The notes under the pieces are model-generated. The model had not been told where the DNA came from. It saw only the letters and a list, made by a program, of their open reading frames with translations, and did not search any database. DNA of 63,140 nucleotides, filler included, from Craspedostauros australis (lineage: Eukaryota): NCBI GenBank assembly GCA_030167865.1. It is 14 parts of 14 records of this genome, joined end to end, with 100 filler letters (N's around TTAATTAATTAA, not from the genome) between each part and the next. Parts side by side here need not be neighbours in the genome. Positions count along the whole stretch, not along the records: positions 44,524 to 46,201 come from JALAGF010002276.1; 13 more parts are not named here. One strand, written 5' to 3'. Numbering within the stretch: position 1 is the first letter of the stretch; each line of letters begins with the position of its first letter. This document shows, piece by piece, positions 1 through 63,140 of the stretch. The position numbers and the translations under genes were made by a program.

Positions 1-196
1 TGGCAATGATGGACGCATCATGCATGTGATCGACATGTTCGTTCCTTGAGTCGGCTGCCCATGGTGGTAGTACAGATCCTGGGTTAAAATTCCCGCTTCG
101 CGACTTCACTATATACGGAACAGGCACGCAGTAGCACGACTGCTGGGGGAAATGGACATGATGTGATGAGACTAACTGCAGACGCGCCGTGTTCCA

Positions 197-205
197 GCGT
201 GTTAA
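197..205 (+). promoter_or_regulatory. Putative primer-binding site directly after LTR-terminal CA (195-196); complementary to a tRNA-Val(AAC) anticodon loop
   Basis: GCGTGTTAA is the reverse complement of TTAACACGC (UU-AAC-AC-GC). The match is only 9 nt and the LTR boundary is inferred. Confidence 0.4.
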
Positions 206-362
206 TCTGCCTTCGCTTTGTTTGTTGATCTGTTGTTTTGAGCGTCACGGAACGCATTCGCTTTTCTCACAAAAACTACAATTCGCACGATTAACACACG
301 ATTACAACACAGACAACAACAGCAACCAAGACGAGTATACCAACGCATGAAAGACAACCACC

Positions 363-1856
363 ATGGCAGGAGCAGCAGCTGAGATACAGAACTACCTTCG
401 AAATGTGCTACTGTTTCCAGAAGATGCAATGGGTCAAGCGTTGAAGGAGCAAGGGATTGCGTCATTTGACGACCTGCTCGCCTTCGATGATGACGAGATC
501 CAAGGCTTATGCAAGACGATTCGGCAAGGCAGTGGCTACATTCAGAACCCATCATTCGTACCCTCAAAGCCAGATACTGGAATACCGACAATGATCAAGA
601 ATCCAGGAGTGCCTTTTGGATGGGTCTACGAACAGCGATTGCGACAACTTCGATACTTACGATTTCATTACAGCCGCATTCAACGGACTTTCACGTCTTC
701 GAACGCCACACTATCAAGATTGAAGAGTGTGTGGAGCCTGTTCAAGGAAGAGATACGCATCAAGAAAGCGGACCCTTTGCCAATACCAGAATTGCTTACC
801 AAGATCGAGAACGTCAGGGAAACATTGGAGGATATCAAGAACTATTTGGAGAATACGCTTGGAAGCAGGGACGTGCCTTTGGCATATGTCATTTGACCAG
901 ACTCGGCAAAACCAGAAGACAGATCTCCGCCTGTGATACAAGGATTCGGAGAGCCAACATTATTGGACGAACTCATTGATCGAGCACCACACATGGAACT
1001 CACCTACAGGACAGACAATGCTGCAGTTTGGCAAATAATCCGAGCTGTAACACATGGAGGACCAGCGTGGAATTGGGTGCAAGGATTCGAACGATCCAAA
1101 AATGGACGTGCAGGACATCAGGCATTGGAGCAACACTATCGTGGAGACTCTTACCAAGCGAGAACGAAAGCGTCAGCAGACAAGATTATCGCAGAGTCTT
1201 ACTTTGATGGAAAAGCACGAAACTTCACGTTCGAGACTTACACGCAACGACTAAACGCAGCCTTCGAGGACCTCGCACAAGGTGGTGAACCACAAGTCGA
1301 AGAGGCAAAAGTGCGACGTCTCACTCGTGGCATCAAGGATGACCGTCTCAAGGCAGCATGCGAAGTCGTACGTGCAACACCATCAATCCGATCCAGCTTC
1401 CACAATACAGTCAACTATTTGTCAGAATCATTGGACCAACGCACTGATACTGCAGTCAACAGACGTATCGCAGGACTACAAGGCAATAGTCCAAAGTACC
1501 GGCGTCGCTCAGGTGGAGGTAGAGGCCGGGGTGGCAGAGGTGGTCGAGGAAGAGGTGGTGACAAGAGCAAACCACAGTATGATGCAAATATGAAAGTCAC
1601 AGACAGATACTACGATCGAGATGAGTGGGCGGCAATGTCAGCATCGCAAAGGGCTCGTGCTATTGCATTAAGACAGGAACGTGACGCAAGACGTGGAGTC
1701 GCAGTGGTCAGCACACAGGGTCAAAGCACAAATCAGCGAAACGAGGAGGTGTCACAATTGACTTCTGCTGCCTCGGGAGGTGCCTCCACCAACCAGCAGC
1801 AAAGGAGCGGCATCGGTGCTTTCGTGACGCGCCGAAACCAACAAAGCCAGTCCTGA
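363..1856 (+). pseudogene. Gag of the CoDi-like element, interrupted by one in-frame TGA at 894-896
   Basis: ORFs 363-896 and 933-1856 are in the same frame with no other stop between them. PLAYVI* fits the usual PLAYVIR motif (CGA->TGA). Downstream are NGRAGHQALEQHY, an RGG-rich tract and DRYYDRDEWAAMS. Confidence 0.85.
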
Positions 1857-4124
1857 CATCAGGCGGGAGGGCGTCGCCGAACAGCTGCGACGAGCCAATC
1901 CCTTCCACCTGACACATCCAGGGCTGAGCTGGACTCACACGCTGACACTTTCGCTTTTGGACCATCTGCTTACATTGTGCATCGTACCTCACAAACTGTC
2001 ACAACATCACCATTCTTGGACATATTGGGAGACGTCGAGAACGTGCCCATTGTCACAGCGGCAATTGCATATGATGATCCAATCTCGTACACGACTTACA
2101 TTCTCTTCTTTCCTCAATCGTTATACTTCGACAATTTACAACATCCGCTGTTGTGTCCACATCAAATGCGCATGGCTGGCGTTACAATCAATGAAACACC
2201 TCTCACGATGTTGCCGGAGGATAAGCGCCATGCACACTCACATTCTATTCTTCATACACATCACGATCTGCATATTCCTCTTCAGCTACATGGTACAGTT
2301 TCATACTTCCATATACGCAAACCTACACAGGACGAGATCAGGTCCGATCATGATTGCGTACACGTCTATATGACATCCGATCAGTATTGGGATCCAGCCC
2401 AGCTGTCGACAGGGGACGATGAGGCGTCCATCCGTACCAAGCTTGAGTCAGAAAAGCAGATGCAACACATTTCATCACTTACATGTCAACGCGAAATACA
2501 TTCCATTCAACATGCACGTACCTCCAATCGAAAGGGGACGATTACGCCAGAGCAGTTGGCGGCAAGATGGCGCATCGGTATTGAAGCAGCACGGCGCACG
2601 CTTGGCGTCACAACACAATTGGCTGTCAGAGATTTCAGTACGACAACGGGGACACGTCGTTTGGTTCCATATGCAATGCAGCTTCGATATCGCCGCCTCA
2701 ACACCAAGATGTACACGGATACGATGATCGCGAAGACAAAGTCCATACGCGGAAACAAGTGTGCCATGATCTATTGTACGCCGTTTCATTGGGTCCGAGT
2801 GTACCCAATGGCAGCCAGACGAGAAGCTGCACAGACACTTGACGAATTGTTCAGAGACTACGGAATTCCACATACCATGATACCAGATAATGCGAAAGAG
2901 CTTGTCGAGGGCGACTTCAGAGCGAAACTTCTCAAGGCTCAGGTCTCACTCCGACCGATTGAAGCCTACATTCACAATCAAAACAAGGCAGAAGCGACAA
3001 TTCGTGAGCTCAGGCATCACTACCGCCGGCTCATGACATCCACAAATACGCCAGCATACCTATGGGATTATTGCTTCGAGTATTGCGCCGAAATCCGAAG
3101 CAACACTGCATTACAAATCTACGATCTGCACGGTCAGACACCAACGACAATACTGACTGGCGACACAGCTGACATCTCACACATTTCTGAATTTGGGTGG
3201 TTCGACTTTGTGTGGTACATCAATCCACAAGATGCTGAAATGAATACCAAGCATCTCGGTCGCTACCTCGGTCCTTCAAGAACCGTGGGAGAGGCAATGT
3301 GCTCATATGTTCTCACCCAATCCGGCGTTGTTGTTTCTAAATCTTCTGTGATTCCTTTGTCCGTCGCCGACCAGAACAGTGAAGTGATCAAGCAGAGACA
3401 GGCCGATTACATGTCCAAGCTACAGTCGAAATGGAAAGACCGAATGGAAGGCATCCAACCTGAAGACGACGGCGATGACGTCGATGATACCGCCGAAGAC
3501 ATTGCTTTCCTCGAACAACAACAACCTTTGCAACCATTGTCAGATTCTGCAGATGCGGAGACTGATGCATACGATCGATATCTATCTGCACGAGTGTTAT
3601 TGTCCACTGGCGATGACATGCAGTACGGAACCGTGAAACGTCGCAAGCGCGATGCAAGCGGACAGTTGATTGGTCGTTCTCACACAAATCCTTTTCTTGA
3701 CACTTCTATGTACGAGGTTGAATTCATTGACGGACACAGCGAAGTCTACAACGCAAATCAAATCGCGAACAGCATATACGCACGGATGGATGAAGACGGA
3801 TACACGACACTACTCATGGAAGACATCATCGATCACAAGAAATTACCAACAGCAGCGAATGCCAGCGACACCACCACAACTAAGACGACCAAAGGATGGA
3901 AGCTATGTATACTATGGAAGGACGGGTCCACATCGTGGATTCATTTGAGAGACGCGAAGGAAGCCGACCCAGTCAAGACAGCCGAATACGCAGACATCAA
4001 CAACCTTGCTCATGAGCCCGCTTTCCGTTGGTGGGTTCCCTACACTTTGAAGCGACGAAACAGGATCATTATGGCAAACCAGAAACGATACTTCAGACGA
4101 AACGAAAAATATGGCCTCGAGTTG
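1857..4124 (+). CDS. Pol (protease-integrase-chromodomain-like), in frame with gag after TGA 1854-1856; 3' truncated
   Basis: The frame is open from 1857 (HQAGGRR...AELDSHADTFAFG) into the 1977 ORF. There is no ATG before the protease motif. Confidence 0.88.
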
Positions 4125-4224
4125 NNNNNNNNNNNNNNNNNNNNNNNNNNNNNNNNNNNNNNNNNNNNTTAATTAATTAANNNNNNNNNNNNNNNNNNNN
4201 NNNNNNNNNNNNNNNNNNNNNNNN
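4125..4224. other. Artificial contig spacer (one of 13: also 5643, 12839, 13982, 36778, 39191, 40332, 44424, 46202, 47792, 56296, 60206, 61698; each 100 nt)
   Basis: N-run + TTAATTAATTAA (stops in all six frames) + N-run, repeated identically. Confidence 0.99.
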
Positions 4225-4882
4225 AGTCATCTCGCCACTGTTCCTGCCTCTCCCCTTTTGCTCTGTGTGCGGCTGTCGAGCACAGCGTGCCATCTGCATG
4301 CATCATTCTTTTCTCCTCGCGGTATACGACTACTTGTATCCTCGGTTGCAGCCATTTCTCACAGCAACTCTACTATAGTGTGTACAACGATTCCTACACG
4401 AAGATAGCTTCACCAGTCCCATGCACTTCGCTTGCACGCTCCCTTTCTTGGATCCGTTGCACTGGTCTGGTCCAAAGCAACACTTGTCAAGCAGCCAGAT
4501 TGGCTTCCTCCTTGGTGCCTCTGTATTCCTGGGTCCGCACGATGCGAAATCACGCCTCCAGTATAGTAGCAGTGGCTCATTCAGCACATGCAGTCTCACA
4601 GAATCTCGGCATCATTTCTAGAGACATCGTTGGCAACTACGACTGTGTGGACACAATGCGCCATGCACATACACTCCTCTGCAACGCTGTGTTGGTCCAC
4701 AGCAACATGTATGCTCATCGCCCAAGCATGCCATCACATTGTTGCGTCGTATCAGTTTTGGAGTCACCATTCCAGTGCCTCCATGCATCTCCACGTGCTA
4801 TCCAAAAGGCAAGACACACCACTACAGCACCAAGGGCTGTGAATTAAACCTGTACTCTATGAACCAATGTGTTATCTANGCA

Positions 4883-5642
4883 TTAGCTGTTCTGCTCTGG
4901 ATCTTCCACGAGCGAGGCAACCCAGGTTCTCACCTCCATTATGTTTGCCATTGTCTGGTGAATGTCGAACAAGGGGTTTGTGTGCTGCAACTCCAGTTGT
5001 GTTATTGCAGCTACCGAATACATTGCAAGCTGATGCCGCTCGTGAGCATGGCGCCACTTGTTGTCAAGACACCCCCAATTTTTGAACCTCTTGTGGACGG
5101 TCTCATGGCGGGCACGGACAACTCCATTGAAACGAGTGCGCTCCAAACAACATGCTGCCTCGCCTCTGTAGCCTTTGTCTGTGACGACCTGCTCACCAGG
5201 ATCCAGTTGCTGTCTGAGGCATTCACGGAAGATGGTGATGTCTGGGTATTCACCACAAACATAGGGTCCCCGCACCCACACAAGATGTCCGGTCTCAATA
5301 CACACACCAGTTTCGTATCGAAGCCCAGCATGTCTGAATTTGTGAGAGTACCAGAGCTTGTTGAATGGTTTTGGTTCAACGATGCGGAAATCCGTTCCAT
5401 CAACAGACATGAGCTGCTTTGCATGAGGCTTGGCATTTATTTTTCGATCATTTAGGAGTATCTGCAAGTGCAGGGAACAGGGTTGGAAGAAAGCATCGGA
5501 GAGTTGACAACGATGGTGAGTAAGGATGAGGTGTGGAGCAAATTGCAGCAGTCATCAAGGCACATGCATGCCACGGTTGACTTACAATTTTTGTGCTCAA
5601 CCTGCCCATCCCTTCCAGCATGATCCATGTCCATTTCATCAA
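4883..5642 (-). mobile_element. PIF/Harbinger (DDE_Tnp_4)-like transposase, C-terminal part; exons 5642-5586 and 5461-4883
   Basis: DDE motifs SVDGTD, YSHKF, TDKGYRG, RARHETVHKRFK. A phase-0 intron GTAAGT...TTGCAG (5585-5462) joins LMKWTWIMLEGMGRLSTKI to ILLNDRK. Confidence 0.82.
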
Positions 5643-5744
5643 NNNNNNNNNNNNNNNNNNNNNNNNNNNNNNNNNNNNNNNNNNNNTTAATTAATTAANN
5701 NNNNNNNNNNNNNNNNNNNNNNNNNNNNNNNNNNNNNNNNNNTC

Positions 5745-5826
5745 CAAGTGCGCATGAGAGAATAACGGGTGAACGATGCACATATACACGTACATCTTGA
5801 CATATACTCACATGTACATCTCGACA
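5745..5826 (+). repeat. 82-bp inverted repeat, left copy (partner 12757-12838)
   Basis: CAAGTGCGCATGAGAG...CATCTCGACA equals the reverse complement of 12757-12838 with one mismatch. Confidence 0.95.
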
Positions 5827-5859
5827 TCTCTAATCCGTCTGGAAGGTACTCATATCGAT

Positions 5860-6780
5860 GGATCTGGATATCATGTGATCCTGTGTGTGGCAGTACTGTG
5901 AGCTACGCATCAAACCGTATAGTAACTCGACCATTTGTGCATGTAAAATTTCAGTTGCGATCCAATCCAACACTACCACCACTCCAAGCACACTCCAAAG
6001 AGTACGGCAATGGAATTTGAAGTCTAGACTCTGGTTGGAAAGGATCGAAATCTACGGATGCAGATATCAAATGGAAATGACTGGCGTCGTTCATCTGCAC
6101 GCATGCCAATACCCCTTTCTGACGGATCCAAGACCTCAAACTCCATAGCCGTACCCTTTGGAGTGTGCTTGGAGTGGTGGTAGTGTTGGATTGGATCGCG
6201 ACTGACATTTTATATGGAAAACTGGTCGAGTTACTGTGCAGTTTGATGCGTAGCTCACAGTATCGCCCTCACAGCATTACATAACATCCTGATCCGTAGA
6301 TTTCGATCCTTTCCACATGGATATATCATTTCAACCTCTATATCCGTAACCTTTGGAGGAGGTTCGGAGTCATCGAAGTGTTGGATTGGAATATGATTGA
6401 CATTTTGTCTGCACACATGCTCAGAACGCTGTACAGCGCGATGAGTACCATTCCGTACTACTTGGTATCAGCATCCGTAGAATTGGATCCCTTCTAACCG
6501 GATCTAGGACTTCAAACTTGATGACCGTACTCTTTGGAGTGCGCTTGGAGTTGTCCAGTTGATTGGATCTCTGAAAACGGCCTGTGCAATGCATCGATAT
6601 GCACAATACTGCACAAGGTAATGCATACCGTGCAGTCGCGTCCAACGCAGCACTGCGTGATATCAGCATCCGTAGATTTCGATAACTTCCAGACGGGTCC
6701 AACACTGCAGGCTCCATGGCCGTACTCTTGGGAGTGTGCTTGGAGTGGTGCAGTTGGTATCATCAAATATGCTTGACCTT
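5860..6780. repeat. Diverged ~180-195-bp satellite-like array with an internal orientation switch (fold-back)
   Basis: A CCGTAC(C/T)CTTTGGAGTG(T/C)GCTTGGAG-like core recurs near 6149, 6344, 6525 and 6720, and inverted at ~5980-6007. ATCCGTAGATTTCGAT recurs at ~6292, 6473 and 6668, and inverted at ~6044-6059. Confidence 0.85.
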
Positions 6781-6989
6781 TTTGTATGCACAGTACACAC
6801 AGTGACTGAACGGTATCGCAGGATTGGACTACATGGAATCTGAAACTCCTCGCAGTTGGGTCTGGACCATCCCAAAGTAGGTACATGCCAATGGCTGATG
6901 TCAGTATGCAATATAGTTGGTTGAACCCTCTACTCGTATTCCACAGAACAGGATTCATCACCAACATTATAAACTTGTCTCGTCTACTC

Positions 6990-9900
6990 TAATAATAATA
7001 ATAATAACGCACAGATTATCCCCTCGCACGAGGGTTGCCTCGAAAGCTTTACCGTCGCCGGCGTACAGCGAACCCAAACGGGCCGACTGCGCTCGAACGA
7101 CCTACCTAGATCTCTCACTCCTTGGTCTACCGCGGGGTGCCATTTCCACGGGCCACATAACATACCGCACTGGGCACACAACTGGGTTGCGTTGCTCTTC
7201 ACATTCTTTTTCTGTCATGGTGGAAGACGCCGCTGCCGGACTCGACGACCAGTCACATCCTGCCGCAGCCCTCGCGTCGTCCTCTTCGTTTGTCGTCGTA
7301 CATGGTGCCCCTTCCCACGTCTCCGCCCTGCCTGCTGGGCTGCTCGGACATGTCGGACCCATTGCATTTGCCTTTCCGCCGGCTGTGCCCGCACTGCCGC
7401 CTCCGTCGTGTGTGTCAGCAGCCTGACATCATCTCCGCAAATCCCTTGCACTCCTTTGCGCCACTCCACTTGTACTGCCACCGTCGCTTCCTGCAGAGCT
7501 CGTGCCCGCTGAGCTGCCATCTCGTCATCATGCAGGACTTTGTTGCGGGCCGTCCATACCTTCCACCGTGCTTCCCATAGCCCTACCATTGCCCTCGCTA
7601 TCCAATTGTCCGGGTTGCCGGGCTGATCATTGGCCACCATGGTAGACTCTTGTATCCTCCGCCACTTGGTGGACCACCGTCCTCGTATCATCATGCCCCA
7701 CCCTATATCCTTTTGATCTGCCACCGCCTTCTGCAGCCGCGGGCCTCCCTCTGCGCCCACCTCATTGCCCTCGGTCCACGCCCAGACTTGCCTTACCAGC
7801 TCCTTAACCATCGGACCGTCGCCACGGGCTGCCATCATCTCACTTTCCCATTCCTTAAGCGCCTCTCGCCTCACTGCCACTGCCAGCGGGTGTGCGCACT
7901 GCATGACGTGTTCTGTCGTCTCCTCATGCTCGCCGCACACTGGACATTTATCATTGTCCCAAAACTTCCATTTGTACATGTTTCGCCCGACAGGCCCAAA
8001 GCTACACGCGTGCTTCGCCACCCATTTTCGTCTGGACGGCTGCAATCTTCCCATCGCCAGCTGAGCCGCTCCTACGTCGATTCTTCGCTCTTCGCCATGG
8101 CGGAGCCGGCCCACTTTGCGTTGCCATTGTGCCGTTTTCTGCCCTTGGATGAATTGGCGTATCAGTGATGAAGCATTGGTACAGACCTTCCTGTTTCCAA
8201 GCCAGACCGCCCACTCTCCTTTAGCTCCTTCCTCATCAGCATACTCGGCTTCTGGGAAATGCGCTGCTCCTGCGGCCTTGTCTACGTCGTCATTCCATTC
8301 CGCAAATTCGTCCCGTTGTACCCCTCGATCCCTTTCGAGCTGATGGCCGTACACGTGCCGATATTCCAATGTGACAGGTAGCCTCCGTTGGATACTCCGT
8401 ATCTCCCGGAGCACATCGAAGTGTTGTACAGCGATGCCTACATCCCGAGTATACTGTATCGCGTGGATTCCTGCCATCTTGTTGTCACACGCCACTATCA
8501 CCATCTTGCCTGTTACCGCCTGCGCTGCCCCAAAGCTTTCGATAATCGATTCCACTTTGCGGAGCGCCTGCAATATGCCACCCAATTCCGCGCGGTAAGC
8601 ACTCTGCACCCCTTCTCTCCCTGGTACCTTTCCTGCAGCGGCCACCAGTCCTCGTCGCCGTCCTTTGACATCGAGTGAATACGCCGCCGTGCTTCTCCCT
8701 TGCTTGTAGGACCCGTCGGTACTAACTACGGCCTTGCCTTGCATGACCGCCTGTAACCATTTGCCTTCGAGCTGTTGCAGTCGCGTGGCCCTTTTCGCCT
8801 GGCTCCGCCGCGCTCTTCCTCCTGTCCCTACTACTCGCAGTCGCCCTCCCCGCTCTCGCACATAAACCACTCTCCATTCTTCCGGTGGTAAGACCGCGGT
8901 ACACTCCGTTCGCGTATACTCCTCCATACCTGGTATCGCTTCATCGTTGGCGCGCCACAGTCTCCATTCATGTCCTCCTTCTCGCACCCACAGCACCTGT
9001 TTGTCTTCGCTCCTTATCGTGCTAACTTGTTCAACGTCCCACATCGTCCCTGTTCTCGCTGTCGCCGCCACTCTCCTCAGAGCTTGGTCCCACAGCGCCC
9101 AGTCTTTCGCTGGCACATCTCCCTGCCGTGGCCATCCAACATGCCGCCTTCCCCGCCATCGGCCTTTGTCGTTGTCCTGCCGTCCCGCCATCGCTCGTTT
9201 ACTCTTGGCTTCGATCACATCAGCAACGCTGACCGCCTTCATGATTATCCTGCATCGGTTCAACCGCACCTGCTGCGCTCTGTTGTACCCTGCATCTCGG
9301 AACGCCACCATTAGCCATTCGTCCTCATCGTGTGCGGGTGCCGCTGTTTCAGTTTTCTCCCGAATCCGGATCCCGTACTCACTCGCTTCCTGCCACACAG
9401 TTTTGACCCAGCTTTGCGTCGCCAAAATCTCCCACGCTTTGTAATCGACCTCGAACATAGACGTACCCACTCCCACTTCCGTCTTCATTGCCTGGATACA
9501 CCCTCGTAGGAGCTTTCCAGTCATCGTCATTCTCTCCCCATGTTCGAGCACCATCTTTACATGCTCTGTCACCTGTGTTGTGTGCAGCTCGTGCAAGTCT
9601 GCTCCGAGCCACCCTGCTGATGCGTATGCCATTTCCCTCGGGAACCCTTTGTTAAACCCCACCTTGGACATCATAGCCTTCCACACTGGCTTCATTATTC
9701 CGCCGCACTGGTCTCGTGATAGTTGAGCCACTGGCAATACATACTCCAGTTTCTTCATCAGTACTGTTCGTAGTGCCGTTTCCGCGTCGGCTTGGCGCAT
9801 TCTCCACGTTCTCACTTGCTCCACCCATTTCTCAGCTTTGCCTTGCAACGCTTCTTCAATCGCCGCCCCATTGCCATCCGGCGCTAGCTTCACTCCCAAT

Positions 9901-12756
9901 GTTTCGAATGCCTCCTCGCACCCACTTCGTGGCATGGCTTGTGGTATGCCCGTCGTCCCCTTCATCATTAACGCCGCTGGTGTTTCCTCCTCTGTTGCAT
10001 ACCTCCATGTACCATCCTCATTCCATTTGAAGTCGATGGCCCACCACATGCATTTCTCCACCACTAATGCTCCGCCTGTCGCTCTTGCCAAGCTCTCCCA
10101 CGACTGTATGCTTCGTTGCATTCGCCGGATTGCCTGCTGGACGTCTTCGCCATCCCTCGCGTTCACCACCAGATCTGTATCGTCCACGAATGCATACCCC
10201 ACCATCTGCACCTCTTCGCCACTTACAGCCGTTCGGAAGTTCGCCGTGTGCCCTTCTCGTTTCATGGTCTCCAGCACTGGCAATGATATTACCGCCCAGA
10301 TCACTGGCCCCGCTCCGTTCCCTTGGTAAATGCCTTGCATTGGCACCACCCATCTCTGTCCTCCATACGTGAGCCGTGACTCCCCGTATGCAGTGCGGAT
10401 GTAGTGCTCAAGCTGTTGGAGCGTGCTGAACATGCACACCACTTCAGACTGCGCTATCCCCTGCCTTTGTAGCCCCATAGATGCCACTGTGTGTACTATG
10501 CGATCATAGCAACTCTTGAGGTCGTTCGTGCATAGCACTGTTGGGACCCTTACTTGCCTCGCCCAGTCCATTGTCAACTGTTTGTTCAATGCATGGTCGA
10601 TTGCTCGGTGTCGCTTTCTGCTACCGTACTGCTCTTCGGCGAACCCTTCCTGTTGCTCTGCTTGATGTGCTGCCTTCCTTCCTATTGCCTTGTTTGCGAA
10701 GTTGAAGTCGGCTTCGAAAAGCACGATTGTTCGTAGCTTGTCGACCCGAAAGCTGTTCGCCTTCTTCATCAATTCCACATCCGTGCCTTTTCGCCATCTT
10801 CGGTACGAATATCCGCTCACCATCGCCACAGAAGTCATACTTGCTTCGAATTCTGAGTTCTTCCGATGATACGCGATAGCTTTGAAATGGCCGAAGTGTA
10901 GGCCTGAAGGTCCTGCCGACGTATCTTCTTTCGCCCGCCGCCATCCTTGCTGGAATTCTTCTGTCGTCATTCCTGCTGGTATGCGCGTCTTTGCCACAGA
11001 TTGTAGTCCTCGTAGCAATTGCTTCGCCCCTTCATCGACCCATGGACGCGGTACATATTCTCCGCGGAGCGTTTGCTCTGCTGCCTCCGTCACTCCCAGG
11101 TACCCGAACTCTTTCGCCAGTTGCCCGTGCATAAACGGTGTATCCTCGGTCTGCCGGAATCTCCTTTTGTTCTCATCCATGCACCCTCGTTCGATTTCCT
11201 CTTTGCTCGTCCTTTCCACCCACTTCCCGTCTGCATCCGGCGCTATGACCATTGATATACCTGCGGTTGCATTGCCGCCGGTAGCCATTCGAATGCGCCT
11301 ATACGTCGCTCGTACTCTTTCTTTCTTTCGTAGTTGCCGCAGTTGCTGTGCTGTCACTTCGCCTCTGTCCACCGTCCTTCTTCCTCTGCTATCCTGTCCT
11401 TGCTGCTCTTCCCTGCGTCGCACTTCCTCCTGACCTCGCGCTACCACTAGTCCTTCCAGCCAATTCTCTCTTGCTTTCACTGCCCTTGTTCTGAACTGTT
11501 TTAGTTCCGTGTACGCCATCTCTTGCTCCTTCTCTACTTCCTCATTGCCACATCTCATCAACTCCTTCATCTTCCTGGGTTCGCCAGCTCTTTTGGCCAA
11601 CCTCACCGTGACTTTCGACGAAATATTCGCCCCTTTTCTCTTTCGAACAACGTTATTCCACAGCCCTATCCTCGCCTCTATCCTTTTGTACTCTCTTGAA
11701 TATGGTATTCCCCCCATTCGTAACCTCCGGCACTTCTCATCTGCCTTCCATATTCCTTCCACCCGTATCTTGTCAAGCTCTTCTGCCTCCTGCTCCATTT
11801 CCCGCGTCCATTTTTCTTTGGCTTCTCTCTCTAGTCTGAATGCCCTTGGCCTTGCTTTGTGTTGCTTCAGATGGGCCTCATACGCATCGTTAAATTTCTG
11901 CACTATCCGTGGGTCTTCGGTTTTCACTCGTCTTGTCACCGCTTTGCGCAGTGCCGGCATCGATTGCCCAAGCACCTCCACCATGTTAATGTCGATCCAC
12001 AGACAACGGTGGTCGGCCTGCCGCAGTTGTATGCCTTCGTCCCACTCGCTTGCTCCTGCTCCTTCGATCTTGACTCCTGCTGTTGCGAATATGCCGTCAA
12101 TAGGGACTTTGCCTAACCTGTGCGTCGGTAGTCGGCTCACCTCATCTCCGGCCCATTCCATCGTATTGTGTAGTCCTGTTGCCTCTCTGAATGCTTGCAT
12201 CGTTGTGGAGTCGGTGTCCTCGTTACAATCCATTGCCACTATGACGTGGTCCCCTTCCGACCTCCAAGTCTGGATTGCCCTTTGCAAATCTTCTATCATT
12301 GCTGCCCTGGGTTCCCTGTCTTTCTTTTTCTCATTGAAGTAACGTCGTTGTTGTGCATGTGTATTGAGGAACCCTTTGCTCCGCGGTCGGCACGGTCTGT
12401 ATGCTATTGCGATGCGAAGTGTCTGTTGGTTGGCTCCGCGATACCTTTGCCATACCCATCGCCCTAGTTTGGTTGGGTCTTCTCCTTGGCCCATGATTCG
12501 AATTGCTGCCTGGAATCTGCTGATCACTGCCACTCCTCCCCATTGCTTACTTTCTGTGGTTTCGCTCGTCTGGTTGTTCGCCGTTCTCGCCACTGCCGTT
12601 CCTGTTGGCCACCATTCTTGTATTCGCCCTTTCAGTGTGTGTTCCGCCGCTGTTGTCCTCCAGTCCACGTTCACCTCTGTAATCCCGAACACATCGAATT
12701 CTCCTTCGTTCATCCATCTCTTCAGTCCTTCATCTACTGCTCCTGGTCGTCGTCCT
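6990..12756 (-). mobile_element. Non-LTR retrotransposon (Ambal-like), 5'-truncated inside the APE domain, with 3' UTR and (TTA)6 tail
   Basis: One 1832-aa ORF, a ~200-nt 3' UTR, a small hairpin at 7021-7034, and (TAA)6 on the + strand at 6990-7007. The clade assignment rests on domain architecture only. Confidence 0.9.
7215..12713 (-). CDS. ORF2 polyprotein: AP endonuclease, reverse transcriptase, RNase H, CCHC zinc knuckle
   Basis: APE: GITEVN, MDCNE, PIDGIF, ADHRCLW. RT: KLRTIVL, QYGSRK, DLKSCYDRI, GIYQGNGAGP, FVDDTD. RNase H: STDGSYK, YRAELGG, CDN, HVYGHQ, WNDDVD. Zinc knuckle: CPVCGEHEETTEHVMQC. Confidence 0.95.
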   Translation of the reverse strand: MNEGEFDVFGITEVNVDWRTTAAEHTLKGRIQEWWPTGTAVARTANNQTSETTESKQWGGVAVISRFQAAIRIMGQGEDPTKLGRWVWQRYRGANQQTLRIAIAYRPCRPRSKGFLNTHAQQRRYFNEKKKDREPRAAMIEDLQRAIQTWRSEGDHVIVAMDCNEDTDSTTMQAFREATGLHNTMEWAGDEVSRLPTHRLGKVPIDGIFATAGVKIEGAGASEWDEGIQLRQADHRCLWIDINMVEVLGQSMPALRKAVTRRVKTEDPRIVQKFNDAYEAHLKQHKARPRAFRLEREAKEKWTREMEQEAEELDKIRVEGIWKADEKCRRLRMGGIPYSREYKRIEARIGLWNNVVRKRKGANISSKVTVRLAKRAGEPRKMKELMRCGNEEVEKEQEMAYTELKQFRTRAVKARENWLEGLVVARGQEEVRRREEQQGQDSRGRRTVDRGEVTAQQLRQLRKKERVRATYRRIRMATGGNATAGISMVIAPDADGKWVERTSKEEIERGCMDENKRRFRQTEDTPFMHGQLAKEFGYLGVTEAAEQTLRGEYVPRPWVDEGAKQLLRGLQSVAKTRIPAGMTTEEFQQGWRRAKEDTSAGPSGLHFGHFKAIAYHRKNSEFEASMTSVAMVSGYSYRRWRKGTDVELMKKANSFRVDKLRTIVLFEADFNFANKAIGRKAAHQAEQQEGFAEEQYGSRKRHRAIDHALNKQLTMDWARQVRVPTVLCTNDLKSCYDRIVHTVASMGLQRQGIAQSEVVCMFSTLQQLEHYIRTAYGESRLTYGGQRWVVPMQGIYQGNGAGPVIWAVISLPVLETMKREGHTANFRTAVSGEEVQMVGYAFVDDTDLVVNARDGEDVQQAIRRMQRSIQSWESLARATGGALVVEKCMWWAIDFKWNEDGTWRYATEEETPAALMMKGTTGIPQAMPRSGCEEAFETLGVKLAPDGNGAAIEEALQGKAEKWVEQVRTWRMRQADAETALRTVLMKKLEYVLPVAQLSRDQCGGIMKPVWKAMMSKVGFNKGFPREMAYASAGWLGADLHELHTTQVTEHVKMVLEHGERMTMTGKLLRGCIQAMKTEVGVGTSMFEVDYKAWEILATQSWVKTVWQEASEYGIRIREKTETAAPAHDEDEWLMVAFRDAGYNRAQQVRLNRCRIIMKAVSVADVIEAKSKRAMAGRQDNDKGRWRGRRHVGWPRQGDVPAKDWALWDQALRRVAATARTGTMWDVEQVSTIRSEDKQVLWVREGGHEWRLWRANDEAIPGMEEYTRTECTAVLPPEEWRVVYVRERGGRLRVVGTGGRARRSQAKRATRLQQLEGKWLQAVMQGKAVVSTDGSYKQGRSTAAYSLDVKGRRRGLVAAAGKVPGREGVQSAYRAELGGILQALRKVESIIESFGAAQAVTGKMVIVACDNKMAGIHAIQYTRDVGIAVQHFDVLREIRSIQRRLPVTLEYRHVYGHQLERDRGVQRDEFAEWNDDVDKAAGAAHFPEAEYADEEGAKGEWAVWLGNRKVCTNASSLIRQFIQGQKTAQWQRKVGRLRHGEERRIDVGAAQLAMGRLQPSRRKWVAKHACSFGPVGRNMYKWKFWDNDKCPVCGEHEETTEHVMQCAHPLAVAVRREALKEWESEMMAARGDGPMVKELVRQVWAWTEGNEVGAEGGPRLQKAVADQKDIGWGMMIRGRWSTKWRRIQESTMVANDQPGNPDNWIARAMVGLWEARWKVWTARNKVLHDDEMAAQRARALQEATVAVQVEWRKGVQGICGDDVRLLTHTTEAAVRAQPAERQMQWVRHVRAAQQAGRRRGKGHHVRRQTKRTTRGLRQDVTGRRVRQRRLPP

Positions 12757-12838
12757 TGTCGAGATGTACATGTGAGTATATGTCAAGATGTACGTGTATA
12801 TGTGCATCGTTCACCCGTTATTCTCTCATACGCACTTG
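12757..12838 (-). repeat. 82-bp inverted repeat, right copy, abutting the truncated LINE 5' end
   Basis: Reverse complement of 5745-5826 with one mismatch. Confidence 0.95.
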
Positions 12839-13912
12839 NNNNNNNNNNNNNNNNNNNNNNNNNNNNNNNNNNNNNNNNNNNNTTAATTAATTAANNNNNN
12901 NNNNNNNNNNNNNNNNNNNNNNNNNNNNNNNNNNNNNNAATTACGTCTTCTCACGATGTTGCTAGTAGTACGATCACACGATTGATCGTATTCACTTGAG
13001 AAGGTCATGGCAAGATTCGCACATGTCGCACCCAAGATCCAAGTCTGTCCTGATTGGGCAGATTGGTTCATCTTGGCAAGAAATCAATTTCCGCGACATT
13101 TTGGAACTGTGTTTGACGGGAAAACGATTCCTGCGACGCGAAATGCGACACAAATTNGACACAACGGATTTTCGACCAAAATTTCCGTTCGGAACGGAAA
13201 AGGTAAGAAAAGTGGATATTTCTGATTGGTCGACGGGTGTCGCTATTGTTAGAGATTTAGCGTGCGCTAATAACTACTCCAGACGGACCAAGAGACCATC
13301 GATGTGAGGAGGCAAGCAACTACGCCGTCGTGCCAGCGTTGTGCTCAAGCGTTCCGGGGTTAGTACCATGTGCCAGACGCAAGAGCACGCGAAGTGCTAC
13401 TGGACAGCTCAAGCCGTCAGTGTGCAGAAGTGGCATCGCAATGGCAAGCACCACAGAGGCTTCTCTGGACGCACAGCTGCGAGATGTGGACAACAATGCA
13501 GCTTGAAGCAGACCAAGCGAGTATGCTAGGACTACGTACGACGAAGACGATAGCAGGAAACGAGAATCTGCATGTTGCTTGGTCACTAAAGGAGTTGTTG
13601 AACCACCCACCTGAATTGGCCTTTCACAGAAAACGCAAACATTGCTCAATCGGATGGAAGATAATACTTGAAAAAGTTCAATCTATTGGTTGTCCCCTTT
13701 GTTTGCGGATCCCATTGGTCTTGTTCGCGAGCTAGCTTAGTTAGATTCAACCAAGGAAACATGCACCTGGGACACTCGGCAGAAAGTCGGGAGTTGCTAC
13801 AACCGGAAACGTGTTAAGAAAAATAATATCATGATATTAATAATTGGTCATACATCATTGCCGCGTATTGCGTCAATTACTCCCTTGAGAGAACCTGGAG
13901 TCGTAACAGATA

Positions 13913-13981
13913 AACTCCCGACATTCCCGACAAAGCTCCCGACATTCCCGACAAAGCACCCGACATTCCCGACAAGACACC
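13913..13981. repeat. 21-bp tandem repeat (CCCGACATTCCCGACAAAGC., about 3 copies) at the contig end
   Basis: Read directly. An inverted copy of the motif (GTCGGGAGTT) lies at ~13787. Confidence 0.85.
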
Positions 13982-14551
13982 NNNNNNNNNNNNNNNNNNN
14001 NNNNNNNNNNNNNNNNNNNNNNNNNTTAATTAATTAANNNNNNNNNNNNNNNNNNNNNNNNNNNNNNNNNNNNNNNNNNNNCACGTTCTTTAGGCACTGG
14101 GACAACGTTTCCGGTGCACTCGTGCCGGTGTGGTCTGCTGCTAGGCTTGAGGCCTAGTTTTACATAATACATTTAATCGAGTTGTTCCGGTCACTGGGTT
14201 TTCCACCCAGCGACCGTGGGGGGGTGTCATAGTCTGGCCGACGTCAGTCTGGCACAGCTGTGTCTGCCTTCTCCACAACAGCAGAACAACCTCATAAATT
14301 CTCTGTTTCTCCATCTGACACAGACTCTCACACATGGGACGACCTCATCTTTGTTGCGATGGCCGTGTTTCTTGACGCTCGTCATTCTGCATCGTGGGTG
14401 ATGTCAACCCTTTCGGTTTGGGCAGGCATCGAACGGCAATCCCCCTCCCATACGATCCACGCCACCATGATGCAAACCGAGATCATCGAGAGTGCTGGAG
14501 AGAAATTCCCCACACCATACAATCCTGGCAAAGAAGACCAGACCCGTTGAG

Positions 14552-15502
14552 ATGAAGCCACCAGCCCCTCCCAAGATGGTGACGCCACGACTGACTGGCG
14601 CATCAACGACGACTCTCCGCGTCGTGGACATTGGCGTGAACCTCACGAACCGGGCCTTCCGTTCTCACTGGAAGGAGGTCGTGCAGCGATCCATCGATGC
14701 GGGCGTGGATACGCTCATTCTCACTGGCACCGACCTCCAGCAATCTCAGCAATGCCTCTCGATGTGTCAAGAATGGCTCGATGATATGGTGCAGCGCACG
14801 AGCAGCGATCAGCCCGTAGCTGACGACGATGCAGCCCAGCAATCGCCATCGATAGTGGCGCCCGCGAGGACCAACCTCTACTGCACCATCGGAGTTCATC
14901 CGCACGATGCCAAGACATGGAGCGAAGGTGATGATTGCGATGCGGGTACCAAACTCAAAGAACTGCTGCAGCATCCGCTTGCTGTGGCCGTCGGCGAATG
15001 CGGATTGGATTACAATCGGAACTATTCGTCACCGCAACAGCAGCAATTGGCCTTCCGCAGGCAGCTGGAGATTGCGTGCGAGATGAACATGCCGGTCTTC
15101 GTCCATGAACGCGAAGCATTCGATGACACGATCCGGATGATGGATGAAGTGCAAACTCGTCATGCGGCATTGCCGCCCGTCGTCGTTCATTGCTTCACCG
15201 GCACGGAAGCGGAGGCGCAGGCATACGTTGATCGGGGATATTATGTTGGCTTCACTGGGACGATCTGCAAGGCGCAGCGCGGTGCGCCGCTGCGAGAATT
15301 CCTGCCGAGGCTTCCGCTGGACAAGATCATGTTGGAAACGGACGCTCCTTTCATGGGGTTCAAGAAGGGACGCAAGCGCAGCGAGCCTGCCGATTGCCTC
15401 GACGTGGCGAGACGTCTCGCCGAAGTCCTTGATGTCTCGGTGGAGGACGTTTGCGCAGCTACAACACGAACAGCGTTGGGATTCTTTCGGTTACCAAATT
15501 AG
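14552..15502 (+). CDS. tatD: TatD-family DNase
   Basis: VDIGVNL, TIGVHPH, VGECGLDY, FVHERE, VVHCFTG, LETDAPF. Start placed at the first ATG in the open frame. Confidence 0.93.
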   Translation: MKPPAPPKMVTPRLTGASTTTLRVVDIGVNLTNRAFRSHWKEVVQRSIDAGVDTLILTGTDLQQSQQCLSMCQEWLDDMVQRTSSDQPVADDDAAQQSPSIVAPARTNLYCTIGVHPHDAKTWSEGDDCDAGTKLKELLQHPLAVAVGECGLDYNRNYSSPQQQQLAFRRQLEIACEMNMPVFVHEREAFDDTIRMMDEVQTRHAALPPVVVHCFTGTEAEAQAYVDRGYYVGFTGTICKAQRGAPLREFLPRLPLDKIMLETDAPFMGFKKGRKRSEPADCLDVARRLAEVLDVSVEDVCAATTRTALGFFRLPN

Positions 15503-15730
15503 AGAATACTAACATGTTCGCAAATGTTGCCCATATGCATGCATTCGTATGGTAGCTTTGCGATTGCAGCTGCGTTTGACTGCTGCGCCGCCACTGCTAC
15601 GACTGACAGGATTGCTTTGTTTGTTCGCAAACGTGTCGTTCTCATGTGTCCCATAGCATGCGAGGAGAGTTGAGTCCAACAGAGTACCGCTATATTCTCT
15701 GCCACTTCCGTAGTCGTGCTCAGGCACAAG

Positions 15731-16873
15731 TCACCAGCCGGTCAAGTTGACTGGATCGGCACCATGATCCAAATTCCACATGTGCACGAAGCAAGATTCA
15801 TTGAACTTCTTTTTGGGGATGCCGTTGAAATGGACCATGCCCATGGCCTTGTACTGACCGCCCTTGTCCGAAACGACGGCGCGGGAGACGTAGACAGTGC
15901 TATTGTACTTGCCTCCAACCACCGTGACGCTTCTGCCGTCCAAACCGACGTAATGCCCCGCCTGCACTCTCCCGTACTTCTTGACGTTGTGCGTCCGCAT
16001 GAAGTGCTTGAATGCCATCTTGAGAGCGCCAGGTCCCGTCACTTGCGGCACGTTCTGCCGCCCCACGTGCTCGACGTCCAGGATGCGATGCAACGCATTC
16101 TGCACGGCCAAGTACATGACGGGATGCTTCGGTGACGCCGCCATGAAGTACTGGCTCAGCACGCCCAGGTGTTCCACGACGAAGAAGGCATCGTCATCCT
16201 GCGCAATCAATGTCGAATTCCACAGCCGCCCGGGCGCGTTGTCAATGTCGGTGTAGATTCCGCCGTACTCCCACAGCACCAAATACCGCCACAGGTCGGC
16301 CGTCGCGGCACCGGATCGCAAGCATTTGCGGACCAATGACAGATGGGGGAAGTCGTCCCAATGTCTCTGCAGCAGCCGTTCGACGGCTTCGTCGTCATGG
16401 AAGAAGAAGGCGTGATCATCGAACATCCATTTCTGCATGTTGCCGGCAAACGCCTGCGTCGTGCACCGCGATTTGGAGGTCATGTGCACAATCTTTGGGA
16501 TGCGTCGTTTTTGCGGTTGTTGAAGTTCCGGACGTCCTGGCTGCTGCTGCGTTGCTGTTTCTGCATTGGATGGATCTCGGTTCTGGATCCATCGTGATGG
16601 TGCCTGGCAGTTGGCCTCTATGCCATGGCTTGACGGTGTGGACGCTGTGAGATCCGATAAGGACAGCGAAGATTGCGCATCGCCGTGGTGAGCCGAGGCC
16701 GCCGTTGGTTGATCGGCGCCATCGAGATGATCTGGGAACAACCCCGCTTGGATGGTGCTGAGCTCGATCTGTTGGCTGTAGAAGTTCTTGGTGAGCAACG
16801 CGCAGATGATGATGGAAAACAGTATATCCTTGAGGAAAGAGCGTCTCGTTTTGGTTCCACTGTTGCTGGTCAT
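15731..16873 (-). CDS. Glycosyltransferase family 32 (DXD sugar-binding; OCH1/SUR1-like), type II membrane protein
   Basis: N-terminal TM segment; IPKIVHMT; ADLWRYLVLWEYGGIYTDID. Confidence 0.88.
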   Translation of the reverse strand: MTSNSGTKTRRSFLKDILFSIIICALLTKNFYSQQIELSTIQAGLFPDHLDGADQPTAASAHHGDAQSSLSLSDLTASTPSSHGIEANCQAPSRWIQNRDPSNAETATQQQPGRPELQQPQKRRIPKIVHMTSKSRCTTQAFAGNMQKWMFDDHAFFFHDDEAVERLLQRHWDDFPHLSLVRKCLRSGAATADLWRYLVLWEYGGIYTDIDNAPGRLWNSTLIAQDDDAFFVVEHLGVLSQYFMAASPKHPVMYLAVQNALHRILDVEHVGRQNVPQVTGPGALKMAFKHFMRTHNVKKYGRVQAGHYVGLDGRSVTVVGGKYNSTVYVSRAVVSDKGGQYKAMGMVHFNGIPKKKFNESCFVHMWNLDHGADPVNLTGW

Positions 16874-17584
16874 TGCTGTTTGCGCAAGAGCAGCAAGGGA
16901 GGCATCTCCATCACTTCGCCTGTGTCAGTGTTATTTGTCAGCGTGTCTGCATGTACGTGCGTACTATACGTGTTTACTATACGTGTGTCCAATACATGTG
17001 TAGTAGTATGTGTGCGTGGTTGTCCTTGGCTGTGGGCTGGGCTGCCTTGCGTTGACGGAAGTGGAGCTGATTGTTTGTGGAGGTCTGCGATGGCCAGAGC
17101 GTTGCCGTGTCCTTGTTCCTGCTTTCTCGATCTGGCCAGTGTTCCTCCGTCGCATGGGATGGTTGAGGTCACAACAATCAATGACCAACACTGCGCTCAC
17201 ATCTTTCCCACGATTTCCGATGACACAGCATGTATTCTATTATTATACACCAAGGTTGCCCACATGACCAGTCAATCCAAACGCAATGCCTGCCTAGATT
17301 CCACCAACACAGACAGACAGAGACAGAGTGCAGGTGTGAACATGGGTATGCGTAAAGATGAAGGGAGGTGTACTATATATAATAGCTTTGAATTGCTTCT
17401 CTAGCTCGTACAGAGTCGTACTTGGGCGCAAGGAAATCCCAAGGAAAAGATTGCTTTCAGCTGCACTGCCGAGAGTGCCAGAGGGTATGTGGAAATCGCG
17501 CGCATACTCATACAATACGATACGCCATGAGTGGATAAAATCTACCGTGCGCACGAAGAAGTGGTATGAAACGACACCGAGACT

Positions 17585-19010
17585 TCAGCCATGCGCCTTC
17601 TGGACCTTGGAGGTGAATGCTGGCACACCAATCGGGATTGCTCGTTGCGCGAGCGCATGTCGTATCCACTGTGGTATCGCGATGAACAGGATGCAACCGA
17701 ACTTGGCATCCGTGCCCACCAAGAGCTGCGCCGGTGGATGCTCCATCGCCACTGTACGCGCAATGTCCTCCGCGAGGACTGCGACATCCCATTGGCCTTT
17801 CGTCGAAATCGTATGCGCGCGGAGGTTCCATTTGTCAAAGAACGATCTGCCGTACTGTTCCTGTTTCTCTTTTGTGAGCGGATCCCAGATAACAGAGCGC
17901 AGATGATCGATGGTGTTGTTTGTTATCAACGGCGTGGTGTGGAAGGTTGGATTCACCGTGACGACTTGGACGTTGAACCATTGCATTTCGTACCGCAGGG
18001 CATCGCAGAAGGCGTGTGCCGCATGCTTCGAGACCTCGTACGCAGGCGCAAATGCACACGGGCTGGGAACCATCCCAGCCATGGAAACCACGTTCAAGAT
18101 CTGTGATCGTTTGTAGCCTTTCTCAGCAACTTGCTTCTTCAGCAATGGGGTGAAGGCCTTGCAGGTGCGTATCATTCCGTAGCAATTGACTGGAGACAGA
18201 AAGAGAAAGAACATGATGATGTGACATGGCGTGATTTGATGGAGCGGAGAAAAGGAAACGCAATGGAACAATGAGGACGAATGCAATGATTGTATGGTAC
18301 GAATGCACATGGTAGGAAAGTATTCATCCAAAATAGAACAAGCAGAGTCATTCCATCGCATTGAGAGCGCCGATGAGCCCCCCAAATGGCGCTCAACAAA
18401 CGCGAATGACGTACAGCGCTCGATGCAGAACGAAATACTCACCGTTCATGTTCATCTCGAATGTTTCGATACCGATCCAATCGATCAAGCCACCACGTCC
18501 AATGCCAGCATTGTTGATCAGCGCATGGAAGTATCGGGTCTTTCCATTGCCGTCCGACCCTGCGAGCCACTGGGTGACAGCCATTGCGGCATCATCGACC
18601 TGCGATTGCTTCGTGACGTCCATCAGCAGCGGCTTGGCGTTGCTGTCGAGGCGGTACTCCTTCATGGCTTCCTGCGTAAGGCACCCGCAAAAGACCACAA
18701 AGCCTTCCGACAGCAGATGCACCGCTGCTTCCTTGCCGATGCCGGAATCGCAGCCCGTGATCAGAATGGCGTACTCGGCGGTGTCTGCATCATCCTTCGG
18801 CTTCAATTGATTGGACGGTGCCGCGTACAGTTGGTACAGATCGTAAATGCCCTTGCACAGCACCACGACGCTGGCGAGGGGCAGGATGCAGGTGAGGATG
18901 AGAGTCCAAAAGAGCGTGTTGAGCACGATGGTCACCGGAGGATGATGCACGATGCGATTCAACTTCTGCTTCAATGGACCGGGGCGTTCAATCGCCTTGA
19001 GTTCAGCCAT
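17585..19010 (-). CDS. Short-chain dehydrogenase/reductase (RDH/17beta-HSD-like); exons 19010-18443 and 18189-17585
   Basis: ITGCDSGIG, LINNAGI, VVSMAG, YEVSK. An intron GTGAGT...CTCCAG restores MNMNVNCYG. Confidence 0.9.
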
Positions 19011-19687
19011 GGTGGATGGGATTGCGGTGGTCGTTTGTGGAAGGGTGTTGGTATGTGACGTGTGCTTCTCCTTCTGCCGGATGGTGTCTTTGCTATCAAA
19101 TTTGTTCTCTGGGGGCTCTCCACTGGGACTCTTGTTGTCTTACGAGTACAACAGGAACAGGAATGATTTTGTGCAGAAGTCCCGCGCTTTTGCGCATTGT
19201 ATTGGTTGTCAACAAGTCACAAGCAACAAACCGACGTGTTTGTTGTGTGCATTGCATTGCTACCGCTTTTCTCATCGAATGACCGCTCTGTGCAAACAAG
19301 ATTGTTCCATTTCCTTTTTGGCTTCGCGTAAGTATCTTTGTAAAGTTCTGCCACGTCACCATGATTGTTGCTTCCGATATGGATTGACTCAATAGACCCA
19401 AACTTGATCTGTGCATCACATATCAAGTCTGTCCATGCGCGCCGTCCCAATCACCAAACAAGACCAACGAAAAAATCGTGTTTTTCGCTGTTTGTTCTCT
19501 GTTGTTTCTGTTTTCCACGATGTCGCGACAACAACTTGGACGCTCCGTGCCTGTTGCTTCACTGTTGGCGCCACAAAATCGGCATCCTCAATCTACTTTG
19601 TGGAACAATACGTGCACTCGAGCACAATCCTTGAGCACAACCTATTCACTTGCATTATATTATACGCAGCAGTAGCATCTCAACACC

Positions 19688-22174
19688 ATGGGCGGATCCG
19701 GCACGGCAACCGGCGCGGGCACCAAGGTGGATGTGACGCTGAAGCTGTCGCAGCTGCAGAACTTGTGCAAGCGAGATCCCGCAAGTTACAGGGAGGATTA
19801 CGATGCGCAGGCGCGTCGGTTGGACTCCGAATGCGGCATCCTGAAGCTGTCCCCGCACTCCCCATCGCCGAGGCTAGTGGAGCTGATTCAGTTCGCGGCG
19901 GCCGTCAGCTCGTCGTCGTACAAGGGGGAGGAGTCGGAGCGCATCGCGGTCATGCTGATCGCCCTGCTGACGGGCACCACCGACGGCGAGGATGGCGTGT
20001 CGGCAGCCTCCAAGGCAGCGCACAAGTCCGTGCAAATGACAATGCCCACCAACGCCCTGCAGCTGCACAAGGAAGTGCGCAAGGCCTGCGTGTCAGCGTT
20101 GATCTTGATGCGAAACAAAGGCGCCATCGAGCCGCTCAGGCTGATGGAGTTGTTCTTCCGATTGATGGCGGTGGTGCATGACAAGGCCCTCAGGGAGCTA
20201 CTGTACAAGCACATGGTCAACGACATCCGCAACATCAACAAGAAGGGCAAGCGCGAGGACAAGGTCAACAGGGCGATCCAGTCGTACCTGCATCGCGTCG
20301 TCAGCAACCACGGGCAGGAAGGTGCCGGAGATGAAGCCGCCACCGACATTGCGGCCAAGCGCGCCACCGACATGGCCTGCGAGCTGTACCGTCGTCAGGT
20401 TTGGACGGATGACCGCACCGTGGCGATCCTCGCATCTGCCTCCATCTCGAAGAACACGACCGTCATGGCCAGGGCCATTCGCTTCTTCCTCAACATCGAA
20501 GAGAAGATGGCCGAGGACAGCAGGCGCGAGGATGACGAAGAGTGGGATGCCAACCAAAAGATCAACTTCCACCGATTCTCCAAAAAGACCAACAACCGCC
20601 AACGCCGCGTAGAGAGGCAGCTCAAGAACCGAAAGCGCCATCAGAACAAGCGCGAGTACACCGACGAATGGATCGAACTGCGCGACGATGCCGGCGTCGA
20701 AGCCGCCAAGCACCTCTACCCAGCCATCGAACTGCTGCGAGATCCGCAGGGCCTTGCGGAGGCGATGCTCAAGCGGCTGAAGGCGCCCAAATCCATTCCG
20801 TACCGCATCAAACTGCTCATGATGAACTTCGTCACGCGGTTGGTGGGGAATCACGAGCTCTTGCTCCTCAACCTCTACCCCTTCCTGCAAAAGTACATGG
20901 GCGGACACCAGCGGGATGTCACGGCCGTGCTGGCCTACACGGTGCAGGCATGCCACGAGCACGTTCCCCCAGACGAAGTGTACGGCATCCTCAAAACCAT
21001 CGCGCACAACTTCATCACGGAGCGGTGTTCGGAGGAACAGATGGCGGTCGGCATCAACGCCTGCCGCGCGATTTGCGGACGCGTGCCATCCTCCCTATCC
21101 ATCGAGGAGAGCCAGGAGAGTTCCGGCAGCACCGTGCTCGATGTCGAAGCCTTCGCGCGTGACCTTGCGGCGTACTCAAATCACAGGGACCGATCCGTGT
21201 CTATCGCCGGCAAAGGTTGGACGAACTTCATACGGGAAACCTTCCCCACGCTTTTGGCAGGCAAAGATCGTGGCCTCAAGGGATCCGCGTTGCACAAGGC
21301 CAAGATTAAGCCCATGCGGTACGGAGAACGCAAGGCTGCGGCCGGTGTGGCTGGTGCAGATCTGCTCATCGAGTACGAAACCAACAAGGCCGTCATGCGC
21401 AAAAAGAAGAAGCAGCTGCGCGCCCAACGCGCAGCCAATAGAGGCGGTGATGACGAAGGTGAGGATGAGGACAATGAAGATGAAGATGAAGACGGTTCTG
21501 ATGGAGAGGAAGCCGCTGAAAACAGTGAAGAGGAAGAAGAGGAAGTTATGGAGTTCGATGACGACGACGACAATGATTCCGATTCCGATGACGAAGCTCC
21601 TGACCTTGTGGAGTATGTGGACGAGGAAGGCAATGCTGTGGATCTGAGCAAAATGACGACCGCTGAACGTGAGAAGTTGCGGCTCAACGTGTCTTCCACA
21701 CGCATCTTCTCTGCTGCCGACTTTGAGCGCATGAGGAAGCTGGTGGAACGCGAGGAACGCGCCAAGCGCGATCCCCGAGAGGCCGCACGCCGGAAGCGGG
21801 CAATCGCACGTGGCGAGCAGTTTGATGATCTCAGCGACGAGGATAGCGATTACTTCTCTGATGGCAGCGACGATGACATTCGTATCGCTGGTGCTGTCAA
21901 CCCAACCGAAATCATGGCGATCGCAAAGAAAAAGCGCATGTCCAAGGCCGAGAAGATCAAGAAGATCATCTCCGGGCGTGAGAAATTCGAATCCAAGGAC
22001 CGAGCCGGCGGATCCACGAACATTGAGAAGACGCGAAAGAAGAATTTCCTCATGAGCAAGAACAGCAGAAACGCACGCTCGAAGGGGCGTGGCAAGGGCG
22101 GATTGTCAGAGAAGCGAGGCAACACAGTCAAGGGCGGCGGCCATGACGCGAAGAAGAGGAGGCGAAAGGCGTAG
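19688..22174 (+). CDS. SDA1: SDA1 60S ribosome biogenesis factor
   Basis: LSQLQNLCKRDPASYREDY, ACHEHVPPD, IAHNFITERCSEEQMAVGIN, an acidic tract, and GSTNIEKTRKKNFLM. Confidence 0.95.
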   Translation: MGGSGTATGAGTKVDVTLKLSQLQNLCKRDPASYREDYDAQARRLDSECGILKLSPHSPSPRLVELIQFAAAVSSSSYKGEESERIAVMLIALLTGTTDGEDGVSAASKAAHKSVQMTMPTNALQLHKEVRKACVSALILMRNKGAIEPLRLMELFFRLMAVVHDKALRELLYKHMVNDIRNINKKGKREDKVNRAIQSYLHRVVSNHGQEGAGDEAATDIAAKRATDMACELYRRQVWTDDRTVAILASASISKNTTVMARAIRFFLNIEEKMAEDSRREDDEEWDANQKINFHRFSKKTNNRQRRVERQLKNRKRHQNKREYTDEWIELRDDAGVEAAKHLYPAIELLRDPQGLAEAMLKRLKAPKSIPYRIKLLMMNFVTRLVGNHELLLLNLYPFLQKYMGGHQRDVTAVLAYTVQACHEHVPPDEVYGILKTIAHNFITERCSEEQMAVGINACRAICGRVPSSLSIEESQESSGSTVLDVEAFARDLAAYSNHRDRSVSIAGKGWTNFIRETFPTLLAGKDRGLKGSALHKAKIKPMRYGERKAAAGVAGADLLIEYETNKAVMRKKKKQLRAQRAANRGGDDEGEDEDNEDEDEDGSDGEEAAENSEEEEEEVMEFDDDDDNDSDSDDEAPDLVEYVDEEGNAVDLSKMTTAEREKLRLNVSSTRIFSAADFERMRKLVEREERAKRDPREAARRKRAIARGEQFDDLSDEDSDYFSDGSDDDIRIAGAVNPTEIMAIAKKKRMSKAEKIKKIISGREKFESKDRAGGSTNIEKTRKKNFLMSKNSRNARSKGRGKGGLSEKRGNTVKGGGHDAKKRRRKA

Positions 22175-22341
22175 GTGTGGTACAAAGTAAAGTACTACTA
22201 TAATAGTATGGAATAACACTGCTCTCCAGAGTATTAGTGTACACAGAGCACGCGTTTCTTGCTTCCCCTGTCTCGACAGCCCTCTTGGAACAAATCATCG
22301 CCACAAATGCAAATGTTCTGCTTGTCGGTATTGGAGTACTC

Positions 22342-22342
<1 letters not shown>

Positions 22343-22376
<34 letters not shown>

Positions 22377-22377
22377 T
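22343..22377. repeat. (CA)n(GA)n microsatellite
   Basis: Read directly. Confidence 0.9.
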
Positions 22378-24578
22378 ACGTTAATTCTTTTACAGTTGCT
22401 TTCCATTTGTGGCCCATGCAGCAGGTAGAAGCATGTACGTGCTGCCGTGGGCGAAGGGTGGAGTTGGCAATGTCTGCTTTCTCTCTATTCTCTAGACTAG
22501 ACTGCTTGATCAATGTAGAAGTCCAACTTCGAACACCTGCGTGTCTGTCGTCGCACGTTGGGTGTCCTCGGGGCCAACGGTGAACGTGTGGTGATGGATT
22601 GATGTGATGGGTTTCTTCGCCGCGATCTCTTCGCAAGGTTACCACCGACCACCCACAACACCGACTCTGGCATCAAATCGCACAAAACATCCACAACCAC
22701 AACACCGACTTGCCCCCATCGTTGACGACAACGATGCAAGTGAACGGATCAAGGTGACGCAAAGACGTTGCTGACAAATCGCAGAATGAGACTGCTTCAA
22801 TCTCGATGAAATGGTGTGCTTCCCGATCAATCGATCAATCGATCGACCGAGATCCTGAGCAAAACAGACGATGGCATGCAATGGGACAACAGTACCCGTG
22901 CTAACATACCATCCTAGAGAGTACCCTGCGTATGAGCATGATCCAAGTGCAACCAACCAGGTGAGTTCCCTTTTTCTGGCAACACTCGCGTGAAGTGGGT
23001 CTTGCGGATGCGCGGACTCGTCCCGATGTTGAAAGCGATCATTGAATGAACGTAAGATGGTTGATGATTTGCAACCGGTATCTCCGGCTCCAACGTCCTT
23101 TACTTGGGCATCAAATGTTGGACTCGGTCAAAAGTGTTGCGAGATTGATGAAGTGATTTTCAGGTAGAGTCTTATAGTTGGATAGGCTCGTCGATGTGCG
23201 TGGTGCGACAGCATGCACGCGCAAACTCAATGGCAGCTGGTCCTGGTTGACCTTCCACAAGCTACGTACTACTCGCACCTACTAGTATGAGTACGATCGG
23301 TTGCTTTGCGCTGCATCGCAGGAAGTATGAGCACGGAAGTGCGAGGATGTACGCGCATCCAATCACAAATGGTGTGTTGCACGATGAGAGAGAGCTTTCG
23401 CTCACATGTCTTCCTTCTTGAATTGCGATTCTGCGGTTGCCTTTTCAATTGATTCAGCATGGCACACTACTCGCAGGAGTATCGCACAATGAATGCAGGA
23501 CGGAGTACGCAACATGTGATGAGATGGAGTGGGTGACTATCCTCACATCCATCCAGAAAAACACAGATACAATTTGAGATGCAAAGATCCATGGCAGGAG
23601 CCAATGCGCAGCGAAACAGCATCGCAACATTGGCCGTGATGCCTCCCGCCGCATCAACGCAAGCTGTAGTATTACACTGCCCTCGAGAGCACAATAGCTT
23701 GACGTAAAAGAAGCACGACCGCGCTTCAGCGTGGATGATCATTCCGAGCACAGCTTTACTCTGCGTCATGCTTTGATGAACATGCATCGCATGACAACGG
23801 TCCACGCAGAACATCGGAGAAGACTGTGTTCTGCTCTCCATTCACTTCAATGATGCACAATCAAAGACGCGGCACAGACTCTGGTGGTCTGATCAACTTT
23901 GAGTATGATGCTCCGGTCACCCCAACAGTTCCGTCAGAATCAGATGACCGCTCGAGTGCTGAGGAATGAGCAAGAGAATGGTTGAAACTGCTGCACTCCC
24001 TACTCTCCATGGTCGGATGTGGAAATGGCTCCAAGAAGGCACAGTCTCCTTCTCACTAGAGAGTGTAATGCGTATGCTAGCACTTTGCTCTGGTAATATA
24101 GTACAATATTATATGTAATACAATGTCGTATAATAGATCCTTGCATCAGCATGGGTATGATTACTGTTATATCCCCGCAGCATGAGTGTTGCTCCTCCGC
24201 TGTCCTCAAGTGTGGAAAGCAGGCTACATTCATCGTGATAGTGTGGAATGAGTCAATGGTTGTGGTTCACTTTTGACGTCATCAACACGCACGACACCAA
24301 TGGTTTTCACCTACCCTTCCCATCCTCTGTTTCTCTTGTTGCCATCTCACAGTTGTCGCTCTCTCCTGTTTTCCAAACCCAACACTCGTATTCGCATCAA
24401 CTTGAGGATCTGACACCCCATCCAAACCCATCCAAACCCATTCCCTTCCACCGCCTCACACAATCGCACCAGCCACCTTCACTTGGCGCAACACTCACCG
24501 GAGAGTATACTCACATAACATCAACACACGATTTTCTTCTCGCAAAACGCTCCGTCTTTCAGCGCACGCAACACCAAC

Positions 24579-25268
24579 ATGCTGTCATTGTGCACCAACT
24601 TTGCAAGGACAACCAGGAGACCGGTCCTTCAACGAATGAGGAAGTTCCATGGCACCAGCCACGATCAGCTACCAGCCGCAACGGTTGTGTTGCCGCCCTC
24701 CGATTCCGACGACGATGACGATGATGGCCATGGCCAGCAGTATCAGCAACAACAACATGAAGAGCACGAGGATCACTTTCATTTGTTGGGCATCGACCGA
24801 CAGTACGATGTCTCCCTAGCCACATTGAAATCCAACTACCGACAGCTCATGACGCGGTACCACCCCGACAAGCACAGCAACAAAACCAACGAGCAACGTC
24901 AATCCATCGAACAGCTGGCATCGCAAATCACCAACGCCTACGAAGTCCTGCGAGAACCGGACACACGAGCGACGCATCTGCTCGATCTGGTGGGGCATCC
25001 TTTGGAGGAGGCGTCCTCGGCGTCAGATAGCGTTGTGGGCAATGCATTCCTCATGAGCATCATGGAAGCACGCGAGACTATTGAATCCACGGCACCCAAT
25101 CAAATGAGACCGCTGTTGTCGCAAGCGGAAGCTCAAATCGAAGCGATTGGCAACGACGTTCGGGAGGCCTTTGATGATGGAGAGTATGCATCTGCGCTCA
25201 AGTTCACGGCTCAGCTCAAGTACTGGGTTCGTATCCAGGCCACCATCAAGGAGAAGATGGAGGACTGA
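24579..25268 (+). CDS. HSCB: Mitochondrial Fe-S cluster co-chaperone HscB/Jac1
   Basis: Arg-rich presequence-like N-terminus; J-domain with YHPDK; ITNAYEVLREPDTRATHLL; FLMSIMEARE; LKYW. Confidence 0.9.
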   Translation: MLSLCTNFARTTRRPVLQRMRKFHGTSHDQLPAATVVLPPSDSDDDDDDGHGQQYQQQQHEEHEDHFHLLGIDRQYDVSLATLKSNYRQLMTRYHPDKHSNKTNEQRQSIEQLASQITNAYEVLREPDTRATHLLDLVGHPLEEASSASDSVVGNAFLMSIMEARETIESTAPNQMRPLLSQAEAQIEAIGNDVREAFDDGEYASALKFTAQLKYWVRIQATIKEKMED

Positions 25269-25679
25269 TGGAGCGGCTGACAAATGCTGTCAGAGGATAA
25301 TATAAAATACATGCGAATGTATTAATAGTGACTATTGGATGGAAAGACAGGGACAGAAAATCGATTCGCTGTTGTGCTGCAGCCATGCAGGCCGACTATT
25401 GTACTCTTCCATTTATATTTGTCCTGCCGTGGATGCGAAGAGACGCCTGCAGATCACGCGCAGCTTCGATGATCCCTGAAATGACGAGCATCAAAAGCGT
25501 CACGACCACAATAACTGTACAATACTTGCAATAAAGACGTATACTTCATGAACATCTCTCTTTCTCTCCGCCTCTCCGAATGCACCGTGCACAAAATTCC
25601 GCCACGTTCGCGTTTGGCACAAAATCACCCTCATCTCGTCTCCTCTTCCTCAATGCCATGAACCTCCAAGTGTTCAATG

Positions 25680-26912
25680 CTAATTCAAGGATTCGCTGTA
25701 GCTGTGCTCCTCTTCGACCATCGATTCAGACGCATGTTTCATGTACTTGCTGTACGGTATCCGCTCGTATTCTGCCTGCTCTATCTGATTGCGCGTGATC
25801 GTGGGCGTGGGCAGCAAGCACTGCGTGAGGAAGCTGACGCCCCTGAATGCCGCGGATGCGTAAATGAAGTAAAGCCCGATGCCATCCGCCCACTCGTAAG
25901 TCCTGCGCACTTCCCCCACCAACCCCTGGATGCCAGGATCAGGAATTATCGTGTCTTCGTCAAGGAAGGTCGGCAGGCACTCGTTGTAAAAAGAGTTCCA
26001 CGCTACCATCGCTCCCACCACGGACATAGACGACGTCACCCAGGCCGAACACCGCTGGCAATTCACATCGTAATTGCTGTACTCGCGCAGGATGTCACTG
26101 AACAACGACGGTATGCACAGCACGACGGCCACCAGTAACGGCAGCACGATGAACTGACGGCTCGCGTCGGCGCACTTCGAACAATCCCCGACGTCGATGT
26201 ACTGCTCGATCCCAGCGTTCGTCAGATCGCAGAATTCGTCGAACAACACCGTTCGATCATCGCCAGTCGAATCATCGCGCAGCAGGATGGCCCGCAATCC
26301 GATCCGCACGGTGACTTGCGCAAGTTCTGTCGTGTTCGTTCCCGTCGTGACTACTCCCACGACCCACGGCGTGCGTTTGAGCAGGCTCGTCGATGTGGAC
26401 ACGGCCATGGTGGCGAACATGAGGCTGCCCAATCCCATGAGATCCACCAGGAAGGCCAGCAGCATGACGCACGATCGGGCGGATTCCAGATTGGACGGCA
26501 AGCACCCGATCCAACCCAACGTCGTGCAGAATATGTTTTCCTCCAGCGCGAAGGGACACCACCTCAGGAGGGGCGATGGATAGCACAGGAAGCAAGGTGG
26601 TCGGCCGTTTCCCACCCTTGACCTTCCATTGATCCGATCGTACAGCCATTCTCTGTGCTTCGTCGTCTGTTGCTGCGATTCATGGTCGTCGTCACTGTCT
26701 TCGTCGTTTTCGTCGCCTTCGTAACTGCCTGCTTGCTGCTCATCATAGTTGCTGTGCTGTTCCTGATCATTGTCATCGTCGTCGAACTCATAGCTATCGT
26801 CGTCGTCACTCGGATGAAAGCGATTGGCGTTCAACTGCGACGAGTTATGGCTCATTGCGGGCGTATGGTCGCTCGGTGCGTGATGCGGAGGACGCAGCCC
26901 GTGGCTATGCAC
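25680..26912 (-). CDS. Hypothetical multi-pass membrane protein with acidic N-terminus and Cys-rich loops
   Basis: 410-aa ORF with about four hydrophobic segments. Function and start codon are uncertain. Confidence 0.7.
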   Translation of the reverse strand: MHSHGLRPPHHAPSDHTPAMSHNSSQLNANRFHPSDDDDSYEFDDDDNDQEQHSNYDEQQAGSYEGDENDEDSDDDHESQQQTTKHREWLYDRINGRSRVGNGRPPCFLCYPSPLLRWCPFALEENIFCTTLGWIGCLPSNLESARSCVMLLAFLVDLMGLGSLMFATMAVSTSTSLLKRTPWVVGVVTTGTNTTELAQVTVRIGLRAILLRDDSTGDDRTVLFDEFCDLTNAGIEQYIDVGDCSKCADASRQFIVLPLLVAVVLCIPSLFSDILREYSNYDVNCQRCSAWVTSSMSVVGAMVAWNSFYNECLPTFLDEDTIIPDPGIQGLVGEVRRTYEWADGIGLYFIYASAAFRGVSFLTQCLLPTPTITRNQIEQAEYERIPYSKYMKHASESMVEEEHSYSESLN

Positions 26913-28056
26913 GAAGGCGGTGTAGTGGTGCGGGTATTGCTATGGGTGTTGGTCTGAGCAGGTCTGCGATTCCCAACGGATCGTTGCTCTCAGAAGCCAA
27001 CAGCAGAGAACAGTCAAATAACTTGTCTTGAAAATAATGCGGGATGTATGTGGAGTGCTTGGCTCTGATGTACTATCCTCCTATGATTGTATGGTGGTGG
27101 CTTCTGTCGTTTCGCTGTCTCGATTAGCATTGATGTCAACTGCCTCCGATGTTGCGTGTTGGCACTCTTCCTGGTGTTGAGGTCATTGTCGAAGTGATGT
27201 TGTCACCCCAACGGTTGCGCCTGGCAAATTGTGTCGACAACCGTCACGTTTTCCGTTCCGAATGGGAGAACATGATACTATCCGTGCTGTATACTTCGTA
27301 ACAAGCTGACATGCGGCGCCAAGGTTTGGTCGTGGAAGTCAGTGGTTGAAGGTACTTTTGGTAGTATCAATTTCGTTCATCCGTTGAAATCGAGATTGTG
27401 ACAGAAGGCGCACGAGGTTTTGGCGCCAAAAAACACGAAAAACGGGGGAAGATGTTGTTTGCAGAACATCGACGAAGCGGACGCGATCATTTTCGCCGAA
27501 GAACCAGACAAGCACAATAGTAACAAACACGAAAACAAACACGAAAACGAAATACGCTGCACACAACAGCACTAGGCCGAAGCGGAGGAAGAGCAAGAAG
27601 AAGAGAGCACCCACTGCTCGTGCTGACTCCGACGTTTTGCGGCATTCCACGCTCGCAGGATCCTCGGTCGTTTCCACGTTACAAGAACATAATATAATGC
27701 AATGATGACTTCCGACACCATCGCCCACGATCCACTTTCTCCTTCTGTGGCTGCCCACGCTGACGCCAAGGTCGATGGGGCAATCACAGAGCGGCATCGC
27801 GGCAACAATGTGAAATGACAAACATCGTGAAACAACAATCAACGTAATGCCATGCACGCTGCGTGAAACAGAACATGGGATACCACCCCCACCAACCATG
27901 AAGCAGAAGATGATTGCTTCATAAAAAACCAGACAGAGATGAGATCAAGGGACGACGATCAGCCAAACACTCATTCAATCACATCGAACAAGCCCGTCGC
28001 ATTGATCTGATCTCAACAACAAGTGTCATCCCTTTACGACACATACCAGCTCCATC

Positions 28057-30432
28057 ATGGTCTTCATCCTCCCTCGACTCGTTGTGATGTTCGCCTCACC
28101 ATTGCGAAACCACAACCATCAAGTCCGGACATCACTATCCACGGCCTCACCGTCTCTCTTTCCGCTCAAGTCGACCCCTGGTGATGCACCCCCGCCAATC
28201 ATCACCGATCAGGATCTCCTGCGCGCCGCAGAACAAGGAGATGTGGACACTCTCACCGCATGGAAGACAGCGTTTCCACAAACCTCCATCGACACGATCA
28301 AGGATCACCGTGACAAGACTTCACTCCACCTCGCATGCTCCAACGGCCAGCTTGAAACGATCAAGCAGCTGATGGAGTCATGCGGAGCGGACGCCAATAT
28401 CCAATCCATGAATGGAGAGACTGCGCTACACTATGCATGCGCACAGGGCAACGTCGACGTTGTGGAATACCTAGCCGGGGCGCATGCTGCAGATGTCAAC
28501 CTCCAGGATAACTCCGGGAAGGTGGCACTCCACGACGCATGTACCGAGGGACATGCGGCCATCGTGAAGACTCTGATCGAGTCATATTCTGCAAGTGCTC
28601 TCATGCAAGATGAGAAGGGGGAGAATGCCCTCCATGCCGCGTGTCTTCATGGGCGTTTGGATGTTGTGGAGTACCTCGTTGGATCATGTGGAGTGGAAAT
28701 CAATGTGCAGGATGATTTCGGCAATACTGCGATCCACGATGCGTGTCTGAAGGGTCATCTTGATATCTTGAAGTATGTGATGGAGACTCGTACTGTGGAT
28801 ATCGACGTCCAGAACGATGACGGCGATACCGCACTTCATGTTGCTTACAGAAATGGTCATTTGGATGTTGTCGAGTACCTGGTGAAGTCATGCAAGGCAA
28901 ATGTTCAGGTTGAGAATGACGCTGGCGGCACGGCTCTCCAGTCTGCATATTCCAAAGGTCATCTAGATGTTGTGAGATGGTTGGTGGAGTCAGATCAGGT
29001 GGACATCAATATCAAGGACGAGAATGGCGACACTTTGCTTCACTGCGCAAGTGCCGATGGTCACCTCGACGTTGTGAAGCGGCTGATTGAATCCGGTAAA
29101 GCCAATATCAACGCTGAGAACGACAAATTCGAGACCCTAATCTTCGAGGCATATCACAACAATCACTTCGACATTGTCAAGTGTCTGGTCGCAGCACCCA
29201 ATGCTGGTTTGAACGTAAAAGACCGTGCTAACAACACCGTTCTCCATCTCGCAAGTCGCGATGGCTATCTTGATCTTGTGAAGTGGCTGGTTGGATCCGG
29301 CAAAACCAATATCAACACTGAGAACGACGAGGGCAAGACTCCGCTCTTCAAGGCATATCGCAACAACCACTTCGATGTTGTCAAGTATCTCCTCGGAACA
29401 TCCAGCCTATATCCCAACTTCAGACGCACGGATGGCAACACCGTACTCCATCTCGCAAGTGGCGATGGCCATCTCGATGTTGTGAAGTGGGTGGTTGAAT
29501 CCGGCAAGGCCAATATCAACGCTGAGAACGACAACCGTGAGACTCCAATCTTCAAGGCATATCGTACCTATCACTTCGACATTGTCAAGTATCTGATCGC
29601 AGCACCAAATGTCGATCTGAACGTAAAAAACCAGGATGGCAACACCGTGCTCCATCTCGCAAGTCGCGATGGCCATCTCGATGTTGTGAAGCAACTGGTT
29701 GAATCCGGTAAGGCCAATATCAATGCTGAGAACGACACATACGAGACTCCACTCTACAAGGCACATCACAACAATCATTTCGACATTTTCAAGTATCTGT
29801 TCGCATCACCAAATGTCAATTTGAACGTGAAAGACAGGAATGGCAACACCGTGCTCCATCTCGCAAGTGGCGATGGCCATCTCGATGTTGTGAAGCAGCT
29901 GGTTGAATCCGGCAAGGCCAATATCAATGCTGAGACCAACAACTGGGAGACTCCAATCTTCAAGGCATATCACAACCATCACTTCGACATTGTCAAGTAT
30001 CTGGTCGCAGCACCAAATGTTGATTTGAACGTAAAAGACGAGGATGGCAACACCGTGCTCCATCTCGCGGGTGGCGATGGCCATCTCGACGTTGTGAAGT
30101 TGTTGGTTGAACAAGGCAAGGTCGATGTCAACATCAAAACCGGCGATTCTTGCAGCACTGCACTGCACTTTGCAAGCCTAAATGACAGACTGGAGGTCGT
30201 AAAGTATTTGGTGGAATCATGCAACGCAGAAATCAACATTACAAACAACGCTGGCAGAACTCCACTTTGGTGGGCAAGTTTGAATGGTCATTTGGAGGTG
30301 GTCAAGTATTTGGTGGAATCGTGCAACGCAGATATCAGCATCAAGACCGACTTGGACGACACTGCGGTGGACATTGCGAGAGAAGAGGGCCACACTGATG
30401 TTGTCAACTGCTTGACCACTCCTGCTTGGTGA
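28057..30432 (+). CDS. Ankyrin-repeat protein (about 21 repeats)
   Basis: Repeated GxTxLHxA...GHLDVVKxLV units; a 204-bp nucleotide-level tandem unit from ~29020 to ~30130. Confidence 0.95.
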   Translation: MVFILPRLVVMFASPLRNHNHQVRTSLSTASPSLFPLKSTPGDAPPPIITDQDLLRAAEQGDVDTLTAWKTAFPQTSIDTIKDHRDKTSLHLACSNGQLETIKQLMESCGADANIQSMNGETALHYACAQGNVDVVEYLAGAHAADVNLQDNSGKVALHDACTEGHAAIVKTLIESYSASALMQDEKGENALHAACLHGRLDVVEYLVGSCGVEINVQDDFGNTAIHDACLKGHLDILKYVMETRTVDIDVQNDDGDTALHVAYRNGHLDVVEYLVKSCKANVQVENDAGGTALQSAYSKGHLDVVRWLVESDQVDINIKDENGDTLLHCASADGHLDVVKRLIESGKANINAENDKFETLIFEAYHNNHFDIVKCLVAAPNAGLNVKDRANNTVLHLASRDGYLDLVKWLVGSGKTNINTENDEGKTPLFKAYRNNHFDVVKYLLGTSSLYPNFRRTDGNTVLHLASGDGHLDVVKWVVESGKANINAENDNRETPIFKAYRTYHFDIVKYLIAAPNVDLNVKNQDGNTVLHLASRDGHLDVVKQLVESGKANINAENDTYETPLYKAHHNNHFDIFKYLFASPNVNLNVKDRNGNTVLHLASGDGHLDVVKQLVESGKANINAETNNWETPIFKAYHNHHFDIVKYLVAAPNVDLNVKDEDGNTVLHLAGGDGHLDVVKLLVEQGKVDVNIKTGDSCSTALHFASLNDRLEVVKYLVESCNAEINITNNAGRTPLWWASLNGHLEVVKYLVESCNADISIKTDLDDTAVDIAREEGHTDVVNCLTTPAW

Positions 30433-30877
30433 GAGCATCGCTGTGACTTGGACAAGAATAAGCCAACCACCTGTCATAGTAGTCTCCCTTAGCAGCTGTC
30501 AAGTGCTTAACATCCATCGTTGACGTAAATCAGTCGTTGGGTTCTATTGTTCAGTGGACTACGCTTATTGCACTACGAGATCATGGTTTGCTGCAATCTG
30601 CTTATCGTCGCTTCGTGTTGCAAGGTCATGGTACCACTGTCCAGCCCATGCGTTGTTATATGTTGCGATGTGTTGTGGCGGATACTGTGTATGGCATGCG
30701 ATTGCGCTTTTCCTCTCTTGGAAGCAAGCGGCGCCATGGTCTGAGATTCACGATGCATCTCAAAGCTACCTTTGGCGGCGTGATGCATGTGTTCATCTGC
30801 GTGTTGATGTGTGTTGGTGTGTTCTTGTGGCGCACTGTGGTTGCGCATCGATGCTCCAAGTGTCAACGTGTTTACTT

Positions 30878-32462
30878 CTACACACCCATCTCCTCGTCAC
30901 TCTCGGCAGCACTGTCGTTCTCCTCCTGGTTCAGCTTGTTCATGGCAGCAGTCTCCATGCGAAGGGCAGACTCGAAGACGGCGGCGTCGTCGTCGTTGCT
31001 GCAGGCGTTGATCTCTCCACGCAAACTCTTGATGTTCGACAGGGTGCACTCACGGCGGACGGAGTAAGACTTGTTCTGTGTGGCGAGAGCCTTCTGGAGC
31101 TCGAGGTACTCGTGTGAGACGGCAGTGGAACCGGCCTCGTTGACAAGGACGTTGGTTCCTAAATGCAGGTTGCGGTTGCTCTTGTGGTCTGGCTTCATGC
31201 CGGCAGCGCGCTCCTCTGGGGTGCCAATGTACACCTCGTCGAGCTGGAAGCCAGAGACGGCCTTGTGGACAGAGGCAAGGACCCAGGCTCCGGAGCAGAT
31301 ACCAGTGGCTTCCAACAACAGACAGAACTGGAGGAAGATGTAGACAATTGGGTTGGAAAGGAAGGCGATGGGGAAGACGGATGCGACCAGCTGCTATGTG
31401 ATGGACGCGATGATGGTGGTGACGAGGGCTCCGAGAAGTCCGGTGTTGAAGAATTCCTGGGTGCTGTCAGACTCCGAAGATGTTCTCGCCAGTTTCGACC
31501 TCGACATCGAGAGTGGTGACACGGGCGACGATGAAGAAGCACATGGTGACGCAGATCTGACGTCCGATCATGAATCCTGGAAGGTTGCGCCCGTCACCGC
31601 GGAAGAGGAGCTCGCAGGTCTTGCGGGCCATTGGGTGATCTCCACGCTCCTCCCTTGGAAGCTTGGCAATGGCGAAGAGGATGAGTGCGACTCCGTTTGG
31701 CACTCTGGCCCACATGGTGGTCTTTCCATCGAAGAGGGCGACGAGAGTGACGGCCATGGCGTAGCACAGGATGGCGAGGGAGACGAGGATGCGGCCCCAG
31801 TAGAAGAGGTTCTGGGCACCGTCGCGTGGTGGTTCCTTGGACTCGATTTCCTTGCCGGATGCCCAGACGAAGAACATCTGGACGAGGTAGAACGAATGCA
31901 GGAGTCCGGAGAACTCGATGGCGAGGGCGACGTAGAGAGTGAAGACGGCGAAGAAGTTGTTGGTGTAATCAAGCATGCAGAGGGAGGCATTGACTTGGGG
32001 GTTGAGCTGTCCAGCCATGGCGGTCATGAGGATCATAGCGGCTCCGGATCCGAGGAAGATCTGGATGATGATGTCTGGGAGTCCGAAGACCTCGGCATCG
32101 GCTAGCGGGGCACCGCACTGATTGATGGTGAAGACCATGAGGAGGACAATGAACTGACGTCCCATGAGGTAGCGGTCGAGGTTGCCATCCTTGTGGGTGA
32201 GGGAGATGCACGTGTGGCTGGTTGGGTGGGATTCGACGTAGAGATCGCGGTCGACTGGTGGGAGACCGACGAGGGACCCCTGTCCTCCCTCCACCATGTT
32301 GAGCCAGATGAGGGCGGCGATCATGATGATCAGGGCGACGGCTGGGTGGACCTCGGATGAGACCTTGGTCTGCTCATTGAAGATGAGTCCGCAGACGATG
32401 GTGATCGAGAAGATGAGGAGTCCGGTGGAGTACACCGACTTGACGAGCTGAATGGGATCCAT
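30878..32462 (-). pseudogene. SIT: Silicon transporter (SIT) pseudogene
   Basis: EGGQ, MGRQF, CMLD and IGRQI are present. The EGMQ-containing segment is deleted at ~31675 (ILF|AIAKLP). There is a frameshift at ~31470 (GENIFGV then DSTQEFFNTGLLGA in another frame) and a TAG at 31394-31396 in ASIT[W]QLVAS. Confidence 0.9.
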
Positions 32463-33356
32463 CTTGTTTGTTGTTGTTGTTCGTTGCTTTTGCTCTGGTT
32501 GTCGCTTCTTGTTGTTGTGATGCGTTACAGAACTTGCAATGGTTGAAATTGTGAGTGATGCAATGTCAGGTTCGATGAATGCCGCGGAGGCATTTGTGGT
32601 TGTGCGTGATCGTACGCAGTTGCACATAACGCATTGGTTTCGAAAAAACTACTGTGAAACGATCATCTTGGAATGCGATTCATAAGAGTGTCCTAAATTC
32701 ATGTTGGGTCATTCGAATACTCCCTTTTCTTGCGTCTTTGTGTTGTTTAAGCCTGCAATCCATGATTAACTCATGTGAAGGCTAACAACAGCCTTTCTTG
32801 TCATTCACGACCATAGACATACTGCACACATGCCCGGCTCGTGGAGCAAGTGAGCTGCCGGTCATCGCCGATCATATTTCTCGACCTTCACATGAGTGGA
32901 TGCAACCACAGAGAAGAGAGCGAGACAACACAAGCGAACAAGTGAGGCGTCGGAGTTTTTCTCCCCTCTGGTGTGATGGGATAGCCAGGCTGATGCTCTC
33001 ACGATGTGCAACATGTTCCCATGACAGCGCTTGAGATCGAAAGGAGGCTCGTGTCATCGATCCTCCCATCGCCATCAGCTTTGACCAGAATAGAGTCAGC
33101 CGCACAGCAACAGCAACACAGAGAGTGACATCCGCGACTATGTTGACAAAAGCGAAGACAAATCACACTGCCAGCCAATGGCATCCAGCAGCCGTAACCT
33201 GCCGTGTCTCGTCGATCTCCGAGATCCCCCACAAAGACGACAACCCCCAAGACATAATACGAGCCGCAGCTACAATCCATCCGTTCCCCAGCATCCGTCG
33301 CTGCGCTGGACTCCGCAAACAGTACGCAATCCATTTCCACTTCCGCTTCAGGCACG

Positions 33357-36300
33357 ATGCAACATACTCAGCCACCGCTCGAGTCACGGCTCAGCAAGAC
33401 ATCACTTCGCCTGCACGACAGTGTCTTGACGTCAGGCAATGAGTTCTACGATGATGGATACAACGAGACCGAGCTTGAGACAGAAGTGCCAAACACACTC
33501 TTCTCCAATCGCGGCGGCAGCAATGGCGAAGCGGACAGTGATGGCATCCACCAATTCTTTGGACGCGAGAATGAGTTGCAACAATTGCATCGTGCATTCG
33601 ATCGGATGATGAATCATTCCAAATCCAACAAGCCAACCAGAAAGACGAAGGGAACTGCCCAGAACCCTTCATCGGATTCCATCCCTGCGTCTGGATCATC
33701 TGCGGATGCGTCCTCCAGTCGACCCTTCGTCCCAGCTGCGTTCGTTTGGGGTACCAGCGGCACAGGCAAGTCGAAGCTCGTGGATATCTTCTGCAACCAG
33801 TTGCTCGATCCTGGTCGCAACACGAGCAAGACAAAAGGCATCCGTGTGCTCAAGGGGAAGTTCCAGGAGCACCAGAAAGGCAACCCGTTCTCCGCCATCA
33901 CCCAGGCGTTGTCCGATTGGTGCAAGCAGCTGACTCGCTCGCATGTGCAACTGGCTCCACTCAAGGAGGCCAGCACCAACGCAAGGACTGAAGCGACGAC
34001 TGACGGCAATGTAACCACAGACGTAGATGCAGGTGCAAGCGCGGACAAGCATCGCTGCCGGCATGTCACGAGTCAACCATCAGAGCTGCAACAGCTTCGA
34101 TCCATTGTCGCGTCAAGCAATCTCACAATGCAGCAGAAGGACGTCCTTGTCGCGCTCGTGCCAGCACTATCCATTCTCTTCAGCGAAGACGGGAGTTGCA
34201 ACGCATCCATCACTTCCTCAATTGTGCAACAGGTTCAGGCTCCACAAATCTCATCGACCGAGACATCGTGGAACCGGTTCCAATACGCTTTCACTCAATT
34301 CTTGTCCCTTATTTCATCAAGGCACCATCCCGTGGTGATGGTACTAGATGATCTGCAATGGGCGTCGCAAGAGTGCATGGACATCATCTCCACTGCCATG
34401 TATCAGCCTCACTTCCTGTGGATTGGCACGATCCGGCAAGAGATCAATCCGCATTCTCCCAACGAGCTCATGGAATTCAATGGAGATCTCCCCCTCATGC
34501 AGGTCCTGAACGAGTTGCAACAGCAATGCGCGGAATCACCCTCCAATCCGACGAAGACACCCTACATCGACATCCATCTGCAAAACTTCAGCAAACAAGA
34601 GCTACACGAGTGGGCGTCGCAATTGTTCGACCAGGAGGATACCGTTGTAGATGAGGTGGCCGAGCTCCTATATGACCAGACCGACGGCAACATCTTCCAC
34701 ACACGTCAGCTTCTGCAAGACATGGAACGCACGAAGGCCTTGACGTACAGCCGCATCACGTTCCAGTGGGAGCTTGATTCCTCCTTGATCAGTTTCAATC
34801 AGCCCAGCCACAACAACAGTGGCAATCGCAGTTGCAACGATGCTATGAGTGGTAGCGGCCATGTGGCAACAAACAACGTGATCCAACTCATTTCATCCAA
34901 GCTGCGATCTCTGCCTGTTCCTTTGCAGAAGGCCCTCATACTGGCATCGTACATTCGATCCTCGTTTGAGCTGGACCCTCTGCAGGCGGTCTGGGACTAC
35001 GAAGAGCAAAACAATCCCACAGGAGGTGACATTCTTCCCGCTCCAGCTCATAGCTCTGAACACGAAACAAGTACGCCACTTGCGGAGTGGCTGGAACAGG
35101 CTGTTCTGGAGGGCCTTCTCGCGAACTCCATCGGTGGTGCAAGCTACCGCTTCGCACACGACCGCATCCAACAGACAGCACGCAATCTCGTGCCGTTCGG
35201 AGAGGTTCGAACCAAGCTCCGTCTGCGAATTGGCCAGTGCTTGTGGGAGTTCTGCACAAGGAGTGATGAAGCAAACAAAGCTAGAGATCAGGGAAATGAC
35301 GGCAGCATTTTCTTCATCGCAGCCGATCACCTCAACTGCGCCCCAACCAAGGACCACCTCGCAGCGGCTCGACGAAACCTTCGGGTTGGCGAGCACGCAC
35401 TCCAAATCGCCGCATTGGTGCCTGCTGCAACGTATCTCCAACTTGCAAGCACTGCATTGCGCAAGGTGAGAGGTGACCCATGGCAGGAACACTACGACTT
35501 GATGATTCGGTTGGTGCGCGCACGGTGCGGTGTCGAGCTCGCGCTAAATCGATTCGACTTGGGGTATTCGCTGGGATACGAGCTGCTGGATCATGCTCGA
35601 TCCATCCACGACAAGGTACTTACGTATATTGCGATGGCCAATGCCCTTGGCAAACAAAATGAGCACACAAGGGGCTTGCAGTTGGCTCAACAAGGTGCCC
35701 AATTGTGTGGCAAGTACCCCAAGCGATGGTTCCTGTTGCATGCTGTGCCACAGCTTCTTTCTGCCAGAGCGTACTTGAAGAGAACAACCACGCAACAGTT
35801 CTTTGACCAGAATCCCATCACAACCAATCCGCAGACGTTGCTCTCGATGGATTTAATGCAAGAGATCACCGTCAGAGCGTACTCATGCCAAGACATGCTA
35901 TCATGGATGCTGACGACCGTGAGACTGATCCAAATCACGAGGAGGGATGGCATCTGCGAGTACTCTGCTGGTGCGATTATTAGTTTTTCTATCGCCCAGA
36001 CAAGATGGGGCGAGTTTGCGGACGCTTGTAAATCTGCCAAGCTTGCGAAGGAGATCATTCGTAGGGTGGGCAGTGGTACGAAGACGGAGGGGTGGATCTA
36101 TTACATTGTGGCACTCTACGTCGATTCATTCTACAAACCATGGCATGAAATAACAGGCGACTTCCAGCATGCTTACAAGTCAGCCATGGCAGTTGGTGAC
36201 GTTGAGCTCAGTGTGATGGCACAAAATACCGGCCTCGTCTTTGCATTCTTCCACGGACGTCCTCTGACCGAAGTGGTGCCAAACGCTCTCTCTCTCCTCG

Positions 36301-36777
36301 AGCAGATGAGGATGTACAAGATTGATACATTCAAGGGTGTGGTGACTGAAATGTTGACTCTGTACCAAAACATGCAAGGCACGATGGAGTTGGATTGGAA
36401 GGCACTCATGGATGTTGGCAAGTATGAGCATGCTGGTCCATTTGAGCGGGAAAATGCTTATTGGGGACGGCTCCACCTTGCGGTGTATTTCGGAAAGTTC
36501 AAACACGCAGAGAAGATGGACCATATGCTCATGACGCATGACACCGGTGACGGCAACTTTGCCTTGGTCACATCCGTTGCCATTCTCAGCGGCGTCATGG
36601 CCTCTCACCGATACCGACAAACGAAGAAGAGCAAGTACCTCAAGATGCTGCGACAGCAAAAGCGGCAGCTGAAATACATCTGTGATATCCAAGGAACTTG
36701 CGCACTCCATCGGTACTTGATTCTACGTGCTGAGTGGAAAGCAATCAAGGCAGGAAACGCGAAGCCCGCCCTCGTGG
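33357..36777 (+). CDS. STAND-type AAA ATPase (AAA_16-like) with a C-terminal helical/TPR-like region; 3' truncated
   Basis: FFGRENELQQL, Walker A GTSGTGKS, Walker B VMVLDDLQWA, TDGNIFH, YRFAHDRIQQ. Resembles the central module of bacterial Ser/Thr kinase-ATPase-histidine kinase proteins. Confidence 0.85.
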
Positions 36778-36901
36778 NNNNNNNNNNNNNNNNNNNNNNN
36801 NNNNNNNNNNNNNNNNNNNNNTTAATTAATTAANNNNNNNNNNNNNNNNNNNNNNNNNNNNNNNNNNNNNNNNNNNNGCACGGACGATCGGAAGGGCCGT
36901 C

Positions 36902-38476
36902 GTGGCCGTGGTGACCATGATCATGTTCGTGGCCTCATTGTTGACGTCCATGACGGCAATCGCCACCAATCTCGATGAGTATGAGGCCGCAATGTCAATT
37001 TCATCTCAAGGGTTGCCGGTTGCGGAACAGCGATTGACGCTGCCGCAAATCGGGTTGGAGACAAATACGTCAGTGCCTACGAATACTGAGCGATTCTCCA
37101 CAGAGCCGCCGATGCAGATTCAAGAGCATTCACAGGCAGAACATGAAACGGTGCAATCTACGGAGCAGTCGACACAACAAGCATCCACACAACCACCGAC
37201 GAAGCAGCCAACTCAGCAGCCAACTCAGCAGCCGACACAACAAGGGTCCACAAAACAACCGATACAAGTCGTACCATTGGGTTTGATGTCACAAATCGTA
37301 CAATTCCCACGCTTCATGACCGTGCAAGAGGCTGATCCGATGTTCGCGGAACCCTCAGATTCAGCTTGCAACGTCACCGATGCTTCACTTCCAGTGATGT
37401 ACGCAAGCTTGAAATATGAACGAACGTTCCCGATCATCAAGATCATCAAATGTGTGCATGGTAATTGCATGGATACGGATCAGAAGAGGCTGGCCGCGGG
37501 AAACAAACCATTGCACACGGCGGTCTGCGCAATTTCTCAACGCAGCGACATGCATCACTTCCCCCACGCCCTGCAGCACATCCTCCAGTGCTGGTCCATG
37601 TGGCGGCGTTTCCCCCGCGCCAAGTATATCATGATGCTGAGCCCGGATCAGAAGCGCACGATGACGACTCGAACGAGCTTCAGCTCCGCCATGGTGGAAT
37701 TGTTGGATCGCAACAATATCATTCTGGATACCACAATCTCGTATCCACCTGAATACGTCAAAAACGCGAAGGGCAACAAGCGCGGCATGTTGGTTGCATG
37801 GTCCAGAAACAGCAACATTTTTCGCGTGGGAAACATCACGGATGTGCCGCACTTCCGAAGCAAAGCCATGGAACTGATTCCAATCCTTCCAAGCGAAACG
37901 ATGTATTGCGGAGGTGTCAGTGGTTCAGAAGTTCAAACCAGCGACGGCGGTGGGGCTTCCATCCAACACCACTTTACCAACAGCACATTTCCGCGCATCG
38001 CCATTCTGAATCGACGTGTGACTCGCCGCCTTCTGCAATCGACGACGATATCGCTGCGTCTGCAGGAGCATTTCCACCTCCCCTACAAACCGCCCGTATT
38101 CTACTTTGAGAACATGTCCTATCAGGACCAAGCGCGGGCATTCACCAACGTCGACATCCTCATCACACCACACGGTGCGCAGCTCACCGGCATCTTCTTC
38201 ATGCCGCGATGCGGATCGGTGATCGAAATCTTCCCATCCAAGTACTACTTGCCCGACTTCTTTGGTTCGTTGGCCACTGTCTGCGGCTTGCATCATGCGC
38301 ACATCTTCTTGGGTAGTAACACCAGCGATGCACATGCAAGCATGCAGTCCTTGAGCGACCGCACCCAGGGGCGCGCGGACAACTTGTGTGCCGGTATTGC
38401 ACCGATCATTGAAGCGGTGCAGATCGAACTGAACAATTGGCGGGCTTGTTGTGGCGGCGATGCCGTCGAATCATAA
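36902..38476 (+). CDS. Glycosyltransferase family 61 (DUF563)-like protein; probably 5' truncated
   Basis: N-terminal TM segment, QQPT-repeat stem, HHFPHALQ, IAILNRR, ITPHGAQLTGIFFMPRCGSVIEIFP. Confidence 0.82.
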   Translation: MAVVTMIMFVASLLTSMTAIATNLDEYEAAMSISSQGLPVAEQRLTLPQIGLETNTSVPTNTERFSTEPPMQIQEHSQAEHETVQSTEQSTQQASTQPPTKQPTQQPTQQPTQQGSTKQPIQVVPLGLMSQIVQFPRFMTVQEADPMFAEPSDSACNVTDASLPVMYASLKYERTFPIIKIIKCVHGNCMDTDQKRLAAGNKPLHTAVCAISQRSDMHHFPHALQHILQCWSMWRRFPRAKYIMMLSPDQKRTMTTRTSFSSAMVELLDRNNIILDTTISYPPEYVKNAKGNKRGMLVAWSRNSNIFRVGNITDVPHFRSKAMELIPILPSETMYCGGVSGSEVQTSDGGGASIQHHFTNSTFPRIAILNRRVTRRLLQSTTISLRLQEHFHLPYKPPVFYFENMSYQDQARAFTNVDILITPHGAQLTGIFFMPRCGSVIEIFPSKYYLPDFFGSLATVCGLHHAHIFLGSNTSDAHASMQSLSDRTQGRADNLCAGIAPIIEAVQIELNNWRACCGGDAVES

Positions 38477-38920
38477 TGGAGCATCGTGTAAAGTATATAT
38501 ATACTCCTGCTACCTTGATCGATCCATGCCTACGTACCAATATTGATGTGATAGATCGTACATATGAGCACCTTCGTTTCTGTCGTGGTGCCTTGGTACT
38601 AGATTCGCACGCGATCACGAAAAGATCGTGACTGAACGTGTCCTTCAATCGTGAAACTACCAAAAGTTCAACGTTCGCAACAACACCAATGATGTGGATG
38701 CCTTGATGGATCCAAACCACCACTCTCACAATGTACAATACTATTCACAACAAGACACAGCACCATCTCCATCCTTTCACAGAGCGCGGACCATGGTACG
38801 GTCAGCCACTCGATGTTGACGTGCGGCTATTGATTCCAGTCCCGCACGTGACCCGACTGACCGACGTACGCAAAGTGCGCACCTCGCGCCCACTTTCCTC
38901 CTAGTGCCTCGAAGAGCCGG

Positions 38921-38964
38921 CTGTAACCAATTTTTTTGGTTACAGTTGGTTACAGTTGGTTACA
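38921..38964. repeat. 10-bp motif TTGGTTACAG x3 plus one inverted copy forming a hairpin
   Basis: CTGTAACCAA-TTTTT-TTGGTTACAG-TTGGTTACAG-TTGGTTACA. Confidence 0.85.
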
Positions 38965-40819
38965 AGAAAAATGTCGTGTAGATCGTGGTACGATTTCTAC
39001 GTAAGTCCCGAACAAAAACAGGCCAAAAACAGCATCAACCAAAGTTAAACTCTCCGGACTTAGCTCATGTGAGTGTTCCTGTACTCGTCTTGCTATTGTA
39101 GCATCATATAGCGTTTATATATACAATCCTGAAGCTTGGTGTCTGTTGCTCTCTTTCTCGGTGAGCACTGATGTGATCCGTCAAGCACCCNNNNNNNNNN
39201 NNNNNNNNNNNNNNNNNNNNNNNNNNNNNNNNNNTTAATTAATTAANNNNNNNNNNNNNNNNNNNNNNNNNNNNNNNNNNNNNNNNNNNNATGCCGCGCC
39301 CATTATGGATGCATCAGCGTGTCGCCAGGGAGTATGAGAATGCACGAGGATCACGTGGAGGGGCTGCAAGGATCGGATGAATGAGGTATGTATCCGTATC
39401 CGCGCCGCATCCAGATTGTGAATGGTTTTTTGACAACGCTCTTTTTCACTGCAGGGACACTTTGGGCCATGTCATGTGGGTATCTGTGGCCAAGCTTCAT
39501 GGAGTGGATAGATGGAGAGTATACCAAACCATTGTGGTGCGCAGTTTGCCAAAATACCAGGATGACGATGATGATCATGGGTGCTGATTGGAGGGCAACA
39601 TTGCTTGGTCGAGAATTTTGTGAATCCACCACACAACTGTGTGGTGGACCAACATGAAAATAAAAACAGCTTCAATATCAATTAAACTTCGATATTCTGT
39701 ATAAACACTAGTCAGGCGTATTAACGCACTGTTTAGATTTAATTGTAGACGATGTGTTGTTGAGATATAGCATGACAAGCAGATATTGGATGTGCTTTTT
39801 GGATGGACTCTAGACTCGATTAAGTAGCATGACCAGGCACCCACAAAACTCCACAACTAGTGGTATCGCGGTGACGCACAGCCATCACAAAATTTCCGTC
39901 TCATCATCCAACACAGCCTCACTTTCTGTGTTCGCCTTCATGGTGTGAGCATCACACCACCTCTGATTCTCCAATTCCTCTTCCTCTCTCTGCAACTCTT
40001 CTTCAATTCGTTCCTCCTCTGTTGCAGCTGGTGCATTGGAGGTTGCCACAATTACAGATGCTGTTGCTGTGCTTGTTGGGTTGGTGTTGGTGTTGGTNNN
40101 NNNNNNNNNNNNNNNNNNNNNNNNNNNNTGCTTCTTGTCCTTGCGTTGTTTGGCGTTGTACGCTGCAAACAACGACGCTTTGACGCGCATGGGATTTGCG
40201 TGCAGTTGTACGTACCAGTCCGTTTTGGTTTTTTCGTCCTTCATCAATTTCTCGTGTGCTTCGTGTTCGGACGGTCTGTTCTTCGGGTCCTTCGCGGACG
40301 CTGCGCAGATGTCCTTCAATTTGTCCGCGATNNNNNNNNNNNNNNNNNNNNNNNNNNNNNNNNNNNNNNNNNNNNTTAATTAATTAANNNNNNNNNNNNN
40401 NNNNNNNNNNNNNNNNNNNNNNNNNNNNNNNAGTCAATCAAGACTGACGAGTCGTGAATCAAAATTGAAATCAGATTAGTCAAGACTCAAACTGAAGTCG
40501 GATGAGTCAAGGTTCTAACTGGAAGTCTGATTAGTCAAAGCTCCAGTTGGAAGAATGATTGGTCAAGATTCAATCGTAAAAATATTTGCATATGAAAAGG
40601 GATATCGCCATCCAAACCCTGACCTCCATCCAAAACGAGAAGTCTAACAGAGAGTGGCGCAGGTTTGGGATAAGGCACAAACAACATGATCTCGAAATGC
40701 ATGAATACGATTGACAAGAGGTGCAGACAGCAGAAGGAAGAGAGATAGCTCAAGTAATCATAATTTTGATCTTACATCATCAACAACAACATTCATTATC
40801 ATTAGCAATCGTATGAACA

Positions 40820-43800
40820 TCAATCGTCCGCCGGCATAAGGCAGACTTGCCAACAATTGTTCCGCATGGGAACATGCTGGTCATGGAGCGTTCCATGCTG
40901 CTGCTCGACTGTGTCCAGCACGTTCGCGATGTATTTTTCGCATCCGACGCTCCATTTGCCTTTCGCATTCCTGGAATAGTTGTTGCCCAGATAGTATTTG
41001 GGTGGGCCAATGTCTTTGATGGTGTAGACTTGCTGGATGGACTTCATGTATTGATCTGGTTCTTTTGCCATGATCTTGAAGTCATCAACATGCATGCATA
41101 TGTAGTCATACCCAGTGTTGTCCCTCTGATTGATCCATACGTCCTGGTCATGCCATGATGGAGAGCACCCCACGGATGAGAGTGTGTTTGCGAAGTGAGC
41201 ATGGAATCTTTGCGTGCTCGATCGGAGTCCGTACAGCGCCTTCTTGAGTACGATTGTCTGACCCTCTCTGTGATAGAACTCTTTTCCTGCCCTCACGTAT
41301 ATCTTCTCATTAGTGTATGCATTGACAAATACGTTCCCCACATCGCTGCAGAGTTGCTTCAGCTTGTTTGCATCCGTGATGACATCGAGTATCCGTACAC
41401 TGGTTGATTTGACGGTTGATGAGTATACTCTAATGTCGTCAGCGAGTTAGGTGAGGTGACCGCCGGCTACCAGCCGCCCCTTGCGCCGCAGATCCTGTTT
41501 CATAGCAAAGATGAGCTGGAGCTTGGTGCTCTGGTAGTACGATGAAGGTTGGTGAGTGGATGGATGGAATTCAAAGCAATCGAGGTCGATCAGAGCGTCA
41601 ATCTCTTTCTTTGCTGCGTCCTTCCACAATGAGTTGCCATTGACTTTGTCAAGTTGGAGTGCGTGTCGCATATTGTGTGGCACTTCCACACCGTATTGGA
41701 ATACTGTAGCAAAGAAGTCCTTTTTTGGCTTCTTCTTTCCTGGTCGTTTGCGCCTCAGGATGGCGATGCTGGCGTTGTCGTCGACTGTGAAGATGTGTTT
41801 GCGTTCGATTCGTCGCATGCGTCTGCGTATCGCGCGAACAGTGTGTTTTGCCCATTTCAGTATTGTTGTTCACTGTCGATTGTGCCTGTCGTGCCTTTGC
41901 GGCTCGTAGGCGATGATGTATCGCACCACGAGCTTGGGATGGTCTGCCCTCAGGATGTTGTATCGGAACCATTGCGTCTCATTGTTGTCCCATTTCACAT
42001 TGAGGTGAAGGTGACCGTTGCGGAATGAGTGGCCTTCGATGGATGTATTTGCTGTTTTTTCGTATCGTCTTTTGCGATCTGATTTTGGAACATCTCATCA
42101 TGCTCGCGCTCAGCCAGAGTGTCGACACACCCCTGAATCCGCTGCTTGGGAGAATCCGGAATCCTCACTGCTTCAGAGTCATCGGATTCTCCCAAGATGT
42201 CCGCAGTCGAGAGATCATCTTCCCCGTCGTCGTCAGATATTGCGCCCGTGGGCCCGCTGTCGCGGTTGTCATCGTCATCGACGATGACATTTGGCTGACC
42301 GAACCATCGGTCTTCATTTGGAGGACTGTTTTCGCTGACCGCGACACCTCTGACCTCCGGTGGTCCTTCCTCAGGGATGCGAGCCCGCCGCCCCCGACCG
42401 CACGGTATTCGCGTCGATGGCCTCACGGATCTGTCGAGCGAGCTGCGCCGGCATCGTCTTGGTGCGCGCTCATTGGCCCAAGTTGCCTCTGGTAGTAGTA
42501 TGTATGAGATCGAGGCGTGCGATGCGTTGCACTTCCTCGTTGGTGATTTGCGGCGCCCTGGCGTCTTCCGCGATTCGTGGTTTCATGATGTTCCGCACCA
42601 GGGCGGTGCCCTTGGTTTTGTCGTCGCCTTGCGACGACCAGATGTGGTAGGTGAGGGTCTCCATGATCCCAAGCGATTCCCAGGAAGTATCCTGGCTTGA
42701 ATGAGTGATGTGGAAATTTGGTCATTGGCTCGAAATATCAGACTGGTTGAAACAACGTGAACCTGAACATGGAGATGTCTGGAGTGTTCCCTCGCAGCAG
42801 CTTGATGAGATTCTTCCACTGGATGCTCTCCTTCGCCATGTAGTTCCATAAGTCGATGGCGTGTTGCACCGCGTCGCACCAAAAGGTTAGAGGCACGGAT
42901 GCCACCTAAAGCAACTGGTATGCGTGGCGCTTGATGTCACCAATCGCCCGCTCTGCTTGGTTCTGATTCTGATTCATTGGAGCAGTGAAGGAGTGCTTGA
43001 TCATGTACCTCATCGTCACGGCCTTCCATGCCTTGCTGGCTTTGACCTGTGAGTAGTCCAAGATGAGTAGGTCAGGTGACCCAACCTGCATGATGAAATC
43101 AGTGAGCGCCCCTGGCGCCATTGCCTCTTGTCAGAGCGGCTTGGCCCAGATGAACTTGGACTCATTGTGCGTGAATAGCTGGAAGCACTTGTAGTGTTGA
43201 ATAAATGGGACCGTGGAGAAGAATGGATTGGTGTCCACTCTGCCCTTGATTCGGTGTGGCCGTAGCGCGCCGGCTCGCTTCGCACGGTACTGCCTTGGGA
43301 TGAGTCTTGACTCTGCCTTGATGGGAGTATCGGCCAGCTGGGTCGATGCTGCTTTCGTTTTCTCGACCACCTGTTGTGGGAGATGCCAGAAGACCTCGTT
43401 GAAGTCAGCACTGGTGTGGGGTCGCCAAAGGCGTCTGTGTCTGTCGCATATAGAAATATGCTTAGTTTGAGTTAGCTCGCGAGCTGTCAGTTTCCGAATT
43501 AGGATGCGCAGGGTATTGCTGTCGTGATTGGCCAGCGAGATGCTGATGTCGCCAGACGATATCCGTTGCTGCCTGTCGTGTTGTCGAAGCCAATCGTAGA
43601 TGCTGATGTCGGACGCACGCATGTGGTGTGTATTGAACAGCGATTCCATCTGCTGTGGATGCTTGTCGAGAGCCATGAAATATGCCTTGATGAGGATCAC
43701 TCCGCCTTCTGGCGGCTCGTACGCTGCCACTGAAACGTCTCTATCTGCGAGTCCACTGTCGCCCCTCGGGCGTGGAACTGCTGCTGGTGATTTCGGGTTA

Positions 43801-43870
43801 CCACCCATCCAGACGCATGAACAATGTCGCCGTCCGCGCCTGAGTCTAGAATGATATAGCCGTGGCTACT
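40820..43870 (-). pseudogene. Decayed pol of a second CoDi-like copia element (PR-IN-chromodomain-like-RT)
   Basis: IILDSGAD (~43840); LILDYSQ...NQNQAER; PGYFLGIAWDHGD; NVKWDNNETQW; FQYGVEVP; KGRLVAGGHLT; KKALYGLRSS; ICMHVDDF. Many stops and frameshifts. Confidence 0.9.
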
Positions 43871-44523
43871 ATTCAATACTCTTGACCGTCGAATTGTGTG
43901 CTCTGTATGCTGTTGGCAAGTTCTGCTCACGGAAGCCTACGATCGTGGAAGACGGTATTGTTGATAGTCGTTCTGTTTGCTATTTCATTACGTTGGCACT
44001 CCGATCCTCTCGGTGTCCGTTCTCTTGCCCGATGCTCTCAGCGCTTCAATCTGTTTCGTAGATTCAGTCTCCGACTGAGTCGGTGTGCGTGATACTCTCT
44101 CGCTACTCTTCGTATTCTCTCTCTCTCTCTCTTAATATCACGTGCTCGTGCTACGCGATACTCCGTTCATTCACTACTGGTTCCTACTCCATGAGTACTC
44201 ACCATTTGAAGTTCACCTTCTGTATCCATGATGCTGATGCCCTTCGGTCATCGGATCTTTGCCTCCTGCTCTGACCTGGAGACAGATGTCGACGTGGTGA
44301 CATGATGACATCCTGTTGACGTCAGTAGGCGGCCTTCTACTCTCCAGATGTCACGTTCCATTGGTGATGCAGGAGTCTGTCAGATGATATCGTCATCTGA
44401 GGTTTAGTTGGGAAGTACCTCGANNNNNNNNNNNNNNNNNNNNNNNNNNNNNNNNNNNNNNNNNNNNTTAATTAATTAANNNNNNNNNNNNNNNNNNNNN
44501 NNNNNNNNNNNNNNNNNNNNNNN

Positions 44524-45525
44524 GTCCAGAGAGAAGTCCATCTTGCCGGTGGTGAGGCTCATGTTGGTTTGGAGAGCGTCGGCGTCGTCGAGAGCGCGAC
44601 AGAGGTCATTGTCTGGAGCGATGGCTTCACGCAGCCATTGCATCTTCCAGTCGTCGGCGACTGGGCTGTCTTGGACCTCCTCCAGGTCGTTCACCTTCGA
44701 CAACCAGCTGTTGACAAATGTCTCACGGCTGCTGTTCCAGGTGTTGTTGAGCTTCAGGTTCCTGATCTCGGCTTGGATCATCTGGGCCTTGTTGGTCGCC
44801 GCTACGCCAGAGGCGTACTCCTCCTTCAACATCATGTAGACGCCATGTCCATCCTCCTTGTCGGCGTACGGCAAGAGACAGTTGCGGCTCTTCATGGTGC
44901 GAAGAGAGTTCGAGAGAACATAGTACAGGAACGTACGTTGCTCTTCAAACAGGGCGAGCTCTTCACTCGCTGGCAGGTGCTCCGGATCGACGGCGTTCTT
45001 GATTCCATGAGCTGCTGCGGTGGCTCGGAGACGGCGATCGAACTGCAGGAACTGCTCATCGTTCTTCAGGGTCGGGTTGTCGCTCAGGTTGCGCTTGGTG
45101 CCACGCTTGAAGGCCGCGACATCGTCCGAAGATGGGGTAGACGAGGGGACCACGTCCGGTGTGGGCACTTCAGCCACGGTTGTCTTCGGTTCTGCCTTCT
45201 TCTCCTTCTTCATGAAGGTCTGAAGGCGAGCTGCGTTCAGCTCAAGCCAGGTGCTGGCTTCCATGCCTCCTTGGCTGTCGTACCAGCGCTCCAGCGCAAG
45301 GATCTTGCGCACATGCAGTGCGGCAAGGTTGCAGTCATAGGGTTCGCTACCCTCCTTGGAGATGGTGATGCGGAGGCCGTCCAGGTCCTCCTTCGTCAAC
45401 AGCGTGAGGTCGTCGATGTCCTCTATGCCTGATGAGGTGATGACTCGACGCTCGTCGGAGTCGTTCTTGATCCCAACCGCCTTGAGGGCGTGGTTGAGGA
45501 TGTCCAGTGGGTTCGTGGATGTCAT
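44524..45525 (-). CDS. Gag of a CoDi-like copia element; 3' truncated by the contig end
   Basis: AAFKRGTKRNLSDNPTLKND, DGHGVYMMLKEEY. Lies downstream of the PBS/LTR. Same strand as the pol in the neighbouring contig, so possibly the same element. Confidence 0.8.
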
Positions 45526-45740
45526 CTTGGAGATGATCGGGTTCGTTCTGTCTCTTCACAGCGGATGCGCTCGGGTGATGAGGGTTCGGTGTGTTGGCAA
45601 CAGGCTGTTGCGGACTCGTTCAATGCAATTGCGGTTCGGGTGCTATCACGTCGTCACGTGATGCTCGTTCGGTCAGCTGGGATGAAGCTGTCTCGGGTTG
45701 GGGTTGTTCGTTCACTCAGTCAGCTAGGGACGTAGAGTAT

Positions 45741-45754
45741 TGCGACTGTTAATC
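45741..45754 (-). promoter_or_regulatory. Primer-binding site complementary to the anticodon arm of tRNA-Asn(GUU)
   Basis: The minus strand reads ...GTCTAACA|GATTAACAGTCGCA. The + strand TGCGA-CT-GTT-AA-TC reads as an Asn anticodon stem-loop. Confidence 0.7.
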
Positions 45755-46163
45755 TGTTAGACTTGAGGAATTGGTGGTAACGTAGGGTAGAACGCGTCCT
45801 TCTGCAATTGATCAGATCGAGAAGGGGGCGTTCACTGGAAGTCTGTTGGGAACTCAAATGTTATTACAAACTTAAGAGTTGTGAGCTTACTCTCTGACCT
45901 CTGTTCATGTCCATGCCTCTGCTCTTGCATTCCTCTGTTCTGCATGCATCGGATAGGATCTTTACATCTCTTCAGGTTCAACTGGTTTGGGTCAGTAGCT
46001 ATCTCACAGTATCGTTCTTGTTTCATGGTACCTTGTATCTGATACCCAATACCTTGGTACTTCTTTAGTTTCGTTTCTCGTTGAGCTATTCGCTCGTAAT
46101 GTGACCATTTCATGGTCCGTGTTGGTTCAGGATACGATTCATACGCACAACTAAGCTCGAACA
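45755..46163 (-). repeat. Putative 5' LTR of the second copia element
   Basis: TGTT at 45755 adjoins the PBS. A candidate AACA end lies at 46160-46163. No second LTR in the window confirms the outer boundary. Confidence 0.5.
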
Positions 46164-46309
46164 CGAGAGAGAGCTGTGCGGAATAAAGCATAATGCTAAT
46201 ANNNNNNNNNNNNNNNNNNNNNNNNNNNNNNNNNNNNNNNNNNNNTTAATTAATTAANNNNNNNNNNNNNNNNNNNNNNNNNNNNNNNNNNNNNNNNNNN
46301 NATTTTGGA

Positions 46310-46540
46310 GTTGTAGGGGAAATTCTGTAACTGCAATAATATGATGATGTCAACAATCACACGTAAATGTACGAGGCCAACGACACATTCGTGAGGGAAA
46401 TTGCAAGGGAATTTTATTCCCCAAAACTCCCTTACGATGCACAAATTTCCCCCACGATGCAGTTATTTCCCTGATGGTGTTGTTTATTTCCCCTACGGAC
46501 CCCGTTTTTTCCCCCACAAAAGCGTTTTTTCCCTCACGAT
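46310..46540. repeat. Cluster of short GGG(G)AAAT / ATTTCCCC motifs in opposite orientations (transposon subterminal-like)
   Basis: Several GGGAAATT-like copies followed by several TTTCCCC(C)AC-like copies. Confidence 0.5.
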
Positions 46541-47440
46541 TGTGTCATCGAACCGGTCATGACAAGTAACGGTCTCTGTCATATCGACTAACGCCTAGAC
46601 ACGAAAATAGATATACCAAACATTCGCTAATTCCGTTGTGAGAGCACAGGCGCTCCACCAAAGACAATACCGCGCACCGGACATAAGCAACTAATCTGGT
46701 TCATACGAAGCAGTCGTACTAATTTAATATAGCAGAGCACACGAGACAACCGTTGATTGCAGCGTTCGAAACAATTTGAATCACACACATCAACGTCATT
46801 TGTTTCCATGTACAATACTGCATTTGAATGATGCATGCGCCTGCCGTACTACAGAAACATAGATACAATAGCTTCGTTGCCGTAGTTGCGAATATGTGCT
46901 GGCGTGAAAATGTATCTGCCAAGCCGAGTCAGCAGGGCAAGCTCCAGGCTTGAACGCTCGAGAGCAAGAGGGAAGACTGTGATTTGGTGAGGTTGCTGAC
47001 TGATGGTTGACAACAAGCCAAAGAAGCAACAGCGCAAGGACTCTCCACACGTTGTATTGGCGCGTGAGAACTGATGCGAGTCGTTTCGCTCACTGCACTT
47101 CGCAGTACAACGTGAAAACACTGTATCGCGAATCATGACATCAGTTGACAGTGCGTCACACCCATGCAACACCATCGACGACAACACTCTGCTCACAATT
47201 TCAATTTCCTCCATTGCCATCAAACCAAAATGGCATGATCACCAAGCGCCGCACCTTCGCAACACCAAGGCAATCAACCGAGGCATCACCACCAGTTCAT
47301 ACACATATACACACATACACACACAACACACACACACAACCATCAACATCCGCAATCGATCAGAGACGTGCTGCTCCATCCAACGCACACGGTCTTGAGA
47401 ACAATGCCCATTGGCTGGTTCGTCGTCCATCGCCATCACC

Positions 47441-47791
47441 ATGACCTGCAACAGCATCTCCCCCAGCAAGGCTGGCAAGTCAAGCAATCGAAGATCAAGG
47501 CTGAAGGACAAGAATGAGACCATGAGGATGACCAGGCAACAACAACAGTTGCTTCGGTCCAAGCATTCTTCGGTTGACTTCGAATCCATCGGTTTCTTTC
47601 TCATGGGGAGCCTGCCCCCCAAGAATGGGGGATCAGAAACATCAAAAAGAGCATTCATTGCATGGTTCGGCGTCACGCCCAAGCTCTGCAAGGAGGTCTG
47701 GGATCGCTGCGTTCTGCCTGCCAAGGCAAAGCCGAAACATCTATTCTGGGCTCTCCACTTTCTCAAGAACTACCCCACCTACGATGTATTG
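47441..47791 (+). mobile_element. N-terminal part of a PIF/Harbinger-like transposase; truncated at the contig end
   Basis: RAFIAWFGVTPKLCKEVW...PKHLFWALHFLKNYPT resembles the N-terminal helical region I associate with this diatom DDE family. Start uncertain. Confidence 0.65.
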
Positions 47792-48870
47792 NNNNNNNNN
47801 NNNNNNNNNNNNNNNNNNNNNNNNNNNNNNNNNNNTTAATTAATTAANNNNNNNNNNNNNNNNNNNNNNNNNNNNNNNNNNNNNNNNNNNNGGTTGACGG
47901 CCCATGGCACATCGCCCTGCATCACATTACATCACAATACATCACATCACTCTCCACACAACAAGAGTTTTGTGTTCACACCAACGATTCTGTGCGAGCA
48001 CAAGGTAGAGTCACTCTCCATAAATTTGAGAATCGCGAACAAGGCCCAAACGACGGAAGAAAAAAGAACGTTATGGGACGAATGACCACTGCGACTCAAT
48101 TGAAGCGCCAACGAGCACCGTCGCGTCTGTGCGTTATTCACCTAATAGGTAGATTTACCATGAGTTTTAGCCCTCCATAACTCTTAAAATATAACGCCTT
48201 CAAGAGGTATAAGGTGTTCAATAGAAACCTAACATTGATTGTAAGAGATATATGCAATTTGATACCCGATCCGTGCTGCGATGCCAACTTGGGCGTAACC
48301 TTTTCGCTCACCGGGGTCATAACACGGGAACTCACTCCAACCGATTCCACGGTATGTCGGACTAGCATAGCTTCTTCAGTTGCGCCATGGTCGATCTGTC
48401 AAGGAGATTCTGGAAAAAAGATCACATCTGCCAAGTCAATCCCGCGAAGGGATTTGTCTTGACTCAACAGGATTGGTTGTCGAAGGTATCTATCGGTCGC
48501 CGTGCAGACAAGATCCTGGCGGTCGGATGAATCGAGGCGGTCATCAGAAAGACCAACGACGAAACGCGAAAACTTCGCGACGAGGAGACACGTGCCAAGG
48601 AGCCAGTCACAGAATCCGTTCTGTCCAACTCAGCGCACAAACACACAGACGCGAGAACCCTCTTTCTGTCTCTCGTCTCTCTTGTTGGACGTGATCGGGC
48701 TGCAGACACCTCTCCATCGCACCATACCTGCTCTGGGCATAGTAGTCCGCGCCACGAGGAGACCTGGAAGACGCAAAGAGGAAGATCCAGCAACGAAACC
48801 GACGCATCCTCATTTACTCGCACATACTCCACAAAGTGGAAGAGCACAATTGCAGCGAGTGCGAGGAACG

Positions 48871-50700
48871 ATGAACTTCCTCGCTGGAGGCAAGAACGAT
48901 GAGCCCACGGTGCAAGAGCTCAACGCTCTGCTGTTCGACGAGACCATCCAGGTGCTGTCCAACTTCGAGCTCAACCAGATGGCGTCGCTGACCTACGGCG
49001 AGCTGGTGTGCGACAGCATGTTCGAGACCTTCGAGAAGGTCTTCTCGCAGCCAATGAAGTTCACGCCCATCACTGTGCAGAAGGGTCTGGTCATTTGCAA
49101 GCACATCCTGGTGTACGGCTCCGAGAAGTGCGTCAACAGCGCCTACGGTCTCGGCAAGTTCATCGAGCAGCTGCAGAAGTTCAACACTGTGCTCATGGCC
49201 CAGCAGAAGAAGGGCGCGCTGGCCATGTTGCAAAGGATCAAAGGCGGCGGCGTCGACAAAGGAGGACCCGTGCGAGAGGCGGCGGATCAAGTTGCCAAGC
49301 TCATCTCCAACATCCACGAGCTGCAGCACATTCGCAACACCAGCTCCGATCCAGGATCGTTGGTGCCCGTCGGGGATAAGAAGGCGGCGTTCGTCACGGA
49401 CGACGTGCGGCATTACATCTTGAAGAAGCGAATGGAAGAGCAGCAAAGGGTGAGGATCACGTCCAACTTGGCAAAGGCGGATGGTGGCTTCGGAGGTGGA
49501 TACAACGCCAAGGATGGGAGGAACGTGGTGGGTGCGGCGCATGGCATCGACGAGATGATCAAGATGGCCAAGAAGGTCAAGAACAAGTATTCGGACGAAG
49601 ACGAAGTCAATCAGGCGGGATTCTCAGAGTACCAGGCTCCGGATGACGTCGCCATGTTGGAGCAACTCGCGGAGCAGCAACGGGAAGAGAAGGCCATGGT
49701 GGAAGCTGCCAAGGCCGATCTTCTTGCTGAGGAGACCAAAGCAGCATCCGCGCAGCAGATGAACTTGGATCTCATGAGCTTCGGGGGTCCTGCGCACTCC
49801 GTCGCATCGCCTTCGCTACTGGGCGTTCCTGTCAACGGAATGACGCCAGCGACCGCATCCGTCCAATCTGCAAACGTGGATCTGCTCGGCATTGGCTCCT
49901 CATCAACCCAGGTGGCCCATGACCCATTCGCGACAGCGCCAACCCCGCAACCTCCTGTCAACACGGATCTTCTTGGAGTATTCGCACCGTCGGTTTCAGC
50001 GCCCGCCCCACAATCCAGCGCATCAAACGATCCATTCCAATTTGCGGCAGCATCTCAACCAACAAGTGCTGTGAATCCGCTCGAGAATGGTGGCATGCCT
50101 TCCATGCCGCAGCAGCAGCCGCCGCCGGTGCCTCCCACGCGCGATCCAGGGTACGGTCACTCGCATTCGATGGGTGCTTTGCCTCAGCCAGCCCCTGCTC
50201 AGATTGCGTCTGCTGATCCCATGTCAAACCCGGCATTCAACAAGTCTCATTCGATGGATGCGATGCCAGCGCCTATCATGGGTCAGTCGTCCTTGGGACT
50301 TGGCAGTGACGACCCGTTTAAAGGCCTGGAAACGTTGACAATATCTTCCGCGAAGTGTCACGTATCGAACTTTCAGTCGTCTATGGCAGAGCACCGAATC
50401 TTGAACTCGTCATCGATGCCAACCACTTCTCTCGATCACACAGCACCGACACTTGGCGGACCACCGAATCATTCGCCTCCGCCGTCATCTGCACCGCCGA
50501 TTATCGCACCAATCGAAGAAATACCACCGACAATCCATTCGTCTGGGCCTGTTGTCGCGCAGGTGTTTGGTGACGCCGCCGCACCTGCCGCGCCAGCAAC
50601 TGCCAACAATTCAGACGATCCATGGATGATGGGAGGCACGATGGGAAGCGGGCTCGGAATTGCTCCGGCTCCGTCTGCACCGCCCCCACCGCCGCCATAG
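48871..50700 (+). CDS. ENTH-domain (epsin-like) clathrin adaptor
   Basis: N-terminal ENTH-like fold (QKGLVICKHILVYGSEKCV...DKGGPVREAA). Disordered tail with DLL, DPF and DPW motifs and poly-Pro. Confidence 0.8.
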   Translation: MNFLAGGKNDEPTVQELNALLFDETIQVLSNFELNQMASLTYGELVCDSMFETFEKVFSQPMKFTPITVQKGLVICKHILVYGSEKCVNSAYGLGKFIEQLQKFNTVLMAQQKKGALAMLQRIKGGGVDKGGPVREAADQVAKLISNIHELQHIRNTSSDPGSLVPVGDKKAAFVTDDVRHYILKKRMEEQQRVRITSNLAKADGGFGGGYNAKDGRNVVGAAHGIDEMIKMAKKVKNKYSDEDEVNQAGFSEYQAPDDVAMLEQLAEQQREEKAMVEAAKADLLAEETKAASAQQMNLDLMSFGGPAHSVASPSLLGVPVNGMTPATASVQSANVDLLGIGSSSTQVAHDPFATAPTPQPPVNTDLLGVFAPSVSAPAPQSSASNDPFQFAAASQPTSAVNPLENGGMPSMPQQQPPPVPPTRDPGYGHSHSMGALPQPAPAQIASADPMSNPAFNKSHSMDAMPAPIMGQSSLGLGSDDPFKGLETLTISSAKCHVSNFQSSMAEHRILNSSSMPTTSLDHTAPTLGGPPNHSPPPSSAPPIIAPIEEIPPTIHSSGPVVAQVFGDAAAPAAPATANNSDDPWMMGGTMGSGLGIAPAPSAPPPPPP

Positions 50701-51386
50701 ATTGAACTACCCGGCAATGCTCGTCGCCTCCTGCCACTGTCGCGGCTTGAAATGGCATGACATGCAAGTACTCCAAGTGCTATGTGCTCTTCAATAAACG
50801 AAGCAAATGAAGAGGGAAACAACCAAAAGTGAAAGCACGCAGTCAGGAAAGCAGGTATTGATGCAGCAATGTCAAACCATATCAGTATTGTAAGTCCAAG
50901 TTGGTATCACGAATCTTGTGCCGCACTATATTTGACAGAGAAAATTGTCGCAAGACCAGGCCAGAGCTGATGCCTCGTGATGGCCTGCTACATGATTGGT
51001 CGCGTCTCCTTTCTCATCATCTAGTACACCACCAAGAAAGCACAAACAGAACCATTCCATCGCAACCTGCCTCCAAGAGGTGCTAAGTGTGATTGGGCCA
51101 CATACTCGCACCCTGCGAGTACGCACGACCTGTGAAGTTTTGCAAGACAGGTGAAACAAACAAACGGACACGACGAAGATAGTATTTTGAACGAAGCTAC
51201 GAATGAATCATACCTGCAAGGTACCAGGAACACGAGAGGCTAGTAAAACAATAATAGTATTCATTTAGCGAAGATAAAGGCTCGGTGAGGGGGTCACACC
51301 TAATCGAGGAGCGGAGCAGCAGGAGAACCTGACGACATGAGGCAGCGAAGCACACGAACAAAAAGCCACGAAATCGGAGCAAAACA

Positions 51387-51459
51387 TGGACATTGCCGGA
51401 ATCGAACCGGCGACCTTATGCATGCTAAGCATACGCGCTACCAACTGCGCCAAACGCCC
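51387..51459 (-). tRNA. trnA-AGC: tRNA-Ala(AGC), copy 1
   Basis: 73-nt cloverleaf; acceptor GGGCGTT/AATGTCC with G3:U70; anticodon arm TATGC-TTAGCAT-GCATA; GGTTCGATTCC; T-run 3' of the gene. Confidence 0.96.
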
Positions 51460-52275
51460 TCACCGCAACGTATTGTTGTTGCAGAAAATAGGCTCGCCAA
51501 ATCTAATAATTTATTTTTTGGAAATGCAACAGACACTCGCAGCTCCGACTCTCCCAGTACTGAACTGCGAGGACACAAACCACCAACAATCATAGTCATA
51601 ACTATCGTACCTAACAACCATCCATTTGCTCATCTATCAGCGTCTTTTAATGTTGTCCTGTGGTGTTGAAGCTGGTCCCTTGAATGAATCCGTTGCGTAT
51701 CAGAGCCAAGGCGCCCCCATTTCCGCACGCAATGTCCGCAGATTCGTCACCATCAAGCTATACGAGGTGGTTTGGTTGCGGGGACAGATGGCATGCGCTT
51801 CCTCCTGACTCTTGGATGGATGCTGCACGCTGTGAGCGAAGACTCGTGACGTTGTTTTCTCAGTTCATGGAAAGACGATCAACACACGGCCCTCAGCGCC
51901 GAGATTCCGTTCTCTCGAGAAAGAGAATCATGGCAGATGCGTAGGTACATTGTTCGAAATTCTTCTTGACGTGAATATAAGGATGGCTGAGTCCTACAGC
52001 TCCAATTTGCGGTTACGTTGTCAGAAATGAGCTTGCTATGGTTGGCATTAGCTGTCTTTCCCTGAGTGTACCATAGTGGGTAGATTCTCCCACCACATCA
52101 GTGCACACGAAACGAGAAGCTGTTGGTGGCCACGGGTTGAAGTTTGGCAGTTCAAACACAACCGCAGAAGAACAGAAACGTGAAAGATCCTCCTCAGCCA
52201 ACACATGTGCAAAACGCCAACACCTGTTGGCAATCACCTGGTCTACTCTGTACTCGAAGGACGACAAAGCTAAGG

Positions 52276-53749
52276 ATGAGACAACCAACAACGGCAAACT
52301 TTATGTTTCTATCAATCTGCTTGGCGATAGCTGGATCCACGGTGGTTGTCTCTGGGATGAGCCTGGGAATGACCGCCAATGCAAACAGTGCCATGTCGGA
52401 GTGTCTCGTGATCGGATGCGGCGTTTTGGGGACGAGGCTATGCAAACAGATCGTCACATCGCCAGCATTTGCCACTTGCAAAGGTGGGTCGAAATGAATT
52501 GGGTGGGAACTGACTTGCCTTGGCTGGCCTTTGCTGTTCCTTGCAACTCGAGCGGCTGCGTTCCTCCATTTCTTGCACGCGTTGAATGAGTTCGATGGCT
52601 ATACTAATTTGTTCGCGTCTGACGTCCGAACAGAATGCCAACCAGGGCAGACCAAACGCAAAGGACAGCACGCTGCAACAAATTGCACGTATGCACCAAT
52701 CCGACAGCGACACAATCGTTGATTCAATCTCTTGCTCAATCCACCATTCGTTGACGTCGCGATCACCTCACTTCATCGCAACTACGACACCAAACAGTCA
52801 CGGCCGCTACAAAAACAAGGAATCGGCACAAAGTGATTCTTGCGGAAGTCCTGGGAGACCAATCCAGTACCAACAGTGGCAGATTCTCCGTCGAGACACT
52901 CGACGACTGCAAGGGAGTGAAATTCGACAGTGTCGTGTTTTGCGCACCTCCATCAGGATTTGAGGATTATACTGGCGCGGTGAAAGACGCCATCGAGGAG
53001 TATTGGTCATCAAACAAGGGCGTCTTCGTCTTTACATCCAGTGGGTCCATGTACGTGCATAGTTGCTGGAAAGGATGTCGTGATGCTCGGCCAGACCCTG
53101 GAGGACAATAGAGTATTGATCTCTCTCTCTCTCTCTCTCTCTCTCTCGAGAAAGTTGCGACACAAAGGTGATTTGAAAATGATGTTATATCGTCTGACGG
53201 TATCTCTTTGCATCTGTGCGTGATCATTGCAGCTACGGTTCAGGTGAAGATGGATCTGTTGTCAACGAACGAAGCCCATTGGCAGATCCAGAGGCCAGTC
53301 CACGTTCCGCGAGGTTGATCCGTGTGGAGGCAGCAGTGCTTTCGAGTGGCGGTTGCACATTGCGATTGGCTGGTCTGTACGACCTCAATCGTGGCGCGCA
53401 CAATTTCTGGATCACTTCAGGAAAGCCTGTGAGCGGTCGAGCAGATGGCATCGTGAATCAGGTACATTACGATGACGCCGCTGGAGCCGTGCTTGCTGCC
53501 CTACTCGCAGGCCCTACAATCGTCAACGGCAACCCCTTCTTGATCAGCGACGGAAATCCTATGTCACGGCAAGAGATCTGCGCCAGCGCCCTGAAAGCAA
53601 AGAAGTATCGAGGTATGTCACTACCGGAGTTTCGAGGCACGGAAAGCGATCCCAAGGGCAAGATCTACGACGGCGCAGCCAGCAATAAGGCGTTGAAGTG
53701 GGATGCACACTACACATCGTTCGATTCCTTCATGACGTCTGAGTCATAA
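52276..53749 (+). CDS. Atypical SDR / NAD(P)-dependent epimerase-like protein with a signal-peptide-like N-terminus; exons 52276-52483, 52798-53050, 53233-53749
   Basis: VIGCGVLG Rossmann motif, FCAPPSG, FTSSGSIYG (formed across intron 2), LRLAGLY, VHYDDAA. Two GT-AG introns keep the frame. Confidence 0.85.
53120..53147. repeat. (CT)n microsatellite in an intron
   Basis: Read directly. Confidence 0.9.
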
Positions 53750-54715
53750 TGAGATGGAAGTTGTAGAAGCGGGAGGGCGCACTGTATGGGAATGCTCTTG
53801 AACAGTTGAGAGATGTTGGTGTCCAGTTCCGTCCTGGCAAGCAACGCTCTTGGCAGATCATGGATGACGACGACGAGCACAGATACATATTGTTCATACA
53901 GGACTCCAGTATGCTCTTGACAAGTAGGAGCGTCATTGCGTGGCCTCGTTCATTCATCAGGCAATGGAACGAGGATGACAGTAGCCACAACGTGATCAAA
54001 ACCTTGGCAACAGCCCAAGTGCATTGGTGATGACGAAGCAATACCGAATGAGTCAACAAAGTTTCCGCCTGCTTAACCTCCTATCAGCGAACAGCGTTGC
54101 TGGGACTACCGTTGCCCAACTGTGACGGAACGGCACACCAAACACCGATCAACTAGACTTGGACTATTTCTGGAAGCGGCGCATCAGCATGATACTGCGA
54201 GAATACACAAGCCATTCCGAAATCCACAACAACACGAACCAGTATCGACATCAACGCCACCAACATGTCAACCACCAGCAAAAAGCGTGGCAAACATGAT
54301 CACCACCAATGACCTCGGTAGAAATCTACGAATGCTCCACCTGTGGGCGGCGCCCTCCACAAAAGGACGGCACCGGCAGCATCATCAGCCCACCAAACAT
54401 TATGCGTACGAGTACACGTACCATACACCTCTATCAGCTGCACAACCTCGAAGCGGACTCCTTTATTGTCACGGCAATGGCATCCCCTTCCACATTGTTC
54501 ATTGGTTTTACACTGTTGTGTGAGATGGGGATATAGATGGTGATCAAGGATAAAATGTACGTTTGATCGGAGTAGTATTAACATATATTGTCTGTGTCTG
54601 GGCCGCGTACCTACTGTTGGAAGAGATGACATTGTCGTCGTTCTCAGCTCGCAACACATGATAAGTATTTATTTTCGGATTGCTTTGATATTGGCAACAG
54701 CTTAGTACGAGACTG

Positions 54716-54788
54716 GGGCGTTTGGCGCAGTTGGTAGCGCGTATGCTTAGCATGCATAAGGTCGCCGGTTCGATTCCGGCAATGTCCA
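54716..54788 (+). tRNA. trnA-AGC: tRNA-Ala(AGC), copy 2
   Basis: Identical to copy 1; followed by TGTTTT. Confidence 0.96.
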
Positions 54789-55733
54789 TGTTTTACCGTA
54801 ATTTTGGACCGTATTGGTTTGTCCTGTTGGAACAATTCGAAATCTCGCCAGACCATCTTGTCTTCCGACCCCGCGGACCAAGCACAACAGTAGTCTGAGA
54901 AATGCGCACTGGGTGCGTTCTGTTTTGCTCGTAGAAACAGATTCTCCGCCTCGCCGACCTCCCCCTTGCTCTTCGTGTTACATTTTCCTTACCGATGGAT
55001 GAACACCTGCATGTAGAAGACGATCGAAAAATCGCAAGTCGGAGCACTGCCGCGGCACCTTCGTACGCCTAACACCAACCACGAAAAAACTGCGATGCCG
55101 TGTTTCGTTTGGTGGTGATGGTGGTGGTAGAACGAATAGGCTGACGTGCCAAGCTGCGATTGAAACTCTCGGATCGGTTTCACCGTGTGCGAAGATATTC
55201 CTCATGTACCATCCTGTCGCACGTGGGCAACCAAAGCACCCCGTGTGTTCTGAGTACAGCACAGCGCTTCACTCCACCTCACCATCATTCAGGGACCAGG
55301 GCAGCTGAGCAGAGCATGCAAGAGCTCGTGACATAACAGAGAATGTCTCAGCTCTCTCTAGAACTTGCACATACCTGCTGGCTGCGGGTGAGGACAACTT
55401 TCCAGATGCATATACTCGTCCTCCATGGCATAGTGCGAGCAGGTGACTCCACCGATGTTCAAAGAGCTCTGATCTCCAGAGCGCGCTGTTGCGTCAATCG
55501 AACAAGGTGACGGCTCATGAGACGATGCTCCTCTTCTCGTTGTTGCTCTTGCCGCCAGAGAGTGCCGCCATTGACGATGGGTCTGATGGAGAGGTGGACC
55601 AAAAATGAATGGGGTGGAACCTGTGGTACCATACAAATACGAACTGATCGCTCCAATGGACAAAGCGTACGTTCTGGCGGAGCGGACTACAACAGCAACA
55701 TCTCCACAGGGTACGATGTCGTCGAGCAAAAGG

Positions 55734-55806
55734 TGGACATTGCCGGAATCGAACCGGCGACCTTATGCATGCTAAGCATACGCGCTGCCAACTGCGCCAA
55801 ACGCCC
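55734..55806 (-). tRNA. trnA-AGC: tRNA-Ala(AGC), copy 3 (one D-loop U->C change)
   Basis: Same cloverleaf; TTGGCAGC instead of TTGGTAGC (position 55787); followed by CCTTTT. Confidence 0.95.
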
Positions 55807-58800
55807 CCACTTCTGTGGTTGTACTTTTGCTGGCGGCAATTTGCAAAACTGACTTTATAAATGCTACACGTGCGCCATTGACCATGTTCCCCAGTGGCCA
55901 AGGCACGAGCAGCATGGGAGGACACAAGCAATCCACCAAAGCCCTCTTGGCGACACTTGATGACACACTGCTTTGGTGGATCATGGAAATGCGTGTTGTA
56001 CAGGAACGAAGCATGAACAATGATGGGAGCAGTTCAAGGCCATCCAGAGAGCAATAGCTCGTTGACCACTCCGACCTGGTGATGAATGATGTCTCCTCGA
56101 GTGACACGAGCTAGTGTGTGCTGCTCTAGGGTATTATACGTCACAAGTGCATGTTATCAGTATGTACTGACATGCACAATTGCTCTAGTATGGTATGAGA
56201 ATGATAACAGGATGAGAAGAGCATGGCAAGAGCATGGCAACGTACACAAGTACTCTGTCATATGACTACTCTTGTTGGCAAGTTCCATGGACGGANNNNN
56301 NNNNNNNNNNNNNNNNNNNNNNNNNNNNNNNNNNNNNNNTTAATTAATTAANNNNNNNNNNNNNNNNNNNNNNNNNNNNNNNNNNNNNNNNNNNNTAGGA
56401 CCAACAGGATGCCTCCATAAGTTCTTCGAAGGAAGACTTGTTCTTCATCGATGTCAAAACGTCGCATGTGGCTTTCTCGCGTCTGGGTGACAAAATTGTT
56501 CTTGGGTGTCGAATTAGTCGTACTAGTCGATTTTCGTTTCCGCTGCTTTTTGCCGGGTGTCCCAGTCGGCATATAGCCCCATGACTGGTTTGGACGCAAA
56601 AAGCGCGAAAATCGTGAGGACACAACACGACAAACACACGACGCGAAAGGACACGATACTTTTGATCTCCACAAAATTAGAGTAACACTCGGCAAGTGAG
56701 GAAGGTGGTTTCCGAGCAACGACACAACTGCCGGGGCCCTTTCGCCGATCACGAGCAGAGCGAAGGGTCTTGCCGGCAGGAGAGACGCATTGATGTGGAT
56801 GTCCTGTCGGTGTGCTGCTGCTGAAGTGGATCGAAACAATACCGTTGCAGTTGTCGAAACGGACGATTTGGCTTCACTTCCGCTGTGATGACGGCGGACA
56901 GGTACGGACACGGGTAGCTTGCAGGTTGACACTTCACATCAAGTTGCTCTACAATTGCCATGTCGCAACGAAGGAATACAACGAGCTAGAGTATGGTACG
57001 AGCTATGGTAGAGTACAGCGGTTGCGGGTGCACGCACGAGTTAGGGGAAGGGAGCTAACCAGTCGCAAGACGCTCCGCTCCATGTGCGGTAGTTTGCATC
57101 TTGGTAGTTGTGTCTCTCCCAAGTACGTAAGTACGAGTGAGTCGTGGGCGAGTTGTTCCTCTGCCGCTCCTATGCGGTTTTGCTGTCTGCGATTTCTTGG
57201 TTCCTCTTCTCGCCTCGCTCGCTCTGGTTGATGTGACACACGCGTCAGGACGCACTCGCAGAGACACGGGAGATAGGAAAAGCTGATGGATGGGGTTGAT
57301 GGATGGAGTTGATGGATGTCGCCTTGAGCAGGAAACGGCATCGCGCAGGAGAAATGGAGAAATGCGAAAGATGCAACGGCGGAACTGAGATTGACGCCCA
57401 TCATAGTTGTAGGTCGTTGGCCGTAGCTGGCTTTGCGGCCCAACCCCAGCAGACGCATCTCCCAGCTGGCATCTTGAAGACGAGATGGAACGGATCTCGG
57501 GAGGAAGATGGCGCACATGAGAAGCGTCGCAAAGCAGACGCACAGGACAGGCGATTCTGAATTGGACGTACGCAAGTGCATTCGATACGAATGACGCCAG
57601 GAAGGGAGCGAACGCCAGTCCACTATCATGGGGGTTTATAGTTGTTCCTTGCTACAGCGCGAAGTACGAATGTGTGTGGGATGGTGCTTGAAGGGCAGTA
57701 GCAGGATACGCAGTCCACCAATAGAAGCCATGTGCGTCATGTTGGGGGTCGGACAGGAAATGGGAACATGGGAACTGATAAATTCTGGAAAACGGAAGTG
57801 ACGCATGGATGTGCGTGCGTGAGCAGAGTCCGCGGTGATGGATTCCTTTGTTTCGTGCATGGCGGGTTGATGTGTGTGATGCGTGCGCACGCAAGACATG
57901 GCGTACTCAACACGATGTCGATGGCATGGCGCAGAATGCCGGTGCGAGCTCTTGGTGTGGCAGCGTCGGAAATCCCCAAGAAACACCCCCTCGTACGTCG
58001 TGCGTCATTCATTCCACAAGAACATCGAACCAATGAATTGCGTCTGTCTACGAAGGAACACCAATAGCAATTTCCCATCTGGCGACCAGTTATGAAATCT
58101 TGACGTCAGTGCCGTCGTAAATATCTCGGTTAAAGAATCTAAGAAGCAAAACGGAATGACCATAATTGAGAATGACACCTTGATTGACACCTTCGTTGAT
58201 GGAATCGATCTGTTCCGCCCAGATGCCCTCGTTCACCAACAAATCTCAACAAGAGCACGAAGGAAGCATCAACGAACATCAACAGACCCCGACCTCCATC
58301 CGACGTGTACAGCGTTGTTGTCACGGCTGTCATGATTCTTGTCGCTCCTCTCTTCTCAGCCGTACAATCAGGGAGTACCGCGGAGTGGGAACACCACACG
58401 AATTCTTACGCTGGGGTTTGTCTTTGTCCCCAACTTGTGCTCAATCATGCAGAGAGCAGCGTGTCGCATGAGAGACAGAGCAAGTGCGGTTGTGATACGA
58501 CTAGTCCTCCTTTGTTGATGTGCCTCGTTGATAGATCGCAGAGAGCTGGGTGGAGTAGAGCGAAGTACTCTGGTGTGGATGCATCACTTGGAGCATCACG
58601 ATAATCCACAAGAGTGTCCACACCACCCGCCAAACACATCTGGGCAACAGGCAGGCCAAACCGACAATCGGCAGAGCAGCACAGAGCAGCGAATATCAAA
58701 CGAGTACCAAACGCACGAGTACCCAACCCACGAGTCCACTCTTGGCGTTCCCGTGGTTTGTTATTGTGCTTCGTGTTTGTGCCAAAGACAGCTGGCAAGA

Positions 58801-60008
58801 AATCAGCCGAAGCAGAAGCGCAAGCATCCAGCGACAGCATCAACAGCAGCAGCACACACCATCCGGACCTGGTGCAATCAGAGTCAAAGCCTCACAGTCA
58901 CAGCCCTACGAGCACAGTCAAAGCTATAGCCACGAAGCCAAAGGCACAACCCAGCTGCGCAGCATCACAGAGAGAGAAGTCCCAAGACCGACAGGCATCC
59001 AACACCATCGGGATCACTATCCGAACCATCATCACGAGCAGCATCACGAACAGTATTGGGAACAGCATCGGGAGCATTATTAGGAACAGCATCATTCACA
59101 AAGACAGCCAGAGCGCTAATAGTGGTATTGGCGACATCAGAGCAACAGCAGAGCAACACTTGTAACAGCGGAAGTAAGAGCAACACCACCACCTACAATA
59201 CTCGTAGTTGTGCCACACGCAGACGCAGAGGCAACTCTTCACTCACAACAATCGCAATCACACCAGCAACCAAGCAAACGAGACAACGAGACAACCAAGC
59301 AAACGAGACAACAGACAGAGGAACAAGCAGAGCAAGATGGAACCATCGGTGGCGAAGAAGTCGCCGGCGGGAGGACGCAGAACAAAGGCCAAGCATCAGA
59401 TTCGCAACTTTGTGTACGCCAACTCGCTTTGTGTGCCCAAGCCCCCGCAGCAGCAGCAGCAGCAGCAACCTGAGAGACGGAGTGACAATGGTGCTTCTGC
59501 CACCCAACAACCCGCTTTGGCGCCTACCCCACGATCGACTTGGCATCACGCCTCCTCGGCTCTACAACAATCGCAGCAGTCGCAACAACCACAGCAGCAG
59601 CCACAGCAAAGGCACAACCCCCTTGTTCGAAAGTCAGCCCAAGGACCACCATCGACTGCCTCCCTGTTTCCCTTTTCAAGTCTACCGAAGGTAGCAAGAC
59701 GCTCCGGACCAGCGCCATCCACGATCGTGGTGCCATCATCCGCATCATCGTCGGAGGCGAGAGGGAGCGCTCCCACCCTCCCATCACATGCCTCCGTTCA
59801 ACACAGCTTTCAGCAGTACCAACTCCAGCAGCGCCGACAGGAGCAGCAGAAACGCCAGGGGCTTCCGGTAAACTGCCGGACATGGTGGTTCGGGTGCATT
59901 TTAACGGACTTACGAACACTGTTAGTCGTGAATGAGATTTTATTAGTCTTGATTGCCATGTCCTTCAGACATTGTCGTCGCCACTCGCGACTCGTATCTG
60001 TGCGATGT

Positions 60009-60156
60009 CAAAAGATGCCCTAAAATAGGGCACCTTTTCAAAACGTGCCTTAAATTAGGGCATCTTTTCAAAACGTGCCTTATATAGGGCACCTTTTCAA
60101 AACGTGCCCTGAATAGGGCATCTTTTCAAAACGTGCCCTAAATAGGGCACCTTTTC
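60009..60156. repeat. Tandem array of ~29-30-bp palindromic units (5 hairpins)
   Basis: (G/A)TGCC(C/T)T-loop-AGGGCA(C/T) separated by a constant CTTTTCAAAAC. Confidence 0.92.
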
Positions 60157-61310
60157 TCCCTCACCCACATGTCGCTGTTCGCAGCCGATTGGACGACAGA
60201 AAGAGNNNNNNNNNNNNNNNNNNNNNNNNNNNNNNNNNNNNNNNNNNNNTTAATTAATTAANNNNNNNNNNNNNNNNNNNNNNNNNNNNNNNNNNNNNNN
60301 NNNNNGCATAATATTCTGCAATAACCTGAAAACGCATGTAGACTGCTCCCCCCGCGACTCGTTGGTTTGTGACTGAATGGGCTCTTAAGGGATAGTTCCC
60401 AAGGTGAGGTGTGAGTCAGGTCGGTCATGCTTGAGTCATGATGGATTCGTGAATGGAGGAGAGAGAGGAGAAACGATTTGGTGGTCAATCAAGTCGGAAG
60501 ATTTCGCGCCAAAACAAGAATTTCTCCCATCGGGTTGATACCGTGTTCGGTAATAGTCTGTCCCTCATTGAATCTCAACTTAATCTACGGACCGAGAGGA
60601 ATCTAACGTCAGCGGGAACACGAGGAGCAGAACATGAACGTCAGAAGAGGAGCAAGACCAGATATATATGGATGAGAGGAACCAATTAGGTAAGACGTTA
60701 GGATTAGAGACTGAAGCAATCGAGTTCCTGAATCTCTGTCTGACACAACCAAGACCAAATAAGACAACAACACGACGAACTGCGGGTAACTGGCGCAGGT
60801 CGAGGATTCACATCGCGGTGGATCGTTAGGAATTAGGAAATGATCTGACTCAATAGGAGTCAGAACTACACGAGTTTGCAGGGCAACTGGAGATTGACAT
60901 GAGTTGACTTTTGACAGACAAGTCGAGCTCATAAAACGCAGAGAAAGAGGAATCACCAACCTACAAACCCGGGATAACAGAACAACTAACTTAGTGAACC
61001 AATTGTAGCCCCACCCGGTCTACATGAGCAACAGGATTGAGACCTGTTTCAACAGATGTGGACGTGAATCCCAACGCAGTCACCTGCACCTACGTCTCGA
61101 AAGCCTCGCTTGCCGACTTCGTCCTGCCTTGGTGGTTGCAATGCCTCCACGGTCTTGAGGGACCAGAGAAGAGTATGTGTGGCCAGCACTGCAAGTGTGC
61201 CCGCTAACCTCATTGTGGAGAGGACCACATGTGATAGTCGTATGTGTGAGTGCCCTGGCTCCTCTGCCAAGTATTGTGGAGTAATTGAGTATTATTATGA
61301 ATACATGCGT

Positions 61311-61697
61311 TTAGAACTTCGCCGGACCTCTGGCGGTGGCAAGCTTCTTGCCCTTTGAGATTGGTTGGATGATCTTGCCAGATCGCTTCAGGATTTCCGG
61401 TCGCGTCATGTCCTTGACGGAGCTTCCCACGTTCCATTCCTTGCCCATGCCGCCTGCCATGGCCAGCTCGTATTCCTCGCGAGATTTGTACGGGAAAGGG
61501 ACGTCGCCCAGCATGAAGACGTTGGCCGTCTTCTTCATTCGTTTCTCGTTGATGATGACGTTGGGGCGTGTTTGTTTGTGTGTTTGTTTGCGTTTGCGAG
61601 AATCGCTGCCGTCCAGCATGGAGGACAATGCGGCAGATTTCTTGTTGCCGCCACGCTTCTTGTTTCGCTTGGATTTGGAGGCAGGTGGGGGCGGTGG
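61311..61697 (-). CDS. UTP14: UTP14 (U3 snoRNP / SSU processome), C-terminal fragment
   Basis: NVIINEKR...VPFPYKSREEYE...GKEWN...TRPEILKRSGKIIQPI. Confidence 0.88.
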   Translation of the reverse strand, partial: PPPPPASKSKRNKKRGGNKKSAALSSMLDGSDSRKRKQTHKQTRPNVIINEKRMKKTANVFMLGDVPFPYKSREEYELAMAGGMGKEWNVGSSVKDMTRPEILKRSGKIIQPISKGKKLATARGPAKF

Positions 61698-61797
61698 NNN
61701 NNNNNNNNNNNNNNNNNNNNNNNNNNNNNNNNNNNNNNNNNTTAATTAATTAANNNNNNNNNNNNNNNNNNNNNNNNNNNNNNNNNNNNNNNNNNNN

Positions 61798-63140
61798 AAA
61801 CTCAAGAACAGAGGAGAAGAGATGGTGTTCATTGGATATGCACACCAACATGCATCAGGGGTCTACAACATGTACAGACCACCGACCAAGTCACTCATCT
61901 GTTCACGAGACATCAAGTGGCTCAACCAATCATACGGACAGTTCCGTGGCTGGGCACCAGCACCAANCATATCCAANGAAACAGGAACNACGGACGCAGA
62001 CGGCTTCACAACCATCGGACGGAAGGGAGCAACGCCAAGGACGGCAACGCGTCAAACATCGGAAGCGAAGAGAGTATCTTTCGCTGACAGCAACAGGTAC
62101 TACATCCTATCAGATAGCGATGATGAGGATAATGAGGACGACGGAATAGTGACTCAACTAATCCAAAATAACGAGAAGGATCGGAGCGAATCTAATCATG
62201 AGGATGACGAAATCCTACCCTCCGGCGACGAAGCCGATGACGAGATAGGTGTCACTCCTCCGAACACACCAGGGAGGTCTACACATGATACACCATCCAA
62301 ATCTCCACCAAGCAAACCAAGCAAGCGTGACATAGCTAGAAAGGAGAGGATCCGACGTCACGAAGCACGAGGCAGAAAGGGAGAAACTAATCCCAAGTCA
62401 ACTACAGGGAAGAGCATTCCCAGAGCTCTGCGCGAGCTCGCAGACTTCAACGAACGAGGTCGAAAGGAAGAAGGCTATGAGAGTGATCCATCATCCAACG
62501 AGGCGAGTGACGAACTCAGCGACGAGATGATCGACGACTCCAACAACGAAACTACAGATGATGAAGAAATCGAAGACAAAGACGAAGAGATCGAGATCAC
62601 TCATCATAGCACAACAGGACTGTACGGAATGAATGCAATCATCACCGAATCACCAGCGATCGACATCGGACTGTCGATGCAGGACGAAAACAAGGAACCA
62701 GAGAAGCACATCGAACCTACAACGTTCAACGGAGCCTTCAATCATCCAGATCCTATCCATCAGAAGGGATATCGAGCAGCCATCAAGAAGGAGTTCGACT
62801 CCATGGATATACGAAAGGTATACAGCAAGATCAAACGAGACGCCATCCCACGCGGCCGCAGATGCTGCAAGTGCAAATGGGTCTTCAAGCTGAAGCGTGA
62901 NNNNNNNNNNNNNNNNNNNNNNNTTGCATGTGGCTATTCACAAGTCGCAGGAGTAGACTTCCAAGAGCATTACTCACCCGTCATCCATGACGTGACCTAT
63001 CGGGTCATGATGGTGACTATGCTAATCAAGAAGATGGACTGCGCACTCGTCGATGTCGTAACGGCATTCCTACATGGAGACCTCGACGAGGAAATCTACA
63101 TGAACTGTCCCAACGGGATGGATCATCAACCAGACGAAGC
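61798..63140 (+). mobile_element. Ty1/copia pol fragment: integrase C-terminal SH3-like region, acidic linker, N-terminal RT; open to the window end
   Basis: One frame from 61798, absent from the ORF track because it has no stop: KLKNRGEEMVFIGYA...SRDIKWL; EPTTFNGA; AIKKEFDSM; CKWVFKLK; ACGYSQVAGVDF; DVVTAFLHGDLDEEIYM. Confidence 0.92.

Follow-up and report, generated by a model that had tools for sequence, protein, structure and literature searches.

The genus Hemivirus within the Pseudoviridae is defined by half-tRNA priming (PMC8515867). In Drosophila copia and yeast Ty5 the primer is a 5′ fragment of the initiator tRNA-Met, the anticodon stem of which is cleaved (Kikuchi 1986 and Ke 1999, cited in PMC10886601). 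Among plant copia elements, a half tRNA-Ile was assigned to Bianca and a half tRNA-Met to Osser, Bryco and part of Gymco-II (Neumann 2019, PMC6317226). The fungal element FunCo1 has the site ATTAAGAGTCT, which is complementary to an internal part of tRNA-Lys (PMC5445492), and for the fungal Helenus TRIMs and Copia elements of rust fungi anticodon-loop sites for the Tyr, Ile and Asp tRNAs and for initiator tRNA-Met were described (Kojima 2024, PMC10886601). Anticodon-loop priming by tRNA-Asn-GTT was also reported for fungal Helenus, where this tRNA was chosen once (PMC10886601), and in the sequence file of that study the internal parts of Helenus-3_PGr and Helenus-2B_PSt begin with cGATTAACAGTCGAA. 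Plant and fungal copia-type elements with half-tRNA sites for Ile, Lys, Tyr, Asp and Asn-GTT have already been published (PMC6317226, PMC5445492, PMC10886601). For the CoDi groups of diatom copia elements (Maumus 2009), the word tRNA is absent from the main text of the paper, and PBS is used there only for a buffer (PMC2806351). In the literature searched, no report of the site described below was found for diatom elements, and the papers containing the site string were, judged by title, not on retroelements.

Here, a candidate half-tRNA site, GATTAACAGTCGCA, is described from a 63,140-nucleotide (63-kb) stretch of DNA of Craspedostauros australis, hereafter the window. The locus resembles copia and Ty5 in that the site abuts the LTR, does not start with TGG and is complementary to an anticodon stem-loop, and in that integrase precedes reverse transcriptase. 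It differs from them in the tRNA, which judged by sequence is Asn(GUU) and not initiator Met. As in Hemivirus-type elements, the site follows the LTR and is complementary to an internal part of a tRNA that extends as far as the anticodon stem, with the tRNAs compared being viral and the adjacency to the LTR being taken from relatives. The plant copia lineages are similar in that their half-tRNA type is lineage-wide and includes a non-Met tRNA (PMC6317226), whereas both the tRNA and the hosts are different; that survey lists tRNA-Asn by a match to its 3′ end, and its half-molecules are those of Met and Ile. The FunCo1 site is very similar and has the same register (ATTAA-anticodon-AGTC), but it corresponds to Lys(CUU) in fungi instead of Asn(GUU); one relative analyzed here, locus L136, carries a tRNA-Lys(UUU) version. 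The 12 nt of the Helenus site cGATTAACAGTCGAA are the same as here. However, the Helenus elements are short, non-coding and from rust fungi, and have one spacer base, whereas the site described here belongs to a large coding copia family of a likely stramenopile host and has no spacer.

A copia-type fragment with a candidate primer-binding site

The window is composed of 14 contigs, which are joined by N44-TTAATTAATTAA-N44 spacers (4125-4224, 5643-5742, 12839-12938, 13982-14081, 36778-36877, 39191-39290, 40332-40431, 44424-44523, 46202-46301, 47792-47891, 56296-56395, 60206-60305 and 61698-61797), and contigs that are neighbors here need not adjoin in the genome. The site is located within a contig of 1678 bp (44524..46201) and all features described for it are on the minus strand. 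The 3′ part of a putative 5′ LTR (45755..46201, 447 nt), which is cut by the contig end and ends with ...AAGTCTAACA / ...CCTCAAGTCTAACA, is directly followed by the candidate primer-binding site GATTAACAGTCGCA (45741..45754), the complement of tRNA-Asn(GUU) positions 27-40. An untranslated leader (45526..45731) connects the primer site with a gag ORF of 334 codons (44524..45525), which is open to the contig end.

On the minus strand the junction reads ...ttcctcaagtctaaca|GATTAACAGTCGCA|atactctacg..., with ...GTCTAACA directly before GATTAACAGTCGCA. The CTAACA occupies positions 45760..45755 and the 14-mer positions 45754..45741, leaving zero spacer nucleotides, and TGG is absent from the ~60 nt that follow the LTR-end CA. 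The original prediction of an LTR-like CTAACA followed without a spacer by GATTAACAGTCGCA is borne out by this reading, and it also correctly described the lack of a TGG start, which was checked over these ~60 nt, and the position of the gag ATG, which was found at 45525 in front of 334 open codons, 215 nt from the end of the 14-mer.

No second copy of the LTR could be found in the window, and no GGGAG+TGTTAGAC-like site, i.e., a polypurine tract followed by an LTR start, is present in it. Paired LTRs and a polypurine tract are missing from the window because the assembly is fragmentary. Since the LTR is partial and lacks a second copy, its end is not definable from the window alone. Therefore, with both the LTR 5′ end and the second LTR missing, the LTR edge in the window was assigned by homology with relatives.

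The gag frame gave no Pfam match, but 958 relatives were detected with HMMER in a representative library at E≤0.001. A word-index search with gag yielded no match in the size range of 183-585 aa and a single longer protein, P0001. This is a polyprotein of 1823 aa with a copia-type reverse transcriptase domain, and gag aligns to its residues 1-325 (45537-44545). In the next contig (40432..44423) a degraded pol was identified, the frame of which is broken into short ORFs. It contains an integrase-like region (42657..43391, minus strand; tblastn to P0001 residues 727-976, 29% identity) and a copia-type reverse transcriptase (40889..41710, minus strand; residues 1225-1497, 36% identity), and Pfam RVT_2 was detected on 40820..41446 with E=2e-12 and 47.6 bits, compared to a cut-off of 31.6. 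On the minus strand, P0001 residues 1-325, 727-976 and 1225-1497 are thus encountered in this order at 45537-44545, 43391-42657 and 41710-40889. A protease part was not found between gag and integrase, and the pieces are located in two spacer-joined contigs. Judged from this colinearity, gag and the degraded pol of the next contig are taken to belong to one fragmentary minus-strand LTR retrotransposon of the Ty1/copia type. Both the copia-type reverse transcriptase and the order of integrase before reverse transcriptase are present. The two TG...CA LTRs and the polypurine tract were not seen in the window, but the relatives show a GGGGAG tract and TG...CA repeats.

The element shares with the diatom CoDi groups (PMC2806351) that it is copia-type and from a stramenopile alga, and the commonest recorded phylum in the protein-atlas cluster nearest to gag is Bacillariophyta, with the phylum being known for only three members of that cluster. 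A cluster look-up of ten relatives gave no names. When viral contigs were searched, no gag relative was obtained, and the pol alignment gave 52 pattern matches of which 0 were confirmed.

Several other features were observed in the window. A second, different copia-like element is located at 897-4124 on the plus strand, where 1611-4028 aligns to P0001 residues 414-1192 with 24% identity; its ORFs (897-1856 and 1857-4124) gave no Pfam match, a possible gag ATG lies near 437, and no GATTAAC-type site preceded by CA or TA was found on its strand. A third copia-type pol piece (61798-63138, plus strand) runs off the window end and was recognized by RVT_2 (E=2.6e-14) and by a weak SH3_retrovirus match below the cut-off; in the preceding contig no gag was seen on the plus strand. 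An open frame of 1855 aa on the minus strand (7215-12782) resembles a non-LTR retrotransposon; its matches to RVT_1 and to the endonuclease/exonuclease/phosphatase family are weak and do not reach the Pfam cut-offs. Five to seven tandem units of 204 nt, which are 60-80% alike, are found at 28999-30341 on the plus strand inside a frame of 808 aa (28006-30432). For a glycosyltransferase gene in the neighboring contig, the commonest recorded phylum of the look-alike clusters is Oomycota. Together with the Bacillariophyta cluster of gag, this gives a lead to a stramenopile host, possibly a diatom.

Complementarity to the anticodon arm of tRNA-Asn(GUU)

Even with two mismatches allowed, the window has a single copy of the 14-mer. 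This single occurrence is not significant by itself, since 26 of 100 shuffles gave at least one match with up to two mismatches. The weight of the 14-mer lies in the identity of the matched sequences and in its conservation. When viral contigs were scanned with the 14-mer, at least 121 matches at at least 120 loci were obtained, and among the matches listed its reverse complement, TGCGACTGTTAATC, was situated inside tRNA-Asn(gtt) genes, as called by ARAGORN, in 66 of 121 cases. The register was the same in all such genes among the matches listed, namely ...AGAGCG|TGCGACTGTTAATC|GCRAGG. The paired part of the tRNA comprises the stem positions 27-31, the loop positions 32-38 with the anticodon GTT, and positions 39-40, and the core of the site, GATTAACAGTC, is the complement of tRNA-Asn positions 30-40, GACTGTTAATC. 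That the complement of the 14 nt corresponds to tRNA positions 27-40 with anticodon GTT had been proposed at the outset and is confirmed by these ARAGORN tRNA-Asn(gtt) genes among the viral matches listed. As the viral genes were found via the 14-mer itself, they prove that such arms are common, and not that the host has one.

The window contains no tRNA-Asn gene; its only tRNA genes are three tRNA-Ala(AGC) genes at 51387-51459 (minus strand), 54716-54788 (plus strand) and 55732-55806 (minus strand), which lie within 4.5 kb, and two of them are part of an 87-nt repeat with 95% identity. A tRNA gene or a tRNA-derived SINE at the site itself was considered and rejected, since no tRNA and no Rfam match was found in the contig. 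A generic scan for anticodon-arm signatures had a high chance rate and was used as a pointer only.

The base before the motif is A, and position 41 of the matching tRNAs is G. The furthest possible 3′ end of the primer is all that can be fixed from sequence. On the other side of the motif, a possible extension of the primer site, A-TACTCTAC (45732..45740, minus strand), could pair with the 3′ side of the D arm (GTAGAG) if a one-base bulge is allowed; the window copy has six of eight matches at offset 1. The D-arm complement ((G/T)TAGAGCG) was matched at six or more of eight positions in 8 of 24 motif regions, the window included, compared to 226 of 20000 control 10-mers (1.1%), with the qualification that four of these eight (L122, L132, L135 and L143) carry one shared motif region. 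In L126, seven of eight positions are matched. An extension of the primer site into the D arm may be considered as weakly supported.

The core and the LTR edge in metagenome relatives

Relatives of the element were collected from metagenomes with an alignment of six polyproteins, which gave 611 pattern matches and 375 confirmed relatives, of which 78 loci were kept. The pol of these loci shares 35-57% identity with P0001, and their gag does not exceed 30% identity to that of the window. In 23 of the 78 loci the core GATTAACAGTC was found, with a total of 24 occurrences; all of them are on the pol strand and the opposite strand has none, compared to ~0.09 occurrences per strand expected by chance in 382 kb. 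Each occurrence is preceded by ...CA or ...TA.

A census upstream of gag was performed on the 32 loci that have a gag match and at least 250 nt of upstream DNA. The exact core was present in 19 of them, 47 to 1411 nt before the estimated start of gag, and 1-2-nt variants of the site were identified in another six (L121, L138, L146, L173, L184 and L188). One locus, L136, has a site of the tRNA-Lys(UUU) type, and no site was recognized upstream of gag in the remaining six (L127, L128, L130, L149, L160 and L183), although L128, a permuted contig, has a site variant at its opposite end. The exact core was also found in L140, L158, L171 and L187, which have too little gag or upstream DNA and are outside the census. 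Only the 11 nt opposite positions 30-40 are invariant among the relatives. The bases opposite positions 27-29 are GCA in seven, GTA in seven, TTG in three and others in seven of the 24 motif regions that include the window, and this variability might reflect either variation of the host tRNA or an absent constraint.

Some of the variants have one or a few extra bases beside the base opposite anticodon position 34 (GATTAACAAGTC, GATTAACTAGTC, GATTAATCAGTC, GATTAATCAGGTC and GATTAACAACTGTC). They were observed at L121:99, L138:543, L146:2171 and 9442, L188:247 and L128:7343, in every case directly after ...CA. No nameable tRNA loop fits the variants of this type, and as a guess they could form a bulge opposite a modified base 34.

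In a FastTree phylogeny of 34 polyproteins, for which an ORF of at least 1000 aa was required per locus, all major branches include loci with the Asn site, which does not form a cluster, and the branch lengths are 0.1-1 changes per site. This tree has local support values only and one row on a long branch, and was used only for the coarse spread of the site; the loci labeled as site-less in it are mostly without a 5′ region or have an unrecognized variant. ORFs of 1800-1950 aa are kept in many of the motif-bearing loci, and therefore the site belongs to intact-looking elements.

The site of L136, located at L136:318, is GATTAAAAGTCTGG, the complement of the tRNA-Lys(UUU) anticodon arm in the same register. 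Of 119 viral matches to GATTAAAAGTCTGG, 43 were inside tRNA-Lys(ttt) genes. The LTR start of L136, TGATATATT, which follows GGGGAG, and its LTR end, AATATATCA, are perfect mirror images over 9 nt. One lineage, represented by L136, thus appears from its sequence to have switched to tRNA-Lys(UUU) in the same register, which is new.

The position of the motif relative to the LTR was analyzed in the relatives. Terminal repeats obtained by self-BLAST of the metagenome contigs were mostly assembler overlaps or circular permutations and not bounded LTR pairs. Since bounded LTR pairs are rare, a test based on the polypurine tract and the inverted repeat was used. In the examples, the end of pol is followed by a purine tract ending in GGGGAG, to which TG... 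is joined. The 8 nt immediately preceding the motif were compared with the 8 nt after GGGAG, and an inverted repeat with at most two mismatches was scored. A loose purine filter gave many false candidates, and the strict GGGAG test with shifted controls was relied on. An inverted repeat at the motif edge was found in 19 of 27 motif-bearing loci, compared to 0-5 of 27 when the frame was shifted by 1-20 nt either way. Therefore, the base that directly follows the LTR is the first one of the motif in this family. The junction of the window, CTAACA|GATTAACAGTC, resembles that of L158, where ...CTCTAACA| precedes an identical motif.

Two kinds of repeat-containing contigs were observed among the relatives. 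The contigs of L121, L122, L123, L133, L134, L136, L149, L159 and L161 are 6.5-7.7 kb long and their ends overlap by exactly 77-127 nt with 100% identity. They are assembler circles with one LTR and the internal part, and represent either collapsed LTRs or one-LTR circles. In L146, a direct repeat of 1.66 kb (1561-3216 and 8833-10487, 99% identical) holds the LTR, the primer-site variant and a leader of ~1 kb, and this contig seems to hold a tandem or an element duplicated in part, and not a simple pair of LTRs.

Priming by a tRNA-Asn fragment and its alternatives

A conserved half-tRNA-Asn primer site abutting the LTR is well supported by the match to the anticodon arm, the conservation and the LTR-edge position in the relatives. 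It is quite likely that the site serves as primer-binding site for a 5′ fragment of tRNA-Asn(GUU) with its 3′ end at position 40 or before. The 14 nt would pair with the anticodon stem's 5′ strand, all of the loop and the two initial bases of the 3′ strand. Because a paired 3′ end has to be offered to reverse transcriptase at the LTR edge, a cut 5′ fragment of tRNA-Asn would have to serve as the primer. The cut would lie no further than position 40, within the anticodon stem's 3′ strand or before it, and the mechanism would be that of Drosophila copia and yeast Ty5 with initiator tRNA-Met. We infer that the host has a tRNA-Asn of matching sequence, which would be cleaved and would then act as the primer. 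Position 37 of such tRNAs carries a bulky modification that hinders pairing, and the same holds for the proven tRNA-Met case.

Several other explanations for the site were weighed. A mere chance resemblance to the tRNA-Asn arm, with the real primer site being elsewhere or lost in a dead fragment, would agree with the fragmentary state of this copy, the degraded pol in the adjoining contig and the insignificance of one occurrence in one window (26 of 100 shuffles with up to two mismatches). However, the core recurs in 23 of 78 distant relatives with 24 versus 0 occurrences by strand, it is found at the LTR edge in 19 of 27 loci versus 0-5 of 27 in shifted frames, and no TGG follows the LTR. The branch lengths of 0.1-1 contradict the view that the relatives are one recent clone; this explanation is close to refuted and can hardly be credited. 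It is also very improbable that the element primes itself as Tf1 and the plant TAR lineage do, with the 5′ end of its own transcript folding onto the site and being cut to yield the primer. Self-priming is known for some LTR elements (PMC6317226, PMC5445492), and the complement could sit in the missing 5′ part of the window LTR. On the other hand, the 1678-bp contig contains no complement of 7 nt or longer to the site and the next 6 nt, and the site equals the arm of tRNA-Asn and, in L136, that of tRNA-Lys. Moreover, the site is invariant while the LTR ends of the relatives differ, which points to one conserved outside partner and not to co-varying LTRs.

The partner might be another RNA that shares the 11-14 nt, e.g., a precursor that is not cut or a tRNA-Asn from an organelle. 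All kinds of tRNA-Asn, whatever their origin, have the loop CTGTTAA, and the matches used are viral, but the primers of the known cases are cytoplasmic tRNAs packaged in the particles (PMC8515867) and the D-arm extension fits the same tRNA type, which makes another RNA a poor candidate. A role other than priming would mean that the motif binds tRNA-Asn or another factor for packaging, dimerization or translation control, while DNA synthesis is started from another primer. The start of DNA synthesis cannot be placed by a sequence, and in the fungal GalEa elements a conserved hairpin of unknown role is found in place of the primer site (PMC5445492). Against this, in 19 of 27 loci the motif begins immediately behind the LTR, the one place where the minus-strand primer must end, no alternative site was seen, and the arrangement equals that of copia and Ty5, in which priming was demonstrated (cited in PMC10886601). 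A role other than priming is hence regarded as improbable, and the binding of a cut tRNA-Asn as primer is preferred.

Copia/Ty5-type priming with a non-Met tRNA had been put forward in the original prediction. The mechanistic part of this proposal holds insofar as an anticodon-arm site is conserved at the LTR edge of the relatives; its novelty was overestimated, as an Asn-GTT half-site is in print. The proposed link between retrotransposition and tRNA-half production found no support and is speculation. The complementarity reaches position 40, which is in the 3′ strand of the stem, and stress-induced tRNA halves are usually cut in the loop.

It is concluded that the mechanism, which is uncommon but known, is not a new one and that the known picture of priming is unchanged. 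What is new, and modest, is that a large group of coding copia elements has the site as a family-wide and probably ancestral hallmark, as suggested by its spread among the relatives. The string CA|GATTAACAGTC provides a simple sequence hallmark for a large, so far unnamed copia family that is present in many metagenomes. With this family, tRNA-Asn would join the tRNAs that are used as half-molecule primer by a whole coding copia lineage, and a host RNA is named whose cleavage would bear on when the elements can copy themselves. A more far-reaching idea, which is speculative and at present rather unlikely to hold in full, is that a whole deep-branching copia family of stramenopiles, probably diatoms, depends on one cut of tRNA-Asn(GUU) at the 3′ side of the anticodon stem. 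Retrotransposition would then be gated by the supply of this fragment, e.g., under the nutrient stress that is known to activate diatom copia elements, and lineages might escape by a change of one loop base to tRNA-Lys(UUU) or by one-base bulges beside anticodon position 34.
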